Assembly (NCBI GenBank): GCA_964616855.1
Contig: CAZTUJ010000001.1
Span: 67,872-131,871 of the forward strand
DNA length: 64,000 bases
Direction of reading: 5' to 3'
DNA from: an uncultured Gammaproteobacteria bacterium
Lineage (GTDB): Bacteria > Patescibacteriota > Patescibacteriia > Patescibacteriales > UBA12465
The position numbers and the translations under genes are program-made. Positions 1-64,000 of the stretch are shown here, in pieces. How positions within the stretch are numbered: the stretch's first letter is position 1; every line of letters starts with the position of its first letter. The notes under the pieces are model-generated. The model was not told where the DNA came from and ran no database searches. It was given only the letters and a program-made list of their open reading frames with translations.

Positions 1-967
1 AAATGGATAAATCTCCATTTCTGGCAGCGGTGCAGCCTTCTTGGTAGGGATTTTCTGCTTGGTCGTCTGGGGTCGACACTTCGGCATCAGAGAAGTTGGT
101 TGTCTCCAGCATTTTTAGAGAGATTGATTTTAGATTATTTAGACCTGGATTAATTTGGTCAAGGATAAGATAGGTGCCCATGAGGATGATGAGTCCGGTC
201 ACGCTGCCTAAAATTAAATCTTTAGCTTGACTGATCTTCGAGGCGTCACCGGCAGAGACTAGCCAGAGTAGTCCTCCAGCCATTAAGACAATAGCTGCTA
301 GGATGCCGCCGACCCCTAAACCATATTTATAGACTCCTTGAATATATTGAGCAATCCAAGGAATTTCACAAGTGCCAGAGTGGTCTTCTTGGTTAGTACA
401 GTAGGCGTCAGTGAGCTCAACCGTATTAATGGGAACAGACATGATGGGAATTTGGAATTTAGCTTTAGTTACCCCGGCGTTCTCTACTACTTTAGGACAG
501 CAGCATAAAGACCTTTCACTAGCAGATGTGTCCGGTGTTATTTCAGGATTACACTTAGCCCGGTCGGATGATTTTTCAGCTGAAGATAAACAACCGCCAA
601 TAGTTTGAGAAGTTCCTAGTTCGGGGTCCGAGATAGTGGACTCAATCTTCCAAGTACATTCATATTGTTTTTTATTTGTTTGACAGCTTCCGGAATAACC
701 TGAAACCGGTTTAGTGCTGTCACAGAAAGCTCCGGAGATTTGCAATTGCGGCTCTATTTGTCCGCAGTCGGTATTGGCATTACAGCCACCGCCTATTTTA
801 GGATAGCATTTTTTTTCCCCGAAAGTACTAAGGCTAACACACATGTTGTTAGCGTCGCAATTTTGAAAAGAAGTACAGCTTTCTCCTACTGCCTCCACCG
901 CTGTTACTGGCAATAATATCGCTTGGATAATAATTATTAAAGCCAGTGATAAATAGATTTTTTTCAT
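1..967 (-). CDS. Cys-rich exported protein with C-terminal T4SS-pilin-like (TrbC/VirB2-like) two-helix membrane hairpin; 3' end runs off the window
   Basis: This ORF is absent from the ORF track because no stop lies in the window. I translated the reverse complement by hand from ATG (967..965): MKKIYLSLALIIIIQAILLPVTAVEAVGESC... It stays open to position 1. The signal peptide is followed by a Cys-rich region, then YGLGVGGILAAIVLMAGGLLWLVSAGDASKISQAKDLILGSVTGLIILMGTYLILDQINP. That segment is paralogous to the hairpin of ORF 1838..2803. The start ATG overlaps the porB stop as ATGA. Confidence 0.6.
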   Translation of the reverse strand, partial: MKKIYLSLALIIIIQAILLPVTAVEAVGESCTSFQNCDANNMCVSLSTFGEKKCYPKIGGGCNANTDCGQIEPQLQISGAFCDSTKPVSGYSGSCQTNKKQYECTWKIESTISDPELGTSQTIGGCLSSAEKSSDRAKCNPEITPDTSASERSLCCCPKVVENAGVTKAKFQIPIMSVPINTVELTDAYCTNQEDHSGTCEIPWIAQYIQGVYKYGLGVGGILAAIVLMAGGLLWLVSAGDASKISQAKDLILGSVTGLIILMGTYLILDQINPGLNNLKSISLKMLETTNFSDAEVSTPDDQAENPYQEGCTAARNGDLSI

Positions 968-1848
968 ATTTTATATATTTGCCGGTTATTATCGGCAATT
1001 TTTTGAATATGCTTAATATCTTCTGTTTTTAAGTGACGGAAACGCCCCTGCATTTTTAGATAATCATCAACTGGTTTTGCCTGAAAATTTTGATTGATGC
1101 TGGAATTACTCAGTTTGCCGTTATTATATTCCAATAAAGGATATAGTTCGGTTTGGACGGCTAAGCGGGCGACGGCAATAGCTTCATCGGTTTTAATTTT
1201 CCAGCCGGGCACGCAAGGGGCGAGAATTTGTAAATAGGTTGGTCCTGGCGTTGCTAAAGCTTTTTTTACTTTATTTGTAATATCATCAGGGAAGGCGGCA
1301 GTGCTTTGGGCAATGTAATTTAGGCCGTGGGCAAGAGCGATACCAATCATATCTTTTTTTACTTGTTGGGCACCAATACTTTCTTTGCCGATGGGGGTAG
1401 TGACAGTATTAGCTCCCCAGGGAGTGGAACCAGAGGCCTGGACGCCGGTATTGGAATAAGACTCCGTGTCGTAGCAGATGTATAATATTTCTTCGCCTCT
1501 TTCCCAGAGACCGCTGATTAAGCCGATGCCAATATCATAAGTGCCCCCGTCTCCCGCCTGAATTACTACTTTAGTATTTTTCTTTTTTTTACGTAAAGAA
1601 GCTTTCACGCCGCTAGCGATAGCCGCTGAATTTTCGAATAAGGAATGAATCCAAGGTAATTGCCAGGCGCTTTGGGGGTGGGCGGTAGTAGTAACCTCTA
1701 AACAGCCGGTGGCATTTACTAAAATTGTATCCGCACTTAAAGCCCGCATTACTGCTTGTACTGCACTCAATTGACCACAACCGGCACAGGCATTATGGCC
1801 GGGAGTGAGTTTTTTATCTTGATAATTTTTCATGATTTTATTTTTCAT
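964..1848 (-). CDS. porB: pyruvate/2-oxoacid:ferredoxin oxidoreductase beta (TPP-binding) subunit
   Basis: Motifs GHNACAGCG and QAGDGGTYDIG (TPP-binding type), in por operon context. The track start at 1932 would overlap the upstream gene by 95 nt. Internal ATGs at 1848 or 1833 are more plausible, so the start is uncertain. Confidence 0.85.
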   Translation of the reverse strand: MKNKIMKNYQDKKLTPGHNACAGCGQLSAVQAVMRALSADTILVNATGCLEVTTTAHPQSAWQLPWIHSLFENSAAIASGVKASLRKKKKNTKVVIQAGDGGTYDIGIGLISGLWERGEEILYICYDTESYSNTGVQASGSTPWGANTVTTPIGKESIGAQQVKKDMIGIALAHGLNYIAQSTAAFPDDITNKVKKALATPGPTYLQILAPCVPGWKIKTDEAIAVARLAVQTELYPLLEYNNGKLSNSSINQNFQAKPVDDYLKMQGRFRHLKTEDIKHIQKIADNNRQIYKI

Positions 1849-2803
1849 TGCAATAACTGTAGGCGCCACCGGCACAAGTGTAATTTTTACTGCCCCCAGG
1901 GTAATAATAATGAGAATATCCCACCCATCCATTAGTGCACCATTCTTGGCATTCTGACACGGTTACATCGTTTCTGCAGCTAGCGTAGACGCAGAGGCCT
2001 GCAACACAGCCTTGGCCACAAAGACAGCATATTTTTTCTCCATCACATTTATTATCGTGGCAATATCCGCTGTTTTCTGGACTTGTTGGCGTTGGTTTGC
2101 AAGTTGTTCCTTCTGGTTTGGACAAACATTGCTTATTAATTTCGTCTTCAACTTCATCGCTCTGTGCACAGCACCATTTCTGTGGAGTATTGCCGCTGCA
2201 CGTAATATCAGGTAATCTCCCCTTACATATAGAAATATCTAAATTAATTGAAGGCGGTAAGGTATCGGAACACGTTTGATACGCTCCTAGACATAGGAAT
2301 TTTATTCTAGCGTCTTCAGGTAAACTCCTTTCATCATCTATAATTCCGTCATTCCCGTCCATGATGAATGTGGGAACAATTCCTTTTATATTTCTAATTT
2401 TAAAATTAAGAAGATCGGGGTTTATCGTATTTAAAACTATCCATGCACCAAAAAGCAGAATCAGCCCACTAATACTTCCCATAATTAAACCTTTGGCCTG
2501 GCTTACTTTGTCGCTGCTACCAGCCGAGGTGAGCCAGATAACTCCACCAACCATTAAAACGATGGCCGCTAAGATGCCGCCGATACTGAGGCCATAGTTA
2601 TAAAAAGCCTGAACCATCTTAGCAATATAACTAGTATCATCTTTTTCCATGACAATATTACTTTCAAATCCCGGCAAGCCCACTTGGGGTCTAAAGGTTA
2701 AAGGATCTTCAACAGCAGCAATTACCGGAAAGATGCTTAAAAAAAGCAGACCGGTAATGGCGAAAAATAGGATTAGTTTAATTTTTTTTTGCCGCTTAGA
2801 CAT
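1838..2803 (-). CDS. T4SS-pilin-like (TrbC/VirB2-like) membrane protein with Cys-rich C-terminal ectodomain
   Basis: N-terminal signal/TM (LILFFAITGLLFLSIFPVIAA). Two-helix hairpin YGLSIGGILAAIVLMVGGVIWLTSAGSSDKVSQAKGLIMGSISGLILLFGAWIVLNTINP. The C-terminal roughly 170 aa contain many Cys (CCAQ, CCLCGQGC and others). Confidence 0.6.
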   Translation of the reverse strand: MSKRQKKIKLILFFAITGLLFLSIFPVIAAVEDPLTFRPQVGLPGFESNIVMEKDDTSYIAKMVQAFYNYGLSIGGILAAIVLMVGGVIWLTSAGSSDKVSQAKGLIMGSISGLILLFGAWIVLNTINPDLLNFKIRNIKGIVPTFIMDGNDGIIDDERSLPEDARIKFLCLGAYQTCSDTLPPSINLDISICKGRLPDITCSGNTPQKWCCAQSDEVEDEINKQCLSKPEGTTCKPTPTSPENSGYCHDNKCDGEKICCLCGQGCVAGLCVYASCRNDVTVSECQEWCTNGWVGYSHYYYPGGSKNYTCAGGAYSYCNEK

Positions 2804-2807
2804 ATAG

Positions 2808-3965
2808 TTACCAAAATTTAAGACCCTCCTGCTGAGAGGATTTAATTATACTATTAATTGTGTCAACACTGATGTCGCGGCCACCTAAGCCCACGATATG
2901 ATTACTGAAAATACCTTTAACTGCCGGGCAAGCAGCCACTACATCGGCGTATAAAGGCCCAGTAGCCCCGCTGGAAATTGCCTTTTCAATAATGGCGATT
3001 TGGTGGCTAAGACTGACAATTCTTTTAACATCTTCTGCGGGGAAGGGGCGGTAACTGCGAATTTTTAGCAAGGCCACCTTATTTTGTTTTTTTAAAGCTT
3101 CTTTAATGGTGCCGCTAACTGAACCCATGGCGATTAAGAGTATTTCCGCTTTTTTGGGTCCGCAATATTCTACTAAGCCATTATCAAAGAGCGGCTTCAC
3201 TGCTAGTGGAGATGGTAATATTTTTTTCCAGTTGAAATAAGTGCTAGTAATTTTAGCCATCGCCGCTTTTAGATCTTGGTCTAAGCGCGCTTTTTCTTGC
3301 CAATAGTATTCCGGGCCAAAAAAACCGCCAATGGTAATTGGATGTTTAGGATTGAGGTAAGCCCCGTTCTTCGGTTTATAGTTTGGTAGGTATTTTTTTA
3401 TCTGACTCTTACTGGGAATAATGACGTTTTCATGAGAATGAGTGAGAATAAAGCCGTCGACATTAATGGCTACGGGGATGTTTAAACTTTCCGCCAGTTT
3501 GTAGGCGATGACGTGAAGATCGACTGCTTCTTGATGATTCTCGGCAAAGAGCATCATCCAGCCGGCATCACGCATGGCCATAGCATCGCTATGATCATTC
3601 CAGATATTAATAGGAGCCCCCACGGCGCGATTAGCAACCGTGATTACTAAAGGTAGGCGTAAACCAGAGGCGTTATATAAAACTTCCACCATTAACAATA
3701 AGCCTTGTGAGCTGGTGGCGCTATATACACGGCTACCAGCCGCGCTCGCGCCTACTACAATAGAAGCGGCCGCAAACTCGCTTTCCGCTCTAAGATATTC
3801 ATAATTAGCTTTTCCGGAAGCTTTAAAGGCGGCTAAATCTTCGACAATATGAGTTTGAGGAGTAATGGGATAGGCAGAGACAACTTCTGGCTGGATGTTG
3901 GCCACAGTTAAAGAGATGGCTCTTGAGCCCTCTAGAAAGCTAGTTTTAGCGGCGACTTTTTTCAT
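2808..3965 (-). CDS. porA: pyruvate/2-oxoacid:ferredoxin oxidoreductase alpha subunit
   Basis: 385 aa with N-terminus EGSRAISLTVANIQPEVVSAYPITPQT and SSQGLLLM, typical of PorA/VorA. Flanked by the delta and beta subunits. Confidence 0.9.
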   Translation of the reverse strand: MKKVAAKTSFLEGSRAISLTVANIQPEVVSAYPITPQTHIVEDLAAFKASGKANYEYLRAESEFAAASIVVGASAAGSRVYSATSSQGLLLMVEVLYNASGLRLPLVITVANRAVGAPINIWNDHSDAMAMRDAGWMMLFAENHQEAVDLHVIAYKLAESLNIPVAINVDGFILTHSHENVIIPSKSQIKKYLPNYKPKNGAYLNPKHPITIGGFFGPEYYWQEKARLDQDLKAAMAKITSTYFNWKKILPSPLAVKPLFDNGLVEYCGPKKAEILLIAMGSVSGTIKEALKKQNKVALLKIRSYRPFPAEDVKRIVSLSHQIAIIEKAISSGATGPLYADVVAACPAVKGIFSNHIVGLGGRDISVDTINSIIKSSQQEGLKFW

Positions 3966-3966
3966 T

Positions 3967-4248
3967 TTAGTAATCTTTAGTCATAACAATAGCTTTCACC
4001 GGACATTCAGCGGCACAAATACCGCAGCCTTTGCAGTAGTCATAGTCAACTTCGGCCTTCATTTTACCGTTTTTGTCCATTTTCATGAGAATACAGGCAT
4101 CGGGGCAGAGTTTAGCACAGCGGGAACAGCCTACACAGGTGTTGGCGTCGATGTTTGGTTTTTGTGTTCGCCAAGTTCCAGTTTTATTGGCCACGGCGGC
4201 GCCAGCGCTGGTTGCCGGTGATAATGTTTTGTTATTTTTTTTGTCCAT
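3967..4248 (-). CDS. porD: pyruvate:ferredoxin oxidoreductase delta subunit (2x[4Fe-4S] ferredoxin)
   Basis: Two CxxCxxCxxxCP clusters: CVGCSRCAKLCP and CKGCGICAAECP. 93 aa, in operon context. Confidence 0.9.
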   Translation of the reverse strand: MDKKNNKTLSPATSAGAAVANKTGTWRTQKPNIDANTCVGCSRCAKLCPDACILMKMDKNGKMKAEVDYDYCKGCGICAAECPVKAIVMTKDY

Positions 4249-4798
4249 ATTGATAAGCTTCTTTAACAGCTGTTTGATTTTTATTAATTATGTCCGCGCC
4301 CTTGTCATGAAATTTATCAGCAACAGCGTTTAGTAGCGATTTTAGGGTTACAAATTTTGTAATCTGAACAAAGGTGCCTAAGATAACAGTATTAACAATA
4401 TTTCTGCCGAGTAAACGTAAGGCGATTTCAGTGGCAGGGCTGCTGGCAATTCTTTCAGTTTTTATTCTATTACCACTTAAGTGCTGTAATTCCTTGGGGC
4501 TTTTATGGCTGTTGATGATTAAATAGGTTTGAGGGCTAATCCCATTTAGAATTTCTTTATTCTCTAAGAGACTTTCGTCTTGAATAATTAAAACATCTGG
4601 TTGATAAATTTGTTCGCGAGTAATGATTGGCTCTTTAGAGATGCGGGCAAAGGCTTGAATCGGGGCGCCGCTTCTTTCTACACCAAAAGAAGGGAAGGCT
4701 TGAGCATATAAGCCATCTTTAAAAGCGGCCAGAGCAATTAATTCGGCTGCCGTTACCACCCCTTGGCCACCGCGGCCGTGGATTCTAATCTGAAGCAT
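4232..4798 (-). CDS. porG: pyruvate:ferredoxin oxidoreductase gamma subunit
   Basis: The N-terminus IRIHGRGGQGVVTAAELIA is the hallmark of the POR gamma family. 188 aa, overlapping the porD start. Confidence 0.9.
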   Translation of the reverse strand: MLQIRIHGRGGQGVVTAAELIALAAFKDGLYAQAFPSFGVERSGAPIQAFARISKEPIITREQIYQPDVLIIQDESLLENKEILNGISPQTYLIINSHKSPKELQHLSGNRIKTERIASSPATEIALRLLGRNIVNTVILGTFVQITKFVTLKSLLNAVADKFHDKGADIINKNQTAVKEAYQYGQKK

Positions 4799-4811
4799 AT
4801 GTTCGGTATGG

Positions 4812-5564
4812 TTATTGCGCTAAGAGTCCGTCAATCATGCTGGTAAAATTTTCTTCGGGATAAAAGCCGGTAATTTTATAGCGGTTAACGAACCAGCTAG
4901 GCGTTCCCGAGAGACCTAAAAGTTCGGCATCGGCAAAGTCATCATTTAAGCGATATAGATAGGTCTTATTATCTAAGCAATTATTGAATTTTTCGCTTTC
5001 TAATTTTATTTCGGTGGCCACTTCTTTTAACTTAGCGTTTAAAGCGGCACTTTGGAGAGCGCTGATTTCCGTTTGTCTTTCAAATAGTAGGTCATGCATT
5101 TCCCAGAATTTACCCTGCTCTCCAGCACAGTTGCCGGCAAGCGCGAGGTCTACGGAGTTATCATGTAAGGGGTAATCGCGGAAAGTAATGCGTATTTGGT
5201 CGCCATATTTTTTAGCTAAATTCCTTACCACTGGAGCGGCTTGTTGGCAGTAAGGACAGGCATAGTCAGAGAAGATTACAATTTTTACCTTGGCGTCTTG
5301 CGGACCAAGACTGTAATTTTCCCCTCGTCCATCAATGGCAGCGGTAATCTTTTTTATTTCTTCTTCTTGGGCGGCGATATTTCCGCTTTCCCTAATATTT
5401 TTAACTTGATTAACTATATAGCTGGCCGCAGTAACAGCGCCGGCGATTATTAGAAAGATAAAAATTATAAGCATTACGCCCCACCATTTTTTATACCAAG
5501 GGCGGAGCTTAACTTTATGTCTTTCTTTCATTTCTAAATATTGAATGCGATCATTAAGACTCAT
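4812..5564 (-). CDS. membrane-anchored DsbA-family thiol:disulfide oxidoreductase
   Basis: N-terminal TM (WWGVMLIIFIFLIIAGAVTAASYIV). Thioredoxin-fold active site CPYC in FSDYACPYCQQ. C-terminal GTPSWFVN, DsbA-like. Confidence 0.8.
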   Translation of the reverse strand: MSLNDRIQYLEMKERHKVKLRPWYKKWWGVMLIIFIFLIIAGAVTAASYIVNQVKNIRESGNIAAQEEEIKKITAAIDGRGENYSLGPQDAKVKIVIFSDYACPYCQQAAPVVRNLAKKYGDQIRITFRDYPLHDNSVDLALAGNCAGEQGKFWEMHDLLFERQTEISALQSAALNAKLKEVATEIKLESEKFNNCLDNKTYLYRLNDDFADAELLGLSGTPSWFVNRYKITGFYPEENFTSMIDGLLAQ

Positions 5565-5682
5565 ACGTTTAATTGAAAAAACCTAAGTTTTTCTTTATAC
5601 TTAATAAGTATTTATTTTGATTTTATTATATCACAAGTGCTATTTTGTGGCTATTTGACTAAGTGCTTTAAAACCTATCTTT

Positions 5683-6444
5683 ATGAAAATAATTTCTTGG
5701 AATATTAACGGTATTCGTGCCGCCCTTAATAAGGGTCTATTGAAATTTGTTGAACAGGAAAAACCTGATATTCTTTGTTTTCAGGAGATAAAAATTGGCA
5801 CCGAGGCCTTAGCTAAGATTGAGATTAACTTTCCTGGTTATCAGATTTTTTGGAACAGCGCTCGGCGTCCAGGGTACAGCGGTACGGCGACCTTACTCAA
5901 AGAAGGTTTGTTGGGGGTTGAGATTACTAATGGTTTAGGCAAGGTGGAATATGATGATGAGGGTCGGTTGCAAGTAATTAAGACTAAAGATTTTTATTTG
6001 CTGAACATTTATTTTCCTAACGCCAACCCTGAATTGGGAAGATTAGCCTATAAATCTGCTTTCAATCAGGAATTACTAGGGTTTATTCAGAAATTAGAGC
6101 AAGATAAGCCCGTGATTATTACTGGCGACTTTAATGTTGCTCATCAAGAAATTGATTTAGCTCGACCCAAGGAAAATGTGGGTTCGGCTGGCTTTACCGC
6201 CGAAGAGCGGACCTGGTTTGAGTCTTTGTTGGCTGGCGGTTATATTGATACTTTTCGTCTTTTTAATCCGGAAAAAGTGCAGTATTCTTGGTGGAGTTTT
6301 CGGGCTGGCGCCAGAACTCGGAACGTGGGCTGGCGGATTGACTATTTTGTGATTTCCGCTAAACTTAGAAAAAAGATAAAAAAAGCTTTTATTCTCGACC
6401 AAGTGCTTGGCTCCGATCATGCTCCCGTTGGCATTGAGATTTAA
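5683..6444 (+). CDS. xth: exodeoxyribonuclease III (AP endonuclease)
   Basis: MKIISWNINGIRA, QEIK, GDFNVAH and SDHAPV motifs; 253 aa. Confidence 0.92.
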   Translation: MKIISWNINGIRAALNKGLLKFVEQEKPDILCFQEIKIGTEALAKIEINFPGYQIFWNSARRPGYSGTATLLKEGLLGVEITNGLGKVEYDDEGRLQVIKTKDFYLLNIYFPNANPELGRLAYKSAFNQELLGFIQKLEQDKPVIITGDFNVAHQEIDLARPKENVGSAGFTAEERTWFESLLAGGYIDTFRLFNPEKVQYSWWSFRAGARTRNVGWRIDYFVISAKLRKKIKKAFILDQVLGSDHAPVGIEI

Positions 6445-6473
6445 AAGTATTTTAAGCCTGTAATTTATTTTAT

Positions 6474-8906
6474 ATGTACGACCATCGGGCAATTGAAAAA
6501 AAATGGCAAGAGCAATGGAGAACAAGCGATCTTTACCAGACGCGTGAGGATCATTCTCGGCCGAAATATTATGTCTTAGACATGTTTCCTTATCCTTCGG
6601 GCGAGGGTTTACATGTTGGGCATCCTAAGGGCTATATCGCCACCGATATTGTGGCGCGCATGCGTCTGTTGCAAGGCTATAGTGTTCTTCATCCCATGGG
6701 CTGGGATGCCTTTGGTTTGCCAGCGGAAAACTATGCTTTGAAAAATAAGGTTCATCCTCGAATTGCTACTCAGAAAAACATTGCTAACTTCAAACGACAG
6801 TTAGAACTGCTGGGTTTTTCTTATGATTGGAATCGAGAGGTAAATACAACCGATCCAGAATATTACCGCTGGACACAGTGGATTTTCCTACAGATGTGGC
6901 GCCAAGGTTTAGCCTATGAGTCGCACGCTCCTATTAATTGGTGTCCTTCTTGCCAGACCGGCTTAGCCAATGAAGATTTAGAGGACGGTCGTTGCGAGCG
7001 CTGTAATAGCTTGGTGGAGCAAAAGCCGATTCGTCAATGGGTTTTAAAAATCACTGCTTATGCCGAACGCTTGCTTCAAGATTTAGATAAGTTAACGCAG
7101 TGGGAAGAGCCGATTAAAGAAATGCAGCGCAATTGGATTGGTCGGAGTGAAGGAGCGGAAGTAAATTTTAAAATTGACGGGACAGAGGAGGAAATCGCTG
7201 TTTTTACTACCCGGGTCGATACTATTTTTGGCTGTACTTATTTAGTTTTAGCGCCGGAGCATCCCGCGGTCTTGCTTTGGCAAAATAAAATTGAGAATTG
7301 GCCGGAAGTCGAAGCCTATTTAGAGGCGACTAAGAATAAGACAGAATTACAAAGAACAGATTTAAACAAAGAAAAAAGTGGTGTAGTTTTAAGCGGGATT
7401 AAAGCGATTAATCCTTTTAATAAAGAAGCAGTGCCTGTGTGTGTGGCTGACTATGTTCTTCATGCCTATGGGACTGGGGCGGTGATGGCGGTACCGGCGC
7501 ACGACGAGAGAGATTGGGAATTCGCTCAGAAATATGCGCTTCCAATTCGGCCGGTCGTACAACCTTTGGCTGGAGACGCTGAGGACGCTTCTCGTGCCTA
7601 TACGGCCGATGGTTTATTAGATGCTTCGGGTGAATTTTCCGGCTTAGCCTCTGCTGAAGCTCGAGCCGCCATGTTTGCTTGGTTGGAAAAAAGCGGCCAT
7701 GGTCACAAGCAAGTGAATTATAAGATTAAAGATTGGGTTTATTCTCGTCAGCGCTATTGGGGCGAACCAATTCCTTTGATTCATTGTGAACATTGCGGGG
7801 TAGTGGCTGTTCCTGAAGAGCAACTACCAGTGAAATTACCGGCAGTAGATAGCTATGCACCCACGGGGACCGGTGAATCGCCTTTGGCCGCGATTACTGA
7901 TTGGGTTAATGTATCTTGCCCACAATGTGGTGGACCAGCTAAGCGAGAGACTAACACCATGCCGCAATGGGGTGGTTCTTGTTGGTATTATTTGCGCTAT
8001 TTGGATCCGAAAAATAATTCTGCGCTAGTTTCTCCAGAACAAGAAAAATATTGGTCTCCCGTTGATTTATATGTTGGCGGAGCGGAACACGCTACCCGGC
8101 ATTTAATTTACGCCCGTTTTTGGCATAAATTTTTATTTGATTTAGGTTTAGTTTCTCATGATGAACCTTTTACCCGTCTGCAACACGTTGGTTTGATTAT
8201 GGGCGAAGACGGACGTAAGATGAGCAAGCGTTGGGGTAATGTCATTAACCCGGACGAGATGGCTGATCGTTTTGGGGCGGACGCCTTGAGAGTTTATGAA
8301 ATGTTTATGGGTCCTTTTGATCAGGCTGCCGCCTGGAATACCAATGGCCTCTCTGGGGCTCGTAAGTTTTTAGATAAAGTGGAACAATTAGTTGCTCTTA
8401 ACCCTGAAGGGAAGGTGTTGGCCGATAAAAAATTATTATCTTTACTGCATAAAACCATCAAGAAGACCGGAGAAGATATTGAAAACTTTCATTTTAACAC
8501 CGTTGTCTCCGCTTTTATGATTTTAGCCAATGAGCTCACCGCCTATCAGCAAGCTCATCAGGCCTGGCCCTTTTCTCGCGAAGATTTTGCTTCTTTTTTG
8601 CAGATAATCGCCCCTTTTGTTCCGCATTTAAGCGAGGAATTATGGTCACGTCTTTCCTTTTCTGGGAGTATTTTCCTTTCTTCTTGGCCAAGCTTTAATC
8701 CTGATTTAATTAAAGATGAGGTTGTTTCTTACATTGTCCAAGTTAACGGTCGTTTGCGTGGACAGGTCGTTTTGCCGGCAGTTGCAACTGAAGGGGAGGT
8801 CTTGGCCGCCGTTCACGCTGAAGCGACTATTACTAAGTGGTTGGAGGGACAAGAGATTAAAAAAAGAATTTTTGTTCCCGGTAAACTGATTAATTTTGTC
8901 ATCTAA
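6474..8906 (+). CDS. leuS: leucine--tRNA ligase
   Basis: 810 aa with a HIGH-type motif (HVGHPKGY), KMSKRWGN (KMSKS) and a CP1 editing insertion. Confidence 0.95.
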   Translation: MYDHRAIEKKWQEQWRTSDLYQTREDHSRPKYYVLDMFPYPSGEGLHVGHPKGYIATDIVARMRLLQGYSVLHPMGWDAFGLPAENYALKNKVHPRIATQKNIANFKRQLELLGFSYDWNREVNTTDPEYYRWTQWIFLQMWRQGLAYESHAPINWCPSCQTGLANEDLEDGRCERCNSLVEQKPIRQWVLKITAYAERLLQDLDKLTQWEEPIKEMQRNWIGRSEGAEVNFKIDGTEEEIAVFTTRVDTIFGCTYLVLAPEHPAVLLWQNKIENWPEVEAYLEATKNKTELQRTDLNKEKSGVVLSGIKAINPFNKEAVPVCVADYVLHAYGTGAVMAVPAHDERDWEFAQKYALPIRPVVQPLAGDAEDASRAYTADGLLDASGEFSGLASAEARAAMFAWLEKSGHGHKQVNYKIKDWVYSRQRYWGEPIPLIHCEHCGVVAVPEEQLPVKLPAVDSYAPTGTGESPLAAITDWVNVSCPQCGGPAKRETNTMPQWGGSCWYYLRYLDPKNNSALVSPEQEKYWSPVDLYVGGAEHATRHLIYARFWHKFLFDLGLVSHDEPFTRLQHVGLIMGEDGRKMSKRWGNVINPDEMADRFGADALRVYEMFMGPFDQAAAWNTNGLSGARKFLDKVEQLVALNPEGKVLADKKLLSLLHKTIKKTGEDIENFHFNTVVSAFMILANELTAYQQAHQAWPFSREDFASFLQIIAPFVPHLSEELWSRLSFSGSIFLSSWPSFNPDLIKDEVVSYIVQVNGRLRGQVVLPAVATEGEVLAAVHAEATITKWLEGQEIKKRIFVPGKLINFVI

Positions 8907-8909
8907 TTT

Positions 8910-9764
8910 ATGGAAAATATTGCCGCTAGAACTAAAGAGTTGTGTCAGATTTATGAAATTAAGCCGGCTCGTAGCAAGGGTCAGAATTTTTTAATTAATG
9001 ATGGTATTTATAAGGCTATTATTAATGCGGCTGATTTACACCCTTCCGATACAGTCTTAGAAGTAGGGCCTGGCTTAGGTTTTTTAACGGCAGAGCTTTC
9101 CAAAAAAGTGGAGCGGGTGATTGCGGTGGAGCTGGATGATAAGTTAGCTTCGATATTACAGGTGGCAATTGATGCTCAGGCGGTAGAAAATGTGGAAATT
9201 ATTAATCAGGATATTTTGCGTTTCAATCCTGAAGAATATTTAGACCCCGTTACCGAATATCGCGTGGTGGCTAATTTGCCTTATAATATTACTTCTATTT
9301 TTTTACGCACCTTCCTGTCGTCAGCGCGTCCACCCCGTTCTTTAGTCTTAATGTTGCAGAAAGAAGTGGCGGAAAGAATTGTGGCGACAGCACCAGACAT
9401 GTCTTTGTTATCGCTATCTGTCCGTTATTATGGCACTCCAGAAATTATTCGCATCGTCCCTTCTTCCGATTTCTGGCCAGCGCCAGCGGTGGATAGTGCG
9501 ATTTTGCGCTTTACTTATGATCGCCCTCGCCCCACCCCGGCTTCTTTAGTGGCGGATAAAAACTTTTTCCGTATTGCGCGGGTGGCTTTCAGCGCTAAGC
9601 GCAAAATGTTGAAGAATAATCTGTTGGCAGGCTTTAAGATTAAGTCTGAAGATCTAGAAAAAGCTTTCCAAACAGCGGGTATTGACGCTAAAGCGAGAGC
9701 CGAGAGTTTAAGCTTAGAGCAGTGGCAACTTTTAGTTGCGGCTCTCGGCAATTTTGTGTTATAA
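8910..9764 (+). CDS. rsmA: 16S rRNA (adenine1518/1519-N6)-dimethyltransferase
   Basis: KGQNFL, SAM motif VLEVGPGLGFLT and NLPYNI; 284 aa. Confidence 0.9.
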   Translation: MENIAARTKELCQIYEIKPARSKGQNFLINDGIYKAIINAADLHPSDTVLEVGPGLGFLTAELSKKVERVIAVELDDKLASILQVAIDAQAVENVEIINQDILRFNPEEYLDPVTEYRVVANLPYNITSIFLRTFLSSARPPRSLVLMLQKEVAERIVATAPDMSLLSLSVRYYGTPEIIRIVPSSDFWPAPAVDSAILRFTYDRPRPTPASLVADKNFFRIARVAFSAKRKMLKNNLLAGFKIKSEDLEKAFQTAGIDAKARAESLSLEQWQLLVAALGNFVL

Positions 9765-9814
9765 TTTGAGTAATCTTGTTTTGTCCAAAGTTTTTAAAAC
9801 TGGCCAGATTACTT

Positions 9815-10459
9815 ATGTCTGATCACCTTGAAGATCAATCAAAAAATGAGACTCATTCCTCATTTTTTAAAAGTTTGCCCAAACCGCAGCGAGCCGCTTT
9901 TTTATTTTTATCGGCCCTGAGTTTGGGCGTTCTTGTTTTATGGCTCTGGCAGTTTAATGCTCGTCTTTCCCGGCCTTTTCGCGTGCCCGATACTGGTGAA
10001 AAAGAAGTGGCCGTTGATACCGGCGATTTCGAGGCGGCTTTAATTAGTTTAGATTCCGATGGCGATGGTTTAACTGATATAGAAGAACGGAGTTTGTATG
10101 CCTCCTCGCCTTATTTAGAAGATTCCGATAGTGACGGTATTAATGACCGCGCGGAAGTAGAGGGAGGCAGTGACCCTAATTGCGCCACCGGTCAAAATTG
10201 CGGCACCGCTACTGCACCAGCGATAACGCCAATTATTGCCAGTTCCACAACCATTGATGTAGAGCCTGAAACTGGCGCCGATAGTGGCGATGAAACAGAT
10301 CTTCAGGCGATGATGGCTGGTCAGGCCAGTGCCGCCCAACTCCGCGCCATGCTTTTAGATAGTGGTGCTAATGCAGATATGATTAATCAGTTGAGCGATG
10401 AAGAGCTAATTAAGACCTATCAAGAGATGTTAGCCGAGCAAGGAGATTCGGCTCAGTAA
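9815..10459 (+). CDS. membrane-anchored protein with thrombospondin type-3-like Ca-binding repeats
   Basis: TM segment AAFLFLSALSLGVLVLWLW. Two Asp-rich repeats, DSDGDGLTDIEE and DSDSDGINDRAEVEGGSDP. ATG at 9815 is preferred over the TTG at 9776 used by the track. Confidence 0.6.
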   Translation: MSDHLEDQSKNETHSSFFKSLPKPQRAAFLFLSALSLGVLVLWLWQFNARLSRPFRVPDTGEKEVAVDTGDFEAALISLDSDGDGLTDIEERSLYASSPYLEDSDSDGINDRAEVEGGSDPNCATGQNCGTATAPAITPIIASSTTIDVEPETGADSGDETDLQAMMAGQASAAQLRAMLLDSGANADMINQLSDEELIKTYQEMLAEQGDSAQ

Positions 10460-10481
10460 AATATTTATTATTTTGTAGATA

Positions 10482-13400
10482 ATGTCTGTGAAAATTATGA
10501 ATAAGCGATTTAACTTTTTAGCCAATCGGCAAAAATTAGGAGCAGTGGCAATTTTAGCCATCATCATCAGCTCTTCATTTTTAATCTCACCGCAATCAGC
10601 GCAGGCGCAGTTGGTGACGGCCGATACGCAAACGATTTCTCAGACTTTCATGCAAAAAGTTTGGGATTTTTTAAAGAAAGCTTATGAAAAAGGCGGCGCT
10701 TCTGCTTTTCAGAAAGTCGTTAGAACGGCTTTAAATAAAATTGCTTACGATACTGCGACCGCTCTTGGTTCTGGCGGCGAAGGCCAGCAGCCTTTATTTG
10801 TTACTAAAGACTGGGGCGAATATCTTACTCAAATTGGCGATGAAGCGGCTGGTTCTTTTATTGAAGACGCGGTTAATAATTGGAACGACTCCGATTGGGA
10901 CAGCGAGGGCAAGGGGAGCGCGAAAAATGAAGAATGTACAGCTTCTTATGAAACTTGCGCTCGTGGTACTTTTAATACGGTTACTCGAGAATGGGAAGGT
11001 GGCTGTGATATTATTCAAAATTCTCAAGAGGCAGCTGAGTGTGAAAAAAAATGTCAGTCAGCGCTCTTGCGGTGCGGGGGCGTAGTTACGGGTTCTGATG
11101 GCGTGACTGCACCTAAAAGCAGTAGAAATGTTGCTGTTTGTCAGCCTTCTTCTATTTCTGCTAAGTTAACGATTGCAATGGGTCTAGTTGATTATAACCG
11201 CCCTAAAGCACCTAATTGTACTGCTTCCGCTTTAGTAGAAAATTGGGATAGTTATATTGACCGCATGACCGCTTTTAAAGAAGAGGATTTTTTGGATAAG
11301 TTTGCCGGTATTTTTAATCCTGTTTCTAACGACCTCGGTATTTACATGGCTTTACGGACAGACATGACTCAGAAGATAGCTACTTCCGTTGACAGCTCCA
11401 AATTAAAATTAAATGCGGATAAGGGTTGGCTCGATATCCGGGATATTGCCGGCAATCCCAAAGGTATGCCTGGTGATGCGGCTACTCAGGCCGAGATGTC
11501 TAAGCAGGGTTATGTTAATAACATGGCAACCTTTTCTGGCGACGCTTTAATTGATGCCGCTAACGTCTTTTTAAATCAGTTAGCTTTAACTGCCTTTAAT
11601 CGTTACATGAGTAAATTGGGAGAAAAGACTCCCGATGCGGTTAGTATTAACAATCCGACTTCTGATCCAAAAATCGGTTATAGTGAAGTAGCTGTTAGAG
11701 AGAGTGCTGCCCAGATAATTGAGCCTGACTTTACTGTTCGGGCTGACTACGATATTTTATCTTCTCTCAGTATGTGCCGAGATCGCAATAACCCTGGGCC
11801 AGCTGAGTGCGTAATTGACGATAAGTTGATGCAGGGAATTGTAGAGAAAAAAACGGTAGCGGAGGCAGCAAAAGAAGGATATCTTCATAAGGAGTGGCTC
11901 TTTACTAGTGATTTTCGTGAAGGTTCTTATAGTCTGAGAAATTTGCAAATCATGCGTAAGTACCGCATCGTTCCTTTGGGCTGGGAAGTGGCGGCTAGCG
12001 CCAATAAAACCGCCACTTTAGTGGATTTAATGTCCTGTTTTAGTAACTCTGATTCTTATAATGAATATACTTCTAATTTTGATATTAGAAATCAAGCCTG
12101 GTGCCGCGGTTTAGTTGATCCTAATTGGGTCTTAAAAGCACCTTTAAATTATTGCGCTAAACAGGGCTATAGCTCCCAGATTCTTAATACTTCCGTTATT
12201 CCGACGGTTGATGGTAATGGTAATGCTGCCGACACTATTCAAATTACGCGTGCTGAAGATTATTGCGCCGATGATAAAACTTGTATTAAAGAGAAGGCCG
12301 ATGGTAGTTGCGAAGCTTATGGCTACTGCCAGTCTGAGCGGCGTACTTGGAATTTTGACTCTAAATCTTGCCAACCGATTAATAATACTTGTAGCTCTTT
12401 GATTAATGTCAGCTCTAACCAGAAAGTAGCTTATTTGGAAAATACTTTAGATTATGCCAATTGTAATGCCGACACGGTTGGTTGCAAACGTTATTCTTTA
12501 ACCGGCTCTTATGCTACTTCCACCGGCCAAGTTTCGTGGTCTTCTAATCCCACCGCTAATGCTTATTTTAATAATAAATTAGGTGCTTGTTCGGCTGGTG
12601 ATGAAGGCTGTAAAGAAGTTTTACGGGTGAAACCAGGTTGGGGTTCAAATTTAATCATGGGGGCTGACTTTGCTAATGATAAGGTCGGAGACGCCTTGTC
12701 TAATAGTTTAATTAATAATTATTGGCCAGTGTGGGCGACCGGTAACCGAGCGGCAAGTATCATTGACTCTTCGACTCTCGGCGGCGGTTCGGTGGGTAAG
12801 GCAATTTTATTAGAATCTACTGGTAATGTCGCTAGTACTACAATTGGCCTTTATTCTGATAATGCGGTTTCTTTAATTCCCGATAATCTTAATATTCTTT
12901 CGGGAGAAACTTATACTCTCAGTGCCGATGTTTATCTAATTGAAGGCGATAAAGTTCATGTAGTCTTAGGCAGTGATTATTTGGCCGCCGCTCAGACCGT
13001 TGATAAAAATGCCTGGCGCCATGTGTCTATTACTCGGAGTTTAAAAGAGAAGCCTTTATCGGAAATGTCTTTCTCAGTGGTTGGTTATAGTACTGGTCCC
13101 CAAGTGCGCTTTGCTGTGCGTAATCTTAAATTAGAGATGACTTCTTGGGATTCTGGCTTCTCGGTTTATGGGGCTTATAAAGTTTATGAAAAAATCATTC
13201 CTCCTTATTTAGCCGAGGCTTGTTATATGAGTAACATCCCCGGTGATCCTGACTACCGTCTGCGTGCAGATGCTCCGGCTGTTTGTAATAGTTTTGCTCG
13301 TCAGTGTAACCGCGATGAAGCTGGTTGTGAAAGTTATGCCGAAAATAGCACCGGGTTCACCGTAGCCGCTCAAGCAGTTTCCTCTGATTATTGTGATGCC

Positions 13401-16400
13401 TCTTGTAACGGTTATGATTTGTATGTTTCTCGTGCCAATTATTTCTATTCTCCTTTTGCCGAAAAAATTATTCCGAACAATAGTCGTTCTTGTAGCGCGG
13501 CGGCGGTTGGTTGTAGCGAATTTACTAATTTGGATGAAGTGGCCGCCGGTGGCGAAAAGAGAGAATACTATACTCAGTTGAAGCAGTGTATTCAGCCTGG
13601 CCCCAGTTGTGCTGACTTTTATACTTGGGAGGGGACGGAAGAGAGTGGTTATCAGCTTAAATCTTTAGTTTTGAAAAAGGATGACGCCGGTGATCCGGCG
13701 GTTACCGCTGATGATTCCCAGCTTTGTAGTGAGGCAATTTTCAACTTGCCACCGAGTGACCCGGGCTTTAATCCTGATTGTAAGCAATTTTATAATAAGG
13801 CCGGAGCAATTTCTTATCACTTAAAGGCTGCCACTATTACTTGTTCTGATAATTGTCATAATTATCGTCTTTCTGAAAATAACGTTGATACCTCTGTTAC
13901 TCAAGCCCAGTGTAGCGGGACTGATCGTTTCTGGAGTGCCGCCTCTTCCGCTTGTTTTGTCTGTAAAAATGGTGGTGTCTGGAATTCTGAATATAACGCT
14001 TGTATTTATCAAGCAATTCCTAATGAAGGTATTAAATGTTCGGCCGCCGAAAATGGCTGCCGAGAGTATAACGGTAGTCTGGGTAACAATGTTAAGATGG
14101 TTGAAGCTTACAGCTTTGAACAGGGAACTGATGGCTGGAAAGGGCAATGCGGTGATGATGCCCGCAGCTCTGCCGTTGCCAATGTTAATAATGGTAAGTC
14201 ACTGCTATATGACCGTGGTTCCAATTATAATAATGTCAACATTCAAACAGAGTGCATCCAGAATAATCAGGTGGGTTTCTTAGATAAATTCTTTGGTAGC
14301 GCTAACGCTGCCCCGGCTTCCTATATCAAACAAGTCGTTGGTCGTAACGTCTCTCAAGGTAATTCTTATAGTCTGAAGTTTACGGCCAGTGCTCCTTTGG
14401 ATGCTAATGTTAGTTTTGCTTTCCTAAGTAGCCAGGATGAAATCGTTTACTTTAATGCCAGCGAGAGTGACATTACTGGCAATATTACTATTTCTGGAAA
14501 TAGCGAATGGCGAACATACGAATTGAGTCTACCTGAACTTAATCACGAAGTTGATGGTGACGAAGCTTTAATCATTGTTTCTGATCGGGACTTCTTCCTG
14601 GATAATATTGTTTTAACAGAAATTCGCGATCGTTATTATTTAATCAAAAATACCAGCGAGGTGCCGGATGTTTGTTACTACGATATGCTGGATAATTATC
14701 AGGGGGCTGACTATAATCTTGGTTGCTCTTTGTATAATGATCGAGCTGGTAATAATCATTATTTACGTCAATTCAGTCGTCTTTGCCAGGAGTCAGCGGT
14801 TGGCTGCGAGTTAATGGTGGATACCGCTAATTATGATGACTATAAGCCCGCGGTCTGGCATGATGAAAATAATAACGGTGTTTGCGACTCCAACGAGGTC
14901 GAGTGTGTTGCTGTGGACGGTGACCGTTTCTTCTATGCAATTTATGATGAAAGCCGCCGTTGCAATAAAGCTGATTTAGGTTGCTCTCGTTTAGGAGAGT
15001 CATCTTCTTCTGGTTCAGCTTTAGAATGGAGCGATGTCTTTAAGCGCAATAACCCCAATAACTACAGCCAGTCATTATGTGCCGCCGCTGATGCCGGTTG
15101 CGAAGCTTGGCAATATACTGATGGTAGCGGACTTACTTATTTCAAGAATCCTGGCAATAATGCCTGTGTTTATCGGACTAGTACTAATCCCGATAAGCCG
15201 GGTAAGGCTTGGTATAAAGTGCCGGTTACTCGTTGCGATTTGAATAATAATGGCAGTATTGATGGTACGGAAAAAAACTTGGATATTTGTAAAACTGCCA
15301 ATGATTGCGCTAATATCAGTCCTTGTTTAGTGGATAATAATGACTATGATTGTTCTGTCTCCTACTTTAAGACCGTCGGTTTTGGCGGCGGTGGCAATCA
15401 AGTGCCCGTGCCTTCCTTAGCGGCCGGTTTGTGTGAATCAGCCAGCTCCGGTTGTACGGAATATATTGATCCGGTTAGCACCTTCTCTTCTAATGTAGTC
15501 TATAATCCTCTTGTGGAAATGAGTGCTAATGGTCAGTATTTAGGCTGGGAAATGTCGGGTGTTTCTTGGAGTCAAGATTTAATAATTGAACCGAATAAAC
15601 TTTATATCTTTTCTTCCGGGATTAGTGCTGCCAGTACTACTATCCAGAATGATTTAATTATTAATTTTCCGTTCGGGGTCTCGCTTTTGCAAGAAGATAA
15701 TAATTTTAGCACTGTAGCGAGTACAAGTTTAAGAATTCCAAGCAATAATCCTAGCAAGCGTTTTGTCTTCCACTCTCGTGGTAATACTGAGGCAACTATT
15801 ACCGGCGCTTGGCCTGGGCAAGAAGTTGTTTTAAAGGAGGCGATTATTGATTATCAATTCCGTCAGAATGTTGATAAGACAACTTGTAATGGTATTGTAA
15901 ATTTTGATAACGGTTGCGTCTTGTTCAATGAGCGCTCAGTTAATGGCGGTGCCGGCCTACTCTCTTTAAGCGGTGGCTGGAATGCGGCCGCTAGCATTGA
16001 CGGACAATCTCCTGTTAGTTGTAGCGCCGGGAGTTGTAGCGCTAATAGATTAGTGAAAGTTAGACCTAATCGCGTGTGTGCCTCTTGGCTGGATTGTTTA
16101 ACTTATGAGGTTGATCCAGAAACTAATCAGCGCACCTGTTATGCTTTAGGGGAGTGCAACAGTTTAAATGATAATAATGAGTGTGCTAATTTTGTTAGAT
16201 CTTCCAATCAAATTTTAGCTTCTTCTAGTTCTGATATTACTAAACGTGATGGTTATTCGGTCTTAAATAAATTAGATCTTTCAGGAATGAGAGAAGTTGG
16301 CCTTAACACTGAGGCTCATTATGATTTTGAAGATTCTAGCCAGACTTTGTATTGTCGTTTAGTAACATCGACCTCCTCTCCTTGTGTTTTTGATAACGAC

Positions 16401-18734
16401 GTTTTTACAGATAGTGTTATTAAAAGTCCGACTAATGCCCCGACCGACTATCCCGCCGAAGGTAAAGCTTATTTACGCGTAATGGCCGGTAATATGATTT
16501 CCCCGCACTCTTATAATGCCCCTATTTCTATTCAGGCGGGTCAAGATTATTATTTAAATTTTTTGGTTAATACTAAGGGATCCGGTGTTGATGCCAAAGT
16601 CTGGGTTTATAATGCTGCTAATAATAATTTAATTACTTCGGCAACTTACAGCTCTATTAATGGCTGGGAAAGGCGAGTATTAAAGATTTCAGGAACAAGT
16701 TTAGTTGGTATTGGTTCCATTAGAGTTTACTTCGGCACCACTAGTATTAGCAAAGATGAGCGTTACGTCTATTTTGATGACATCAATATTGAGCCCGTGC
16801 TCCAGGTGGCCGGTGATAATGGCGTTAATAGTTATATTGCTAAAGAGTGCCGCCTCTATCCTACCCAAGACGCCACTTCTTGTACGAGTAAAAATAGCCA
16901 GGTTGTTAGTGATGGTTTAGTCGGCTATTGTTTACAGCACGACTTAGCCAATAAGAATGTCTGTTTGTTGTGGTATCCGGTTGATCAGATTAGTGCTGCT
17001 TCTAAGTCTGCCCGTTCTAACTTGGGTTATCAGGGCGCCTTCCCCCTTAACTATTGCACGGAGGCTAATGGTTATTTTACTCTAGTAGAAAAGAGAGTTA
17101 CCATCAAACTTGATGCCGCTCATAGTACTGCTGAAAATGAGTGGGGTGATGATAATTGCGAAACTCTTGCCGGTCGTTGTGGTAACACCTTAGACCCTAA
17201 CTATGATACCATTATTGAAACTAATCACGGTGATGTTTCCGCTTGGAGAAGGGTTTATTGTGTTCCGAGTCCAAGTCATCTCTTATTTATTAGTAGCCAG
17301 CGAACCGTTGGTGGTAATGATGCCTGTAGAAACAAAATTTTATATGAAGGCTGGGGAGTTTATAATGGTTTTCGCTTCGTTCAATCGGGGCAATATATTC
17401 CTGGCTGTGGTGGTAATTGTGACATTAACTGTGAGTCAGGCGACTGTTCTAATTTAAACGAGACCTTGAATGCTGATCCAAATGTTAGAGTTTATGATTA
17501 TAATTATCCCTCGGTTGATGAAGACGATTTGAAACTAGTATCTTCTTCCGATGAAAATGAGGTCTATTACCCAACGTGTAATCGTTTTGTTCAAGTAGTT
17601 GACTCAGCCGGTAATAATAAAGCCTGGGCTGGCCGTACCAGTAAGTTTAGTATTTATCCTTATGAGACCCCGACTTTTTTCCGAGATGAAGCTAATTATT
17701 ATGGCTCGGCTTGTTATTTGCCTGGTGATTGTATTGAAACTTGTGAGTGCAATGTTCATTGCGAATGTGATTTGGGCAATGAATATTGTTCAGCGCCCTG
17801 TGACGTGCCTGGCGATTGTTATGAATATGCTCCTGATCAAATTGTCCCTTGCGGTACTCCCGGTTCTTTACAAGATCCTACTGCCTTTAACTTTACTAAA
17901 TATGGCCGTCTCCGTGATTTAGTCCCTTTTGGGGCGGCTACTTTCCCAGATAATTTTAACATCTTTGATGCTGATCCGATTATGTTCCGTAGCCAGTACT
18001 CAAGTAAATTAGATCAGAAAGCCTTTGCCGGCCGTCCTTATGGCTGCAAGGGCACGGGTTGTGCCAATATTGGTTATTGTAGTTTGAACCCCCAGGTAAT
18101 TTGTCTTCTCGATACCACTACTAGTTCTACCACATCTTTAGTTGCTCAAAAATCTTGTGGTGGCGCTAACGGCACCTGTATTTCCTTGTGGAATGCTAGT
18201 AAATTGGTCAATAATTTCTATCCAGAAGATATTTTAAGGAACACTTTCTTAAAATCATTTGCTGGCTATAAATATAGTTCTAGTACTAGCGCTTATATTT
18301 CTGATACCCTGTCTACTTATACTCAGGCTACTGGTGGTTCTTATGCTACTTCTACTTATTTAGGTCAATGTGGTTCGGATGGCGCCCATTTTTCTTCAAA
18401 TGATTCTAGTTATTTGACTTATTGGTGTGCGGTTCGACCGAAAATAACTAATGTTAAGTTGAATGGACTCTCTTCTGGCACCGGTATGTTTGACGTCTCT
18501 CAGCCCGGTATTTATACCTTGACTTTCAACACCGCCATTGATATTGAGCAGCAACCTCTGCGAGATTTGATTATCGATTGGGGTGATAATTCAATTCAAA
18601 GTCTGGTTAATGAAGATCATCGTCCGGACGCCAATAATCCTCATAAACTTTATCATTTTTATCAAGGAGGTAGTGGTATACTTAAGATTGGTATTAGAGC
18701 CTCTGATAATTGGGGATTCTTCGCTAATTATTAG
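10482..18734 (+). CDS. giant (2750 aa) secreted Cys-rich surface protein
   Basis: A single uninterrupted ORF. Signal peptide ending SAQAQ. Nine copies of the motif C-x5-G-C-x2-[YFWLV]. Three segments end in jelly-roll/CBM-like strands (VRNLKLEM, FFLDNIVLTEI, VYFDDINIEPV). C-terminal PKD-like LIIDWGDNS. Confidence 0.8.
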   Translation: MSVKIMNKRFNFLANRQKLGAVAILAIIISSSFLISPQSAQAQLVTADTQTISQTFMQKVWDFLKKAYEKGGASAFQKVVRTALNKIAYDTATALGSGGEGQQPLFVTKDWGEYLTQIGDEAAGSFIEDAVNNWNDSDWDSEGKGSAKNEECTASYETCARGTFNTVTREWEGGCDIIQNSQEAAECEKKCQSALLRCGGVVTGSDGVTAPKSSRNVAVCQPSSISAKLTIAMGLVDYNRPKAPNCTASALVENWDSYIDRMTAFKEEDFLDKFAGIFNPVSNDLGIYMALRTDMTQKIATSVDSSKLKLNADKGWLDIRDIAGNPKGMPGDAATQAEMSKQGYVNNMATFSGDALIDAANVFLNQLALTAFNRYMSKLGEKTPDAVSINNPTSDPKIGYSEVAVRESAAQIIEPDFTVRADYDILSSLSMCRDRNNPGPAECVIDDKLMQGIVEKKTVAEAAKEGYLHKEWLFTSDFREGSYSLRNLQIMRKYRIVPLGWEVAASANKTATLVDLMSCFSNSDSYNEYTSNFDIRNQAWCRGLVDPNWVLKAPLNYCAKQGYSSQILNTSVIPTVDGNGNAADTIQITRAEDYCADDKTCIKEKADGSCEAYGYCQSERRTWNFDSKSCQPINNTCSSLINVSSNQKVAYLENTLDYANCNADTVGCKRYSLTGSYATSTGQVSWSSNPTANAYFNNKLGACSAGDEGCKEVLRVKPGWGSNLIMGADFANDKVGDALSNSLINNYWPVWATGNRAASIIDSSTLGGGSVGKAILLESTGNVASTTIGLYSDNAVSLIPDNLNILSGETYTLSADVYLIEGDKVHVVLGSDYLAAAQTVDKNAWRHVSITRSLKEKPLSEMSFSVVGYSTGPQVRFAVRNLKLEMTSWDSGFSVYGAYKVYEKIIPPYLAEACYMSNIPGDPDYRLRADAPAVCNSFARQCNRDEAGCESYAENSTGFTVAAQAVSSDYCDASCNGYDLYVSRANYFYSPFAEKIIPNNSRSCSAAAVGCSEFTNLDEVAAGGEKREYYTQLKQCIQPGPSCADFYTWEGTEESGYQLKSLVLKKDDAGDPAVTADDSQLCSEAIFNLPPSDPGFNPDCKQFYNKAGAISYHLKAATITCSDNCHNYRLSENNVDTSVTQAQCSGTDRFWSAASSACFVCKNGGVWNSEYNACIYQAIPNEGIKCSAAENGCREYNGSLGNNVKMVEAYSFEQGTDGWKGQCGDDARSSAVANVNNGKSLLYDRGSNYNNVNIQTECIQNNQVGFLDKFFGSANAAPASYIKQVVGRNVSQGNSYSLKFTASAPLDANVSFAFLSSQDEIVYFNASESDITGNITISGNSEWRTYELSLPELNHEVDGDEALIIVSDRDFFLDNIVLTEIRDRYYLIKNTSEVPDVCYYDMLDNYQGADYNLGCSLYNDRAGNNHYLRQFSRLCQESAVGCELMVDTANYDDYKPAVWHDENNNGVCDSNEVECVAVDGDRFFYAIYDESRRCNKADLGCSRLGESSSSGSALEWSDVFKRNNPNNYSQSLCAAADAGCEAWQYTDGSGLTYFKNPGNNACVYRTSTNPDKPGKAWYKVPVTRCDLNNNGSIDGTEKNLDICKTANDCANISPCLVDNNDYDCSVSYFKTVGFGGGGNQVPVPSLAAGLCESASSGCTEYIDPVSTFSSNVVYNPLVEMSANGQYLGWEMSGVSWSQDLIIEPNKLYIFSSGISAASTTIQNDLIINFPFGVSLLQEDNNFSTVASTSLRIPSNNPSKRFVFHSRGNTEATITGAWPGQEVVLKEAIIDYQFRQNVDKTTCNGIVNFDNGCVLFNERSVNGGAGLLSLSGGWNAAASIDGQSPVSCSAGSCSANRLVKVRPNRVCASWLDCLTYEVDPETNQRTCYALGECNSLNDNNECANFVRSSNQILASSSSDITKRDGYSVLNKLDLSGMREVGLNTEAHYDFEDSSQTLYCRLVTSTSSPCVFDNDVFTDSVIKSPTNAPTDYPAEGKAYLRVMAGNMISPHSYNAPISIQAGQDYYLNFLVNTKGSGVDAKVWVYNAANNNLITSATYSSINGWERRVLKISGTSLVGIGSIRVYFGTTSISKDERYVYFDDINIEPVLQVAGDNGVNSYIAKECRLYPTQDATSCTSKNSQVVSDGLVGYCLQHDLANKNVCLLWYPVDQISAASKSARSNLGYQGAFPLNYCTEANGYFTLVEKRVTIKLDAAHSTAENEWGDDNCETLAGRCGNTLDPNYDTIIETNHGDVSAWRRVYCVPSPSHLLFISSQRTVGGNDACRNKILYEGWGVYNGFRFVQSGQYIPGCGGNCDINCESGDCSNLNETLNADPNVRVYDYNYPSVDEDDLKLVSSSDENEVYYPTCNRFVQVVDSAGNNKAWAGRTSKFSIYPYETPTFFRDEANYYGSACYLPGDCIETCECNVHCECDLGNEYCSAPCDVPGDCYEYAPDQIVPCGTPGSLQDPTAFNFTKYGRLRDLVPFGAATFPDNFNIFDADPIMFRSQYSSKLDQKAFAGRPYGCKGTGCANIGYCSLNPQVICLLDTTTSSTTSLVAQKSCGGANGTCISLWNASKLVNNFYPEDILRNTFLKSFAGYKYSSSTSAYISDTLSTYTQATGGSYATSTYLGQCGSDGAHFSSNDSSYLTYWCAVRPKITNVKLNGLSSGTGMFDVSQPGIYTLTFNTAIDIEQQPLRDLIIDWGDNSIQSLVNEDHRPDANNPHKLYHFYQGGSGILKIGIRASDNWGFFANY

Positions 18735-18838
18735 TATTTATTTAGTTCAGAACCTGGATATTGACATTTTACTGTTATTATATTAGAATGATTAACATAG
18801 TTACTTAAAATTAATTTTTAACCCAAACAATAGATGTC

Positions 18839-19255
18839 ATGAAAAAGCTGATTTTTGCACTGTTTTTAGCGACAATGTTTATTTTTGTTGCTTGTGAAAA
18901 GGATCCCTCGGATCCGCCTAATCCTCCTACCCCCACCGTCTATAAGGCGGAAATTAAGGTAAAATTTACCGCCACCCCGCAGGGAATGGTGGTTGGAGTT
19001 ACTAACTTCGGTCTTCAGGACCAGAATAAACAGGCCCTAACGACAAACCTGTATGACCTGGTTCCTTACCCGGTGGCCGATTTTATATGGAATTTGGATA
19101 CCACCTTAGCTCGTCAGCAATGGGGTAAACAAGTTTATGTATATGTCGGTGCCTGCCGGAGTGACGGGGTTGCGTGTTATGGCCAGGAAGAATGGTTAAA
19201 AATTGACAAATTGGGTAAAACCAATGAGGTTCAGTTTGCAATCAAACCTTTTTGA
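18839..19255 (+). CDS. small probable lipoprotein
   Basis: MKKLIFALFLATMFIFVAC has a lipobox-like Cys. 138 aa, followed by two hairpin terminators. Confidence 0.55.
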   Translation: MKKLIFALFLATMFIFVACEKDPSDPPNPPTPTVYKAEIKVKFTATPQGMVVGVTNFGLQDQNKQALTTNLYDLVPYPVADFIWNLDTTLARQQWGKQVYVYVGACRSDGVACYGQEEWLKIDKLGKTNEVQFAIKPF

Positions 19256-19278
19256 GCCGGTTCGTATCTTCAATGTTG

Positions 19279-19314
19279 TCCGCTCCCTTTCTTTTTTAAG
19301 GGAGCGGATTTTTT
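19279..19314 (+). terminator. rho-independent terminator
   Basis: Stem tccgctccctt / aagggagcgga followed by a T-run. Confidence 0.75.
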
Positions 19315-19316
19315 AT

Positions 19317-19346
19317 ACAAAAACCGGCCCTAGGGGCCGGTTTTTT
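19317..19346. terminator. bidirectional hairpin terminator between convergent genes
   Basis: aaaaaccggccc-tag-gggccggtttttt: a GC stem flanked by an A-run and a T-run. It lies between the lipoprotein gene (+) and gltX (-). Confidence 0.8.
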
Positions 19347-19363
19347 GGTATTTTGTTTATGTC

Positions 19364-21025
19364 TTAGAGAGCCTTTAATCTCTTATTAATTCTCTCCAAC
19401 CCCATTACTTGCATAATGAGGCAGAGATTGGGGGTTTGGGTGCGTCCGGTCAGGAGGACACGTAATAATTTGGCGACCGTTCCCACTTGGCCTTTATATT
19501 TTTCCGGGCTGGCTTTATAGTCTTGATTATTGCTAGCAAAACCGTGTTTCTCTCCCACTTCTTTGAGTTTTTCAAACCATTGTTCCTGATTGTCTTCAGG
19601 GTTGTAGCTAGCCAGAAAGTCAGAGATAATATCGCCCGCCTTCGCTCCGTTTAATTCAGCTAAAGTGGTGGTCATTAAATCGGTGGGGACAGAGAAGTTG
19701 TGGTCAAAGAAATAGGCAATTTCTGTTTTTATTTCTGACCAGCGCCCCAAATCTTTCCGGGGTTTAAGGACGCCAACTCTTTCAATCGCAAAGATTTTTT
19801 TCAGGTATTCCGGATCAGTATTTAACAGTTCTTTTGTTTCTGGGTCATATTTATCAGCCCAAGCAGAGGCGCGGCGATAGAGCTCATCAGGACTAAAACG
19901 GGCTACTATTTCTTTACTAATGTCATTTAACTTATTTAAATCAAATAAAGGCCCGTTGGAATTAGCTAATTTTTTTAAGCTAAACGGGAATTGTTGGTTG
20001 TCTAGGTCTGGGTTGGCCTTCCGCCAGTCTTCGAAGTTGGAATTAGCTAGATTTAAAAGGTATTCAATTACCGCTTCTTCGGGATAACCAGCTTCTTGGT
20101 AGTATTCTAGATTAGCTTCCTGATCTTTACGTTTACTCAGCTTTCGCTTCTTGCCTTCATCCAACTTTTGGATAGGGGCAAGGTGGGCATAGGCCGGAGC
20201 CGTCCAGTCAAGAGTGGTAAACAGTTGTTGATGGAGGGGTAGGGAGGGGAACCATTCGTTGCCACGAATAACGTGGGTGGTGCCCATGAGGTGGTCATCA
20301 ACGGCGTGGGCAAAGTGATAGGTGGGTAGACCGTCACTTTTCATAATAACAATATCTTGGTCATTTTCCGGCATTTCCCGGTGGCCAAGTAAAAGGTCGT
20401 TGATAATGATTTTATTTTGAAAATTACCGGGAGATTTGAAGCGAATGACTGGTTTTAAGCCTTGATCTAAGGCGGTAAATATTTCAGTCAGATTTTTATC
20501 GCGCCAAGTGGCAAAGTGCCCCCAATAGCCGCTACGTTCACCCATGGCTTCTTGACGAGCGCGCAGTTCTTCTAACTCTTCGGGGCTAGCAAAGCAAGGA
20601 TAGGCCTTGCCTTGGCGGATTAGCTCTTTGATATAGGTTTTATAGATATCAGCTCTTGCGCTTTGTTTATAGGGACCGTAATTTCCTTTTTCTTGCCCCT
20701 TTTCATCCGGTCCTTCATCATAGTGGATGCCATATTGGTGGATGGCACTGGCAAAGAGATCGGCCGTGCCCGCTACTTCCCGTTTTTTATCAGTATCTTC
20801 AATTCTTAGAATAAAAATTCCTTGGCTTTGGTGAGCTAGTCGTTCGGAAATTAAAGAAGCGTAGAGGCCGCCAAAGTGGACAAAGCCAGTGGGGCTGGGG
20901 GCGACACGCGTAACTAAGGCACCGGTCGGTACTTGGCGAGGGGGATATTTTTTTGCCAATTCTTCCGGGGTTGGTAATTTTTCCGGGAAAAGGCGGTTAA
21001 TTAATGATTCGATGTTATTTTCCAT
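19364..21025 (-). CDS. gltX: glutamate--tRNA ligase
   Basis: Class I signature APSPTGFVHFGG, KLSKRK (KMSKS) and THVIRGNEW; 553 aa. Confidence 0.9.
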   Translation of the reverse strand: MENNIESLINRLFPEKLPTPEELAKKYPPRQVPTGALVTRVAPSPTGFVHFGGLYASLISERLAHQSQGIFILRIEDTDKKREVAGTADLFASAIHQYGIHYDEGPDEKGQEKGNYGPYKQSARADIYKTYIKELIRQGKAYPCFASPEELEELRARQEAMGERSGYWGHFATWRDKNLTEIFTALDQGLKPVIRFKSPGNFQNKIIINDLLLGHREMPENDQDIVIMKSDGLPTYHFAHAVDDHLMGTTHVIRGNEWFPSLPLHQQLFTTLDWTAPAYAHLAPIQKLDEGKKRKLSKRKDQEANLEYYQEAGYPEEAVIEYLLNLANSNFEDWRKANPDLDNQQFPFSLKKLANSNGPLFDLNKLNDISKEIVARFSPDELYRRASAWADKYDPETKELLNTDPEYLKKIFAIERVGVLKPRKDLGRWSEIKTEIAYFFDHNFSVPTDLMTTTLAELNGAKAGDIISDFLASYNPEDNQEQWFEKLKEVGEKHGFASNNQDYKASPEKYKGQVGTVAKLLRVLLTGRTQTPNLCLIMQVMGLERINKRLKAL

Positions 21026-21224
21026 AATAATTTAATACTTAACTCCTTTCTCTAAATTACCTTATCAGGCTTGAAAAGTAAAGTTTTAGGCTGTCGAGAA
21101 GGGTCTTTTATCGCTTTTCTTTTTCGGGTTTTTATTGTAAAATAATAATAAGAATAACAGTATAAAAAAATACCAGTTTGCGCTATAATAAGCTTAAGTA
21201 AGCTTTAATTATTTTCCTGAGATT

Positions 21225-21812
21225 ATGTCCGTTGATGACCGGCTCTTATCTGCCCAAACTGCAAAAAATTCTAACAATCAGACTGAATCCAGCTCCGATC
21301 GAGCGGGAGCTTTACGTGAGTCGCAAAGAGGAGAGGAAAACGAAGAAGCTGAACCAGAACAAGAAGATTTGCGCAGTCAGGTAATGAGCAAGAGAAAAGA
21401 GATGGCTTTAAAGATGAAAGGGAAGCTTAGTCAGGCAGAAATTGCTTTCAGCGCCGGCACCAGCAAGCTCCTCCAGGGGGCTTGGCGTAATATATTCATG
21501 TCATTTGGTTTTTCTTTTCTCTATGTCTACGTTCACTTATTTTTGAAAGGCATTTTTGGTAAAAGATTCTTTGCCGATTTAGGCTCAGAGTGGCGCGATC
21601 GCCCCGGTTTAACCATTGAAGAGCGCGAAAGGATGGGCGTTAGTTTAAAAATAATTGAATCTTTCGGTGTTGGCGCTATTAGCATTCTTATTTTTATCGT
21701 TTTAATTTTTGCTTTTTCTATTCCCGCTTTAGTTATTGAGGTTATGTCCAATCCTCTGCGTGCCGGCGTTACTTTGCTCCAGACTTTTTGGAGCTGGATT
21801 TCCGGCACTTAG
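21225..21812 (+). CDS. hypothetical membrane protein (acidic N-terminus, 2-3 TM)
   Basis: Acidic, disordered-looking N-terminus, then hydrophobic segments FMSFGFSFLYVYVHLFL and VGAISILIFIVLIFAFSIPALVI. Lies immediately upstream of the VirB6-like gene. Confidence 0.5.
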   Translation: MSVDDRLLSAQTAKNSNNQTESSSDRAGALRESQRGEENEEAEPEQEDLRSQVMSKRKEMALKMKGKLSQAEIAFSAGTSKLLQGAWRNIFMSFGFSFLYVYVHLFLKGIFGKRFFADLGSEWRDRPGLTIEERERMGVSLKIIESFGVGAISILIFIVLIFAFSIPALVIEVMSNPLRAGVTLLQTFWSWISGT

Positions 21813-21821
21813 AATATTTAT

Positions 21822-24446
21822 ATGCATTTAAAAACGCCCAATTTTTTAAAAAATCAAAAACTCTGGCTGGCGACTTTTCTAATTTTTGCCGCCAGTTTTT
21901 TAGTCGCTCCCCATGTTTTAGCTAGTGCTGGCGATTGGGCCGGAGAAGTGGTTGGCAGTATTATCTACGTCTTTATCTGGGCTCTCGGGCTAGTTTTAAT
22001 TCTAGTGATGAAGGCCCTTATTTTAATTGCCTCTTACCAGAACTTTATTAACTCTGGGGCTGTACAAGAAGGTTGGACGGTGGTACGCGATTTATCCAAC
22101 ATGTTTTTTGTGGTTATTCTTTTAGTGATCGCTTTTTCCACAATTTTGCATTTGGAAAATTATAGTTACAAGAAGTGGCTGCCGAAATTGGTCTTGATGG
22201 CAGTATTGATTAATTTTTCTAAAACCATTTGTGGCTTGTTGATTGACGTCGCTCAGATTATCATGCTCACTTTCGTTAATGCTTTTAAAGATGTAGCTGG
22301 CGGAAATTTAATTGAAATGCTAGGCATTAGAGAAATTGTAACTTTGGCCGAAGGTAGCGCTGAAGTGGGTTTCTGGCAAATTGTCGGCGCCTATGTCCTG
22401 GGGTTAATTTACATGATTATCGCCTTAGTGGTTATTACCACTATGATGATGATGTTAGTTATGCGCCTGGTAATGATTTGGATTTATGTGGTTTTATCTC
22501 CTTTAGCTTATCTATTAGCCGCTTTCCCTGGCGGTGCTCAATATGCTTCCCAGTGGTGGAAGGAATTTATTAGTAATCTCGTGGTCGGTCCAGTTATCGC
22601 TTTTTTTATCTGGTTGTCTTTTGCCGCTTTACAGACCGGTAATTACAGTGACGTTACTGACGTCGGCACGGCCGACATTGGTGCGGAACAGGAAGCTTTC
22701 TCCGGTTCCGTCGCTAAGGTCGAAGGTGCTACCACTCCGAGTATGGGTACACAGGCCTCAACCCCTGGGGTTTTAATTAAATTTGTCATCGGTATTGGCA
22801 TGCTTATCGGCGGCCTTAAGGTTGCCCAGCAGATTGGTGGCGCCGCTGGTTCAGTGGCGGGCAAGGGTATGGGTAAATTGGCCGCTATGGGGGCGGCTAC
22901 GGCAGCCTTTGGTAAGAAGTGGGGCGGGAAAGTTGCTACTGGCGATAATTTAGCTGCCAGAAAATTTCACAAGGCCATCGGTGCCGATTTTCGGCCTATG
23001 GCCATCGGTGCTGCTATTAAATCTAGTTTTGAAAAGAGTAAGAAGGATGATGAGGATGCCATCCGTTTGAAAGGTATTTCTAATTTACAAAAGGGAGGAG
23101 CTGGGGCTGTCTTTAAAGGTATTGGCGCTGGTCAGGATTGGGCCAACAATTATGTTGATGGATTTTTAGGGATTAGAGGTTTAAAACGGGCTGGTCAAGA
23201 AATTTTTAGTCGTCCGGGGCAGAGAAAGGACGTCAACGAGAAGTTAACAACTGATAAAGCGGATTTAGATAAACACACTAATAAGCTTAGTCAGTTAAAG
23301 TCAGAAAGGGAAAAATATATTACAACTGCAGAGAAGCAAAAAATTGAAAATGAGATTCAAGATAAGGCTCAGAGAATTTTAGATTTAGATGTTCAGATTG
23401 CGGCAGCGGTTCCTAATAGCAAAGAGCAGAAGGCTTTAATAGATGATAGAAAATATTTACAGGATGGCATGACTAAGGAGCAAGATGAGTTAAACGCCAA
23501 GATTGCCGGTAATTTTGTTGATGATGCTAAGCATCAGGATTTAACGAAGAAGATTAAAGCTAAAGAAAAGGTTGTTAGCGAAAAGACTAAGATAGTAAAT
23601 GAGGATAAGCAACAATTAGCTCGTATCGCTCCGCCTAAGGCTTTAGAGGGGCGAGGCGAATATCGCAAAGTTATTAATGACCGCAAGGGCAAATATAAAG
23701 ACGTTACTAACTCGGACGAATTGCTGCAGCTATTTGAAGACGCTGTTCGTCGTAAGGATAAATTTGACCAAGTGGCTATTATGGAAAAACTTTCCAACGA
23801 CGGCAACTTTAATGATTTATTAAATGCTAAAGGCTATCGGGCAGATGCTAAGGGCATGTATTCTTTCTTGCGCAATGAGGATAATGATGCTGGAGAAAAG
23901 CGCGGTCTTGACATCGGTTTAGAAGGCCAGGAAATTCTTCAAGTCCAGAATGATCTTTCTGAGTCCGAAGAAAGGGTGGGGCACTGGGAAATGGCTAAGA
24001 CTGTTGGTATTAACGAAAGGGGCGAGTTAGAAAGCTTAATTCAGAAGAGTACTGATAAAAAAGGCAAGACGGTTTGGGATGATAGCCAGCATGTGACCGC
24101 CGCCGCTTCGGAAATTGCGAAGATGGATCCGCAGAAGATTGTTATTGGTCTCAACCGCTTGGCCTATGGCGGTGAAGATGGTAATGGTAAATTTCAACTT
24201 TCTAATCTTGGTCGGGTTTTGGTAAAAATGCTTGACCAGAGTAATACTTTCAAAGCTCAAGAAGGCAGAATTCAGCAAAATATCGCTTTTAATTTAACCG
24301 CCGATCATGTTGTGGATGAGCTTAAATCTATAGGTATTAGTAAGACTAGTTTGGAAATTTTGGAAAAAAGAGGAAGGCCGCATGGTACTTCATTGAGGCC
24401 GGGTGATATTTTGGCTGATTTTAAAAAGAAGGGTAAAATTGTTTAA
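21822..24446 (+). CDS. polytopic membrane protein, TrbL/VirB6-like N-terminal domain plus long Lys/Glu-rich coiled-coil tail
   Basis: 874 aa. Signal peptide, then at least 6 hydrophobic helices over the first roughly 340 aa, a Gly/Ala-rich linker, then a charged heptad-like region (KLSQLKSEREKYITTAEKQKIENEIQDKAQRILDLD). The VirB6 assignment rests on topology and context only. Confidence 0.5.
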   Translation: MHLKTPNFLKNQKLWLATFLIFAASFLVAPHVLASAGDWAGEVVGSIIYVFIWALGLVLILVMKALILIASYQNFINSGAVQEGWTVVRDLSNMFFVVILLVIAFSTILHLENYSYKKWLPKLVLMAVLINFSKTICGLLIDVAQIIMLTFVNAFKDVAGGNLIEMLGIREIVTLAEGSAEVGFWQIVGAYVLGLIYMIIALVVITTMMMMLVMRLVMIWIYVVLSPLAYLLAAFPGGAQYASQWWKEFISNLVVGPVIAFFIWLSFAALQTGNYSDVTDVGTADIGAEQEAFSGSVAKVEGATTPSMGTQASTPGVLIKFVIGIGMLIGGLKVAQQIGGAAGSVAGKGMGKLAAMGAATAAFGKKWGGKVATGDNLAARKFHKAIGADFRPMAIGAAIKSSFEKSKKDDEDAIRLKGISNLQKGGAGAVFKGIGAGQDWANNYVDGFLGIRGLKRAGQEIFSRPGQRKDVNEKLTTDKADLDKHTNKLSQLKSEREKYITTAEKQKIENEIQDKAQRILDLDVQIAAAVPNSKEQKALIDDRKYLQDGMTKEQDELNAKIAGNFVDDAKHQDLTKKIKAKEKVVSEKTKIVNEDKQQLARIAPPKALEGRGEYRKVINDRKGKYKDVTNSDELLQLFEDAVRRKDKFDQVAIMEKLSNDGNFNDLLNAKGYRADAKGMYSFLRNEDNDAGEKRGLDIGLEGQEILQVQNDLSESEERVGHWEMAKTVGINERGELESLIQKSTDKKGKTVWDDSQHVTAAASEIAKMDPQKIVIGLNRLAYGGEDGNGKFQLSNLGRVLVKMLDQSNTFKAQEGRIQQNIAFNLTADHVVDELKSIGISKTSLEILEKRGRPHGTSLRPGDILADFKKKGKIV

Positions 24447-24449
24447 AAT

Positions 24450-25418
24450 ATGTCTATTATTAATGACCTACAGGACCCCAAGCTTTTAGGAGATTTGCAA
24501 TCTTTATCAGAGATGATAATCGAGCAAGATTTGGTGTCTGAAGCAAGGGAGCTCATTACCACGACTAATCAGGTTTTTGCTCGCAACCCAGAACTCAAGC
24601 GTGAGGCGTTGGAATTATATAGCCGCTATCAGACTTATCTGATGCGGGCGAAATTTGTTTGTTTGTTTGAATTAGAAGAAAATGAAGTTTTAGAATTGAT
24701 GGAGAAATACTTAGTTTTAGTCTTAGATAATCCTTTTTATAATATTTATGAAAAGTTGAGAATGCGCCTGCGAAGTTTTGATTCTTTAGCGGCGCGAGAT
24801 GAATTTAAGAATAAGATTAGAGAGAGCTTACTTAAAAATCACTCCAAGATTACTCCTGAAAAAATAATGGTGGGTACGATTATGCAGGAGCCGACGGTAG
24901 CTAATTGGTTGAAGGATTACTATTCTAAATTAGGAATTGATCGTGTTGATGCTCTCGCTTTTAATCAATATTTGGTAAATGCGGAAAATACTAAGAATTT
25001 AGAAGAATCCGATCGGGAAAAATTAAAAACTCTGTTCACTTTATTTGAGAAATTAAAGATTTCTTCGTCGGAGGCGGGCGGTTTAGAGGAAAATTTTGTG
25101 GCCATTCTTCCGGACAAGAGCGTTAGTTTAATTAGCGGTGGCAGACCTACTCCAATTGACGCTAATTTACAGCGTCTTATCGAAGAAATCGTGGCTAAAG
25201 CCGGATTTTCTGCCCAGGATGATGATCTTTTTCTTGATAATGGCCCTACTGATAGTCAGCAAATTAATGCCGATGTTCCGGCGACCGCCGCTGACTTACC
25301 CGTTTCTCCACTCTCAGTACTGTCAGCCGCTCTGGATGATTATTCCCCCTCGTCTTTAGAATATAAAGCTATTAAGCAGGAAATAGAAAGACTGCGTAAA
25401 AATCAAAAAAATGTCTAG
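24450..25418 (+). CDS. hypothetical protein
   Basis: 322-aa ORF tightly packed after the VirB6-like gene. I recognise no motif. Confidence 0.5.
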   Translation: MSIINDLQDPKLLGDLQSLSEMIIEQDLVSEARELITTTNQVFARNPELKREALELYSRYQTYLMRAKFVCLFELEENEVLELMEKYLVLVLDNPFYNIYEKLRMRLRSFDSLAARDEFKNKIRESLLKNHSKITPEKIMVGTIMQEPTVANWLKDYYSKLGIDRVDALAFNQYLVNAENTKNLEESDREKLKTLFTLFEKLKISSSEAGGLEENFVAILPDKSVSLISGGRPTPIDANLQRLIEEIVAKAGFSAQDDDLFLDNGPTDSQQINADVPATAADLPVSPLSVLSAALDDYSPSSLEYKAIKQEIERLRKNQKNV

Positions 25419-26370
25419 TTACAAAAGAAGACCCTTAATTGCTGTGGCCGGTTCTTTAGCTTTTGACCGCGTCATGAATTTTCCCGGTCGTTTCTCTGCT
25501 CATATTCTTCCCGGGAAAATCCATGACTTAAGTCTCAGCTTCTTATTAGATCAGTTAATTATTGGTTTCGGCGGCACCGCCGGCAATATCGCTTATAACC
25601 TGGCGCTCCTCAAGGAGCGCCCTTCTGTCTTAACGGCAGTTGGTTCCGATTTTACTCCCTATCGCCGTCATTTGCGGTCTCAGGGGGTAGATTTACGTGC
25701 TGTCGCTAGTGACAAGAAAAAAAATTGTGCCTCGGCTTTTATTATTACCGATGCGGATGATAATCAGATTGCCGGTTTCTATCCCGGCCCTTCTGCTTTG
25801 CCCTCTTTTTCTCGTTTACTCAATAGTGCTTGCGATTATGTTATTATTTCTCCGGATGATAAGGCGCGAATGTTGGCTGTTCAAGCTTGGGCACGCAAAC
25901 GCAGGTTGCCTTATATCTTTGATCCGGGACAACAGGTAACAAATTTTACCAGCCTAGAGTTGGCCGCTTTTATTAAAGATGCCTTCTTGGTGATTGGTAA
26001 TGATTATGAAATTGAAATTATCCGTCGCGCTTTAAAGGTGAAAACTGTAGCTAGTATTTGTCTTAGCAAACCTTTAATTATTACTAAAGGAGCACAAGGC
26101 TCAGAAATAATTAAAAATGGTGAAAGAATTTTAATTCCAGCGGTAACAGCGCGTGAAAGTTTAGATCCGACTGGGGCAGGGGACGCCTATCGCGCCGGTT
26201 TATTAAAAGGCTTAGCCTTAGGCTTCAACTTGGAAGACTGCGCTCGCCTAGCGGCCACGGTGGCTGTTTACGCGGTTGAGAAAAAGGGCACTCAAAATCA
26301 TTATTTTACTATTAAAAATTTAGAAAAGCGCTATCGCCAGAGCTTTGGCGATGCTATTAAATTAACTTGA
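25411..26370 (+). CDS. pfkB-family carbohydrate/nucleoside kinase (adenosine-kinase candidate)
   Basis: GGTAGNIAYNL and the C-terminal pfkB signature DPTGAGDAYRAG. Lies directly upstream of ahcY. Confidence 0.8.
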   Translation: MSSYKRRPLIAVAGSLAFDRVMNFPGRFSAHILPGKIHDLSLSFLLDQLIIGFGGTAGNIAYNLALLKERPSVLTAVGSDFTPYRRHLRSQGVDLRAVASDKKKNCASAFIITDADDNQIAGFYPGPSALPSFSRLLNSACDYVIISPDDKARMLAVQAWARKRRLPYIFDPGQQVTNFTSLELAAFIKDAFLVIGNDYEIEIIRRALKVKTVASICLSKPLIITKGAQGSEIIKNGERILIPAVTARESLDPTGAGDAYRAGLLKGLALGFNLEDCARLAATVAVYAVEKKGTQNHYFTIKNLEKRYRQSFGDAIKLT

Positions 26371-26392
26371 CGCAGGGCCTTATTGCCTCTAA

Positions 26393-27664
<1,272 letters not shown>

Positions 27665-27691
27665 AACTTACTGTTTAATAAGATAAAATAT

Positions 27692-28855
27692 ATGTCTGAA
27701 GAAAATATTAAATTAATTACTTCTGAATCGGTGACCGAGGGTCATCCTGATAAGATTTGTGATCAGATCAGCGATGGTATTTTAGATGCGATGTTGGCTA
27801 GTGATCCTGATAGCCATGCCGCGGTGGAGTGTTTTTGTACTAATGGCTTGGTGGTGGTGGGCGGCGAAGCTCGGACGCAGCATTATGTTAATGTTGATGC
27901 GACGGTGCGTCAGATTCTCAAAGGCATCGGTTATGATACTCCCGCTTCTGGCTTTGATTGCGATAGTGTCGGCATTATGTCGGCTTTGCACGAACAAAGC
28001 ACGGAGATTTCTCAAGGCGTTGATGAAAATAAGGGTGAGTATCTAGAACAAGGAGCGGGCGATCAGGGCTTGATGTATGGCTTTGCGACTAATGAGACCC
28101 CGGAATATATGCCTCTGCCCATTGTTCTTGCTCACCGCTTAACAGCCCGTTTAGCTTTAGTGAGAAAAAATGGTGAACTCCCGTATTTACGTCCTGACGG
28201 CAAAAGTCAGGTAACAGTTGAATATCATAATAATCAGGCGAAGCGAGTGGAAACAGTGGTGATTGCGGCTTGTCATCAAGCGGAGATTTCTTTGGAAACA
28301 GTGCGCCAAGATATTTTAGAAAAGGTGATTAAACCGATTCTCGGCGATTTATTAGATACTGAAACTAAAGTTTATATTAACTCCACCGGCGCCTTTACCT
28401 TGGGCGGCCCGGCCGCCGACACCGGTTTAACTGGTCGTAAGATTATTGTTGATACTTATGGCGGCTTTGCTCGCCATGGCGGCGGTTGTTTTTCCGGCAA
28501 GGATGCCTCTAAAGTTGATCGCAGTGGTGCTTATATGGCCCGCTATGTGGCTAAGAATATCGTAGCTGCTGGTTTAGCTGACCGCTGTGAATTGCAAGTG
28601 GCCTATGCTATCGGTGTGGCTCAGCCGGTAGGTATATATTTAGATACTTTTGGTACCGGCAAGATTGCTGAAGAGAAGATTTTGGTGGCCGTAAAAGATA
28701 ATTTTGACTTCCGTCCGAAAGCGATTATTGAGACCTTAGGTTTAAAGAAACCGGTTTTTCTGAAAACGGCTGCTTATGGTCATTTTGGCCGTCCCGAATT
28801 TTCTTGGGAGCAGACGGATAAAGTTGAGGCTCTCCGCGCTTATCTACAAAGTTAA
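27692..28855 (+). CDS. metK: S-adenosylmethionine synthetase
   Basis: [30 protein letters not shown] and [16 protein letters not shown]; 387 aa. Confidence 0.95.
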
Positions 28856-28859
28856 AATA

Positions 28860-28886
28860 AACGCGGCTATTTTCGCCGCGTTTTTT
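28860..28886 (+). terminator. rho-independent terminator after metK
   Basis: aacgcggc-tattttc-gccgcgtt followed by tttt. Confidence 0.75.
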
Positions 28887-28891
28887 AAAAT

Positions 28892-29308
28892 ATGAAATTT
28901 GTCTTAAGCTTCGGAACCTTTGATTACTTTCATCCCGGCCACGCCGCCTATTTGCGGCAAGCTGCCAACCTAAGTGATTATTTGGTGGTGGTGATTGCAC
29001 GGGATGTGAATGTTAAAAAGATTAAAAATAAGGAAGTGCAACAGGGGGAAAATTTAAGGAAAGCAGTAGTTTCTGATTTTTTACAAGCGGAAAAAATTAA
29101 GGGAAAAACAATCTTAGGCCTTAAGGGCAATCGTTTGGCGATTTTAAAAAAGTTTCCGCCGGCCGTGATTGCTCTCGGTTATGATCAGCCGGTTGATGAA
29201 AAGGAATTACGGCGAGAACTAGCCGCCCTGGGCTTAAAGACGAAGGTTAAACGTCTAAAGGCCTATCACCCGGAGAAATATAAGTCTAGCTATTGTTTAG
29301 GAAAATAA
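28892..29308 (+). CDS. cytidylyltransferase-family nucleotidyltransferase (HxGH; RibL/TagD-like)
   Basis: The N-terminus FGTFDYFHPGH is the (T/H)xGH nucleotidyltransferase signature. 138 aa. Confidence 0.65.
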   Translation: MKFVLSFGTFDYFHPGHAAYLRQAANLSDYLVVVIARDVNVKKIKNKEVQQGENLRKAVVSDFLQAEKIKGKTILGLKGNRLAILKKFPPAVIALGYDQPVDEKELRRELAALGLKTKVKRLKAYHPEKYKSSYCLGK

Positions 29309-29321
29309 ATTATTATATTTT

Positions 29322-30227
29322 ATGTTTAATTTTAATGAATTGCAAAGTTTAAGTGAAAACAAAGCTGAAAAAACGCCACCCACTAAGGTGGTGATTGAGC
29401 TTTTCCGTCATAGCCTTAAAGAGAACGACCCCAATCGGCCTAATTCAGAATTACTCCTAACCCCTGAGGGCAGGGAATTAGCGCGTACTCATGGTGAAAA
29501 TTTGCGCCCTTATCCAGAAAGAGCGGTAGCGGGAGCGAGCTTGATGGATAGAGCGGCGGAAACAGCGATGTTGACGATGCTCGCTGACGAAATGGACATT
29601 GAGACTGATGACAGTTTGGTGGCGATGGAAGAAAAAGTGGCTAATTATTTACCGGTTGGCAAAAAATTATATCGTGATGAGCGCTTAGGTTTCGCTTTAG
29701 GCAAGGGGCCGGCCGGAGAAGCTGGTTTACGGACCTTCAAGGAAGGTAAATATATCGAATGGCTGATAAAAAATAGCGACCGAGATGTTGTGGAAAATAA
29801 AGATAAGATTACAACCTCATATTTACGTCAGGCTGGAAATATTGCTGAGCTTTTGGAGAGATATCAGGCCGTGGGTAATAGCTTTCATCGTTTAGTTGAG
29901 GACAAAGACAAGTTGGAGCAACACGGAGCAAAATTAGAAAGATATTTGGTTAGTCATCAGGGCGTAGCTGAGTCTTTTGTGGCTAAGGTGATAGAACTTC
30001 AAGAAGGGGTAACAGCTCGCAATCAATTTACCGCTAATCTCGGTAATGGCTGGGCGGAAACAAAAGGCATTCACATGGAAATTATTAATGACGAGAATGG
30101 CCAGCGTAGCTTTATCACTTATTCAGAGGCAGATGGTAGTGAAAAAGAATTATTAGTTAAGGCCGATACCTTAGCGGCAATTATTAAAGAAAGGGAAGAT
30201 TTAGAAAAAGCTTGCGCTCAGCAGTAG
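29322..30227 (+). CDS. histidine phosphatase superfamily (PGAM/SixA-fold) protein
   Basis: RH motif in VVIELFRHSLKEN...LTPEGRELA. Distal His in VSHQGVAESF. 301 aa. Confidence 0.55.
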   Translation: MFNFNELQSLSENKAEKTPPTKVVIELFRHSLKENDPNRPNSELLLTPEGRELARTHGENLRPYPERAVAGASLMDRAAETAMLTMLADEMDIETDDSLVAMEEKVANYLPVGKKLYRDERLGFALGKGPAGEAGLRTFKEGKYIEWLIKNSDRDVVENKDKITTSYLRQAGNIAELLERYQAVGNSFHRLVEDKDKLEQHGAKLERYLVSHQGVAESFVAKVIELQEGVTARNQFTANLGNGWAETKGIHMEIINDENGQRSFITYSEADGSEKELLVKADTLAAIIKEREDLEKACAQQ

Positions 30228-30253
30228 CTTAAGTCGACTTAGTTTTTTTATTT

Positions 30254-31756
30254 ATGTCTAAAAAGTTTACTCTTTTTGTTGAAGATTATAATGTCCCACC
30301 CCACCCTTGGCTCCTTTGGAATGATGTTTTTGATAAGGGTTTGCGGCAGGAGACTAAAGGGAAATTATTTATTGATTCTTTGTTTATTTTCCGCAATGGC
30401 CAAGTATTTTGGGGGCCCGATGCTCAACAATTTGCCGCCGCTGGCGCTTATTTTCTTAAGCGTTTACAAGCAGAGCCGGCCTTATTAAAAGAAGTTGTTG
30501 GCCGACATTATTTAGGTTTCCGGAAAGTTAAAGAGTTTTCTCGCTTTTGCCGTTCTCTAAACTGGCAGAAATTATCAGCTACGGCTTTAGCTAAAGTTTA
30601 CGAACGTTTTTATGATATTTGGATTGAGATTGGTATTTGGGGGGTTATTCCTCAGTATGTGGAAATGGGCGAGAATAACTATTCTTTAATTGTCGAGAAA
30701 GAATTATCGCCGCTTCTTTCTAAATTTGGCGACCCCGCCCTTGTTTTCAGTCGCTTACTTAGCCCCACCAAGACCACTTATTTACGCTCGGAAATGGAAG
30801 CATCTTGGCGACTTTTGGCGAATTGGCAAACCGAGACCAAAAAACTCGCATCTTTGCGGACGGCCCGTTCTTGGCAAGATTTACCTTTAGGGCAAAGACG
30901 CGCCCTTCAATTATTATCTAAGCGTTTTGGCTGGTTGCAATATTACTACGATGGTCAGGCCACTAGTCCAGAATATTATTTTGAATTATTAAAGGGACGC
31001 TGGAAAATGAAGGCGGCTAAGGTTTTACTAACGAACAAGAGGGAGAGAGAAGAGCTGCAGGCTTGGCAAAAAAAAGTGGAGAAGACTTTAAGTGCCGCTG
31101 ATCGTCGCCGTGTTAATTTATTGCGCGATTTTTCTTTGATTAAAGAGCTACGTAAAGAAATGCAAATTTATTACCTTAACTACACGATGAGTCCTTGGTT
31201 TGCCGAACTAGGTCGGCGTTTATTTTGCTCGCAGACGCAGGCAAAATATTTGACGTCTCAAGAAATTAGGGATTTCTTGTATAAGAAAAAAAAGCCAAAT
31301 GTCGCCTCTTTAGCGGAGCGTTATCGTTTGTCTGCTTATTCTACCGTTAGCGGTAAAGATAAGGTTTCGGTGGGCACACAAGCGACCGCCTTTTTGAAGA
31401 TGATGAAAGTTCCTTCCTTAAAGATGCCGGCCGTTGATTCAATTTCCGGCCAGGTTGCTTATCCGGGTAAGGCCAAGGGCTTAGTTAAAATTGTTAACGC
31501 GGTGGCGGATATTAAAAAGTTCCAAGCGGGCGATATTTTGGTAAGTTTTTCTACTAATCCTTCACTAGTGCCAGCAATGAATCGGGCGGCGGCTATTATT
31601 ACTAATACCGGTGGCATCACTTGCCACGCCGCCATTGTCTCTCGAGAAATGAAAAAACCTTGTATAATTGGGACAAAAATTGCTACCAGAATTTTAAAGG
31701 ATGGTGATTTAGTAGAGGTGGATGCAGATAAAGGGGTGGTTAAAATTATTAAGTAA
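30254..31756 (+). CDS. swivel-domain paralog P1: helical N-terminal domain + PEP-utilising-enzyme mobile (phosphohistidine) domain
   Basis: C-terminus PGKAKGLVKIV...GDILVSFSTNPSLVPAMNRAAAIITNTGGITCHAAIVSREMKKPCIIGT...DGDLVEVDADKGVVKIIK. No ATP-grasp domain and no PEP/pyruvate TIM-barrel domain. Confidence 0.85.
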   Translation: MSKKFTLFVEDYNVPPHPWLLWNDVFDKGLRQETKGKLFIDSLFIFRNGQVFWGPDAQQFAAAGAYFLKRLQAEPALLKEVVGRHYLGFRKVKEFSRFCRSLNWQKLSATALAKVYERFYDIWIEIGIWGVIPQYVEMGENNYSLIVEKELSPLLSKFGDPALVFSRLLSPTKTTYLRSEMEASWRLLANWQTETKKLASLRTARSWQDLPLGQRRALQLLSKRFGWLQYYYDGQATSPEYYFELLKGRWKMKAAKVLLTNKREREELQAWQKKVEKTLSAADRRRVNLLRDFSLIKELRKEMQIYYLNYTMSPWFAELGRRLFCSQTQAKYLTSQEIRDFLYKKKKPNVASLAERYRLSAYSTVSGKDKVSVGTQATAFLKMMKVPSLKMPAVDSISGQVAYPGKAKGLVKIVNAVADIKKFQAGDILVSFSTNPSLVPAMNRAAAIITNTGGITCHAAIVSREMKKPCIIGTKIATRILKDGDLVEVDADKGVVKIIK

Positions 31757-31761
31757 TTCCT

Positions 31762-33093
31762 ATGTTTAAATATAAAGGGGTAAATTTAATTAAAACCGTC
31801 TATCGGCCCTATGTGCCTTTAATAAGTAGCTTGTTTATTAAAGGATTTAGCAATAAAAAGAGTTGGCGGGAGTTTACCGGTCTAGATTATCAATTAAGAG
31901 ATTTATTAGAAATTGATGGCGTTTATTATTATCCCGATTATCATCTTTCCGGCTTTTCTGGAGAGGTGGTTAAAAGAATTTTTTCTTCTAAGGAGCATTT
32001 TTTAAGGCTAAAGAAAGTAACTTTAGCCAAAGAAAAAAAATTATTATTAAAAAATCAAGAAAAAAATCTGAGAGATTTTTTTAAAGATTTTTTAGCTTAT
32101 CAGCCCGCGCTTGCCATTTATCATATCTGTGATGACTTAATTGAAGATAAAGTGCGCTCCGCCCTTTTAGAAAAAGTTTCAGCACAGGAAGCCGACCGTT
32201 TAATGTCCTTATTAAATTTACCAGTTAAGCCTAATCTGGATTATTTAATGAAGAGATGGTTTTTAAAATCTAAGAATGTTGATCGTTTTATTAAAAAATA
32301 TTCTTGGACTTTCTCTCGTTATGGTGAGCATCGTTTCTTAAACTACCAAGAAGCGTTGGGTCTTTTGGCGGAGTGGAGTCAGGATAAAAGCTTAAGCGGG
32401 GTTGATAAGAACAGGGCCGCTACTAAAAAAGCGATTTTTCGAGCTAAGAAGATTTTACAGAAAAAGGCTTATTATGTAGATATCATGCAGTTTTTTATCT
32501 ACTACCGCACTCACCGCACTGATATTATGAATAAAGTATTCTTTTCTTATTATGATCGATTAGTCCTTTTCGCGCATCAGATTGGCTTAAGTCATGAAGA
32601 ATTATTGCTTTGTTCTTATGATGAGCTAGTTTCTAGAAAAATTCCTAGCAAGAAAATTTTACAAGCCAGGAAGGCTGGTTCGGTTGTTTGTTTTAGTCGT
32701 GGCGAGACCACTATCGTAACCGGTGCTCGTATTAACTATTTTAGAAAGCTTTGCCTCCAGAAAGAGAAATTAGATGCTATCGGGGGCAGGGTGGCTTTCC
32801 CTGGAATTATTTCCGGTGTAGTTAGAGTCATCAAGAATCGATCAGATTTTCATAAATTTAAAAATAAAGAAATATTAGTAAGTTCCATGACAACTCCGAG
32901 TATGGTGCCAATTATGAAAAAAGCGGCTGCTTTTGTTACCGATGAGGGCGGCATCACTTGTCACGCCGCTATTTTAGCTAGGGAAATGAAGAAGCCTTGT
33001 ATTATCGGCACAAAAGTTGCCACTAAGGCCTTGAAAGATGGCGATTTTGTAGAGGTTGATGCGGATAAGGGGGTAGTTAAAATTATTAAGTAA
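31762..33093 (+). CDS. swivel-domain paralog P2
   Basis: C-terminus ...MTTPSMVPIMKKAAAFVTDEGGITCHAAILAREMKKPCIIGT...DGDFVEVDADKGVVKIIK. 5-nt gap from P1. Confidence 0.85.
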   Translation: MFKYKGVNLIKTVYRPYVPLISSLFIKGFSNKKSWREFTGLDYQLRDLLEIDGVYYYPDYHLSGFSGEVVKRIFSSKEHFLRLKKVTLAKEKKLLLKNQEKNLRDFFKDFLAYQPALAIYHICDDLIEDKVRSALLEKVSAQEADRLMSLLNLPVKPNLDYLMKRWFLKSKNVDRFIKKYSWTFSRYGEHRFLNYQEALGLLAEWSQDKSLSGVDKNRAATKKAIFRAKKILQKKAYYVDIMQFFIYYRTHRTDIMNKVFFSYYDRLVLFAHQIGLSHEELLLCSYDELVSRKIPSKKILQARKAGSVVCFSRGETTIVTGARINYFRKLCLQKEKLDAIGGRVAFPGIISGVVRVIKNRSDFHKFKNKEILVSSMTTPSMVPIMKKAAAFVTDEGGITCHAAILAREMKKPCIIGTKVATKALKDGDFVEVDADKGVVKIIK

Positions 33094-33098
33094 TTTCT

Positions 33099-34391
33099 AT
33101 GTCTGAGCTGATTAAAGAAAAAGTTTTGCATTATCATTGGGAGCCATGGCTGAAAAGAAATTTTTATGCTTTTATGCTATCTTTGATCGCCGGCTCATAT
33201 TCCCGCGCAGATTTTAAAAAATATGGTTTTGGTGATTGGGGTTTGAAAGCCTCTCTTTTTACAGAAGGGTCATGGTATTCTTCGCCTGAGATATTTGCGG
33301 AAGCGGAGCCAAGAATAGAGCGTTGGCTGGCTAATCATAAGATTGAGGAAATTTCGGATTTATTAGACAGTTTTTTAGAATTAAAGCGTAAAGAGATTAT
33401 TGATTTGTCTAAAAATAAAAAAGTAAGTTTAAAAAAGAAATTAGTTTATTTACAGAACACCTTTCATCAAGTTGGTTCCTTTATCTGGACGGCCCATATT
33501 TTAGAGCATGTTTTGTGGCGACAGCTACGAGCAGTAACGCCAAAGTATATTAAAGGTAATATTGATAAATATATAGGCGACGCTGCTTATCCTTTGAAAA
33601 AGAATGCTCTCGAGTTGATGGAGGTGGATATGCGCTCGGGAGTCGACTTAAAAATTATTTGGAAAAAGTATGCTTGGATGCGATCGCGTGATGGCTTCGC
33701 TCGCCCTTATAAATTATCAGAGTTAGTTGAGCATAAAGCGCAATTAAAACCACTAAAACATCATCGTTATCCGGTGATACCGCGCCCTCTGATTTTGCTT
33801 TATCAACAGGCACGGGAGTTAGTTTATCTGCGCACGAAGAGAACGGATGTTTTTTATGAGCTTTTGTTCTGGGCGCGCCCAATTTTTAAAGAAGCCGCTA
33901 GAAACCACGGCCTTTCTTTTCAAGATTTAAAATATTTTAGTTTTAATAGTTTGGTTTTAGGTCGCCCTCATCGTTATGGTCGCAATATTTCTTGTTTAGA
34001 TTTTGATGGCGATTTTATTATTATCGACGGGCCAGTTTTAACTAAAAAGACTCAATTAGAGGCATTAACAGATATTAAAGGCACAATCGCTCAGCCGGGT
34101 AAGGTGCGGGGTCGAGTGGTAGTGGTAAATAAGGTGAGTGAAACCATCAAGGTAAAGCCGGGTAATATTCTGGTTACTTATATGACTTCGCCTGATTTTT
34201 TGCCTGCCATGAAAAAAGCCGTTGCTTTTGTGACTGATGAAGGCGGCCTCACTTGTCACGCCGCCATTATTGCTCGAGAAATGAAAAAGCCCTGCGTTAT
34301 TGGTACAAAAATTGCCACTAGAGTTTTAAAGGATGGTGATTTAGTGGAGGTGGATGCGGATAAAGGAGTGGTTAGAATTATAAAATCTTAA
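33099..34391 (+). CDS. swivel-domain paralog P3
   Basis: C-terminus ...MTSPDFLPAMKKAVAFVTDEGGLTCHAAIIAREMKKPCVIGT...DGDLVEVDADKGVVRIIKS. 5-nt gap from P2. Confidence 0.85.
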   Translation: MSELIKEKVLHYHWEPWLKRNFYAFMLSLIAGSYSRADFKKYGFGDWGLKASLFTEGSWYSSPEIFAEAEPRIERWLANHKIEEISDLLDSFLELKRKEIIDLSKNKKVSLKKKLVYLQNTFHQVGSFIWTAHILEHVLWRQLRAVTPKYIKGNIDKYIGDAAYPLKKNALELMEVDMRSGVDLKIIWKKYAWMRSRDGFARPYKLSELVEHKAQLKPLKHHRYPVIPRPLILLYQQARELVYLRTKRTDVFYELLFWARPIFKEAARNHGLSFQDLKYFSFNSLVLGRPHRYGRNISCLDFDGDFIIIDGPVLTKKTQLEALTDIKGTIAQPGKVRGRVVVVNKVSETIKVKPGNILVTYMTSPDFLPAMKKAVAFVTDEGGLTCHAAIIAREMKKPCVIGTKIATRVLKDGDLVEVDADKGVVRIIKS

Positions 34392-34394
34392 TTT

Positions 34395-35828
34395 ATGGGA
34401 AGAGTATTACCAGATAATAATTTAGTAAACAAAATAATTGAAGATAAAGATAATTACTTTCAATTAGCTTCTCGCCCTTTTACAGTCCAGCGTTTTGAGA
34501 TTATTGGATTTTTTTCTTGGAAGTTGTTAAAGAGTAAAGTTTTTACTATGCCTTTAGCTAGCGGCTCTGATGGTTGCTGGTTAGAGAAAAAAATAACTTT
34601 AACTTCATATCATCGGCAGGGTCTGGCAATGTTGCGCCTAGGGGTTTGGTCTAAGCAAAAGAAGCATTATCTGTCGGCTTCTAAGCGTCTTGCTGTTGTT
34701 AGTAAAAAAGCAGCTCTTTGTCAGAGTAATCGTCACAGCTTATCTCTATTTTTTGAAAAATGGCAGGCTACTATTGATAATTTTTCCTATTATTTTATCG
34801 CTCCTTTCTGGGTAGAGGAATTTCTCTTTCCCAAACTACAGAAGCTTATTAAGAATGAAAAAGAGCTAGAGATAATTTCCAGTCCTGATCGTGTATTTTT
34901 TTATCAACATTTTCAAAAAGAGCTTTTAGCTATGGGTAAGCGCATCGATTATCTATACTTAATAGATAAATATGCGGCATTAACTGAGTATTCTTTAAAA
35001 GAGAAACTCCTTGATAGGGCAGAAATAAAGAGACGTTATCAGGAGATTATTGAACAGAATTTATCTGAAAACATTATCCAAACAGAAAAGAAGGCGCGGG
35101 AAAATAAAAGATTATTTGTAGCTTTACACCGTCGTTTGCCCGCCAAAACCGCCCTCTTGGCCGATATTGTTCATGAGTACGTTTCTATTCGCACGGAAAG
35201 AATTGAATTCTATCAACAAGCTTTAGTGAGAGTTAGATATTTCTATAAATTATTAGCGAAGTTAATTGCTCGTGTGCATCCAGGTTTTTCTTATCTTGAT
35301 GCTGTTTCATTAACGAGCGCAGAATTAAGATCTTTTTTGGCTGGAAATAATGATTTGCCTTTCGCGGAAATTAGAAAAAGATCTCAGCGGCAATTTGCTT
35401 TATTGTACGAGCAGGGCAGAGAAAAATCTGTTTTTATTTATCAGCCGCACAATCTGAAAAAATTGAGCCAAGCTTTTTTAAAAGCTTCTCGACCAGCTAG
35501 CGGTTTAATCTGGGGAATCATCGTTTCTAAAGGAAAGGCGCGGGGCCGGGTGAGAATAATTTATCGCCCCGACCAGTTTAAGAATTTTAAGAAAGGAGAA
35601 ATTTTAGTATCTAATTACACCTCTCCCGCTTTTATGCCTATTATTAAGCAGTCGGCAGCGATTATTACCGATGAAGGGGGAATTACTTCTCATGCCGCCA
35701 TTGTTTCTCGAGAACTGGGTGTTCCTTGCGTGACTGGAGCTAAAATTGCTACTAAAGTTTTGAAAGATGGTGATTTAGTGGAGGTGGATGCGGATAAGGG
35801 GATAATTAGAATTGTTAAAGCTAAATAG
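34395..35828 (+). CDS. swivel-domain paralog P4
   Basis: C-terminus ...YTSPAFMPIIKQSAAIITDEGGITSHAAIVSRELGVPCVTGA...DGDLVEVDADKGIIRIVKAK. 3-nt gap from P3. Confidence 0.85.
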   Translation: MGRVLPDNNLVNKIIEDKDNYFQLASRPFTVQRFEIIGFFSWKLLKSKVFTMPLASGSDGCWLEKKITLTSYHRQGLAMLRLGVWSKQKKHYLSASKRLAVVSKKAALCQSNRHSLSLFFEKWQATIDNFSYYFIAPFWVEEFLFPKLQKLIKNEKELEIISSPDRVFFYQHFQKELLAMGKRIDYLYLIDKYAALTEYSLKEKLLDRAEIKRRYQEIIEQNLSENIIQTEKKARENKRLFVALHRRLPAKTALLADIVHEYVSIRTERIEFYQQALVRVRYFYKLLAKLIARVHPGFSYLDAVSLTSAELRSFLAGNNDLPFAEIRKRSQRQFALLYEQGREKSVFIYQPHNLKKLSQAFLKASRPASGLIWGIIVSKGKARGRVRIIYRPDQFKNFKKGEILVSNYTSPAFMPIIKQSAAIITDEGGITSHAAIVSRELGVPCVTGAKIATKVLKDGDLVEVDADKGIIRIVKAK

Positions 35829-35853
35829 AATTTGGGTATAGTTTATCAAAATG

Positions 35854-35883
35854 AAAAACCGGCGTCCTAGGGAGCCGGTTTTT
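35854..35883. terminator. bidirectional hairpin terminator
   Basis: aaaaaccggcgtcc-tag-ggagccggttttt between convergent P4 (+) and the histidine phosphatase gene (-). Confidence 0.7.
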
Positions 35884-35900
35884 GGGTGTACGAGTAAATT

Positions 35901-36491
35901 TTAGATTTCAAAGCCGACGGTGTCGGCGAACGATAGTTTTCCCTTATTTTCATTAAAGATAAAGCCGCTTAGTTCGGCTAACTTTATATCCCGGGGGAGG
36001 TATTCATTGGTGTCGATGGCGTAGGCGAGCCATTCCACTAAGGGGGTGTGACTTACCATAATGATTATTTCACCATCAAGGGCGGTGTTGAACATTGATT
36101 TCAGGGAAGAAATCATGGCTTGTTGGGTCGTTTGGATAAAATCCGGATTATACTGTTGAAAGGCCTGATACCAGGTGGTGTTTTTGGCTTTAGCTTCCAA
36201 CTCTTTGTTGCTACTGAATTCAGCAAACATCTCGGAACTGCCAAAGCGCGGATCGGCTGTAATATAGGCACGGCAACGGCAGAGGCCATTTTCATCAATA
36301 AAGTGCTCGAAAGCCTTTATTGTTTGCCGGGTGCGTTTAAGGGCGCTTCCAAGGTGGAGGATGACCATTTTTTTGGCAATCAGTTCATTAAGTCCAGGAA
36401 TACCATGGCGTTTGATTTCGGCAATTTGGTCGGCGGCGATAAGGTCGCCGTCTTTACGACCGTGGCGGATAACAATTAGGTGTTTCATCAT
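35901..36491 (-). CDS. histidine phosphatase superfamily protein (SixA/PGAM-like, 196 aa)
   Basis: The N-terminal HLIVIRHGRKDGD carries the RHG catalytic motif. Distal MVSHTPLVEWL. Encoded antisense, in the middle of the swivel-paralog array. Confidence 0.7.
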   Translation of the reverse strand: MMKHLIVIRHGRKDGDLIAADQIAEIKRHGIPGLNELIAKKMVILHLGSALKRTRQTIKAFEHFIDENGLCRCRAYITADPRFGSSEMFAEFSSNKELEAKAKNTTWYQAFQQYNPDFIQTTQQAMISSLKSMFNTALDGEIIIMVSHTPLVEWLAYAIDTNEYLPRDIKLAELSGFIFNENKGKLSFADTVGFEI

Positions 36492-36599
36492 TAATCTGTT
36501 TTGGTTTTAGGTTTATGTTATTGTAAGGTTCGACAATCAGATTATTGTATAATATTATTAATATTTTGTCAATATTAAGGGTAATTAAGTCACCGTATC

Positions 36600-36627
36600 T
36601 TGACTTTTTTTGATTATTTGTTAATAT
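36600..36627 (+). promoter_or_regulatory. sigma70-like promoter upstream of P5
   Basis: TTGACT (36600-36605), a 16-nt spacer, then TAATAT (36622-36627). An inverted repeat GCAATA-AA-TATTGC follows at 36639-36652. Confidence 0.4.
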
Positions 36628-36667
36628 TTGTTTATAAGGCAATAAATATTGCTTATCAAACAAATAT

Positions 36668-38548
36668 ATGAAAAATCTTTTTAAATCGCAGACTGCTTAC
36701 GAAATTTTAGAACTACTTAGCCGTAATGAAGGCCTAAAGTTCTATCTTGGGGAAATTGCTTCCTCTTTAAAGAAGAACAGCGCTAATGTTTCCCGGGAGT
36801 TAAGCGGCTTAATGGCTGAGGGCATTATTTCTACGGAAACAGCGGGTAAGAAGAAATATTATTTTTTAAACAGCCAGTATCAGGCGCTAAGCGAACTGAA
36901 GGCCTTGTTGGTAAAAAGTCGTCAGCAGAATTTAGAACAGGCTTTTAAGCGTGATTGGATTTTAGCGGAAGAAATCATGAATGCTAATCCTTGGTTTATG
37001 GCCATTCCTTTCTATTGCTTTACCAATCAGTTTGCCCAGCCTGGCGGTCGCGCCTATCAGCAAATGTGTTGTATCTATCGCGGCTATAATCTTTGGTTTT
37101 ATTTTGATAAGCAAGATGCTTTTGCGGTGGGTGAACATTTGGTTAACAAGTTTGTGGCCGATATTGATTTTATGGAAGAAGTTAATGTGAAGATTCGCTT
37201 TTTTGCGGATAAATTAAATAAGGTGGTGGCTAAAATCCCCGAAAGTGGTTTGCAAAAATTAACTAAAGATAAATTGTGGCAATATTATCAAGATCACGAA
37301 GACATTCATTTAGAATATTATCAGTATGGCTGGATCCCGGTAGCGGCGGATATGTTTGGTGATAATTTAACTGAACGGGGCAAGAAAATTTTGTCTGATT
37401 TAGGCGTTAAAAGCGAGGAGATTGAAGAGTCTTTAGCTCTTTTAACGCAACCAGACAAAGATTCAATGTTAAAAGAAGAGCAGGATAATTTAATCAGAAT
37501 CGGAATCATGATTCAGCAAAATCCTGAGCAATTTGCGATTTTTCGGGAGTTATTTCGCAAATTTAAAGAAGAAGATGTGAAATTTTTTGGCCTCTATACT
37601 CACAGTGAAGAGTACGAAGCCAAATTCTCGGAAGTAGTCTCAGCACTTAAGGAAAAAATTTCTCCCGAAATTATGAAGAAGCTGGAAGAACACTACCATC
37701 GTTATTTTTATACGAAATATATTTATACAGAAGAGCAGGGCGTCTATAACTTTGAGCACTATCTGAAAGAATTAGTCCGCTTGGTTAACGGTGATCATGA
37801 CTTAAAAGCTTCTTTAAGCGAACAAGCACGACGGACACAAGCTTTACTTAACTCTAGGGCTTTGCTGGTGAAAAAAATAAAATTATCCTCAGGCTTAAAT
37901 CGTTTTTTTGCGGCTTGGGGTGATTTTATGGTGACAAAAATTTATCGCCGCTATGCTCAGCTGTTTGCTTTATATAAAACTACTTTTATTTTAGAAGAAA
38001 TAGCTGCTCGCTTAGAAATTACTTTAAAAGAATTACGCTTTATGACTTCTAAAGAGATTAAGGCGGCTCTTTTTGAAGATCGGCTTGATCGGGAAGAATT
38101 GAAGCGAAGAGCGTCCTTATCTTTATATTACACCGCCAAGGATACGGAAACTTATTATAGTGGAGAAGAGGCTAAGCAGATTATTGAAAAATATATTCAG
38201 CACGATCAAGAGGAGGAAGTTTCGGAATTACGTGGGCAATGCGGTTGCCGGGGTCAGGCTAAGGGCAGGGTGAGAATTGTTAATGTCACCGCCGATATTG
38301 CTAAAATGCAAGAAGGGGATATTTTGGTCTCCATTTCCACCCAGCCCGATCTTTTACCGGCCATGAAAAAGGCGGCCGCTTTTGTCACGGACCAGGGCGG
38401 AGTTACCTCTCATGCCGCCATTGTAGCCAGAGAGATGCATAAACCCTGCGTTATTGCCACTAAAATCGCCACTAAAGCCCTAAAAGATGGGGATTTGGTC
38501 TTGGTTGATGCGGACAAGGGTTTAGTTAAGCTTATCGCTAGGGCCTAA
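36668..38548 (+). CDS. swivel-domain paralog P5 with N-terminal winged-helix (ArsR-like) DNA-binding domain
   Basis: N-terminus AYEILELLSRNEGLKFYLGEIASSLKKNSANVSRELSGLMAEGIISTETAGKKKYYFLN. C-terminus STQPDLLPAMKKAAAFVTDQGGVTSHAAIVAREMHKPCVIAT. Confidence 0.8.
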   Translation: MKNLFKSQTAYEILELLSRNEGLKFYLGEIASSLKKNSANVSRELSGLMAEGIISTETAGKKKYYFLNSQYQALSELKALLVKSRQQNLEQAFKRDWILAEEIMNANPWFMAIPFYCFTNQFAQPGGRAYQQMCCIYRGYNLWFYFDKQDAFAVGEHLVNKFVADIDFMEEVNVKIRFFADKLNKVVAKIPESGLQKLTKDKLWQYYQDHEDIHLEYYQYGWIPVAADMFGDNLTERGKKILSDLGVKSEEIEESLALLTQPDKDSMLKEEQDNLIRIGIMIQQNPEQFAIFRELFRKFKEEDVKFFGLYTHSEEYEAKFSEVVSALKEKISPEIMKKLEEHYHRYFYTKYIYTEEQGVYNFEHYLKELVRLVNGDHDLKASLSEQARRTQALLNSRALLVKKIKLSSGLNRFFAAWGDFMVTKIYRRYAQLFALYKTTFILEEIAARLEITLKELRFMTSKEIKAALFEDRLDREELKRRASLSLYYTAKDTETYYSGEEAKQIIEKYIQHDQEEEVSELRGQCGCRGQAKGRVRIVNVTADIAKMQEGDILVSISTQPDLLPAMKKAAAFVTDQGGVTSHAAIVAREMHKPCVIATKIATKALKDGDLVLVDADKGLVKLIARA

Positions 38549-38577
38549 ATTAATATAGTATTATTTACCATATATAG

Positions 38578-38606
38578 TTGACAATTATACCATATATTTA
38601 TATAAT
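38578..38606 (+). promoter_or_regulatory. consensus sigma70 promoter upstream of P6
   Basis: TTGACA (38578-38583), a 17-nt spacer, then TATAAT (38601-38606). Direct repeats TACCATATAT at 38566-38575 and 38588-38597 bracket the -35 element. Confidence 0.6.
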
Positions 38607-38641
38607 TTTCTTGGATAATAAGAAAATTATTTCATAAATAT

Positions 38642-40456
38642 ATGCTTAAATTAATCATTAATTCTGAGACGCGCTTAGCCCTTTTGTCTTTTTTCTTCCG
38701 GCAAACAACGGATAAATATTACGCGCGTGAAGTGGCAAAGTCTTTGAATTTAGATCAGGCAAACGTTCATAAAGAATTGGCTAATTTAGTGAAAGGCGGC
38801 TTTCTAGCTACTACCGTGATTGATGGTAAAAAATATTTCTTTGCTAACCCAGAGGGACAGTTTTTTGATGAGCTGGTTTCCATGTTAAAGAAATACAATA
38901 GCAGTAATGCTGGCGAAGAAATCTTTTGTTTAGAGGAGATGCCTAATTACTACCCCTTGTTTACTTCTCCTGGCTGGAACGCCCATATGGCTGCTCGTTT
39001 TTCTGAATTTTATGGCTTTAAATCTAGCCTCCGCACCCTCGTTACCATTTTTCAAAATAATTTTTGTCAGCTTTTGACCGCCAAAGAAGATTTTTATGAG
39101 TTAAGCCGAGAAATTTTTGAAAGCGTTAAGGCTGATTCTGGTTGGCGAGAGCGCTACATCGCTGATTTAGGAGATAGGGCAGCACAATTATATAAAGCAG
39201 CGGCAAAGTTGAAAAAAACCAACCTTAAAGCTTTAAGTGACGCCGAGTTAGCCGATGTTTTTGAAAGTTTTTTTCAAATCTATCAAGATTTACACCTTTT
39301 ACATATTCCCCAAACAGTTTTAGATTTTGGTGATGGCACTTTTTCCAAGTACCTAATGACTTATTTGGATAAGAAGGTGAAGGCGGCCGGTTTATCGATG
39401 GGTGATACTTTTTCTACCTTAACCACACCCCTGGAATCATCCCGCTCAGCCGAGGAATATCGGGCTCTACTCTTGATTCTGAAAGAAATTATTGCCGATG
39501 AAAAATTAAAACAGTACTTTAGTTTAACGGAGTCTCGAATTATTGCTTTAGAGATTAATGATGTTAGTCGGTTAATTGCCGCAAAGTTGAAAAAGCACGT
39601 GGATGAGTTTGGTTCTTTAGGCTACGGCATGGTTGGCCCTTCTTGGAATCTAGAATATTTTATTGATATTCTCAGTAGTTTAATTAGACAAAGAATTGAT
39701 CCTGATACTGCCCTGAGGGAGATTGATAATAATAGATTAAATATTGAAAAACATCAGCGCGAATTAGAGAAAAAGCTAAGGATTGATGATAAGCATCTGG
39801 GTATCTTTAAATTTGCTCGTGATCTCGTTTTTACTAAAGGTTCAAGAAAGGACGCGATGTTCAATGCCATTGCTGTTTTAGAAAATGTTTACCGAGAAGT
39901 CTCGCGCCGTCATTATTTGTCTTTACGTCAGGTTCGTTACCTTAATCCTTCGGAGTTAATTCAATTACTCCGCGGCCACAGTGTTTCCGCTGAATTATTG
40001 AATGAACGTTTTAATTTTAGCATCTACTATTCCAGTACTAAAATTCCTTCGGATTTATTTTTAGTCGGCGAAAAAGCGCAAGCTTTCATTGCCAAATTGA
40101 ATATTATTAAAGAAGAAATTGCTGATGTGAAGATGTTGGCAGGCGATTGCGCTTCGCCCGGTCGGGCGCGCGGGGAAGCAAAAGTGATTAACGTTATTGC
40201 GGATATGGCCAAGATGAAAGTCGGCGATATCTTAATCTCTATTGCCACTACCCCCGATTTAGTGCCAGCGATTAAGAAAGCCTCTGCTATCGTGACCGAC
40301 GTCGGGGGTATTACCTGTCATGCGGCTATTATTTCCCGAGAACTAGGCATTCCTTGTGTGGTTGGTACTAAAATTGCGACCAAGGTAATTACTGACGGGA
40401 TGCTTCTGGATGTTGACGCTACTCACGGTAAAGTTGATATGATCGGCAAGGACTAA
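38642..40456 (+). CDS. swivel-domain paralog P6 with N-terminal winged-helix DNA-binding domain
   Basis: N-terminus RLALLSFFFRQTTDKYYAREVAKSLNLDQANVHKELANLVKGGFLATTVIDGKKYFFAN. C-terminus ATTPDLVPAIKKASAIVTDVGGITCHAAIISRELGIPCVVGT. Confidence 0.8.
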   Translation: MLKLIINSETRLALLSFFFRQTTDKYYAREVAKSLNLDQANVHKELANLVKGGFLATTVIDGKKYFFANPEGQFFDELVSMLKKYNSSNAGEEIFCLEEMPNYYPLFTSPGWNAHMAARFSEFYGFKSSLRTLVTIFQNNFCQLLTAKEDFYELSREIFESVKADSGWRERYIADLGDRAAQLYKAAAKLKKTNLKALSDAELADVFESFFQIYQDLHLLHIPQTVLDFGDGTFSKYLMTYLDKKVKAAGLSMGDTFSTLTTPLESSRSAEEYRALLLILKEIIADEKLKQYFSLTESRIIALEINDVSRLIAAKLKKHVDEFGSLGYGMVGPSWNLEYFIDILSSLIRQRIDPDTALREIDNNRLNIEKHQRELEKKLRIDDKHLGIFKFARDLVFTKGSRKDAMFNAIAVLENVYREVSRRHYLSLRQVRYLNPSELIQLLRGHSVSAELLNERFNFSIYYSSTKIPSDLFLVGEKAQAFIAKLNIIKEEIADVKMLAGDCASPGRARGEAKVINVIADMAKMKVGDILISIATTPDLVPAIKKASAIVTDVGGITCHAAIISRELGIPCVVGTKIATKVITDGMLLDVDATHGKVDMIGKD

Positions 40457-40523
40457 AGGGTTATAATTTGGAGTTTACTAAGAGAATGATATAATATTAA
40501 GTATATAATTATTAATTGTTTTT

Positions 40524-41462
40524 ATGATTACAAAAACATTTTCTAAAATTGGCAAGGCTGACGCTGCCATTGCTGGCGGCAAAGGGGCTTCTTTGGGTGA
40601 AATGACCAAGGCAAAAATTCCGGTGCCGCCGGGCTTTGTAATTTTAGCGGAAGCTTTCGATCGTTTTTTAATAGAAACTGATTTAATGCAAGAGCTTAGC
40701 TCTTTGTTGAACAAGGTGAATTATAATGATATTAACTCGGTGGATGGAGCTTCCTCCAGTATTCGTGCCCTGATTGCCCAGGCGAAGATGCCGGCTGATT
40801 TGGCAAAAGAAATTGTTGCTGAGTTTAAGAAATTAAAAACCACTTTTGTTGCTGTTCGTTCTAGTGCTACGGCAGAAGATTCTTCGGCCGCTTCTTGGGC
40901 AGGGGAATTAGAGACGTATCTTAACACTACGGATAAAACTTTATTAAATAATGTAAAACTTTGTTGGTCTTCTTTATTTACTCCCCGCGCCATCTTCTAT
41001 CGTCATGAGAAAAAAATGTTAAAGACTAAAGTGAGTGTAGCGGTGGTGGTGCAAAAGATGGTTAACTCAGAAATTTCTGGTATTGCTTTCACGGTTCATC
41101 CTGTGACCCAAGATCGCCGGCAGATGATTATTGAAGCTGGTTATGGTCTAGGCGAGGCCATTGTCTCTGGTTCAGTGACGCCTGACTCTTACGTTCTAGA
41201 TAAGCAGGACTTTTCGCTTTTAGATATTAATATTGCCGAACAAGAACGTCAGATTGTTAAATGTTTGCGTAAGGGCGTTAAATGGACGCCGGTAGCCAAG
41301 AATTTACAGGCTAAACAGAAGTTAAGTGGTCTGCAGATTGTGGCTTTAGGTAAGATTTGTGCCGGTATTGAAAAGCACTATGGCTTTCCTTGCGACATTG
41401 AGTGGGCTTATGCCCAAAAGAAGTTTTATATCACCCAAAGCCGTCCCATTACTACCCTCTAA
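40524..41462 (+). CDS. stand-alone PPDK_N / PEP-synthase-type ATP-grasp nucleotide-binding domain protein
   Basis: 312 aa with GGKGASLGEM, VPPGFVI, VAVRSSATAEDS, SGIAFTVHP and the terminal DIEWAYAQKKFYITQSRPITTL. The protein ends where the PPDK_N domain ends. A possible own promoter, TGaTATAAT, sits at 40487-40495. Confidence 0.85.
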   Translation: MITKTFSKIGKADAAIAGGKGASLGEMTKAKIPVPPGFVILAEAFDRFLIETDLMQELSSLLNKVNYNDINSVDGASSSIRALIAQAKMPADLAKEIVAEFKKLKTTFVAVRSSATAEDSSAASWAGELETYLNTTDKTLLNNVKLCWSSLFTPRAIFYRHEKKMLKTKVSVAVVVQKMVNSEISGIAFTVHPVTQDRRQMIIEAGYGLGEAIVSGSVTPDSYVLDKQDFSLLDINIAEQERQIVKCLRKGVKWTPVAKNLQAKQKLSGLQIVALGKICAGIEKHYGFPCDIEWAYAQKKFYITQSRPITTL

Positions 41463-41483
41463 AATCATAGTTTTTAGACACGA

Positions 41484-41522
41484 AAAAAGCCGTCCTTATT
41501 AGGGCGGCTTTATTGTTTTTTA
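41484..41522 (+). terminator. rho-independent terminator after the ATP-grasp gene
   Basis: aaaaaagccgtcct-tatt-agggcggc, then a T-rich tail. Confidence 0.65.
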
Positions 41523-41636
41523 AGCCTTTTTTTAGACATTTTTCCGCTTTCCAATTTTTGGGGAAATATGCTAAAATGAAGATAATGCCCGAAACAGATT
41601 TTTTTTGCTTTTTATTTTTAGGTTTTTTTGTTTTTC

Positions 41637-43139
41637 ATGTTTGATTATCTGCAACAATTTAATAAATTGCCCAAGGAATTAAGGGATAAAGTTTCCTCGC
41701 CTGCAGCGATGGAAATTTTGTCTTCTCTGGAGGGAAAATATGGAGTTAGTTTGGCTATGGTTGTTATGCAGATTATGGTCAAGCAGATTCCTGTGCGCAA
41801 CCTGACTGCCTATTTTATGACCGAAATGGGTTTAAGCGCGGATAAAGCTCAGTCCTTAAACCAAGAACTACAGGAACGTCTTTTATTTTCGGTTTCCACT
41901 TATCTCGGGCTAAAGCCTTTGCCAGTATTAAGTCCAGAGGAAAAAGAATTACAAGTTTTGATGAAGGATAATGCGATTGTTTTGCCGAGTCAGGATTTAA
42001 TGACCCGTTGTCGACAGATTCTCATGACTTTTCGTAAGGGTATTCGTACCAAAATTGATACTCGGGCGGCTTTAGAAAGGGCTGTTAGTCAAGGTGGCCT
42101 AGGTCTTGATGCTGCTGCTGCCGATCGCTTACTTCGAGCCTTGGAACAACCAGTGAGTAATAATTTTTTAGCCCCTCCAGCGGTATCGGCAGCTATTACT
42201 GATTTAGTTAATAAAGCGGAAGCTGGTGCTTATGATTTCAAAGCAGCTTTAGCTAGCGGTCAGATCAAGGCTCCCGCCGCTCTCGCGGATAAATTTAAAG
42301 CCGCGCCTATAAAGTTAGACCCCAGCCATGAGTTAGAAGCCCCTGACCAAGAATTATCTTTACCTACGCCCCCAGTACCTTATATGGCTCCACCCGTAGC
42401 AGTTCCAACTCCGCCGTCCCCGTCTTTAACTCTGGAGTCGCTGTCAGCGCCTGTTGGTAATTTAACAAATACGGTTGTTAAGGAGGTTAAGCCTTTGGTG
42501 ATGGAGACTCCCGTGGCTGTAAAAACCGATAATTTAGAAAATGATAAAAACCAATTTGTTGCCAATGAATTAAAGCCGGCGCTAGAGGCAGAAGCTTCTT
42601 TTAAGAAAGCACCGGTGGCCAGTGCAGGCTTATGGGCGAAATTATTTAAAGGTAAGTCGCCAAAACCTGATGATTCTTTAGGTAAAATTATTTCTTCGAG
42701 TAGTCATTTGGAGGCGGCGGTACTGGCTGCTACTCAGGCAGCGACAATTTCTCCACGACCGGCAGCTTCTAGCGAGACTCGGACAAGGATGGAAGATGTG
42801 CGTTCTCGGCCAAAAGTAATGGGCCCCTTGGAAGAGTTGAGATATTTAGATTTAACTAATTTTCGACGTTTGGGCAATAATCCTAAAGAAATTACCGCTA
42901 AGATTGTTATGAAAATTAGGTTATTAGAAAAAGATGGCTATGATCGCATGGTGGAAGGAGTGCAGTCCTGGCGTCAAAGTCCTGTTAATCGTATTTATGT
43001 TCGTTTGGCGCAAGAAGCGGTGGCTAAGGGTATGACTTTGCGCGAGATTATTGCTGCCCGTCAGGCAGATAATAAAGAAACTCTAAGCATGGATGAAATT
43101 GAAGCCATTGTCGCGATGAATAGCCAGCTAATGTTTTAA
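41637..43139 (+). CDS. hypothetical protein with Pro/Ala-rich central linker
   Basis: Roughly 500-aa ORF. ATG at 41637 is preferred over the TTG at 41628. The central region reads PTPPVPYMAPPVAVPTPPSPS. First gene of the PrgI/VirB4 cluster. Confidence 0.5.
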   Translation: MFDYLQQFNKLPKELRDKVSSPAAMEILSSLEGKYGVSLAMVVMQIMVKQIPVRNLTAYFMTEMGLSADKAQSLNQELQERLLFSVSTYLGLKPLPVLSPEEKELQVLMKDNAIVLPSQDLMTRCRQILMTFRKGIRTKIDTRAALERAVSQGGLGLDAAAADRLLRALEQPVSNNFLAPPAVSAAITDLVNKAEAGAYDFKAALASGQIKAPAALADKFKAAPIKLDPSHELEAPDQELSLPTPPVPYMAPPVAVPTPPSPSLTLESLSAPVGNLTNTVVKEVKPLVMETPVAVKTDNLENDKNQFVANELKPALEAEASFKKAPVASAGLWAKLFKGKSPKPDDSLGKIISSSSHLEAAVLAATQAATISPRPAASSETRTRMEDVRSRPKVMGPLEELRYLDLTNFRRLGNNPKEITAKIVMKIRLLEKDGYDRMVEGVQSWRQSPVNRIYVRLAQEAVAKGMTLREIIAARQADNKETLSMDEIEAIVAMNSQLMF

Positions 43140-43140
43140 T

Positions 43141-43575
43141 ATGCAACAGTTTACCGTTCCTCAATTCATTGATGTTGAAAGCAAGATTATTGGGCCCATC
43201 ACCACTCGTCAGTTTTTAATTTTTTTAGGAGCGGCAATAATTATTGGTATTAGTTATAAAGTTTTTGACTTTGCTTTATTTCTAACTATTGGCATTACGG
43301 TTTTCGCCTTGGCTGGTACTTTTGCCTTTTTGAAGATTAACGGCCGCCCTTTCCACTTTTTTATCCTTAACCTTATTCAGACACTTCGTCGGCCTAATCT
43401 TCGGGTGTGGAATCATCAGCTTGGTTTTATTGATAAACCTGACTCAATCCCGATTGTTAAGGCGGAGGCACCAGTAGCTGTGAAGGAATTTTACCATTCC
43501 TCCCGCTTAGCCGATCTTTCTTTAGTCGTTGATACTAAAGGCCGCTATCGCGGCGATAATTCTGAAGAAGTTTAA
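43141..43575 (+). CDS. PrgI-family (VirB3-like) small membrane protein
   Basis: MQQFTVPQFIDVESKIIGPITTRQFLIFLGAAIIIG followed by a second TM helix, as in the PrgI family. Lies directly upstream of VirB4. Confidence 0.65.
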   Translation: MQQFTVPQFIDVESKIIGPITTRQFLIFLGAAIIIGISYKVFDFALFLTIGITVFALAGTFAFLKINGRPFHFFILNLIQTLRRPNLRVWNHQLGFIDKPDSIPIVKAEAPVAVKEFYHSSRLADLSLVVDTKGRYRGDNSEEV

Positions 43576-43580
43576 TTTTT

Positions 43581-44264
43581 ATGCCTGAAAATAGTCTCGC
43601 TCGCAACAAGGTTAATATTTCCACTCAGCAATATTTAGATATCGCTGAGATTAAAGATGATGTGGTTATCATGAAAGATGGTACTTTGCGTGCCGTTTTG
43701 CTGGTTTCCAGTATTAACTTTGCTCTTAAGAGTGAAGATGAACAGAATGCGGTTATCAATTCCTATGTGATGTTTTTGAATAATTTAAACTTCATGCTGG
43801 AGATTGTTATTCAGTCTCGGGAATTAGATATTGATAATTATTTAAATTATTTGAAAGATAAAGAGAAACAGCAGATTAACAAGCTTTTGAAAATGCAGAC
43901 GGCCGAATATATCGAATACATTAAGGAGCTGACTTCTATCGGCAAGATTATGAATAAGCGTTTCTTTGTGGTTGTGCCCTATAATCCCTTGTCGGATAAG
44001 CATAAGAGTTTTATGTCTCTGTTGGGCGAGGCAGTGAAGCCGGCGACTTCGATTAAATTAAAAGAGAAGAGTTTTATTCGTTACAAAGAAATGTTGAATC
44101 GTCGCTTAGATAGCGTGGTCGGTGGTTTAGAATCAATGGGCGTTAGCGTTGCCCGTTTAGATACCCAGAGTTTAATTGAGTTATATTATAAGACTTATAA
44201 TCCCGAAACGGCTAAGAATCAGAATTTAGTCGACTTGCAGAAATTGCGGGTAGAAAAAAATTAA
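43581..44264 (+). CDS. VirB4/TraC-type ATPase, N-terminal domain fragment
   Basis: LDIAEIKDDVVIMKDGTLRAVLLVSSINFALKSEDEQ resembles the N-terminus of Gram-positive VirB4 homologs. It is in the same reading frame as the next ORF, separated by one TAA plus three codons. Confidence 0.55.
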   Translation: MPENSLARNKVNISTQQYLDIAEIKDDVVIMKDGTLRAVLLVSSINFALKSEDEQNAVINSYVMFLNNLNFMLEIVIQSRELDIDNYLNYLKDKEKQQINKLLKMQTAEYIEYIKELTSIGKIMNKRFFVVVPYNPLSDKHKSFMSLLGEAVKPATSIKLKEKSFIRYKEMLNRRLDSVVGGLESMGVSVARLDTQSLIELYYKTYNPETAKNQNLVDLQKLRVEKN

Positions 44265-44273
44265 GTTGTCCGT

Positions 44274-46169
44274 ATGATTAATTTTAGTAAAAACGAAGAC
44301 AAACAGAAGCTCACGCTTAATACGCCGATTGGTTTAGCCGCGAAGAATAAAGAGCGGTCAATTGAATCGGATCCGGAGCTAACTAGGGAAATTATCGAGG
44401 AAGAGAAAGCTTTCCGTCGTGGTGTTTTGACGGTACGTGATATTATTTCTCCAGCCAGTTTGCAAATTACCCCTAAACATTTACGCTTAGGTTCAAAATT
44501 TGTACGGACTTTGTTTGTTATCGGTTACCCTCGCTATATCAGCGTCGGTTGGTTTGCTCCGATTATCAATTTAAACCTCACCTTTGACGTCTCCATGTTC
44601 TTTTATCCGGTAAAAAGTGCCATTATTCTCAAGCAGTTAAAGAATAAGGTGGGCGCCTTGGAAGCCCAGATTATTTCCGATGCTGAAAAAGGGGCGGCTC
44701 GCGACCCTTTACGCGAAACGGCTTTGCGTGATATTGAATATTTGCGCGATGCTTTAACTCAGGGCACGGAAAAGTTTTTTCAATTTTCTTTGTATGTGAC
44801 TTTATACGCGGATGAACTAGAAGAACTAGATCGCATGTCCGATCAAGTAGAAGATATTTTCGGTTCCCGTTTAGTTTATTCTCGACGCGTATATTACCAA
44901 GCAGAGCAGGGCTTTGCTTCAACTTTACCTCTTTGTAACGATGAATTGTATATTACCTTTAACATGAATTCTTCCCCCATTGCCTCCTCCTTTCCTTTCA
45001 TTTCTAGTGAGCTCACAAGCGATCGGGGCATCTTGTATGGTATTAACCGTCACAACAACAGTTTAATTCTTTTTGATCGTTTTTCTTTACAGAATGCTAA
45101 TTCCGTCGTTTTCGCTACTTCTGGTGCTGGTAAATCCTATGCTATTAAATTAGAGATTTTACGCTCTTTAATGATGGGCTCAGAGGTTATTGTGATTGAT
45201 CCTGAATATGAATATAAGCATTTAGCGGAAGCAGTTGGTGGCACCTATATTAATATTTCTCTGGCCTCAGAAAATAAGATTAATCCTTTTGACTTGCCTC
45301 GAGCTATTGGTGGCGAGGCTAAACCTAAGGACATTATTCGTAGCGCTGTTATTACTCTCAAAGGTTTAGTGCGCTTAATGTTGGGCAAGCTGAATTATGA
45401 CGAGGACTCAATTGTCGATCGAGCTTTGTTGGAAACTTATGCTAAAAAAGATATTACTCCGGATTCCGATTTATCTGCTATTGAGCCGCCGGTGATGTCT
45501 GACTTTGAACAGGTTTTAGACGGGATGGAGGGTGGTAGTGATTTAGCTTTACGTTTGAAGAAATATACCGAAGGTACCTTTGCCGGATTATTAAACAGCG
45601 CTACTAACGTGGAGATGAATAATCAATTAGTTTGTTTTTCCGTTCGTGATCTGGAAGACGAACTTCGCCCTTTGGCCATTTACACTATCGTTAATTATAT
45701 TTGGAATACGGTGCGCAGTGAGATGCGTCAGCGCATTCTCGTTATTGATGAAGCTTGGTGGATGATGCAGAACGAAGACAGCGCTAAATTTATTTTTGCC
45801 CTGGTTAAACGCTGTCGTAAATATTATTTAGGCGTAACTACTATTACTCAGGATGTTAACGACTTCCTTACTTCTCCTTATGGCCAGGCAATTGTTACCA
45901 ACTCTTCTTTGCAAATTCTGCTGAAGCAGTCGCCAGCGGCGATTGATTTAATCCAAAAGACCTTTTTACTGACGGAAGGAGAAAAATATTTATTGTTAGA
46001 GTGTGGCGTCGGTGAAGGCATCTTTTTCGCCGGCAATAAGCACGTGGCCATGAAAGTGGTTGCTTCCTATACTGAAGACCAGTTGATTACTTCCGATCCG
46101 CGGCAGTTGTTGGAAATTGAAGAAGCAAAAAAAGAATTCAATGAAAGTTTAGCCCAAGAGCAAACTTAA
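44274..46169 (+). CDS. virB4: VirB4-like type IV secretion ATPase (ATPase domain)
   Basis: Walker A in VVFATSGAGKSYAIK and Walker B in RILVIDEAWWMM; 631 aa. Confidence 0.8.
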   Translation: MINFSKNEDKQKLTLNTPIGLAAKNKERSIESDPELTREIIEEEKAFRRGVLTVRDIISPASLQITPKHLRLGSKFVRTLFVIGYPRYISVGWFAPIINLNLTFDVSMFFYPVKSAIILKQLKNKVGALEAQIISDAEKGAARDPLRETALRDIEYLRDALTQGTEKFFQFSLYVTLYADELEELDRMSDQVEDIFGSRLVYSRRVYYQAEQGFASTLPLCNDELYITFNMNSSPIASSFPFISSELTSDRGILYGINRHNNSLILFDRFSLQNANSVVFATSGAGKSYAIKLEILRSLMMGSEVIVIDPEYEYKHLAEAVGGTYINISLASENKINPFDLPRAIGGEAKPKDIIRSAVITLKGLVRLMLGKLNYDEDSIVDRALLETYAKKDITPDSDLSAIEPPVMSDFEQVLDGMEGGSDLALRLKKYTEGTFAGLLNSATNVEMNNQLVCFSVRDLEDELRPLAIYTIVNYIWNTVRSEMRQRILVIDEAWWMMQNEDSAKFIFALVKRCRKYYLGVTTITQDVNDFLTSPYGQAIVTNSSLQILLKQSPAAIDLIQKTFLLTEGEKYLLLECGVGEGIFFAGNKHVAMKVVASYTEDQLITSDPRQLLEIEEAKKEFNESLAQEQT

Positions 46170-46180
46170 TTTAAAAATAT

Positions 46181-46795
46181 ATGGAAAATCGTAAAAAACT
46201 AGGAATTTTAATCATCGTTGTCGGCCTTTTGATTATTGCCGCCATCATCTACTTTATTTTTATTAAGAAGCCGCAGGAGGCCGCCTTGCCAACTGAGCCG
46301 ACTGCTTCAAGCACGGTCCAGTTGCCAGAACCGGATAGCAGTGATATTACTCCCAGCGACAAGCCTCGTAATTATCAGCAGTATGATATTTCTAAAGAGG
46401 CGGAGCATACTACCAATGCTAATGATGTCGCCAAATTATCTGCTTCTTTTGCAGAGCGCCTAGGCTCTTTCTCTAATGAGTCAAATTATCGTAATTTTGA
46501 AGATTTAAACATCTTTATGACCGCTTCTATGCGTGATTGGGCGGATGAGTATGTGGAGAAAATGCGCGCTGAAAACCCTTATAATGGCACTTATTATGGC
46601 ATCACCACTAAAGCTATCAGTACGGAAGTGAAGAGTTTTAACGAAGCCCAAGGTAATGCCGAGGTGACAATAGTCACTCAACGCCGAGAAGTGAAATTAG
46701 ACGGCGGTGAAAATAATTATCAGCAGACTTTACGCTTAACTTTCCTTAAGCAGAACGGCCAATGGCTCGTTGACGGCGCCTATTGGGAAAAATAA
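46181..46795 (+). CDS. membrane-anchored hypothetical protein
   Basis: N-terminal TM (LGILIIVVGLLIIAAIIYFIFI) followed by a soluble domain. Lies between virB4 and radA. Confidence 0.5.
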   Translation: MENRKKLGILIIVVGLLIIAAIIYFIFIKKPQEAALPTEPTASSTVQLPEPDSSDITPSDKPRNYQQYDISKEAEHTTNANDVAKLSASFAERLGSFSNESNYRNFEDLNIFMTASMRDWADEYVEKMRAENPYNGTYYGITTKAISTEVKSFNEAQGNAEVTIVTQRREVKLDGGENNYQQTLRLTFLKQNGQWLVDGAYWEK

Positions 46796-46797
46796 CT

Positions 46798-48144
46798 ATG
46801 GCCATTAAAAAAATTTATTCTTGTTCTCACTGCGACGCCCAATTCCCTAAGTGGAGTGGGCGTTGCTTAGAGTGCGGCTCCTGGGGCACCTTGAGCGAAT
46901 CCGTGGTGGATACGCAGACCGAGAAGAAGGAGGAGTCTAAAAAGATGGGTGGTGCTACTGTCATTGATTTGCGCACCCTCAAGGGTGGCCCAGAAATTCG
47001 CATTAAAAGTGGCTGGGAGGAAATCGACCGCGTTTTTGGCGGCGGTATCCTGCCTGGTTCCTTATTGTTATTAAGCGGTGAACCAGGAATTGGTAAAAGT
47101 ACTTTGGGTGCCCAGCTGGCTAACGCTTTAAGTAAAGACGGACAAGTCTTATATGTCAGTGGGGAAGAATCGGCGACCCAGGTAAAGTCGCGCTTAGAAA
47201 GATTGTCTTGTGATTTAAGCCGTCTGCGCTTTATTGGTGAAACTAGTGTGGAAAAAATTACCGGAGCGGCTTTGAAATTAAAGCCCTCTTTAATCGTGGT
47301 CGATTCCATTCAAACTGTTTATTCTTCCTTAATTCCCTCGGAGGCAGGTAGTTTGAGTCAAATCCGGGCAGTGGCAGTGAAGTTTTTAGAAATTGCTAAA
47401 GAGCATGGCATTACCGTTTTACTCATTGGCCACATTACTAAGGATGGCCAGATTGCTGGTCCGAAGTCATTAGAGCACATTGTGGATACGGTTTTGTCTT
47501 TAGAAAATGAACCCGGTAGTAACTATTGTTTGTTGCGCGCCAGCAAGAACCGTTTCGGTTCTGTTAATGAGCTTGGTGTTTTAGAAATGACGGGTACTGG
47601 TTTTGTGGAAGCTAAGGATCCCAGCTCGGTTTTTTTGGGCTCGGGCGCTACCGCGATTGCGGGGTCAGTTATTGGCTGCGTCCTTGAAGGCAGTCGCCCC
47701 TTCCTAGTTAACATTCAAGCTCTAGTTACTAAAACTGTTTTTGGTTATCCGCAGCGTAAAGCCAGCGGCTTAGATTTAAATCGCTTGCAAGTATTAAGTG
47801 CAGTGATTGCCAAGCGGAGTAAGATTAATTTAGTGACCAGAGATATTATTTTAAATGTTGTGGGTGGTTTAAAAATTAATGACCCGGCTTTAGATTTAGC
47901 TGTCTGTGCCGCTATTATTTCTTCCTATTTAAGTAAGTCTTTGCCTGAAGGGATGGCGGTTATTGGTGAAGTCGGCTTGGGCGCAGAATTGAGGCCGGTA
48001 TTTCGTTTAGAACAAAGGTTGAAAGAGGCGGAGAAATTGGGCTTTAAGAGTGCTATTATTCCGGAAGGGGCAGAGTATAAATCGGGAAAATTAAAGCTTT
48101 TAAAGATTAAAAATTTAGGGGAATTAGTGGATATATTAGTTTAA
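46798..48144 (+). CDS. radA: DNA repair protein RadA/Sms
   Basis: Zinc finger CSHCDAQFPKWSGRCLECGSW, Walker A GEPGIGKST, the KNRFG motif and a Lon-like C-terminus. ATG at 46798 is preferred over the track start at 46783. Confidence 0.92.
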   Translation: MAIKKIYSCSHCDAQFPKWSGRCLECGSWGTLSESVVDTQTEKKEESKKMGGATVIDLRTLKGGPEIRIKSGWEEIDRVFGGGILPGSLLLLSGEPGIGKSTLGAQLANALSKDGQVLYVSGEESATQVKSRLERLSCDLSRLRFIGETSVEKITGAALKLKPSLIVVDSIQTVYSSLIPSEAGSLSQIRAVAVKFLEIAKEHGITVLLIGHITKDGQIAGPKSLEHIVDTVLSLENEPGSNYCLLRASKNRFGSVNELGVLEMTGTGFVEAKDPSSVFLGSGATAIAGSVIGCVLEGSRPFLVNIQALVTKTVFGYPQRKASGLDLNRLQVLSAVIAKRSKINLVTRDIILNVVGGLKINDPALDLAVCAAIISSYLSKSLPEGMAVIGEVGLGAELRPVFRLEQRLKEAEKLGFKSAIIPEGAEYKSGKLKLLKIKNLGELVDILV

Positions 48145-48180
48145 TATTAGCCATTATACTCTGTTAGAGGCGCTTAAGTG

Positions 48181-48209
48181 TTGACAATAGTTACTAAAAA
48201 TGCTATAAT
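48181..48209 (+). promoter_or_regulatory. perfect-consensus sigma70 promoter
   Basis: TTGACA (48181-48186), a 17-nt spacer, then TATAAT (48204-48209). It lies roughly 90 nt upstream of ORF 48303. Confidence 0.65.
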
Positions 48210-48302
48210 TTAGTTATCGTACTTTGAAAAAGCAGGTTTAAAAGTTTATAAGGATTGATCAATCTTGGTCAGGCCTTGCAAACTTTTAAATCTAAATAAA
48301 TC

Positions 48303-48704
48303 ATGAAAAAAGCAGCCGTTACCTTGTTTGTTTTGGGAGCTATCTCCATTTTTATCTTCTTTTGCTGGATGTTCTTCGCATTCATCTATTTCTTCCAGGA
48401 ACCAAGAGAATATGAAAGTATGGGCTTCTTGCTCGAATTGTCACGTTATCAGATGTTTTGGATAATATTAGGGTCGTTAACGATCTACACCCTTTCTTTA
48501 TACGGTTTATCAAAAGCCGGTAATAGGGTTAACAATCCAAAATACCTCATCAACGCCCTGCAATTACGGGGCTGGAAAATAATTTTTGCCGTTTTGGCCA
48601 CTCTGCCTTTATTGGTAATAAAATTAGTCAGAGTAATCTGGCAATCACGTCCCCTAAAAAACACTCGTTCCTTCTCAAAAGAAGTTATGGAAAGTTTCTC
48701 CTAA
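48303..48704 (+). CDS. small hypothetical membrane protein (4 TM)
   Basis: Hydrophobic segments throughout; 133 aa. Consensus promoter upstream and a terminator downstream. Confidence 0.55.
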   Translation: MKKAAVTLFVLGAISIFIFFCWMFFAFIYFFQEPREYESMGFLLELSRYQMFWIILGSLTIYTLSLYGLSKAGNRVNNPKYLINALQLRGWKIIFAVLATLPLLVIKLVRVIWQSRPLKNTRSFSKEVMESFS

Positions 48705-48727
48705 ACTTCTGCCACTCGTCCTACAGG

Positions 48728-48757
48728 CGCTCCCTCTTTACTTGGGAGCGTTTTTTT
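48728..48757 (+). terminator. rho-independent terminator
   Basis: cgctccc-tctttactt-gggagcg followed by ttttttt. Confidence 0.75.
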
Positions 48758-48828
48758 ATACTCAAATTGTTTTATATAAAACAAGACCCCCGATTTTCTG
48801 GGGGTCTGTAAGGAAGATCTTCTTTGGT

Positions 48829-49095
48829 CTAACTTCTTTGACGGCGAAGCTTTTCCGTTTGCTTTTTTGGTTTTGGTCGGAATCGACCAATAATTTCGGC
48901 TTTATGTTCCGGTTTTATTTCTACCTCATGGAGGTATACTTTAGCAGGGACTGCCCGGTTGTTTTCTTCAGAGGTATTCGTTGGATTGTTTATTACAATC
49001 CTTGATTTTTTCCCTTTCTTTTCTTCGAGAGAGATATTGTCTTCGTGAAAAGAAATTGGCGTGCCGCCATACTTTAAAAACGCTGAGTAAATCAT
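48829..49095 (-). CDS. small hypothetical protein with basic C-terminus
   Basis: 88 aa ending RFRPKPKKQTEKLRRQRS. Lies downstream of recG on the same strand. A minus-strand hairpin, agaccccc/gggggtct, sits at 48784-48807. Preferred over the overlapping plus-strand ORF 48742..49005. Confidence 0.4.
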   Translation of the reverse strand: MIYSAFLKYGGTPISFHEDNISLEEKKGKKSRIVINNPTNTSEENNRAVPAKVYLHEVEIKPEHKAEIIGRFRPKPKKQTEKLRRQRS

Positions 49096-49172
49096 CTGTT
49101 AATTATTTTAGTTAAACAATTTGTGAAAAAACGATAGTTATATAATAGGTATTTTTTAAATATTTGTCAAGA

Positions 49173-51239
49173 CTATTCCAAATGGGCTTCGGTGTCGATA
49201 GTATTAGCTAACTGAGCTTTAAGAGCGGGATATTTCTCTAATTCTGGGTCGGATTTAATAATATCAGCCGCAATGACTTGTGCCTTTTTAATCATTTCAT
49301 AATCGAACAGGGAGGCAATTTTAAGCTCAGGAAAGCCACTTTGCACTAGGCCATATAAATCCCCGGCTCCGCGTAGCTTGAGGTCTATTTGGGCCAAGGA
49401 AAGGCCGTCATGGTATTTACTGAGAGCTTGTAGTCTTTCGGCTGTTTTTGGACTTTGCTGTTCACGGCTGGTCAGCAGAAGACAGTATGACTGGTGTTCG
49501 CCCCGGCCGACACGGCCACGGAATTGATGCAGCTGGGCGAGGCCGAAGCGCTCAGCCCCTTCGATAATCATCAGGCTGGCGTTAGGAATATCAACGCCAA
49601 CTTCGACCACGGCGGTGGCCACTAGAATTTTAGTTTCACCATCGGCAAAAGCTTTCATTACTTTTTCTTTGTCCACACTTTTTAATTTGCCATGAATCAA
49701 ACTTATTTCTACTTCGGGAAAAATTTCTCTTTGCAGGCGGCGGTATTCAGTGGTAGCTGATTTTACTCCTAACTTATCGGACTCTTCAACCAAGGGGCAG
49801 ATGATAAAAACTTGGCGGCCGGCTTCGATTTGTTTACGAGCGAAGGCATAGGCTTTATCCCGCTCTTCTTCAGCGATTATTTTAGTAATAATTGTTTTTC
49901 GGTCTTTCGGTAATTCTTTAATTAAAGATAGGTCGAGATCACCATAAATAGAAAGGGCGAGAGAACGGGGAATAGGGGTGGCAGTCATGGAAAGAAAATG
50001 AGGCCAAAGACCACCGCCGCTTTGTTGCAGTTTCTGCCTTTGTTTAACGCCGAAGCGATGCTGTTCATCGACTACCACTAAGGCTAGTTTAGGGATATTG
50101 TAGTTTTGAATTAAAGCTTGGGTGCCGACAATTATTTCCGCTTCATTAATAATTAATTCGCGGCGATTATTTTTCCCTTTGGGTAAATCAAAATTAGCCT
50201 CAGCCTGGCTACCGCTCAGTAAAGCAATTTTTACATTTGCCTCGCTTAGTAGTTTTAATAAATTTTGATAATGCTGGGTGGCTAAGATTTCTGTCGGTGC
50301 CATCAGGGCTCCTTGGTATTTATTAATAGCCGTATTGAGCAGAGCCATGGCCGCGACCACGGTTTTTCCAGAACCAACATCGCCTTCAAGTAGGCGCGAC
50401 ATTGGTGCTGGGCGATCAATATCTTGTAAAATTTCCCAAGCCGCTTGTTTTTGGCCGGGGGTGAGAGTGAAAGGCAGGGATTGGACAAAACGGCGGGTGA
50501 ACATTTCCTGGAATTCTACTTTCGGTGCCTTCTTATTTTTCAATTGATATTTTAAAGCCTGAGACCGTAATTGTCTGACGAAAAGTTCACCAAAGCCTAG
50601 GCGTTTCCGGGCTGCCTGGGCTTGTTCTATGTTTTCAGGGAAGTGAGCTTGCTTAATGGCCTCCGTTAGAGACATTAGCCCTAACTCCTCTAATATTTTT
50701 TTAGGTAACCATTCTTCTAATTTATCAACAGCCGCCAACGCTTGTTTGATAAGAAAGCGTAATTGTTTTTGCGTAATTTCAGAGCTAAGGTGATAGACGG
50801 GCACGAGTCCTTGGGTGTGAATCAGGCCGCTGTCGGTAATTTTTTCATATTGCGGTGATACCATGGTCAGCTGACCATAGCTTTCAGCAGTTTTACCGGC
50901 TAAAGAAACACGGTCGCCTGGTTTTAGGTTTTGGGTAATGAAGGGCTGGTTGAACCAGATTACTTTAATTAGGCCACTGTCATCGCTAATAATGGCTTCG
51001 GTTAGTTGTCGTTTTTGCCGAGAACTTCTTTTATTTTGAATCAGTTCGATAGTGCCAGTAACGCTAATATTCCTCCCCGCCTCAGCCTGATCGATAGGGG
51101 TGGCTTGGCTGAAATCATCATAGCGGAAAGGGAAATAAAAAAGCAGGTCCTGGACCGTTTCCAGACCAAGTTTTTTTAATGATTGGGCAGTACTTTTGCC
51201 GACACGGTTGAGCGCCGGCAGGGGGACGCTTAGAAGCAT
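49173..51239 (-). CDS. recG: ATP-dependent DNA helicase RecG
   Basis: 688 aa with an N-terminal wedge/OB region, Walker A GDVGSGKT, DEQHRFG and TATPIPR. Confidence 0.93.
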   Translation of the reverse strand: MLLSVPLPALNRVGKSTAQSLKKLGLETVQDLLFYFPFRYDDFSQATPIDQAEAGRNISVTGTIELIQNKRSSRQKRQLTEAIISDDSGLIKVIWFNQPFITQNLKPGDRVSLAGKTAESYGQLTMVSPQYEKITDSGLIHTQGLVPVYHLSSEITQKQLRFLIKQALAAVDKLEEWLPKKILEELGLMSLTEAIKQAHFPENIEQAQAARKRLGFGELFVRQLRSQALKYQLKNKKAPKVEFQEMFTRRFVQSLPFTLTPGQKQAAWEILQDIDRPAPMSRLLEGDVGSGKTVVAAMALLNTAINKYQGALMAPTEILATQHYQNLLKLLSEANVKIALLSGSQAEANFDLPKGKNNRRELIINEAEIIVGTQALIQNYNIPKLALVVVDEQHRFGVKQRQKLQQSGGGLWPHFLSMTATPIPRSLALSIYGDLDLSLIKELPKDRKTIITKIIAEEERDKAYAFARKQIEAGRQVFIICPLVEESDKLGVKSATTEYRRLQREIFPEVEISLIHGKLKSVDKEKVMKAFADGETKILVATAVVEVGVDIPNASLMIIEGAERFGLAQLHQFRGRVGRGEHQSYCLLLTSREQQSPKTAERLQALSKYHDGLSLAQIDLKLRGAGDLYGLVQSGFPELKIASLFDYEMIKKAQVIAADIIKSDPELEKYPALKAQLANTIDTEAHLE

Positions 51240-51288
51240 GGTATAAAAATAGGCGCTGTAAAGCGCCTATGATAAAGATAAATTGGTG

Positions 51289-51360
51289 TGCCCTCACCAG
51301 GAATCGAACCTGGATTACAAGATCCGCAATCTTGCGTTCTATCCATTAAACTATGGGGGC
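51289..51360 (-). tRNA. tRNA-Arg (anticodon GCG), CCA not encoded
   Basis: Manual cloverleaf: GCCCCCA TA GTTT AATGGATA GAAC G CAAGA TTGCGGA TCTTG TAAT CCAGG TTCGATT CCTGG TGAGGGC A. One C-A mismatch in the acceptor stem. Confidence 0.75.
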
Positions 51361-51392
51361 GCTAATCGGATTTATACGATAGGCGAATTATA

Positions 51393-51917
51393 CTATAGCT
51401 TAAACAATTTCGTCAACTCTTCTGATAAAGGCGGGGCAATCCTTTCCAAATCCTCGTTTAAATAGCGGACCAAATAGTTGCGGACGGTTAGGGGGTCTTG
51501 GCGGCGTAAGGGCACGGCTAGCCGCGGCATCATTTTATTGCTAAATTCCAGATAGAGGTTTTTTACGCTTTGGCGGGGTTTATAGAGGACACAGAATTTA
51601 GCGATTTCGTCATAGTCGTAAAAACGGCGGCCAATTTGAATGCCTTCTGGGTCAAGCTTAACAGTTACCATTTGCGGCTCTTGGCTGTCATGGACTATCA
51701 TAATAGCCATGGAAATCAAGATAATTAAGGCAAAGAGAAAATTAGAACTAGCACCTAAAAAGACTATTTTCCAGGCAGAAATAGTGAAGAAAGAGAGGAA
51801 GAGACAGATTAAGACGAAAATGGCGGCCAGAAGATACCAGTATTTGCCCCTTTTCGGCTTTTTATATTCTGGTACCTGCCATTGAATGAAGTTTGTAGAT
51901 GTGTTTTCTGAGGCCAT
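51393..51917 (-). CDS. hypothetical membrane protein
   Basis: Two TM helices (YWYLLAAIFVLICLFLSFFTI, FLFALIILISMAIMIV) followed by a soluble C-terminal domain. ATG at 51917 is preferred. Confidence 0.5.
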   Translation of the reverse strand: MASENTSTNFIQWQVPEYKKPKRGKYWYLLAAIFVLICLFLSFFTISAWKIVFLGASSNFLFALIILISMAIMIVHDSQEPQMVTVKLDPEGIQIGRRFYDYDEIAKFCVLYKPRQSVKNLYLEFSNKMMPRLAVPLRRQDPLTVRNYLVRYLNEDLERIAPPLSEELTKLFKL

Positions 51918-51989
51918 ATAGTTTGACAAGCAATGTGAGATTTTATATAGTGATTATACCATAAAATTTAAAAGAGAAGAATAATTACA

Positions 51990-52080
51990 GGAGAGGTGGC
52001 TGAGCGGCTGAAAGCGGCAGGTTGCTAACCTGTTATAGGAGTTTTTGCTTCTATCCGGGGTTCGAATCCCCGCCTCTCCG
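51990..52080 (+). tRNA. tRNA-Ser (anticodon GCT), long variable arm
   Basis: GGAGAGG TG GCTGAGCGGCTGAAAGC G GCAGG TTGCTAA CCTGT, a long variable arm, CGGGG TTCGAAT CCCCG, CCTCTCC G. Confidence 0.85.
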
Positions 52081-52098
52081 CATACTAAAAATAGCCCT
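52073..52098 (+). repeat. direct repeat copy 1 (tRNA-Ser 3' end plus downstream sequence); att-like
   Basis: CCTCTCCGCATACTAAAAATAGCCCT recurs identically at 53176-53201. Each copy is followed by a similar hairpin (agccct..agggct). Confidence 0.8.
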
Positions 52099-52144
52099 GA
52101 ATAAGGGCTATTTTATTTGTAAAAAGTCATTACTTACAGAATCT

Positions 52145-53044
52145 TTATTCGTAGTTATCTTTATAATATCTATATAAAGTGAAGCAATAATCACCCGAGA
52201 GGCTTGTAGGTGCGAACAGATTAGTGCTTTTAACTTGTTTACAGATATTTTCGTCTGCTGATTGGAAGGCAGCATTAGCATAGCAGCTGACACTGTATGC
52301 ATAGTTTTGGCTTATACCTTGGCAGATTTTAGAATTATTTTCATACATAGCCTTTGCAACCAAACACACCTCTTTTTTTATATCAGTTTTAGAGCTGGCA
52401 TTGCAAGTATTACTTAGCAGGCCGGTGTTCATACGTAAGCACATTTTATCAAGTATGCTGTTATTGTCACAATCCATTATTTCAGAAGACATGAAAGTAG
52501 CCTTTAACTCTCTAAGGTCTGATTTTTTGTCGCTTATTCCCAATAAAGCTGTTCCATTCAATTTACAGTCCGAGAATTTATAGTCGCTAAAATTATATTT
52601 CCAAAAATATTTTTCGTTATTCTTTGTTAAATTGATGGTTAATTTACCGGGAATAGAGACATTCTCATCCTCGATAATCAAGTTTTCCCCACAAAATGGA
52701 AATGCTCTTTCTATTCGTGACAATAGAGTGTAATCTTCCGGCCCCATGATGCTAATAATATTTCCATTTGATTCAACAAGTAAATTTTTAGTATCCTCAT
52801 ATAATTCACAATCGCCCCCGCTGCAGAGACCAACAGCTTCATCGGTTGTTGTTACGTAGTAAACAGTGGCTCCATCTATTTGGTATGTACCTTTTACTTC
52901 GCATTTTTTCATATTTTTTCGTGAAGAGAGTACTGTTGGGCACGACTCAATAGGATGGTTGGAATAATTTATCAAAAATAGCCACAGAGCTACGCCCAAA
53001 AAAATAATAAAAATAGAAGAAATTATTAATTTTTTTTTAGTCAT
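52145..53044 (-). CDS. membrane-anchored Cys-rich hypothetical protein (cargo between the direct repeats)
   Basis: N-terminal TM (LIISSIFIIFLGVALWLFLI). Roughly 18 Cys in the ectodomain. AT-rich codon usage by eye. Confidence 0.55.
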   Translation of the reverse strand: MTKKKLIISSIFIIFLGVALWLFLINYSNHPIESCPTVLSSRKNMKKCEVKGTYQIDGATVYYVTTTDEAVGLCSGGDCELYEDTKNLLVESNGNIISIMGPEDYTLLSRIERAFPFCGENLIIEDENVSIPGKLTINLTKNNEKYFWKYNFSDYKFSDCKLNGTALLGISDKKSDLRELKATFMSSEIMDCDNNSILDKMCLRMNTGLLSNTCNASSKTDIKKEVCLVAKAMYENNSKICQGISQNYAYSVSCYANAAFQSADENICKQVKSTNLFAPTSLSGDYCFTLYRYYKDNYE

Positions 53045-53175
53045 ATTTTAAATTTATCAAAGTCGTTAAGGGAATTGTTATAATTATTTAAATAATAGCA
53101 AATTCTTAAATTTATTACCAATTTAGCCAGTAGATTAATGATTTCTTACATATTGCCGTTTCAACTACGTCCTAC

Positions 53176-53201
53176 CCTCTCCGCATACTAAAAATAGCCC
53201 T
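53176..53201 (+). repeat. direct repeat copy 2 (orphan tRNA-Ser 3' end); att-like
   Basis: 26/26 identical to 52073-52098. No tRNA body lies upstream of it. Confidence 0.8.
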
Positions 53202-53283
53202 ATTTTAGGGCTATTTTTTATAGGGAGTTTATCGCCTTGGAACGACGTGATATAATATTATTATTAATAATTTACTTGATTTT

Positions 53284-53940
53284 ATGAAATTACTCCTGAC
53301 TTCTAATGGTCTTTCCAATCAATCAGTTGCTAATGCTTTGCTTGAATTAACGGGAAAGCCAGCGTCGGAAACCACGATTGTTTTTATACCGACAGCGATG
53401 AATGTTGCTCGGGGAACTAAGGATTGGTTTATCAATGACCTTTATAATATTAAGAAACAAGGATTTAAATTCATTGACATTGTTGATATTTCCGCTCTTC
53501 CTAAAGAAGTCTGGTTGCCAAAAATAGAAAATGGCGATGTTTTGTTTTTTTCAGGAGGAAACACCTATCATTTAATGTATTGGTTAAAAAAATCTGGTTT
53601 GTTTGAACTTTTGCCCGAATTATTAAAAACTAGAGTTTATGCCGGGATCAGTGCTGGGAGTATGGTAACAAATCCAAGCCTGGCTTATTCCGGCGACGCT
53701 AAGAGAAAGTATTATGAGGATCAATTCGGATATAAAAGTGAAGAAGCTTTAAATTTAGTAGATTTTTATATTTATCCTCATTTTAATTCTCCGAAACACC
53801 TAGAGTTTGGTGAGGAGAATTTAAAAAAAGCTGCTCAGGAGAGTAAAAAGAATGTCTATGGCCTGGATGATGAGTCGGCCCTTAAAGTCGTTGATGATAC
53901 AATTACGATAATCACTGAAGGGGAGTGTCTAAAGCTATAA
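53284..53940 (+). CDS. peptidase S51 family (dipeptidase E-like)
   Basis: MKLLLTSNGL, FIPTA, FFSGGNTYHLMYWL and the nucleophile elbow GISAGSMV; 218 aa. Confidence 0.75.
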   Translation: MKLLLTSNGLSNQSVANALLELTGKPASETTIVFIPTAMNVARGTKDWFINDLYNIKKQGFKFIDIVDISALPKEVWLPKIENGDVLFFSGGNTYHLMYWLKKSGLFELLPELLKTRVYAGISAGSMVTNPSLAYSGDAKRKYYEDQFGYKSEEALNLVDFYIYPHFNSPKHLEFGEENLKKAAQESKKNVYGLDDESALKVVDDTITIITEGECLKL

Positions 53941-53981
53941 AGATATCAGAATTTTAGACGCCCCTATCTGTTTTTTTAAAT

Positions 53982-54521
53982 ATGAGTTTCTTATTAAATA
54001 ATCAGAAGATAAATTTTGACCATAACGATTTTCCCATGCTGATTTCTGGCGCTGAAAAGACTGGTTCTTCATTTTTTAGTGTATGTTTGATAGCGGAATT
54101 GTTAAAAAGCGGGCATAAAGTATTATTTCTATCAGCCTACCCAATGGCTAAGGAAGAATTTAGGAAACAGATAGGTGATAAAATTGAGAAGGCAGTAATT
54201 ATAGAGTCTGGTGAAGAAGATGATCTAATAAAAGAGATTAAGAGCATCCCAGATTTAAAAGAACGTTTTGTTTTAATAAAAAATATTGATGTTTACAGCC
54301 ATAAAATATTTGAGGTCTTAAAAGATTCAAAATTAGTCATTTTTTCTGGTGATTTAGATAAGTGCCAATTTGCTGATAATCTAATTAGTAAAGTTTTTTC
54401 CTCTAAGATATTTTTTTCTTCATCTAATAAATATCCATATTGTGTAAGGCCAAATTTAACAAATTTTTGCGGAGAGATTGTCAGTAAAAAATATAATGGT
54501 GTTATTAGTTTGAATTTTTAG
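53982..54521 (+). CDS. hypothetical protein
   Basis: 179-aa ORF. Only a degenerate P-loop-like GAEKTGSS, and no confident motif. Confidence 0.4.
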   Translation: MSFLLNNQKINFDHNDFPMLISGAEKTGSSFFSVCLIAELLKSGHKVLFLSAYPMAKEEFRKQIGDKIEKAVIIESGEEDDLIKEIKSIPDLKERFVLIKNIDVYSHKIFEVLKDSKLVIFSGDLDKCQFADNLISKVFSSKIFFSSSNKYPYCVRPNLTNFCGEIVSKKYNGVISLNF

Positions 54522-54687
54522 TAAAATAATTTAATTTTTATAATAATAATTACTTCAACACTACTTTTCTGCCCCCACGGCTTTAAATAGGCCAAATTTA
54601 TGATTTTTTTGATAGGCTATCATTATTCTAGGGCGAGGTGCTATAAGTAAATTAATATATTAGTAAAGAAGGTTAAATATTAAAAAT

Positions 54688-55401
54688 ATGGAGATGATAG
54701 GAATGGACAGTTTTACAAATTTTGATCAAATTATTAAAAGAGAAAAGGAGGAAAGAATAAGAAAGATGAGGGAAGATACTGAACGTATTGATTCTTTGCC
54801 AGACGAAGAAATAATAAATAAAGCGACAAAAATGTTGGGCGACTTAGATCTTAGTTTTGACGATCTTGTAGATAAAAAAGTAGTCGATCTCGGCTCAGGT
54901 GCTCAGATTATAGAAAGGGCCGCGACTATTAAGGGATTAGAAACAGTTTTTTCTGTAGACGCACGAGAGTATGTATTATCTAAAAGACCGGAAGTAAAAA
55001 ACGGCATTGTTGGTAATATTATTAAAGGTATTCCGCAAATACCTGACAATTCTATTGATTTACTGATATCACGCGCTGGGCCGCCAACAATTTCAAGAAA
55101 GAAAGAGCACGCCGATGATTCCATGGTTGAAATATTAAGGATGCTTAAAAGTGGCGGCAGGGCAGTTATCGGGCCGATAAATTTTCATTTTATTGAGGAA
55201 AAGAATGATAGATATCAGGAACTACTTAAAAAGAAATATCGAGATAGACAAGAATTATCCGACAGCGAAAAAGATGAGATTAATAACCTTGAAAAAATGA
55301 TTGTAGAGGAATCAAAAAAATATTTAGAGGAAAAAAATATTAAGGTTACAACGGAAAGAAGCAAAACAATGAATTGGTCGTATGGGGTAATTACTAAGTA
55401 A
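54688..55401 (+). CDS. class I SAM-dependent methyltransferase
   Basis: Motif I VVDLGSGAQ and post-I/II-like elements, with a Lys/Glu-rich C-terminus. 237 aa. Confidence 0.6.
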   Translation: MEMIGMDSFTNFDQIIKREKEERIRKMREDTERIDSLPDEEIINKATKMLGDLDLSFDDLVDKKVVDLGSGAQIIERAATIKGLETVFSVDAREYVLSKRPEVKNGIVGNIIKGIPQIPDNSIDLLISRAGPPTISRKKEHADDSMVEILRMLKSGGRAVIGPINFHFIEEKNDRYQELLKKKYRDRQELSDSEKDEINNLEKMIVEESKKYLEEKNIKVTTERSKTMNWSYGVITK

Positions 55402-55470
55402 TTTTTATTTTATTTGAACGATGTAGAAATTATGGAAAGCTGAGGTATATTTAAGAAAAAATATGATTAT

Positions 55471-55508
55471 CCAGGGCCCTTTTTAGAAGTTTAGGGCCCT
55501 GGTTTTTT
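55471..55508 (+). terminator. rho-independent terminator
   Basis: ccagggccct-ttttagaagttt-agggccctgg followed by tttttt. Confidence 0.75.
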
Positions 55509-55520
55509 GTTTTTTCTAAT

Positions 55521-55549
55521 TTGACATTTTTGCCATTTTTAATTAGGAT
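55521..55549 (+). promoter_or_regulatory. sigma70-like promoter
   Basis: TTGACA (55521-55526), a 17-nt spacer, then TAGGAT (55544-55549), upstream of ORF 55607. Confidence 0.45.
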
Positions 55550-55606
55550 AAGCTTATTCTTATAGTTACTTACAATCAATTTAGTATTCACCAAAAATTT
55601 TACGTC

Positions 55607-57118
55607 ATGAAACGAAAATTTATTGTGCTGCCCTTAGACGGGTTTGCCTCCGCAGAGGCGTTAATGGATTATCTGAGAAATTTGCTGGACGAATTGGCCG
55701 GCGACGAATTACTCGATTATTTGGCCTACATCAAACTGAACGACGGGGTCCACAATCTGGATGCTGGCGGGCCTTTGATTGTAGAGCAGATAATCGCTGA
55801 ATTAAAAAAGCGTGACTTGCCCGTAGAGATTTTTTTGGATCTCAAGATTGGGGACGTCTCTGCTACCGTTACCAATGTCCTGAAAAAATATCAAAACCTG
55901 CCCATTGGCATCCTCACTGTTTCTTCGCTCTGTAGTGTTGAAACTCTCATTAAACTGAGGCTGCTTATGCCCGACACCAAGCTGGCCATGCTTTCTGCTC
56001 TGACCGACATTAGCCGGGAAGAGTTTCAAATTCGTTTCGGCATGACTCCCGGAATGCAGATTTTGAAGGATTGGCAGAACATCAGCGCCGTCTATCACAG
56101 TCAAGCTGGCAAGTATGAAAATTGGCAGCATCCCTTAGCTTTTGATCTGGTGGTTTGTTCACCAGAGGAACTTGAATTTTTGAATAAAAATTTGCCCGCT
56201 TGGGTTGGCACCATTGTTCCTAGTATTCGTGACGAATGGATGAGGAAGGCTAACGAACACCAAAAACGGTTTACCGGCGTGCGCCAGGCTTTGAATGAAG
56301 AGGCTACTTTTGTAGTGATGGGTGCTCAATTTGTTAAAGGTAATCCTGATTTGAATATCAGCCCTCAGGAAAGCCGTCGTCTCACATTGCAGGAGGTTAA
56401 GCTTTCACTTCGTTTTGAATCCGGTGATCCTTTAGAGCTCCTTAAGAGCTATGAAGGCTACTATTGTAGCAAGATTGATGTCGATGGCATTGTTGGTCCT
56501 TTGGTGGCCTATGCCGGTACCTACCCCAGTGAAGACGGACCCAAAAACTTCGTAGGTTATGAGTACTTTAATTTTGCCAAAGCTGAACCCGATCCCGCAG
56601 CTCGCTCCTATTTTGCCAATCTGATTGCCGAAGAGTTGTCGGTACAGAATTTGACTGGCAATGTGGTGCTGGGGGCCCCAATGGGTGGAATCTTGTTGGC
56701 CAGCACTTTAGGCGAAGAATTAGGTGTATCCACCATCTTTGCTGAGAAGAAGGTGACGGCCTTAGCTGATCCTGCCAATGGCAAAAAGGAGCAAAGCGTT
56801 CCCATCATTGAACGGCATTCCTTAAAAGCCGGTGACCGGGTAATTATTGTCGAAGACGTTGTAAATAATTTCTCCACTACTCAGAAATTACATGACATTA
56901 TTACCGCTCGCGAAGCCAAATTGGTGGCAATCGCCTGTGCCTTTAACCGCTCGGGTAAAAACGATTGGAATGGTATTCCGGTCGTGGCTGCTTTATCTAT
57001 TAAGGCAAAACAGTTTCATCAGAATGATCCGGCTGTTGCCACTTTAATGGCAGGCGGTGAAATTGTCTGGCACCCAAAAGACGAATGGCCTGTTTTAAAA
57101 AAGGCCATGGAAGATTAA
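55607..57118 (+). CDS. fusion protein: OMP-decarboxylase-like N-terminal domain + type I phosphoribosyltransferase C-terminal domain
   Basis: The N-terminal YIKLNDG and FLDLKIGDVSAT match the ODCase K...DxKxxD[IV]xxT pattern. The C-terminus has VLGAPMGGILLA and the PRPP loop DRVIIVEDVVNNFSTT. Confidence 0.6.
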   Translation: MKRKFIVLPLDGFASAEALMDYLRNLLDELAGDELLDYLAYIKLNDGVHNLDAGGPLIVEQIIAELKKRDLPVEIFLDLKIGDVSATVTNVLKKYQNLPIGILTVSSLCSVETLIKLRLLMPDTKLAMLSALTDISREEFQIRFGMTPGMQILKDWQNISAVYHSQAGKYENWQHPLAFDLVVCSPEELEFLNKNLPAWVGTIVPSIRDEWMRKANEHQKRFTGVRQALNEEATFVVMGAQFVKGNPDLNISPQESRRLTLQEVKLSLRFESGDPLELLKSYEGYYCSKIDVDGIVGPLVAYAGTYPSEDGPKNFVGYEYFNFAKAEPDPAARSYFANLIAEELSVQNLTGNVVLGAPMGGILLASTLGEELGVSTIFAEKKVTALADPANGKKEQSVPIIERHSLKAGDRVIIVEDVVNNFSTTQKLHDIITAREAKLVAIACAFNRSGKNDWNGIPVVAALSIKAKQFHQNDPAVATLMAGGEIVWHPKDEWPVLKKAMED

Positions 57119-57135
57119 GCCATTATTTGTTATTT

Positions 57136-57168
57136 GAAAAAGACGCTATCAGTGGTAGCGTCTTTTTA
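57136..57168 (+). terminator. rho-independent terminator
   Basis: aaaaagacgcta-tcagtgg-tagcgtcttttt. Confidence 0.75.
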
Positions 57169-57247
57169 TTTTATCTTTTTGTGTAATTAAAGGGATATTG
57201 ATATAATTAAATTATAGGCCTTAGCCTTTATTCACTTATTTATTGAT

Positions 57248-58672
57248 ATGGAAAAATATAAGGTTATGCGCGATCGGGAGCTGATGTTAACGCCGCTTTC
57301 TTGGAATAATCTTTCACAGACCTCTCAGCGGTCAAAAGATTTTTTTGGTGTCAATCAGGTTCTTATCTACAGCCATTTTAAAGATGGGCGCGATGTGCAA
57401 TTTCATTTAAGGGCTAATTGGCGACGAGCAGAGAAGGTAATCGCCGATGACTATTTTAATAATCAGCAGTTTTTTGATAATTTGGAAGTTATCTTATCAC
57501 AACAAGCTAAAGCAGTCAGTATTTTTTTAAAACGTCTTCGCCGGATAAATTTGCAGACCATGTCCCCGGCAGATTTAGTTTCTTTGGCCGTTGATATTCA
57601 GGCTGCTTGGTTGGACTACGATGAGATTAATGTCCCCGCTTGGTTTTGGGCGGCGGATGAATTTTCTGTACGCTTGCAGAAACTTTTACCAGTGAGTTCG
57701 ACTGAATATCTTATTCTCAGCACCCCTGATGTTAATACTTATGCTAGCAGGCTGGAACATGATTTGTTAAAAAAATGGCTTTTAGTGCAAGCTTCTAAGC
57801 TTAATCTTAAAGCTGCGGCTCAATCTTTAGCTGATAATTATGGCTGGCTGCCTTTTGGTTATGATGGCCCGGAGTATTGGGATAATAAGTATTTTTTATG
57901 TCAGTTAAAGGCCTTGGGGCGTAATTATAAGCGGCGAGAGGCGATTGCTCAAGAAGAATCTGCTTGGCGCCAGCGCTTACGGCAGAAGCAAAATATTATT
58001 AAACGTTATCACTTCACCAAGAAAGAGTTACGGTATTTGGCAATTATTAATAAGTTAGCGATTTGGACGGACGAACGTAAAAAGTTGGAATTCCAACTTC
58101 ATTATCATTACGCTCGCGTTCTTTGGTCTTTAGAAAAAAAATTAGGCATTCCTTATATTAACCTTAAATATCTTTTTACAGAAGAGTTGTCTGGTTTGTT
58201 AAAAAATAAAGATAAGTTGATTAAAATATCTTCCCGTCGGCTTCGCTCAGATTTTATGTTTGCCACCAAGAATGGGAAAATTAGAATTTTACCAGCCTCG
58301 GAGAAGAATAAGATTTTAAGGGAAATATCTCAACAGAATAAAGAGCAATTGGTAAAAGGCGCGGTTGCTTCTTCGGGCGCGGTCTCTTTTTATGAGGGGC
58401 GGGTGAAGGTTTTACTTTCTCCGACCGATAGTGATAAAGTTCAGATGGGCGAGATCATTATCGCGACCATGACCAGTCCCGACTATATTGTCGCGATGAA
58501 ACGAGCCGGCGCTTTCATCACCGATGAGGGCGGAGTTACCTGCCATGCCGCGATTGTCGCGAGAGAAATGCACAAGCCTTGTTTAATTGGCACAAAAATT
58601 GCTACTAAGAAATTTAAAGATAATGACTGCGTCCGGATGGATCTTCAACACGGAACGGTCACCTTAATCTAA
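57248..58672 (+). CDS. swivel-domain paralog P7 (unlinked seventh copy)
   Basis: C-terminus MTSPDYIVAMKRAGAFITDEGGVTCHAAIVAREMHKPCLIGTKIATKKFKDND. The N-terminal helical domain is collinear with P1-P6. Confidence 0.85.
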   Translation: MEKYKVMRDRELMLTPLSWNNLSQTSQRSKDFFGVNQVLIYSHFKDGRDVQFHLRANWRRAEKVIADDYFNNQQFFDNLEVILSQQAKAVSIFLKRLRRINLQTMSPADLVSLAVDIQAAWLDYDEINVPAWFWAADEFSVRLQKLLPVSSTEYLILSTPDVNTYASRLEHDLLKKWLLVQASKLNLKAAAQSLADNYGWLPFGYDGPEYWDNKYFLCQLKALGRNYKRREAIAQEESAWRQRLRQKQNIIKRYHFTKKELRYLAIINKLAIWTDERKKLEFQLHYHYARVLWSLEKKLGIPYINLKYLFTEELSGLLKNKDKLIKISSRRLRSDFMFATKNGKIRILPASEKNKILREISQQNKEQLVKGAVASSGAVSFYEGRVKVLLSPTDSDKVQMGEIIIATMTSPDYIVAMKRAGAFITDEGGVTCHAAIVAREMHKPCLIGTKIATKKFKDNDCVRMDLQHGTVTLI

Positions 58673-58678
58673 ATTTAT

Positions 58679-58849
58679 ATGGCTCATGAAATTGAGGCTG
58701 ACTTTGTCAGCGATTGGGGAAATGAGGCGACGCAGTGTCAGCGTTGCACTAGTTTTAAAGTGTTAGCGGACGGTCGCCCTTTTTGCAGCGAAGCACAAGC
58801 GGAGGTGCCGCCGACGGCTCATTGTGATTTTTTTCAAGCAATTGATTAA
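58679..58849 (+). CDS. small 4-Cys protein (56 aa), HiPIP-like Cys spacing
   Basis: Too short to appear in the ORF track. Hand translation: MAHEIEADFVSDWGNEATQCQRCTSFKVLADGRPFCSEAQAEVPPTAHCDFFQAID. Pattern C-x2-C-x12-C-x12-C. Packed tightly between P7 and the flavodoxin gene. Confidence 0.35.
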   Translation: MAHEIEADFVSDWGNEATQCQRCTSFKVLADGRPFCSEAQAEVPPTAHCDFFQAID

Positions 58850-58853
58850 TTTT

Positions 58854-59315
58854 ATGAAAACTCTCATTATTTACGATTCTGTTTTCGGTAATACCGCCCA
58901 AGCAGCTAATTTCTTAGCTGATACTTTAGGCTCGGATGTACTAGCTAAGCCCTTAGCTGAAACCGTAGCGGCTGATATTAGCGCCGTGGAGCGGGTAGTT
59001 GTCGCTACTCCGACTCACGCTGGTAGAGCGAGTCAGCCCTGGCAGAATTTTTTGAAATTTTTGCCTGCCGATATTTGGAGGAGTAAAAGAGTGGCGGTCT
59101 TTAGCACGGGTTTACCCGCTCAAGATAAAAATTTTTTTCTTAAGATTTTATTAAAAATTTTAGGCTATGCGGCCACCCCGACTTTAGCCTTATTATTAAA
59201 AAAAGGCGCCTTGCTCGCCGGAGAACCTTTAGATTTAATGGTGGCCGCTAAGCAAGGCCCATTATTGCCGGGTGAGTTAGATCGTTTATCGGCTTGGGCA
59301 CTTAAATTAAAATGA
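58854..59315 (+). CDS. flavodoxin-family protein
   Basis: MKTLIIYDSVFGNT is the flavodoxin FMN-phosphate loop. ATG at 58854 is preferred over the track start at 58824. The stop overlaps the photolyase ATG as ATGA. Confidence 0.7.
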   Translation: MKTLIIYDSVFGNTAQAANFLADTLGSDVLAKPLAETVAADISAVERVVVATPTHAGRASQPWQNFLKFLPADIWRSKRVAVFSTGLPAQDKNFFLKILLKILGYAATPTLALLLKKGALLAGEPLDLMVAAKQGPLLPGELDRLSAWALKLK

Positions 59316-60652
59316 TTAACTGGGAACAACGGGTTAGAACTTTGAATAATAAAGCTATTAAAGATGGTCCAGTTTTATATTGGCTCTCCCGCGATCAGCG
59401 TCTGCATGATAATTGGGCGCTTCTGTCTGCTCAGGCCTTGGCTTTTAAAAATAAGCAGCCTTTAATTATTGCTTTTTGTTTATTGCCAAAATTTTTGGGG
59501 GCGACAGCTCGGCAATATGATTTTATGTTGGCTGGTTTGCAGGAATTGGCAATTGAAGCGAAGCAATTTAATATTTCTTTTCAGATTGTTAGTGGCAAGC
59601 CGGTTACAGAGATCCCTGGTTTATGCAAACGTTTAGGTGCCGGGGCTGTTTTTACTGATTTTTCTCCCTTACGTCTGTCTCGGCTTTGGAAAAAAGGAGT
59701 GGGAGCTAAACTCGGCTGTGCTTTTTTTGAAGTGGACGCTCATAATATTGTACCGGTTTGGTTAGCCTCACAGAAACAAGAATTTGGCGCCTATACTTTG
59801 CGCCCGAAGATCAATAGACTATTGTCGGAATATCTTCAGCCTTTTCCTAAACTGAAAAAGCACCCCTTGACTGTTTCTACTGTCGCTCCTGATTGGAAAA
59901 AATTGCGTTCTTCCTTAACTATCGATGAAAGTATTGGGGTGGTAAAGGGATTTATTTCCGGAGAGAAGGCGGCCCAGGCGGCAATGAAAACCTTTCTTAA
60001 AAATGGTTTATCCGGCTATTCTCAGCGTCGCAATGATCCAAGCTTAGCGGGTCAGTCTAATTTGTCTCCCTATCTTCATTTCGGTCAGCTTAGTGCTCAG
60101 ACTTTAGCTTTGGCGGTAATGAAAGCGGCGGTGCCTTTGCTTGACCGGGAAGCTTTTTTAGAGGAATTGATTGTACGCCGGGAATTGGCGGATAATTTTT
60201 GTTTGTATAATGATAATTATGATAATCCTGATGGTTTTCCCGATTGGGCAAAGCGGAGCTTGGCTAAACATTTTTCTGATAACCGCGAATATAATTATAG
60301 TCGGCTTCAGCTGGAGCGTGGCCTGACTCACGATGTTCTCTGGAATGCCGCTCAGCAAGAGATGCTTAAAAACGGCAAGATGCATGGTTATTTACGAATG
60401 TATTGGGCCAAGAAAATTTTAGAGTGGACGCCTGACCTTAAAACTGCCATGAAGATTGCAATTTATCTCAATGATAAATATGAGCTAGACGGCCGTGACC
60501 CCAATGGCTATGCGGGTATTGCTTGGAGTTTAGGCGGTGTTCATGATCGGGCTTGGTTTGAACGTCCGGTTTTCGGACAAATTCGCTATATGAATGACAA
60601 AGGTTGTCGCCGCAAGTTTGATGTGGATGCCTACATTAAGAAATTCTCATAG
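59312..60652 (+). CDS. phr: class II CPD deoxyribodipyrimidine photolyase
   Basis: GPVLYWLSRDQRLHDNWAL, RQYDFMLAGLQEL and the C-terminal FAD-binding region MHGYLRMYWAKKILEW. 446 aa. Confidence 0.88.
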   Translation: MINWEQRVRTLNNKAIKDGPVLYWLSRDQRLHDNWALLSAQALAFKNKQPLIIAFCLLPKFLGATARQYDFMLAGLQELAIEAKQFNISFQIVSGKPVTEIPGLCKRLGAGAVFTDFSPLRLSRLWKKGVGAKLGCAFFEVDAHNIVPVWLASQKQEFGAYTLRPKINRLLSEYLQPFPKLKKHPLTVSTVAPDWKKLRSSLTIDESIGVVKGFISGEKAAQAAMKTFLKNGLSGYSQRRNDPSLAGQSNLSPYLHFGQLSAQTLALAVMKAAVPLLDREAFLEELIVRRELADNFCLYNDNYDNPDGFPDWAKRSLAKHFSDNREYNYSRLQLERGLTHDVLWNAAQQEMLKNGKMHGYLRMYWAKKILEWTPDLKTAMKIAIYLNDKYELDGRDPNGYAGIAWSLGGVHDRAWFERPVFGQIRYMNDKGCRRKFDVDAYIKKFS

Positions 60653-60676
60653 TATTATTAATAGTTTTTAGTATTT

Positions 60677-60707
60677 AAAAACTATTCCCTGATGGGAATA
60701 GTTTTTT
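60677..60707. terminator. bidirectional hairpin terminator
   Basis: aaaaactattccc-tgat-gggaatagtttttt between convergent phr (+) and the MATE gene (-). Confidence 0.8.
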
Positions 60708-60726
60708 ATTTTCAATCTTCAATTTT

Positions 60727-62148
60727 TTAGCTCTCTAGGGGGATGGCTGTTTCCAGCTCTGCTTCTTGTCGGGTTTGCTCGCTTAGTCTTTCTTCTTCAG
60801 AAATTAATTTTTTCTTCTCCCAAGCACTGCGCTTAAACACGATTAAATAAACGGCCGCCATAATGACGTTAGTAAGGGGGAAGGCTAGCCAAAGACCATC
60901 GATTCCTAGGCTACTGAAACGGGAGAAGAGATAGACTAGGGGAATTTGTACTAGCCATTGAGAAGCTAAAGTTAGACTCATTGCCTTCGTGGTGCTACCA
61001 GCCGCTTGTAGGGTGCTACCAATGATAATTTGCAGACCGATGAGACCGAAAATAGGAGCGATGAAGCGTAGGTAATGGGCACCAGCGGCAATAACGGCGG
61101 TATCGTTAGGTACGAAAAAGCCAATTAACAGGGGCGCGAAGATAAAGGAAATTAAGCCGAGGAAGCTGAAGGCGAGGAAAGATATTTTTAAGCTAAGTAA
61201 GGCGAAGCGTTTAGCTCGAGCCGCTTGCCCGGCCCCCAAATTTTGACCAACTAAAGCGGCATTAGCCCCAGCTAAGCCAAAGGAAACCATCAGCATTAAT
61301 TGCAGGATGTTAGTTCCGACACCATAGGCGGCCACGGCCAGGGTGCCGAAAGCAGCGATGAGAGCGGTAATAATACTGAGGCTCAAACTACGAGCAGATT
61401 GTTCAATTGAGGCTGGTAGTCCCAAAAAAAAGGCGCGTTTAATGAAAGCAAAGTCAGGAATGAAATCACGATAGTGGAGATGAATGCCGTGTTTGCCGGC
61501 AAAGAGCATACCTAAGCCAATAAAAGCGGCAATACTTTGGGTGCCGATGGTGGCTAGGGCAACGCCGGTAACGCCTAGGGCGGGTATGGGGCCGTAGCCA
61601 AACATGAAGAGGGGGTCAAGGATAAAATTTAGGGCTACTGTGCCGATGACAATATAAACCGGAGTTTGTGGCCGGCCAATACTGCGCATAATGGATTGAA
61701 AAATAAAGAAACAGAAATTAAAGATTAAGCCGAGAAAAGAGATGCGGAGATAGGCTTGGGCATCTTTTAGAATACTTGCGTCGGTTCTTAGGAGCTTGAG
61801 AATGTCTGGGGCAAAAATGTAGCCAATGAGGCTGAAGAGGGCGGAGATTATTAAAACCATTAGCATAGTCTGGGCGGCAGCATGGCTGAGCATCTTTTCA
61901 TTTTTAGCGCCAAAGTATTGAGCGGTCAGGGTGGAGCCGGCAACGGCTAGGCCGATGCCGAGACTGGTCATAAAAAAGAGGATGGGCATGCTCATGGTGA
62001 CAGCGGCCATCGCTTTTTCGCCCAGACGGCCGACCCAGAACGCGTCGGTAAATTGATAGGCGACTTGGAATAACTGGACCAGGATGATGGGTGTCGCCAT
62101 TTTTAATAGCGGTTTGAGCATTTTCTCCTTGTTATTGTCATTAATCAT
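60727..62148 (-). CDS. MATE-family efflux transporter
   Basis: 473 aa with about 12 TM helices. The N-terminus LKMATPIILVQLFQVAYQFTDAFWVGRLG is typical of MATE/NorM. Confidence 0.85.
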   Translation of the reverse strand: MINDNNKEKMLKPLLKMATPIILVQLFQVAYQFTDAFWVGRLGEKAMAAVTMSMPILFFMTSLGIGLAVAGSTLTAQYFGAKNEKMLSHAAAQTMLMVLIISALFSLIGYIFAPDILKLLRTDASILKDAQAYLRISFLGLIFNFCFFIFQSIMRSIGRPQTPVYIVIGTVALNFILDPLFMFGYGPIPALGVTGVALATIGTQSIAAFIGLGMLFAGKHGIHLHYRDFIPDFAFIKRAFFLGLPASIEQSARSLSLSIITALIAAFGTLAVAAYGVGTNILQLMLMVSFGLAGANAALVGQNLGAGQAARAKRFALLSLKISFLAFSFLGLISFIFAPLLIGFFVPNDTAVIAAGAHYLRFIAPIFGLIGLQIIIGSTLQAAGSTTKAMSLTLASQWLVQIPLVYLFSRFSSLGIDGLWLAFPLTNVIMAAVYLIVFKRSAWEKKKLISEEERLSEQTRQEAELETAIPLES

Positions 62149-62270
62149 ATTTTTATTTTTAAGCTCTGTTAGTTTAGCTTATTTTTAAGCTCTTCACAAG
62201 GATGAACTGTTTGTGGTCTTTATCTCTATTTTTTGCTATAATATAAATCTAATAATTAATTATTAAATTT

Positions 62271-63134
62271 ATGAAAAAAATATTAGCTTTAACTTTGCTT
62301 TTAGCTTTAGTTTTTTCCGTTTTTGCTTTTTTACCAGCGCGTGCGGAAAACGATTATAATGATGATAATAATGAAGAAGAGACAAGAGTAATTATGAGCA
62401 CCAGTACCGCTAGCGGGGTGGTGGTTGAAAAAATCTCTTCTCCTGATCAAATTAGATACTTCCGAGTTATTAAAAAAGAGAACGGTGCTTTGTATGGCAT
62501 TCGTTTAGAAAAAATGGAAAAGGCAGAAAAATCTGAAAAATCAGAAAAAATGGAAAAGGCAGAAAAATCTGAAAAAAAAGAAGCGAACGAATCTTTACGG
62601 AAAAATGAAAATGTCTCAGCTAGTAATAATAGGGGCGAGTTGGAAAAGATTTTAGCCCCGCAGTTTATTGGTTTGTATGAACGGATTCAGAAAGTTGGTA
62701 ATTCTTTGTGGGGCGTTAAGAGAAATAACGATGACAAAGATGAGGTAAAAAATGCTCCTAAGTATCGGGAAATAACGGCAGAAATGCGAGTGTGCGTCGC
62801 CGCTGCTATTGATGTGAAGGACGAAGCTCTTAAAGCCCGCGTTACTGTAACCGGGACAGAGTTGAATGCGGCTATCACTGCTCGTGGTGAATGTCAGAAA
62901 AATGCAATTGCAAGTTTGGAGAATCAGCGCGAAAATTTAAATGTCTGCGTCAAAAATTTCCAGATAAAGCATAAAGAAATTGTGAATAAGGCCAAAGAAG
63001 CCCAGCAGGCGGCTTGGAAGACCTATCAGACCAGCTTAAAAGCCTGTCTTCCTAATATTGTTTCAACTAGCACGGCTGAGATTATGATTGAAGATGGCGG
63101 CTCGGCCGCTTTAGAGGCAGTTTCGATGCAATAA
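62271..63134 (+). CDS. secreted Lys/Glu-rich protein with internal tandem duplication
   Basis: Signal peptide MKKILALTLLLALVFSVFAFLPARA. Repeat EKMEKAEKSEKS x2. An extended -10 element, TGcTATAAT, lies at 62234-62242. Confidence 0.6.
   Translation: MKKILALTLLLALVFSVFAFLPARAENDYNDDNNEEETRVIMSTSTASGVVVEKISSPDQIRYFRVIKKENGALYGIRLEKMEKAEKSEKSEKMEKAEKSEKKEANESLRKNENVSASNNRGELEKILAPQFIGLYERIQKVGNSLWGVKRNNDDKDEVKNAPKYREITAEMRVCVAAAIDVKDEALKARVTVTGTELNAAITARGECQKNAIASLENQRENLNVCVKNFQIKHKEIVNKAKEAQQAAWKTYQTSLKACLPNIVSTSTAEIMIEDGGSAALEAVSMQ
62508..62579 (+). repeat. 36-bp tandem duplication (2 copies) inside a CDS
   Basis: gaaaaaatggaaaaggcagaaaaatctgaaaaatca is repeated head-to-tail. The second copy diverges only in its last few bases. 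Confidence 0.85.
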
Positions 63135-63146
63135 TTTATTTGATTT

Positions 63147-63180
63147 TAAAAAAGGCCCGGCTTGCCGGGCCTTTTGTTTT
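63147..63180 (+). terminator. rho-independent terminator
   Basis: aaaaaaggcccgg-cttg-ccgggcctttt. Confidence 0.8.
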
Positions 63181-63266
63181 GCGCTTTTTTCTGCTATTAT
63201 GTATTAACTCTTATTAATTAATTTTGTGGGCCCTTCGTTCTCATTAATTGGCTCCATCTGTTTCCT

Positions 63267-64000
63267 ATGTCTGATTTAAATGCTGAATCTTTAGCTTTAC
63301 ACCGCACCAGTGGCGGCAAAATCGGTACTTCTTTAAAAGTGTCTTTGGATAATAAGCACGACCTTTCGTTGGCCTATACTCCCGGCGTGGCGGCTGTTTG
63401 TACGGCAATTGCGGCTGACAAGAGTCTAGCCTATACTCATACCATCAAAGGAAAAACTATTGCGGTGGTGAGTGACGGTAGTGCTATTTTAGGTTTGGGT
63501 AATCTGGGCCCGGAAGCGGCTTTGCCGGTGATGGAGGGGAAGTGTGCCTTATTTAAAAAATTCGCTGGAGTGGATGCTTTCCCTATCTGTTTGGATACTC
63601 AAGATTCAGAAGAAATTATTAAAGCGGTGGAGCAAATTGCCCCGGTGTTTGGCGGTATTAATCTAGAAGATATTGCTGCCCCGCGTTGTTTTGAAATTGA
63701 GCGTCGCTTGCAAGCTGAATTAGATATTCCGGTGATGCACGATGACCAGCACGGAACAGCCGCGGTAGTCTTGGCGGCTTTAATTAATGCTTTAAAGTTA
63801 AGGGGGAGCGATAAGGCCGAGGTTAAAGTAGTTTTGAGTGGTGCCGGGGCTGCCGGTAACGCGATTGCTCGACTCTTGCTGGGTTATGGCCTTAAAAATA
63901 TTATTGCCTGTGATCGCCAGGGGGCTATTTATGCCGGACGCCCCGGTTTGGATGCTGAAAAAGAATCTTTGGCTGCTATTACTAACCAATCTAAATTTCA
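63267..64000 (+). CDS. NAD(P)-dependent malic enzyme (3' end beyond the window)
   Basis: Absent from the track because no stop lies in the window. Hand translation: MSDLNAESLALHRTSGGKIGT...LAYTPGVA...VVSDGSAILGLGNLGPEAALPVMEGKCALFKKFAGVDAFPI...INLEDIAAPRCFEIE...HDDQHGTAAV...LSGAGAAGNA. Confidence 0.88.
   Translation, partial: MSDLNAESLALHRTSGGKIGTSLKVSLDNKHDLSLAYTPGVAAVCTAIAADKSLAYTHTIKGKTIAVVSDGSAILGLGNLGPEAALPVMEGKCALFKKFAGVDAFPICLDTQDSEEIIKAVEQIAPVFGGINLEDIAAPRCFEIERRLQAELDIPVMHDDQHGTAAVVLAALINALKLRGSDKAEVKVVLSGAGAAGNAIARLLLGYGLKNIIACDRQGAIYAGRPGLDAEKESLAAITNQSKF

Follow-up and report, generated by a model that had tools for sequence, protein, structure and literature searches.

Winged-helix heads on probable split-dikinase swivel subunits and conserved candidate operators at their own promoters in a Patescibacterium

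Two phosphohistidine swivel proteins, P5 and P6, encoded in a 64-kb window (the whole stretch of DNA that was analysed), carry N-terminal winged helix-turn-helix (wHTH) domains, and each gene is preceded by a conserved candidate operator specific to its own protein family. From sequence and structure comparison, we consider it moderately probable that P5 and P6 are trigger enzymes, i.e., dikinase subunits which repress their own P5-P6-ATP-grasp operon through these candidate sites. If true, kinase subunits with built-in DNA-binding heads control their own operon in an ultrasmall (CPR/Patescibacteria) bacterium. A literature search found no paper on a wHTH-swivel fusion, and the JGI and NCBI pipelines label such proteins “phosphohistidine swiveling domain / ArsR family regulator” or “winged helix-turn-helix domain-containing protein”. 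Although uncharacterised, this fusion occurs often in Patescibacteria and has already been annotated automatically. The first-pass annotation had called it unusual, which holds relative to characterised proteins but not among Patescibacteria metagenomes.

The locus comprises the following features.

30254..35828, + strand: paralogs P1-P4 (helical + swivel, without wHTH), an operon upstream of P5
35901..36491, - strand: divergent 196-aa gene with its own conserved promoter TTGACA-17-TACAAT (36572 to 36544)
36668..38548, + strand: P5 gene, 626 aa; wHTH, RPH-like helical substrate-binding domain, phosphohistidine swivel domain
38642..40456, + strand: P6 gene, 604 aa; wHTH, RPH-like helical domain, and swivel domain, as in P5
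40524..41462, + strand: stand-alone ATP-grasp (PPDK_N) subunit, an HpeI/PpsB-like partner (PF01326, E 8.9e-96)
41486..41511, + strand: intrinsic-terminator-like hairpin and T-run (11-bp stem, 6 G-C pairs) at the end of the P5-P6-ATP-grasp unit

Both ORFs were found where they had been called, and 87 related loci from Patescibacteria served for comparison. The alignment of P5 with P6 is full-length, at 28% identity, and takes in about 90 N-terminal residues which are absent from P1-P4 in the alignment, while PF00391 and the catalytic His are each present in 4/4 of P1-P4. The P5-P6-ATP-grasp unit holds the one ATP-grasp subunit encoded beside the six swivel paralogs. Likely, the ATP-grasp gene is co-transcribed with P5-P6, and some independent transcription may occur, given the -10-like hexamers in the 67-nt gap which separates it from P6. 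Its orthologs adjoin or overlap P5 or P6 orthologs in many loci, and in some genomes (L020, L023, and L029) the module is minimal, with a candidate operator, a wHTH subunit, and the ATP-grasp gene alone. The wHTH protein is the sole partner of the ATP-grasp gene in several genomes (L020, L021, and L029). The divergent 196-aa gene gave no match in Pfam and PDB searches.

The enzyme part of both proteins is intact, with the swivel domain and catalytic residues placed as follows.

38225..38545, + strand: P5 swivel (PEP-utilizers mobile) domain, PF00391; His582 codon at 38411-38413
40319-40321, + strand: P6 catalytic His560 codon, from its motif position

The swivel domains match Pfam PF00391 with E-values of 6.8e-26 (P5) and 9e-22 (P6). 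The catalytic His lies in a GGxT[SC]HAA motif (His582 in P5, His560 in P6) and, read as T/SxxGGxxxH, in TDQGGVTSH582 and TDVGGITCH560. This His is invariant across 43 aligned family members, and the whole T-x-x-G-G-x-T-S/C-H-A-A motif is invariant in P5, P6, and the aligned family. The top Foldseek match of the P5 model is rifampin phosphotransferase (RPH, 5fbu; E 6.5e-11, TMq 0.48, about 600 aligned columns) at 12-15% sequence identity, and NCBIfam gives partial matches of the carrier subunits to RPH, PigC, and RedH. As part of the trigger-enzyme reading, P5 and P6 probably serve a split small-molecule dikinase as the subunits that bind the substrate and carry the phosphate. The name PEP synthase or pyruvate phosphate dikinase, assigned by some pipelines, was rejected, as the PEP/pyruvate-binding TIM-barrel is absent and the proteins end with the swivel (PF00391 only); with the NCBIfam PEP-synthase models, whose cut-offs are 598-740 bits, the scores were about 120-130 bits.

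The division into an ATP-grasp protein and a substrate-binding and swivel protein has been described, along with how it works, for HpeHI, CreHI, and PpsAB (PMC12167813). In HpeHI/CreHI/PpsAB (phenylphosphate synthase) as in the P5/P6 locus, the ATP-grasp protein is separate and the carrier consists of a helical and a C-terminal swivel domain with T/SxxGGxxxH; RPH is a single-chain relative of these systems. The locus differs in having one ATP-grasp gene beside six paralogous carrier subunits and in its host, which is a reduced-genome Patescibacterium and not an aromatic-compound degrader. Unlike P5 and P6, no characterised member of HpeHI/CreHI/PpsAB/RPH has a DNA-binding domain.

The N-terminal domains were delimited as follows.

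36668..36946, + strand: P5 wHTH domain, residues 1-93 (H8-19, H27-34, recognition helix H38-50, wing E54-59/E62-67, linker helix 74-93)
about 38642-38902, + strand: P6 wHTH domain, from profile, AlphaFold, and Foldseek

That both swivel paralogs carry wHTH heads, as first proposed from the letters alone, is borne out by profiles, AlphaFold, and Foldseek, in which both the scores and the predicted folds of the N-terminal segments are those of a wHTH. Taken alone, the P5 domain passes the 22-bit cut-off of Pfam HTH_5 with 23.9 bits, and in full-length P5 it reaches 19.9 bits, under that cut-off; with NCBIfam HTH_metalloreg the score is 28 bits, where the cut-off is 55 bits, and full-length P6 has no Pfam match in its N-terminal domain. 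PDB searches with profiles of the P5-type and P6-type domains matched almost only MarR and ArsR/SmtB regulators (best E-values 1e-4 and 5e-4, respectively). AlphaFold models (AF2, monomer) show an H1-H2-H3-beta-hairpin topology with a pLDDT of 88.3 for full-length P5 and 82.9 for the P6 N-terminal part, and Foldseek matches them to the wHTH proteins HlyU, SqrR, CzrA, AdcR, and MepR with TM-scores up to 0.73 and an rmsd of about 2 Å. By these profile and fold matches, the domain belongs to the wHTH clan and is not a clear ArsR or MarR member. With ArsR/SmtB and MarR repressors, P5 and P6 share the fold, profile-level similarity, and palindromic candidate operators over their own promoter, but their domain is a wHTH of about 70 residues plus one helix, is not a free-standing dimeric regulator, and has no evident metal or ligand site. 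The recognition helix is the best-conserved part of the domain and is kept per family, as ANVSREL in P5 and ANVHKEL in P6.

Upstream of P5, a promoter is directly followed by a composite palindrome.

36600..36627, + strand: P5 promoter from a consensus scan, -35 TTGACT (36600-05), 16-nt spacer with TG, -10 TAATAT (36622-27)
36628..36663, no strand: P5-type candidate operator, 36 bp, four alternating half-sites TTGTTT ata AGGCAA taaata TTGCTT atc AAACAA

The promoter layout TTGACa-16/17-TAtTAT is kept before about 25 P5 orthologs. The 36-bp element is a double palindrome, i.e., TTGTYT-N3-ARACAA twice with centres 21 bp apart, which begins immediately 3' of the -10 and stops 4 nt short of the ATG. 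The inverted repeat GCAATAAATATTGC (GCAATA-AA-TATTGC, 36639-36652), previously put forward as the operator, is conserved but is just the centre of this four-half-site element. Exact matches to TTGYYTNNNARRCAA occur only twice in the 64-kb window, both within the element at 36628-36663, and the window has no second P5-type site. The 36-bp consensus was matched at 21/24 or better at 25 of 809,144 positions, and 25/25 of these precede P5 orthologs that bear a wHTH. A further, independent 354 kb gave 13 sites, of which 13/13 lay 4-6 nt 5' of an MKNLFKS... ORF, and in the pooled scan of 1.16 million positions 38/38 high-scoring copies lay immediately 5' of a wHTH-bearing P5 ortholog. The layout is kept in 24 distinct sequences, with orthologs to about 50% protein identity, and the half-site bases TTG and CAA are conserved at 83-100% per position. 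The motif is absent from 12/12 wHTH-less P5-like genes whose upstream DNA was examined, which is weak evidence that the operator belongs to the wHTH, because about half of such genes directly follow another swivel gene and, as internal operon genes, have no own promoter.

Upstream of P6, the arrangement is different.

38555..38571, no strand: P6-type candidate operator palindrome ATAGTA-ttatt-TACCAT, just 5' of the -35, the first TACCATATAT repeat forming its right half
38578..38606, + strand: P6 promoter TTGACA-17-TATAAT, a 12/12 consensus match (TTGACA at 38578-83)
38602..38630, no strand: perfect 11-bp inverted repeat ATAATTTTCTT-ggataat-AAGAAAATTAT, arms 38602-12 and 38620-30, overlapping the -10

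A third half-site, TACCAT (38588-93), lies inside the promoter spacer and coincides with the second TACCATATAT repeat, making a palindrome-plus-one of three half-sites around a perfect consensus promoter. The two direct repeats TACCATATAT (TACCAT(ATAT); 38566-75 and 38588-97), proposed earlier as an operator, are conserved but make up only two of these three half-sites. ATWGTA-N5-TACHAT is conserved in sequence and position across about 23 distinct upstream regions of orthologs, and the promoter layout is also conserved in orthologs. The composite pattern has 26 matches in 2.33 Mb, compared with 5-6 in shuffled sequence, and 25/26 are immediately 5' of wHTH-bearing P6 genes, while P6-like genes without wHTH lack the site in the loci compared. 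TTCTT-N7-AAGAA is present but falls within the 11-bp inverted repeat, which extends imperfectly to the ATG (38594-38641) and has, as RNA, a dG of -17.5 kcal/mol (z -5.7). In 13 of 32 orthologous leaders, the last 55 nt ahead of the ATG contain a perfect repeat of 8-19 bp (12 of the 13 reach 11 bp or more), with differing sequences. Going by these leaders, the TTCTT/AAGAA repeat is a separate element, conserved in structure, apart from the P6 candidate operator.

All elements reported in the first-pass annotation were confirmed in place (36639-52, 38566-75, 38588-97, 38578-83, and TTCTT-N7-AAGAA), and the candidate operators among them are conserved in related loci with very high specificity, in front of wHTH-bearing genes only. 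The P5 and P6 intergenic regions have 14-22% G+C, and within the window the 6-bp P5 palindrome is not significant, since even for a perfect inverted repeat of 8 bp P is 0.13; a 10-bp direct repeat has P = 0.06 and an 11-bp inverted repeat P = 0.013. From the window alone the repeats are marginally non-random, and it is the comparison with related loci, not the window statistics, which shows that they are real. Specificity tracks the protein family, each wHTH family having its own recognition helix and its own candidate operator.

In the mechanism we propose, the ATP-grasp protein would take phosphate from ATP and load the swivel His (His582 in P5, His560 in P6), and the swivel domain would hand it to a substrate held by the RPH-like helical domain. 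Each protein, as a dimer, would use its wHTH to bind the palindrome at the promoter of its own gene. P5 would fill its four half-sites and thereby block initiation, since the element spans the -10 to the start codon, and P6 would occupy the palindrome flanking the -35 and the third half-site in the spacer, both repressing the P5-P6-ATP-grasp unit. Release would come with substrate binding or an altered phospho-state of the enzyme part. We infer that the wHTH domains bind DNA, as well as the sign of regulation and the effector, and the coupling to substrate or phospho-state is suggested by analogy with BirA, NadR, and archaeal RbkR. These proteins join an N-terminal (winged) HTH to an ATP/CTP-dependent enzyme and repress the genes of their own pathway according to the enzyme's ligand state. 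RbkR (riboflavin kinase/regulator, PDB 5trd) turns up at rank 49 in the Foldseek search with the P5 model, but the enzyme folds of the three are unrelated to P5/P6, and the likeness is one of function and not homology; they have no phosphohistidine swivel and need no separate ATP-loading subunit. PRD-containing PTS regulators of the MtlR, LicR, and LevR type have their activity set by histidine phosphorylation on PRD or EII-like domains, with phosphate from PEP via EI (the swivel-domain Enzyme I of the PEP-utilising superfamily) and HPr. P5 and P6 instead fuse the swivel itself to the wHTH, with an ATP-grasp protein as the donor, and Pfam and NCBIfam found no PRD in them.

The wHTH might alternatively tether the dikinase to the chromosome for a DNA-associated or nucleic-acid substrate, with the conserved sites as loading sites, in the way that carbohydrate-binding modules direct glucan water dikinases to their targets. 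The fully intact enzyme part with its invariant His would suit this, as would the joining of the same core to DNA-binding domains more than once; one relative (P0120) has an XRE-type HTH (HTH_3, E 6e-18) on this core, which is an independent fusion event. Tethering is nevertheless improbable, as there is one site per 12-21 kb locus and one in the 64-kb window, always precisely in the interval from the -10 to the ATG of the gene that encodes the protein, and such own-gene, single-site placement is a signature of autoregulation and not of a genome-wide target. Equally doubtful is that P5 and P6 are pure one-component regulators in which the dikinase-like part senses a ligand without turnover. 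Sensor domains of many regulators are enzyme-derived, and the P5-P6 unit is separate from P1-P4 and would regulate itself, but the catalytic His and its whole motif are retained, and in the genomes where the wHTH protein is the sole ATP-grasp partner it must therefore be the enzyme.

It is similarly unlikely that the elements work as RNA, through 5'UTR hairpins or a P5 terminator acting on stability or translation, or bind a different factor while the wHTH serves in dimerisation or protein interaction. The P6 leader repeat, kept in structure and not sequence, fits an RNA role and would sequester the AUG in read-through RNA, and the central P5 half-site pair can fold as a small, weak 5'UTR hairpin (dG -5.4 kcal/mol, z -2.4). 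Some enzyme wHTH domains act solely in dimerisation, and five family members weakly match an O-methyltransferase dimerisation domain (Pfam PF08100). Against this, P5 half-site 1 abuts the -10 and, like the P6 palindrome, lies 5' of the predicted transcription start, and the P5 and P6 half-sites are conserved in sequence beyond pairing. Mismatched positions in the P5 element show no G.U bias (32 G.T vs 25 A.C), and an Rfam search gave no match. These features of the P5 element argue that it acts as DNA, and the strong conservation of the recognition helices and the co-occurrence of two wHTH subfamilies, each with its own motif, likewise speak against this alternative. The nearest sequence relatives of the wHTH are the N-terminal domains of proteins of about 190 aa, some of which combine it with a nucleotidyltransferase domain, along with PADLOC PDC-M05A.

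P5 and P6 belong to a tandem run of six paralogs (P1-P6) combining a helical domain with a swivel domain, and among the six only these two have about 90 extra N-terminal residues. The features on which the following rests are, in window coordinates:

30254-35828: P1-P4, swivel paralogs without the winged helix-turn-helix (wHTH) extension
36628-36663: candidate P5 operator, consensus TTGTYT-N3-ARACAA-N6-TTGTYT-N3-ARACAA
36668-38548 (+): P5, swivel paralog with N-terminal extension
38555-38560: ATAGTA, left half of the P6 palindrome
38594-38641: long inverted repeat spanning the P6 -10 element to the P6 ATG, with perfect 11-bp arms at 38602-38612 and 38620-38630
38642-40456 (+): P6, swivel paralog with N-terminal extension
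40524-41462 (+): stand-alone ATP-grasp gene, PPDK_N type (Pfam E 9e-96)
41486-41511: strong terminator closing the P5-P6-ATP-grasp unit

All six paralogs have the Pfam PEP-utilizers "mobile" (swivel) domain at the C-terminus (E 1e-22 to 1e-27) and keep the catalytic histidine of GGxT[SC]HAA, and their middle parts show weak similarity to the regions that bind substrate in rifampin phosphotransferase (RPH) and in PigC/RedH. P5 and P6 are 28% identical over a full-length alignment, and their best relatives are Patescibacteria (CPR), the closest labelled Candidatus Falkowbacteria. With P5 as the query, Foldseek ranks RPH (E 6.5e-11) and the swivel domains of PPDK and Enzyme I, which match beyond the wHTH, ahead of wHTH regulators, which match residues 1-90. 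Some pipelines call this family "phosphoenolpyruvate synthase/pyruvate phosphate dikinase", a label given to proteins without a PEP/pyruvate-binding domain that may add false gluconeogenic steps to CPR metabolic reconstructions.

The N-terminal domains of P5 and P6 are winged helices, as the first-pass annotation had proposed. The evidence from single sequences is weak, since HTH_5 scores 19.9 bits on full-length P5, under the cut-off, and nothing on P6, and direct PDB searches gave E-values of only 0.02-0.3. The isolated P5 domain passes HTH_5 (23.9 bits vs a 22-bit cut-off), and individual wHTH-type Pfam models are matched by up to 34 of 44 scanned family members. When profiles built from each of the two domain types, P5 and P6, were searched against the PDB, they retrieved almost exclusively MarR and ArsR/SmtB regulators, and PADLOC winged-helix models (PDC-M05A, Csa3, CasR) match both proteins (E 8e-11 and 7e-13). 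AlphaFold models full-length P5 (pLDDT 88.3, pTM 0.78) with helices at 8-19, 27-34 and 38-50, a beta hairpin at 54-67 and then a long helix; the P6 domain (pLDDT 82.9) has the same topology and in Foldseek finds AdcR, HlyU, SqrR, CzrA and MepR, with a TM-score up to 0.73. A role in anti-phage defence was considered and rejected, as the PADLOC matches are confined to the wHTH (PDC-M05A, Csa3/CasR), with none in the kinase parts or the neighbouring genes.

The fusion is widespread. Among the best 120 matches to P5 are 100 clusters (90% identity) of proteins of about 600-660 aa, which are 43-96% identical to it and cover 94% or more of the query, wHTH included, and P6-type proteins form about 50 comparable clusters. 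At 50% clustering, an exhaustive search gave about a dozen full-length fused clusters as well as many proteins of about 190 aa that share the wHTH alone, two of eight checked having a nucleotidyltransferase domain beside it. Related proteins of about 540 aa without the wHTH also exist. Other relatives differ in what is attached to the core: P0120 has an XRE-type HTH replacing the wHTH (HTH_3, E 6e-18), P0178 is a single RPH-like chain with the ATP-grasp domain fused, and P0105, labelled Woesearchaeota, has a different N-terminal extension without a Pfam match. Fused proteins have in part already been named automatically by JGI, and NCBI uses "winged helix-turn-helix domain-containing protein". 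A full-text literature search turned up no account of an HTH-swivel fusion; what it did find was the HpeHI paper alone for the split dikinase, and a resistome survey with counts of rph-like genes from CPR genomes. The architecture is abundant and auto-annotated, though undescribed in the literature found.

Gene neighbourhoods were compared at 46 loci from species-representative genomes. Closer relatives share the order PfkB, AhcY, MetK, a cytidylyltransferase-like gene, one to six swivel paralogs, a histidine-phosphatase-like gene, orf196 (-), P5, P6, ATP-grasp, orf503, PrgI, orf227 and VirB4. The most persistent pair consists of a P5 gene carrying the wHTH and, after it, the ATP-grasp gene; they overlap in L021, L029 and L030, and in L020, L021 and L029 P5 is the sole swivel protein near the ATP-grasp gene. 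Arrays of two to eight "helical domain plus swivel" paralogs are widespread in Patescibacteria (window 30254-41462, L002-L046) and often adjoin T4SS-like genes (PrgI, VirB4) and SAM-cycle genes; the fetched stretches usually contain a single stand-alone ATP-grasp gene at most. These genes go unmentioned in a paper that deals with the neighbourhood of the type IV secretion system in Patescibacteria.

Within the window alone the repeats upstream of P5 and P6 are statistically marginal, and the case for operators rests on comparative data, in which both sites are kept before the wHTH-bearing genes of orthologous loci. Upstream of P5, the repeat originally singled out (GCAATA-AA-TATTGC) does lie in a conserved element but is only the centre of the larger site at 36628-36663. 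The layout before P5 orthologs is constant: TTGACa, 16-17 nt, TAtTAT, the operator at once, about 4 nt and ATG. When the 36-bp consensus was scanned over 809,144 positions (the window plus the 46 loci), 25 scored at least 21 of 24, all of them upstream of wHTH-bearing P5 orthologs. A second, independent sample, 41 metagenome loci retrieved by way of P6 (354,486 positions), yielded 13 sites with a score of 22 or more, each 4-6 nt ahead of an ORF starting MKNLFKS, and none with a score of 20-21. No other exact half-palindrome of the P5 operator occurs elsewhere in the window, and the site is absent upstream of all 12 wHTH-less P5-like genes examined, about half of which directly follow another swivel gene. 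At L018 (2375-2761) and L019 (about 9700-10000), a 128-aa GIY-YIG nuclease-like ORF lies between the P5 promoter-operator and the P5 gene and looks like an insertion into the P5 leader.

The P6 promoter is perfect (TTGACA-17-TATAAT). P6 orthologs, down to about 44% identity, have the layout ATWGTA-N5-TACHAT, about 6 nt, TTGACA, 4 nt, (T/A)ACHAY, followed by the -10 element. The direct repeats noted at first around TTGACA are conserved, and are better described as the right palindrome half and the spacer half-site of an element with three half-sites, to which the two TACCATATAT copies in the window correspond. Scanned over 2.33 Mb, a composite pattern for this element gave 26 matches, 25 of which immediately precede P6 genes that carry the wHTH; shuffled sequence gave 5-6 matches. 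P6-like orthologs in L009-L011 and L013 lack both the wHTH and the operator, so the P6 lineage has either acquired or lost this domain. Most genomes have a TTGT-N7-ACAA core common to P5-type and P6-type operators, which fits one ancestor of both putative wHTH/operator pairs. In the lineage of the window, the P6 site departs from this core by drift and reads TAGT-N7-ACCA (38555-38593 vs 36628-36663). Cross-talk between the two putative regulators is possible in some genomes.

The conserved elements might instead act as RNA. P5 half-site 1 abuts the -10 element, the P6 palindrome precedes -35, and neither should be transcribed from these predicted promoters. Conservation of the half-sites extends to their sequence, with 83-100% at each position of TTG and CAA, and their mismatches have no G.U bias on the sense strand (32 G.T vs 25 A.C), which speaks against an RNA hairpin as the explanation of the P5 element; all P5 half-site pairings score alike because one consensus is shared by all four half-sites. 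Rfam gave no credible match over 35800-41700, and the idea of a known RNA family was dropped. Given position, sequence conservation, pair counts and the Rfam result, we read the P5 and P6 elements as candidate protein-binding operators.

The inverted repeat noted at first in the P6 leader (TTCTT-N7-AAGAA) is of another kind. It is present and it recurs, since in 13 of 32 orthologous leaders the last 55 nt ahead of the ATG hold a perfect repeat of 8-19 bp (12 of the 13 measure 11 bp or more), but unlike the operators these repeats are unrelated in sequence. As RNA, 38602-38630 would form a stable hairpin (dG -17.5 kcal/mol, z -5.7) burying the AUG; because its left arm holds the -10 element, folding would occur only in transcripts reading through from P5. 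In some P6 orthologs a U-run follows the repeat, terminator-like and overlapping the next promoter. The repeat may be a P5 terminator or a translation block overlapping the P6 promoter.

The best-supported reading is a split dikinase in which P5 and P6 would be carrier subunits, for which HpeHI, CreHI and PpsAB are the precedent (PMC12167813), and would double as repressors of their own P5-P6-ATP-grasp unit. Such a design is best described as combining two known kinds, the two-component small-molecule dikinase and the trigger-enzyme repressor. The positions of the predicted operators favour repression: that of P5 covers the transcription start, and that of P6 is placed around the -35 element and the spacer in a promoter that already matches the consensus perfectly. 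By analogy with BirA, NadR and RbkR, we infer that the proteins would leave the DNA when substrate binds or the phospho-state changes. A stronger proposal is that the ATP-grasp and wHTH-swivel proteins form a new phosphorelay, in which the ATP-grasp enzyme would charge the swivel histidine and the phosphohistidine state would gate DNA binding by the attached winged helix, reflecting ATP supply and how much acceptor substrate is available, with P5 and P6 also setting the level of an ATP-grasp subunit apparently common to six kinases. We regard this as improbable; if true, it would be a histidine-phosphorylation-dependent regulator made from dikinase parts, in bacteria with few classical signalling systems.

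Gene regulation is poorly understood in Patescibacteria, whose genomes are tiny. The autorepressor reading provides two predicted regulator-operator pairs, with operators predicted at base level and conserved over many lineages of the group, and suggests a control route for small-molecule kinases that form a paralogous array and apparently have one ATP-loading subunit in common. If the regulatory role is true, the dikinase/phosphohistidine-swivel family would join the short list of enzymes doubling as transcription factors.

Two further genes deserve mention. The divergent 196-aa gene orf196 (35901-36491, -) is conserved beside P5 in many loci and has a near-consensus promoter (TTGACA-17-TACAAT, 36572-36544). 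It starts MKHLIVIRHGRK, with an RHG motif inside; its assignment as a histidine phosphatase on that motif was dropped, as no Pfam or PDB sequence match supports it. A very large ORF of 2750 aa occupies 10482-18734 on the + strand.

Follow-up and report, generated by a model that had tools for sequence, protein, structure and literature searches.

We favour, with moderate confidence, the reading that the direct repeats bracketing a 1.1-kb segment behind a tRNA-Ser(GCT) gene are the attL and attR sites of a site-specific insertion, in which a small, recombinase-less cassette entered just after that gene. The segment lies in a 64-kb stretch of DNA (hereafter the window) from a genome of roughly 626 kb. 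It belongs to a family of units that end in a conserved motif, and related loci carry, at the same serine tRNA sites, elements encoding a large serine recombinase (LSR). We infer that the LSR is the responsible enzyme and that cassettes lacking it move in trans; the cassette in the window is probably now immobile, or fixed.

A repeat pair enclosing a single gene behind tRNA-Ser(GCT)

The tRNA-Ser(GCT) gene maps to 51990-52081 on the plus strand (ARAGORN; the Rfam tRNA model covers 51990-52080 with 58.3 bits), and a consensus scan places a promoter-like site, TTGACA-17-TATAGT, near it at 51923-51951. The window contains exactly two copies of the 26-nt sequence CCTCTCCGCATACTAAAAATAGCCCT, located at 52073-52098 and 53176-53201 and each on the plus strand. 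No further match was found in the 64 kb when up to three mismatches were allowed, and the chance expectation from 100 shuffles was 0 matches. Ungapped extension carries the repeat to 42 nt with 90% identity (52073-52114 versus 53176-53217). According to both ARAGORN and Rfam, copy 1 begins 8-9 nt inside the 3' end of the tRNA gene, that is, with the 3' acceptor strand CCTCTCC. Each copy is followed by a stable hairpin and a T run; both hairpins fold with -15.6 kcal/mol, a value that no shuffle equals, and their stems are identical, the loops alone differing (GAATA versus ATTTT-type). The duplication, its overlap with the tRNA and the related hairpins had all been described in the original prediction, and they stand as described. 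Both hairpins were overlooked by a simple terminator scan, their stability being evident from folding.

The only substantial ORF between the two copies lies on the minus strand at 52145-53044 and encodes an orphan, Cys-rich membrane protein of 299 aa, with a modelled N-terminal hydrophobic helix (H3-28) and 14 Cys. The gene has a GC content of 0.344 against 0.414 for the whole window, in agreement with the single inverse-strand, membrane-anchored, Cys-rich and AT-rich gene reported earlier. A weak promoter-like site, TTGGTA-18-TATTAT with a TG, was assigned to it at 53092-53121 (minus strand) by consensus scan only. The protein has no Pfam or PHROG match, and its relatives amount to 2 proteins in 5.8 billion clusters and 9 matches in 1.84 billion representatives, of which an exhaustive profile search retains only about three as real; the AlphaFold model, with a mean pLDDT of 35.9, is unusable.

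The cassette-end motif, half-site geometry and breakpoints

Immediately to the left of copy 2, a further stretch of conserved, non-tRNA sequence spans 53152-53175. Together with the beginning of the repeat it forms a motif whose family consensus is TTCCAACTACGTCCCAC-CCTCTCCGCA. In the window this cassette-end motif, the proposed P half-site of attP, occupies 53152-53185 on the plus strand and reads A-N3-CCG-TTTCAACTACGTCCTAC-CCTCTCCGCA (nhmmer E=1.6e-8). It was recognised in a pattern-free way once in the window, twice in locus L007 and once in L011, while the exact pattern was matched 99 times on 85 metagenome contigs and never in viral contigs. In an information profile of 73 unique instances, an A at position -7 is invariant even though it lies outside the search pattern. 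The window motif departs from the consensus at two positions, with T at 53161 and T at 53173; the equivalent positions are C in 99% and 100% of the 73 instances, both having been left as free Y in the pattern. A profile of motif plus trailer matches copy 2 over 53151-53257 (nhmmer E=1.9e-28) and copy 1 from the tRNA-shared part onward (E=6.9e-8).

The motif is tightly linked to one kind of tRNA gene. In all 24 motif loci that have a same-strand tRNA upstream, the nearest one is a tRNA-Ser, with anticodon GCT, TGA, CGA or GGA, and on metagenome contigs the motif often delimits arrays of small cassettes. The one true homologue of the cargo protein, P0002 (72% identity), is likewise motif-flanked, on L006/L007; the window cargo adjoins the tRNA, and its L007 homologue follows another cassette. 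The exact 26-mer has no match in the metagenome contigs: the full repeat is specific to the lineage, and the motif alone is general. The alternative that the repeat is a common terminator motif finds no echo in these data, in which the window holds one full copy of the motif and tRNA-Ser is the nearest upstream tRNA wherever there is one.

Across the family, only about the first 10 nt of the repeat, CCTCTCCGCA, are shared. Copy 1, the proposed attL (52073-52114, plus strand), therefore divides into this core (52073-52082) and the A-type hairpin trailer that would be the cassette's own. Copy 2, the proposed attR (53176-53217, plus strand), likewise consists of core and A-type hairpin trailer. 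The remaining 16 nt of the repeat agree since each trailer is a hairpin of one and the same type; their identity in the window, set against their variability across the family, calls for a cassette trailer from the same lineage or for gene conversion. Beyond the core, trailers fall into several unrelated families, with only a weak A-rich preference 7-11 nt after GCA. Neither an inverted GTTCCAA at the expected distance nor a dyad-symmetric right-hand half-site was found in them. The E-type trailer corresponds to the coding sequence for the C-terminus of the LSR, read antisense; the A-type is also the native trailer of unoccupied tRNA-Ser genes in L018, L023 and L026, as the C-type is in L066.

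Insertions at tRNA genes are usually ascribed to tyrosine integrases, at least in the Islander account (PMC4383910), and 8-9 nt of tRNA plus trailer are indeed duplicated here. The displaced repeat might then be the host's original tRNA 3' end, behind an island that has lost its integrase. We regard this explanation as very unlikely and already largely refuted. The displaced copy is not a true tRNA copy: its identity with the tRNA is limited to CCTCTCCGCA, about 10 nt, and the sequence further left is non-tRNA and conserved whatever the T-stem of the host tRNA. In addition, no tyrosine recombinase was detected among the 37 window ORFs scanned with Pfam, and the recombinase at these sites is an LSR, the sole one among the recurring ORF clusters of motif loci (clusters judged by eye, with Pfam run on the LSR cluster and a few cargo proteins).

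The motif and the tRNA share the inner segment TCCC..CCTCTCC and differ in spacing. In the motif, GTTCCAA starts 18 nt before CCTCTCC; in the tRNA, GTTCGAA of the T-loop starts 13 nt before it. For the left half-sites, to which the comparison is limited, the P versus B offset of GTTC.AA is exactly 5 bp, with GTTCCAA farther from the core. In serine integrases the motif bound by the zinc-ribbon domain (ZD) occupies positions 16-24 of attP and 11-19 of attB (PMC3783163), so that the offset observed here is, at the level of sequence, the published attP/attB offset. When the exchange centre is set at the CG/GC of CTCCGCA, the GTTC.AA motifs fall on the published ZD positions. The proposed B half-site of attB would accordingly consist of the T-loop and the 3' acceptor strand of tRNA-Ser(GCT), at about 52056-52080 (plus strand), and the expected crossover interval, CTCCGCA, lies at 52076-52082 in attL and 53179-53185 in attR, both on the plus strand.

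Pairs of related cassettes in different surroundings agree with this interval. The L138/L156 cassettes are 100% identical over 914 bp and those of L094/L101 97.8% identical over 854 bp; each of the two alignments begins and ends inside CTCCGCA, and the neighbouring sequences differ beyond it. In L091, a cassette follows the tRNA, and its homologue in L105 follows a motif. From these alignments, the crossover appears to map to the CTCCGCA heptamer at the discriminator/trailer junction. The att-like scar of the original prediction is thus supported, as an attL/attR pair, by motif, breakpoints and geometry; it needs amending in that the tRNA is not split and that the enzyme implicated is an LSR, not a classical tyrosine integrase.

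The same breakpoints bear on two other explanations. The first takes the cassettes for captured host segments, i.e. the native trailer and downstream genes of tRNA-Ser loci, shuffled by the LSR acting on a hybrid attR or by homologous recombination between invariant 27-nt motifs, and not for free mini-circles. The occurrence of A and C trailers at unoccupied tRNA-Ser genes, the 16 identical nt past the core in the window and the nature of much of the cargo, which consists of ordinary small metabolic or membrane genes, are in line with it. However, 27 nt offer little length for homologous recombination to be efficient, the breakpoints coincide sharply with the core instead of scattering through the trailers, and the cargo gene in the window is a low-GC orphan, atypical of the host; we consider the proposal quite improbable. 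The second denies that the motif is a recombination site and has it work in the RNA, where, resembling a tRNA, it would signal the 3' processing or the termination of cassette transcripts. Its last 16 nt mimic the tRNA-Ser 3' end, a terminator hairpin usually comes next, and the majority of cargo genes run in the same direction as the motif. Nevertheless, we find this barely credible: Rfam returned no family in the window besides tRNAs, the motif is preceded by no conserved 5' acceptor partner or T-stem, and the window cargo is antisense to it. Such a signal would also leave the breakpoints at the core and the LSR genes that cross the site unexplained. The motif itself has no internal dyad, and only the downstream terminator hairpin folds.

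The low-GC tract in which the cassette lies begins exactly at the end of the tRNA, passes copy 2 and reaches about 55.6 kb, with a GC content of 0.29-0.36 in this tail against the window mean of 0.414. Copy 2 would be a cassette end, as the originally proposed 1.1-kb bounds had it, but the island probably extends beyond it. The rest of trailer A, at 53218-53257 (plus strand), is a promoter-like module read from the sequence, with TTTATC at 53228-53233, a 17-nt spacer and TGaTATAAT, whose TATAAT lies at 53251-53256; the same module follows the motif in many metagenome loci. Downstream of it lie, all on the plus strand, a Peptidase_S51 gene (53284-53940, Pfam), a 179-aa orphan (53982-54521) and a methyltransferase gene (54688-55401, Pfam), and these tail genes (53284-55401) may be older, decayed cassettes. 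Two further candidates were rejected. A third cassette boundary was considered at a possible degenerate motif plus trailer (54553-54646, plus strand), within which 54580-54646 is the next-best same-strand nhmmer match in the window but, at E=0.18, not a significant one, the resemblance being otherwise by eye. The S51 peptidase as a recurrent cassette gene was likewise set aside, with one homologue on a motif contig (L098), 1.9 kb off the motif.

The large serine recombinase and the locus in relatives

The synteny RadA-RecG-tRNA-Arg-p174-tRNA-Ser is kept in about 50 Patescibacteria loci, and what follows the tRNA-Ser varies among relatives: some have an LSR element there, others a toxin cassette, and others no insert at all. 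In L011, the closest relative (RecG 95% identical at the amino acid level), this tRNA is followed by another cassette, which encodes a toxin pair with one member of YafQ type and terminates in the same kind of repeat; the window stretch from 52.1 to 57.1 kb is missing from its locus. In L012 and L173, a 7-9 kb recombinase-bearing element occupies the same RecG-p174-tRNA-Ser(GCT) locus, its LSR gene crossing the att site into the tRNA and its far end formed by the motif. The relatives therefore do not all share the arrangement of the window, whereas an arrangement common to all of them had been named as speaking against an insertion.

In L018, L023 and L026, a hairpin of the copy-2 type follows tRNA-Ser directly, and in L018 and L026 it is accompanied by the ~45-nt promoter-like flank found at 53218-53260 in the window; although the flank is shared, these two loci have different genes beyond it. 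The motif was not found in these three loci, in which the sequence past the tRNA amounts to about 9 kb (L018, L026) or about 0.8 kb (L023). These are empty-site-like variants, and the search for an empty site in relatives was to that extent successful, but the exact empty site of the window lineage is not among them. Contigs encoding exactly the window's proteins are all 100% identical pieces of the same locus (samples SRR12261223, SRR12261225 and JGI 3300059473 / 3300045131), whose ends lie within the tRNA, within the cargo gene or close to the repeats; neither an empty site nor a circle junction was found among them.

The recombinase of the related loci is a protein of about 500 aa with Resolvase, Recombinase and Zn_ribbon_recom domains, i.e. 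with a zinc ribbon, and a PHROG integrase match of 7.5e-80. Proteins with this three-domain composition are present, at the same tRNA, in L012, L173 and L158. A search for this candidate family gave 1868 proteins at E<=1e-30 among 8000 candidates scored, annotated at source only as 'recombinase family protein'. Seven of 10 LSR genes terminate inside a tRNA-Ser gene, antisense to it. The order in L088 and L158 is tRNA-Ser, LSR, Rep and motif; the elements of L088 and L173 combine, at tRNA-Ser, the LSR with a G2P-type rolling-circle Rep and accessory genes, and that of L173 measures 9.2 kb and is closed by a motif variant, TTCCCAGTGCG.

In line with the original prediction, no integrase was found in the window: no LSR was detected by profile and tblastn searches of the six frames or by Pfam on 37 ORFs, a search covering the 64 kb. 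As a weak test at genome scale, the contigs that carry the 120 best LSR homologues include none of 626,278 bp, the length of the longest contig recorded for the cargo protein cluster. The absence of a recombinase from a unit is common in the family. Twenty of 22 tRNA-to-motif intervals lack an LSR, and these small cassettes are thus tied to the enzyme by the shared site only; their cargo includes toxin pairs, Fic, methyltransferases, hydrolases and orphan membrane proteins. For the cassette in the window, the two substitutions at near-invariant motif positions and the lack of a recombinase in the window make it probable that it is immobile.

Both origins first proposed for such a unit, a decayed island and a tiny element moved in trans, are still live. 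As a deletion remnant, a reading that we consider unlikely, the cassette would descend from a full 7-9 kb LSR element that lost its recombinase and replication genes and kept one accessory gene beside attR, without ever having been a mobile unit. The mutated window motif fits this origin, as do the E-type trailers that follow motifs with no LSR behind them in L115/L160 and L157/L169. Against it, the left junction in the window has an A-type hairpin where autonomous elements have their E-type arm, its L007 homologue being of the same type, and the deletion would have to begin exactly at the core. Moreover, tblastn with LSRs returned no fragments of them within 52115-53150, identical cassettes stand in different contexts with breakpoints at the core, and small cassettes consist of unrelated genes with recurrent modular heads, not of backbone fragments.

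Proposed mechanism and known systems

Putting these observations together, we propose that the cassette belongs to a Patescibacteria element family targeting serine tRNA genes, whose autonomous members would be the 7-9 kb elements encoding LSR and rolling-circle Rep. To the LSR, the tRNA would offer its T-loop and 3' acceptor strand as the B half-site of attB, and the cassette A-N3-CCG-TTCCAACTACGTCCCAC-CCTCTCC as the P half-site of attP. Strand exchange is expected within CTCCGCA at the discriminator/trailer junction, so that the tRNA would stay whole and only its trailer would be swapped. After insertion, the cassette's own trailer would follow the tRNA; in the window this is a hairpin that would serve as terminator for the tRNA and for the convergent cargo gene alike. 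The far end of the cassette would be the P motif fused to what was earlier the downstream sequence of the tRNA, here a hairpin, the promoter module and the S51 peptidase gene. The window copy would most likely be a non-autonomous cassette, inserted at some time in the past by an LSR acting in trans. The predicted empty-site junction is ...GGTTCGAATCCCCGCCTCTCCGCATACTAAAAATAGCCCTATTTTAGGGCTATTTTTTATAGGGAG and the predicted junction of the cassette circle is ...GTTTCAACTACGTCCTACCCTCTCCGCATACTAAAAATAGCCCTGAATAAGGGCTATTTTATTTG.

Successive insertions would displace older cassettes outward and thereby build arrays. A serine integrase normally requires both half-sites. For arrays to form, a cassette must be able to enter beside a tRNA that is occupied already (attP x attL-like), which is not normal for the serine integrases studied (PMC3783163). 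A broader proposal is that Patescibacteria possess an integron-like gene-capture platform run by the LSR. In it, minimal cassettes, each with a terminator-promoter head, a gene or two and a conserved half-site some 30 nt long, would enter where discriminator and trailer meet in any tRNA-Ser gene, pile up there and be traded. The 7-9 kb LSR+Rep elements would provide the recombinase in trans, and it would have to work on occupied sites. We put this forward tentatively, as possible but doubtful. If LSR-less cassettes do move in trans and stack, the rule that serine integrases join attP with attB only would need revising.

Patescibacteria (candidate phyla radiation) have tiny genomes, and their mobile elements and routes of gene gain are poorly described. 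Cassettes of this kind recur at the serine tRNA genes of many of these tiny-genome members, as does the LSR, their probable mover, and the tRNA-Ser genes are a recurrent insertion hot spot with a defined site and a candidate recombinase family. The family also offers many natural examples in which the structural attP/attB model, with its 5-bp ZD shift, may be read straight from sequence. Furthermore, a natural LSR that has a universally conserved part of a tRNA as its attB could serve as an integration tool.

Compared with the known LSR att systems (Listeria A118/LI, Bxb1, phiC31), the loci described here have the same three-domain recombinase near the site in related loci, a short shared core and the recombinase gene at one end of the element. 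They differ in that the target is the extreme 3' end of a tRNA, with the genes of all four Ser isoacceptors used, and in that the integrase ORF crosses the att site. Also unlike those systems, many site-bearing units lack an integrase and form arrays, and no right-hand half-site symmetry was found.

The filamentous phage phiRSM replicates by rolling circle. Found in Ralstonia, it uses a serine-family recombinase and an att core consisting of the 13-nt tRNA-Ser 3' end (Askora et al. 2011, reviewed in PMC4471427). The serine-family recombinase at a tRNA-Ser 3' end and, in L088 and L173, its pairing with a G2P-type rolling-circle Rep recall this phage. In contrast, the phiRSM enzyme is of the small resolvase/invertase type and the present one is an LSR of about 500 aa with a zinc ribbon, and a search of the L088 element gave no genes for phage morphogenesis.

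The Prochlorococcus tycheposons, 27 of 937 of which use a large serine recombinase, are similar in targeting tRNA genes, in pushing older elements outward, in their modular cargo and in the variable island built from partial-tRNA remnants and degraded elements (bioRxiv 10.1101/2020.12.28.424599). The elements of L088 and L173 fit the tycheposon-like pattern of an own integrase and replication module, whereas the window cassette holds cargo only. Further differences are the host phylum, the LSR here against mostly tyrosine recombinases there, and the units, which here frequently comprise just one gene, measure 0.4-2 kb and lack any module for integration or replication. In addition, what is conserved here is an element-derived arm of 27-34 nt and not a tRNA fragment.

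Finally, the arrays resemble those of integrons, being ordered, made of mostly single-gene and often promoter-dependent cassettes, each bounded by a recombination site; new units seem to be added at one end. Unlike in integrons, no IntI tyrosine recombinase was found and there is no attI; their site is conserved in sequence and is not an imperfect palindrome like attC, and the array is anchored on a tRNA gene.

The duplicated repeat and its locus in relatives

The original prediction described a 26-nt duplication at the 3' end of a tRNA-Ser gene, bracketing a single-gene cassette, and this description is correct. Specifically, the 26-mer CCTCTCCGCATACTAAAAATAGCCCT occurs exactly at 52073-52098 (copy 1) and at 53176-53201 (copy 2), with no third site in the window even at 3 mismatches and with 0 matches expected from shuffled sequences; the ungapped similarity between the copies extends over 42 nt, at 90%. 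Because tRNA-Ser(GCT) occupies 51990-52081, copy 1 starts at its 3' acceptor strand and overlaps the end of the gene. Both copies end in a hairpin with a stem of 11-13 bp (-15.6 kcal/mol), followed by Ts.

Only one real ORF lies between the copies, on the minus strand (52145-53044), and this cargo gene shows the features ascribed to it: a TM-anchored, Cys-rich product (299 aa, with an N-terminal helix and 14 Cys) and an AT-rich composition (GC 0.344 vs 0.414 for the window). The tract from 52.1 to 55.6 kb is the most AT-rich of the window, with its onset at the tRNA end. Database searches placed the cargo protein in an orphan family, and its structure model was unusable. The only homologue is P0002 (72% identity), encoded on contigs L006/L007, where the gene is also found between two repeats, the left one not being a tRNA.

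The tRNA is flanked by RecG, RadA and a 174-aa protein (p174). A RecG search with one genome per species yielded ~80 Patescibacteria loci, with labels including Falkowbacteria and Parcubacteria; the order RadA-RecG-tRNA-Arg(GCG)-p174-tRNA-Ser(GCT) is kept in most of them, and the sequence after tRNA-Ser varies. When relatives were compared, as originally proposed, the alignment with the closest one (L011, RecG 95% aa) was found to break at 52093 and to resume at 57163. Only ~0.9 kb lies between these points in L011, comprising a small ORF and a YafQ-family toxin and ending in ATTCCAACATTGTCCCACTCTCTCCGCAGATTG, followed by a hairpin. An unoccupied tRNA-Ser is present in L018 and L026, where it is directly followed by a hairpin and a TTTATC-17-TGaTATAAT module, as after window copy 2, and in L023, where the hairpin alone follows.

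A promoter-like module of ~45 nt (AGGGAGTTTATC-N17-TATAAT, containing TTGGAAC) maps to 53218-53257 in the window, ~9136-9175 in L018 and ~9061-9100 in L026. It is conserved behind the tRNA-Ser hairpins although RecG is only 54-58% identical. The downstream gene differs: it is an S51 peptidase in the window, in L018 an ORF whose sequence suggests an acetyltransferase, and in L026 a hydrophobic one whose sequence suggests a membrane protein. At 55607-57118, a single window ORF carries OMP decarboxylase and phosphoribosyltransferase domains (a PyrF-PyrE-like fusion); its GC content is normal (0.461), yet it is missing at this position in L011.

Elsewhere in the window (30254-35828 and 57248-58672, and also 40524-41462), five paralogous proteins of 430-500 aa, four of them in tandem, match Pfam only via a C-terminal PEP-utilising-enzyme mobile domain, and a separate PPDK_N protein is encoded as well. 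In this arrangement, the parts of pyruvate phosphate dikinase are unusually split and multiplied. A single ORF of 2750 aa spans 10482-18734, and the ORF at 1838-2803 has a T4SS_pilin match. In the syntenic contig L173, PrgI-, TraC-like and TraG/VirB4-like genes are located upstream of RadA, at the position corresponding to window ORF 44274-46169.

A conserved motif at the displaced copies

Alignment of all copies showed that the displaced ones share ~18 nt to the left of the core CCTCTCCGCA, namely GTTYCAAC-NN-YGTCCYAC, found in the window at 53158-53175. Of the motif taken with its core, the first 11 nt (TTCCAACTACG) are not tRNA sequence, and the last 16 nt (TCCCACCCTCTCCGCA) are identical to the 3' terminus of those tRNA-Ser genes that have a GTGGG/CCCAC T-stem. 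In addition, TTGGAACGG in the promoter-like module and CCGTTCCAA in the motif are reverse complements of each other.

When metagenome contigs were scanned with the motif pattern, 99 instances were retrieved on 85 contigs, arrays of 2-4 copies included; viral contigs gave none. Across the 73 instances with unique flanks, conservation drops abruptly after GCA, and to the left it reaches CCG plus an invariant A at -7, which lies outside the search pattern. The proposed P arm of the window has T at two positions, both free in the pattern, where C occurs in 99% and 100% of these instances. Identity between tRNA end and motif copies is normally limited to CCTCTCCGCA, with differences past GCA. Between the two window copies, 16 nt beyond the core are exactly identical; the 26-nt identity probably exceeds the usual core because both trailers (the sequence after the core) are 'A'-family hairpins.

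In the window, nhmmer detected one full site with its trailer (E=1.9e-28) and a partial match at the tRNA; a third candidate (54580-54646) was non-significant. Among the 80 RecG loci of species representatives, which were searched along with L006/L007 (82 loci, 1.18 Mb in all), only L011 carries the motif. Hence, the motif is not a terminator in general use, nor is it a feature of every genome, and the objection foreseen originally, that the repeat might prove to be a common terminator, does not hold.

In the motif loci of the metagenome, the nearest same-strand upstream tRNA, where there is one, is always tRNA-Ser (24/24), and all four anticodons are represented (GCT, TGA, CGA and GGA). From the tRNA or a motif to the next motif, the spacing is 0.42-8.4 kb (median ~1.5 kb).

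In motif locus L088, a second, diverged motif (TTCCATCTGCGTCCCACCCTCTCCGCG) with a hairpin lies at ~11760-11830 of the motif-oriented strand, ~0.5 kb before the exact one, and surfaces as an ORF artefact, 'KTVPSASHPLR'. This site was missed; the exact-pattern scan therefore undercounts. In more distant Patescibacteria, the 3' end of tRNA-Ser is likewise found in other short duplications that include the trailer but have left arms of a different kind: in L036 (tRNA-Ser 8240-8329, pseudo-copy at +393 bp, identity >50 nt), in L055 (copies at 8766 and 9002) and in L040 (copy at +79 bp). These suggest that further element families may use the same kind of site.

Breakpoints, site geometry and the recombinase

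All-against-all comparison of the motif loci defined the breakpoints. In a two-gene cassette common to L138 and L156 (100% identity over 914 bp), the left limit of similarity is CTCCGCA, the right limit is GCA, and the DNA outside is unrelated; the cassette of L094/L101 (97.8% over 854 bp) has the same limits. The L091 cassette lies behind a tRNA and its L105 homologue behind a motif; the window cassette lies behind a tRNA and its L007 homologue (78% nt) behind another cassette and before a different trailer. Thus, core-bounded units occur in different contexts. From these alignments, the putative mobile unit consists of trailer, gene(s) and motif; no right-hand half-site was definable in the motif instances and trailers compared.

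GTTCCAA of the motif starts 18 nt before CCTCTCC, whereas T-loop GTTCGAA of the tRNA starts 13 nt before it, and a TCCC..CCTCTCC segment is common to both. In work on one serine integrase, the zinc-ribbon-domain motif was shown to lie at half-site positions 16-24 of attP and, 5 bp nearer the centre, at 11-19 of attB, and the inner recombinase-domain segment is common to the two (Rutherford et al. 2013, PMC3783163). With the CG/GC of CTCC-GC-A taken as the central dinucleotide, GTTCCAACT would fall at 16-24 and GTTCGAATC at 11-19. The proposed geometry agrees with the breakpoint data, an independent line of evidence.

ORF clustering of the motif loci revealed a recurrent protein of ~500 aa with Resolvase, Recombinase and Zn_ribbon_recom domains and a PHROG integrase match, and therefore a large serine recombinase (LSR). 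Seven of the ten LSR genes end within the opposite-strand tRNA-Ser gene, which means that their ORFs extend across the att site; in L121, an eighth gene is truncated by the contig start. LSR ORFs map to 8567-10168 in L088 (original coordinates), 658-2169 in L012, 4479-5984 in L158 and 10001-11527 in L173. In L012 (RecG 75%) and in L173 (RecG 57%, 143-kb contig), the gene is found at the counterpart of the window locus, p174-tRNA-Ser(GCT). With a length of 9.2 kb, the L173 element starts at the tRNA and ends in a motif variant, behind which lies a C-type trailer; it further encodes a G2P-type rolling-circle Rep, an Ltp-like lipoprotein and a GIY-YIG protein. The L088 element contains the LSR, a G2P-type Rep, a superinfection-exclusion-like protein and an endonuclease match. 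In L158 the order is tRNA-Ser(GCT), LSR, a 316-aa protein that appears to resemble the L088 Rep, and the motif.

In the integrated state, the last 10-40 codons of the LSR are the antisense of tRNA-Ser (…SVRRGRDSNPR…), and in a circular form the protein would end in motif antisense instead (…RRGWDVVGT…); since the ORF runs through the att site, the C-terminus differs with integration state. The database annotation of P0017, a protein 96% identical to the recombinase of L012, joins GNAT acetyltransferase domains to the recombinase domains, a fusion that probably reflects read-through of the recombinase ORF over an att junction into an adjoining cassette gene.

LSR genes are lacking from 20 of the 22 tRNA-to-motif intervals, and in the window neither an LSR (by profile or by tblastn over six frames) nor any other integrase (37 ORFs scanned with Pfam) was found, in line with the original prediction. 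In the mechanism that we propose, copy 1 would be attL, with the tRNA (B) joined to the hairpin trailer of the cassette, and copy 2 would be attR, with the P arm of the cassette joined to an earlier trailer, made up of a hairpin and the TTTATC-17-TGaTATAAT module. The tRNA-Ser stays whole because the exchange would lie at the discriminator/trailer boundary, and stacking of cassettes would need recombination at occupied sites. Less likely rivals are that the cassette is the remnant of a deletion or a host segment that was captured. As no recombinase is found nearby, the window cassette is probably no longer mobile.

Comparison with known systems

Our literature search found no paper on this motif or on LSR targeting of tRNA-Ser in Patescibacteria, which does not prove that there is none. 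Tycheposons, a minority of which use an LSR, are similar in that successive insertions build up islands anchored on a tRNA, and phiRSM in that its serine recombinase, a small one, has a 13-nt core at a tRNA-Ser 3' end; however, both groups are defined by an integrase, which the window unit lacks. Integron arrays are alike in outline only, and the unit lacks every defining integron part. In conclusion, the features of sites and recombinase taken from these sequences suggest that the cassette system works like a serine-integrase att system.
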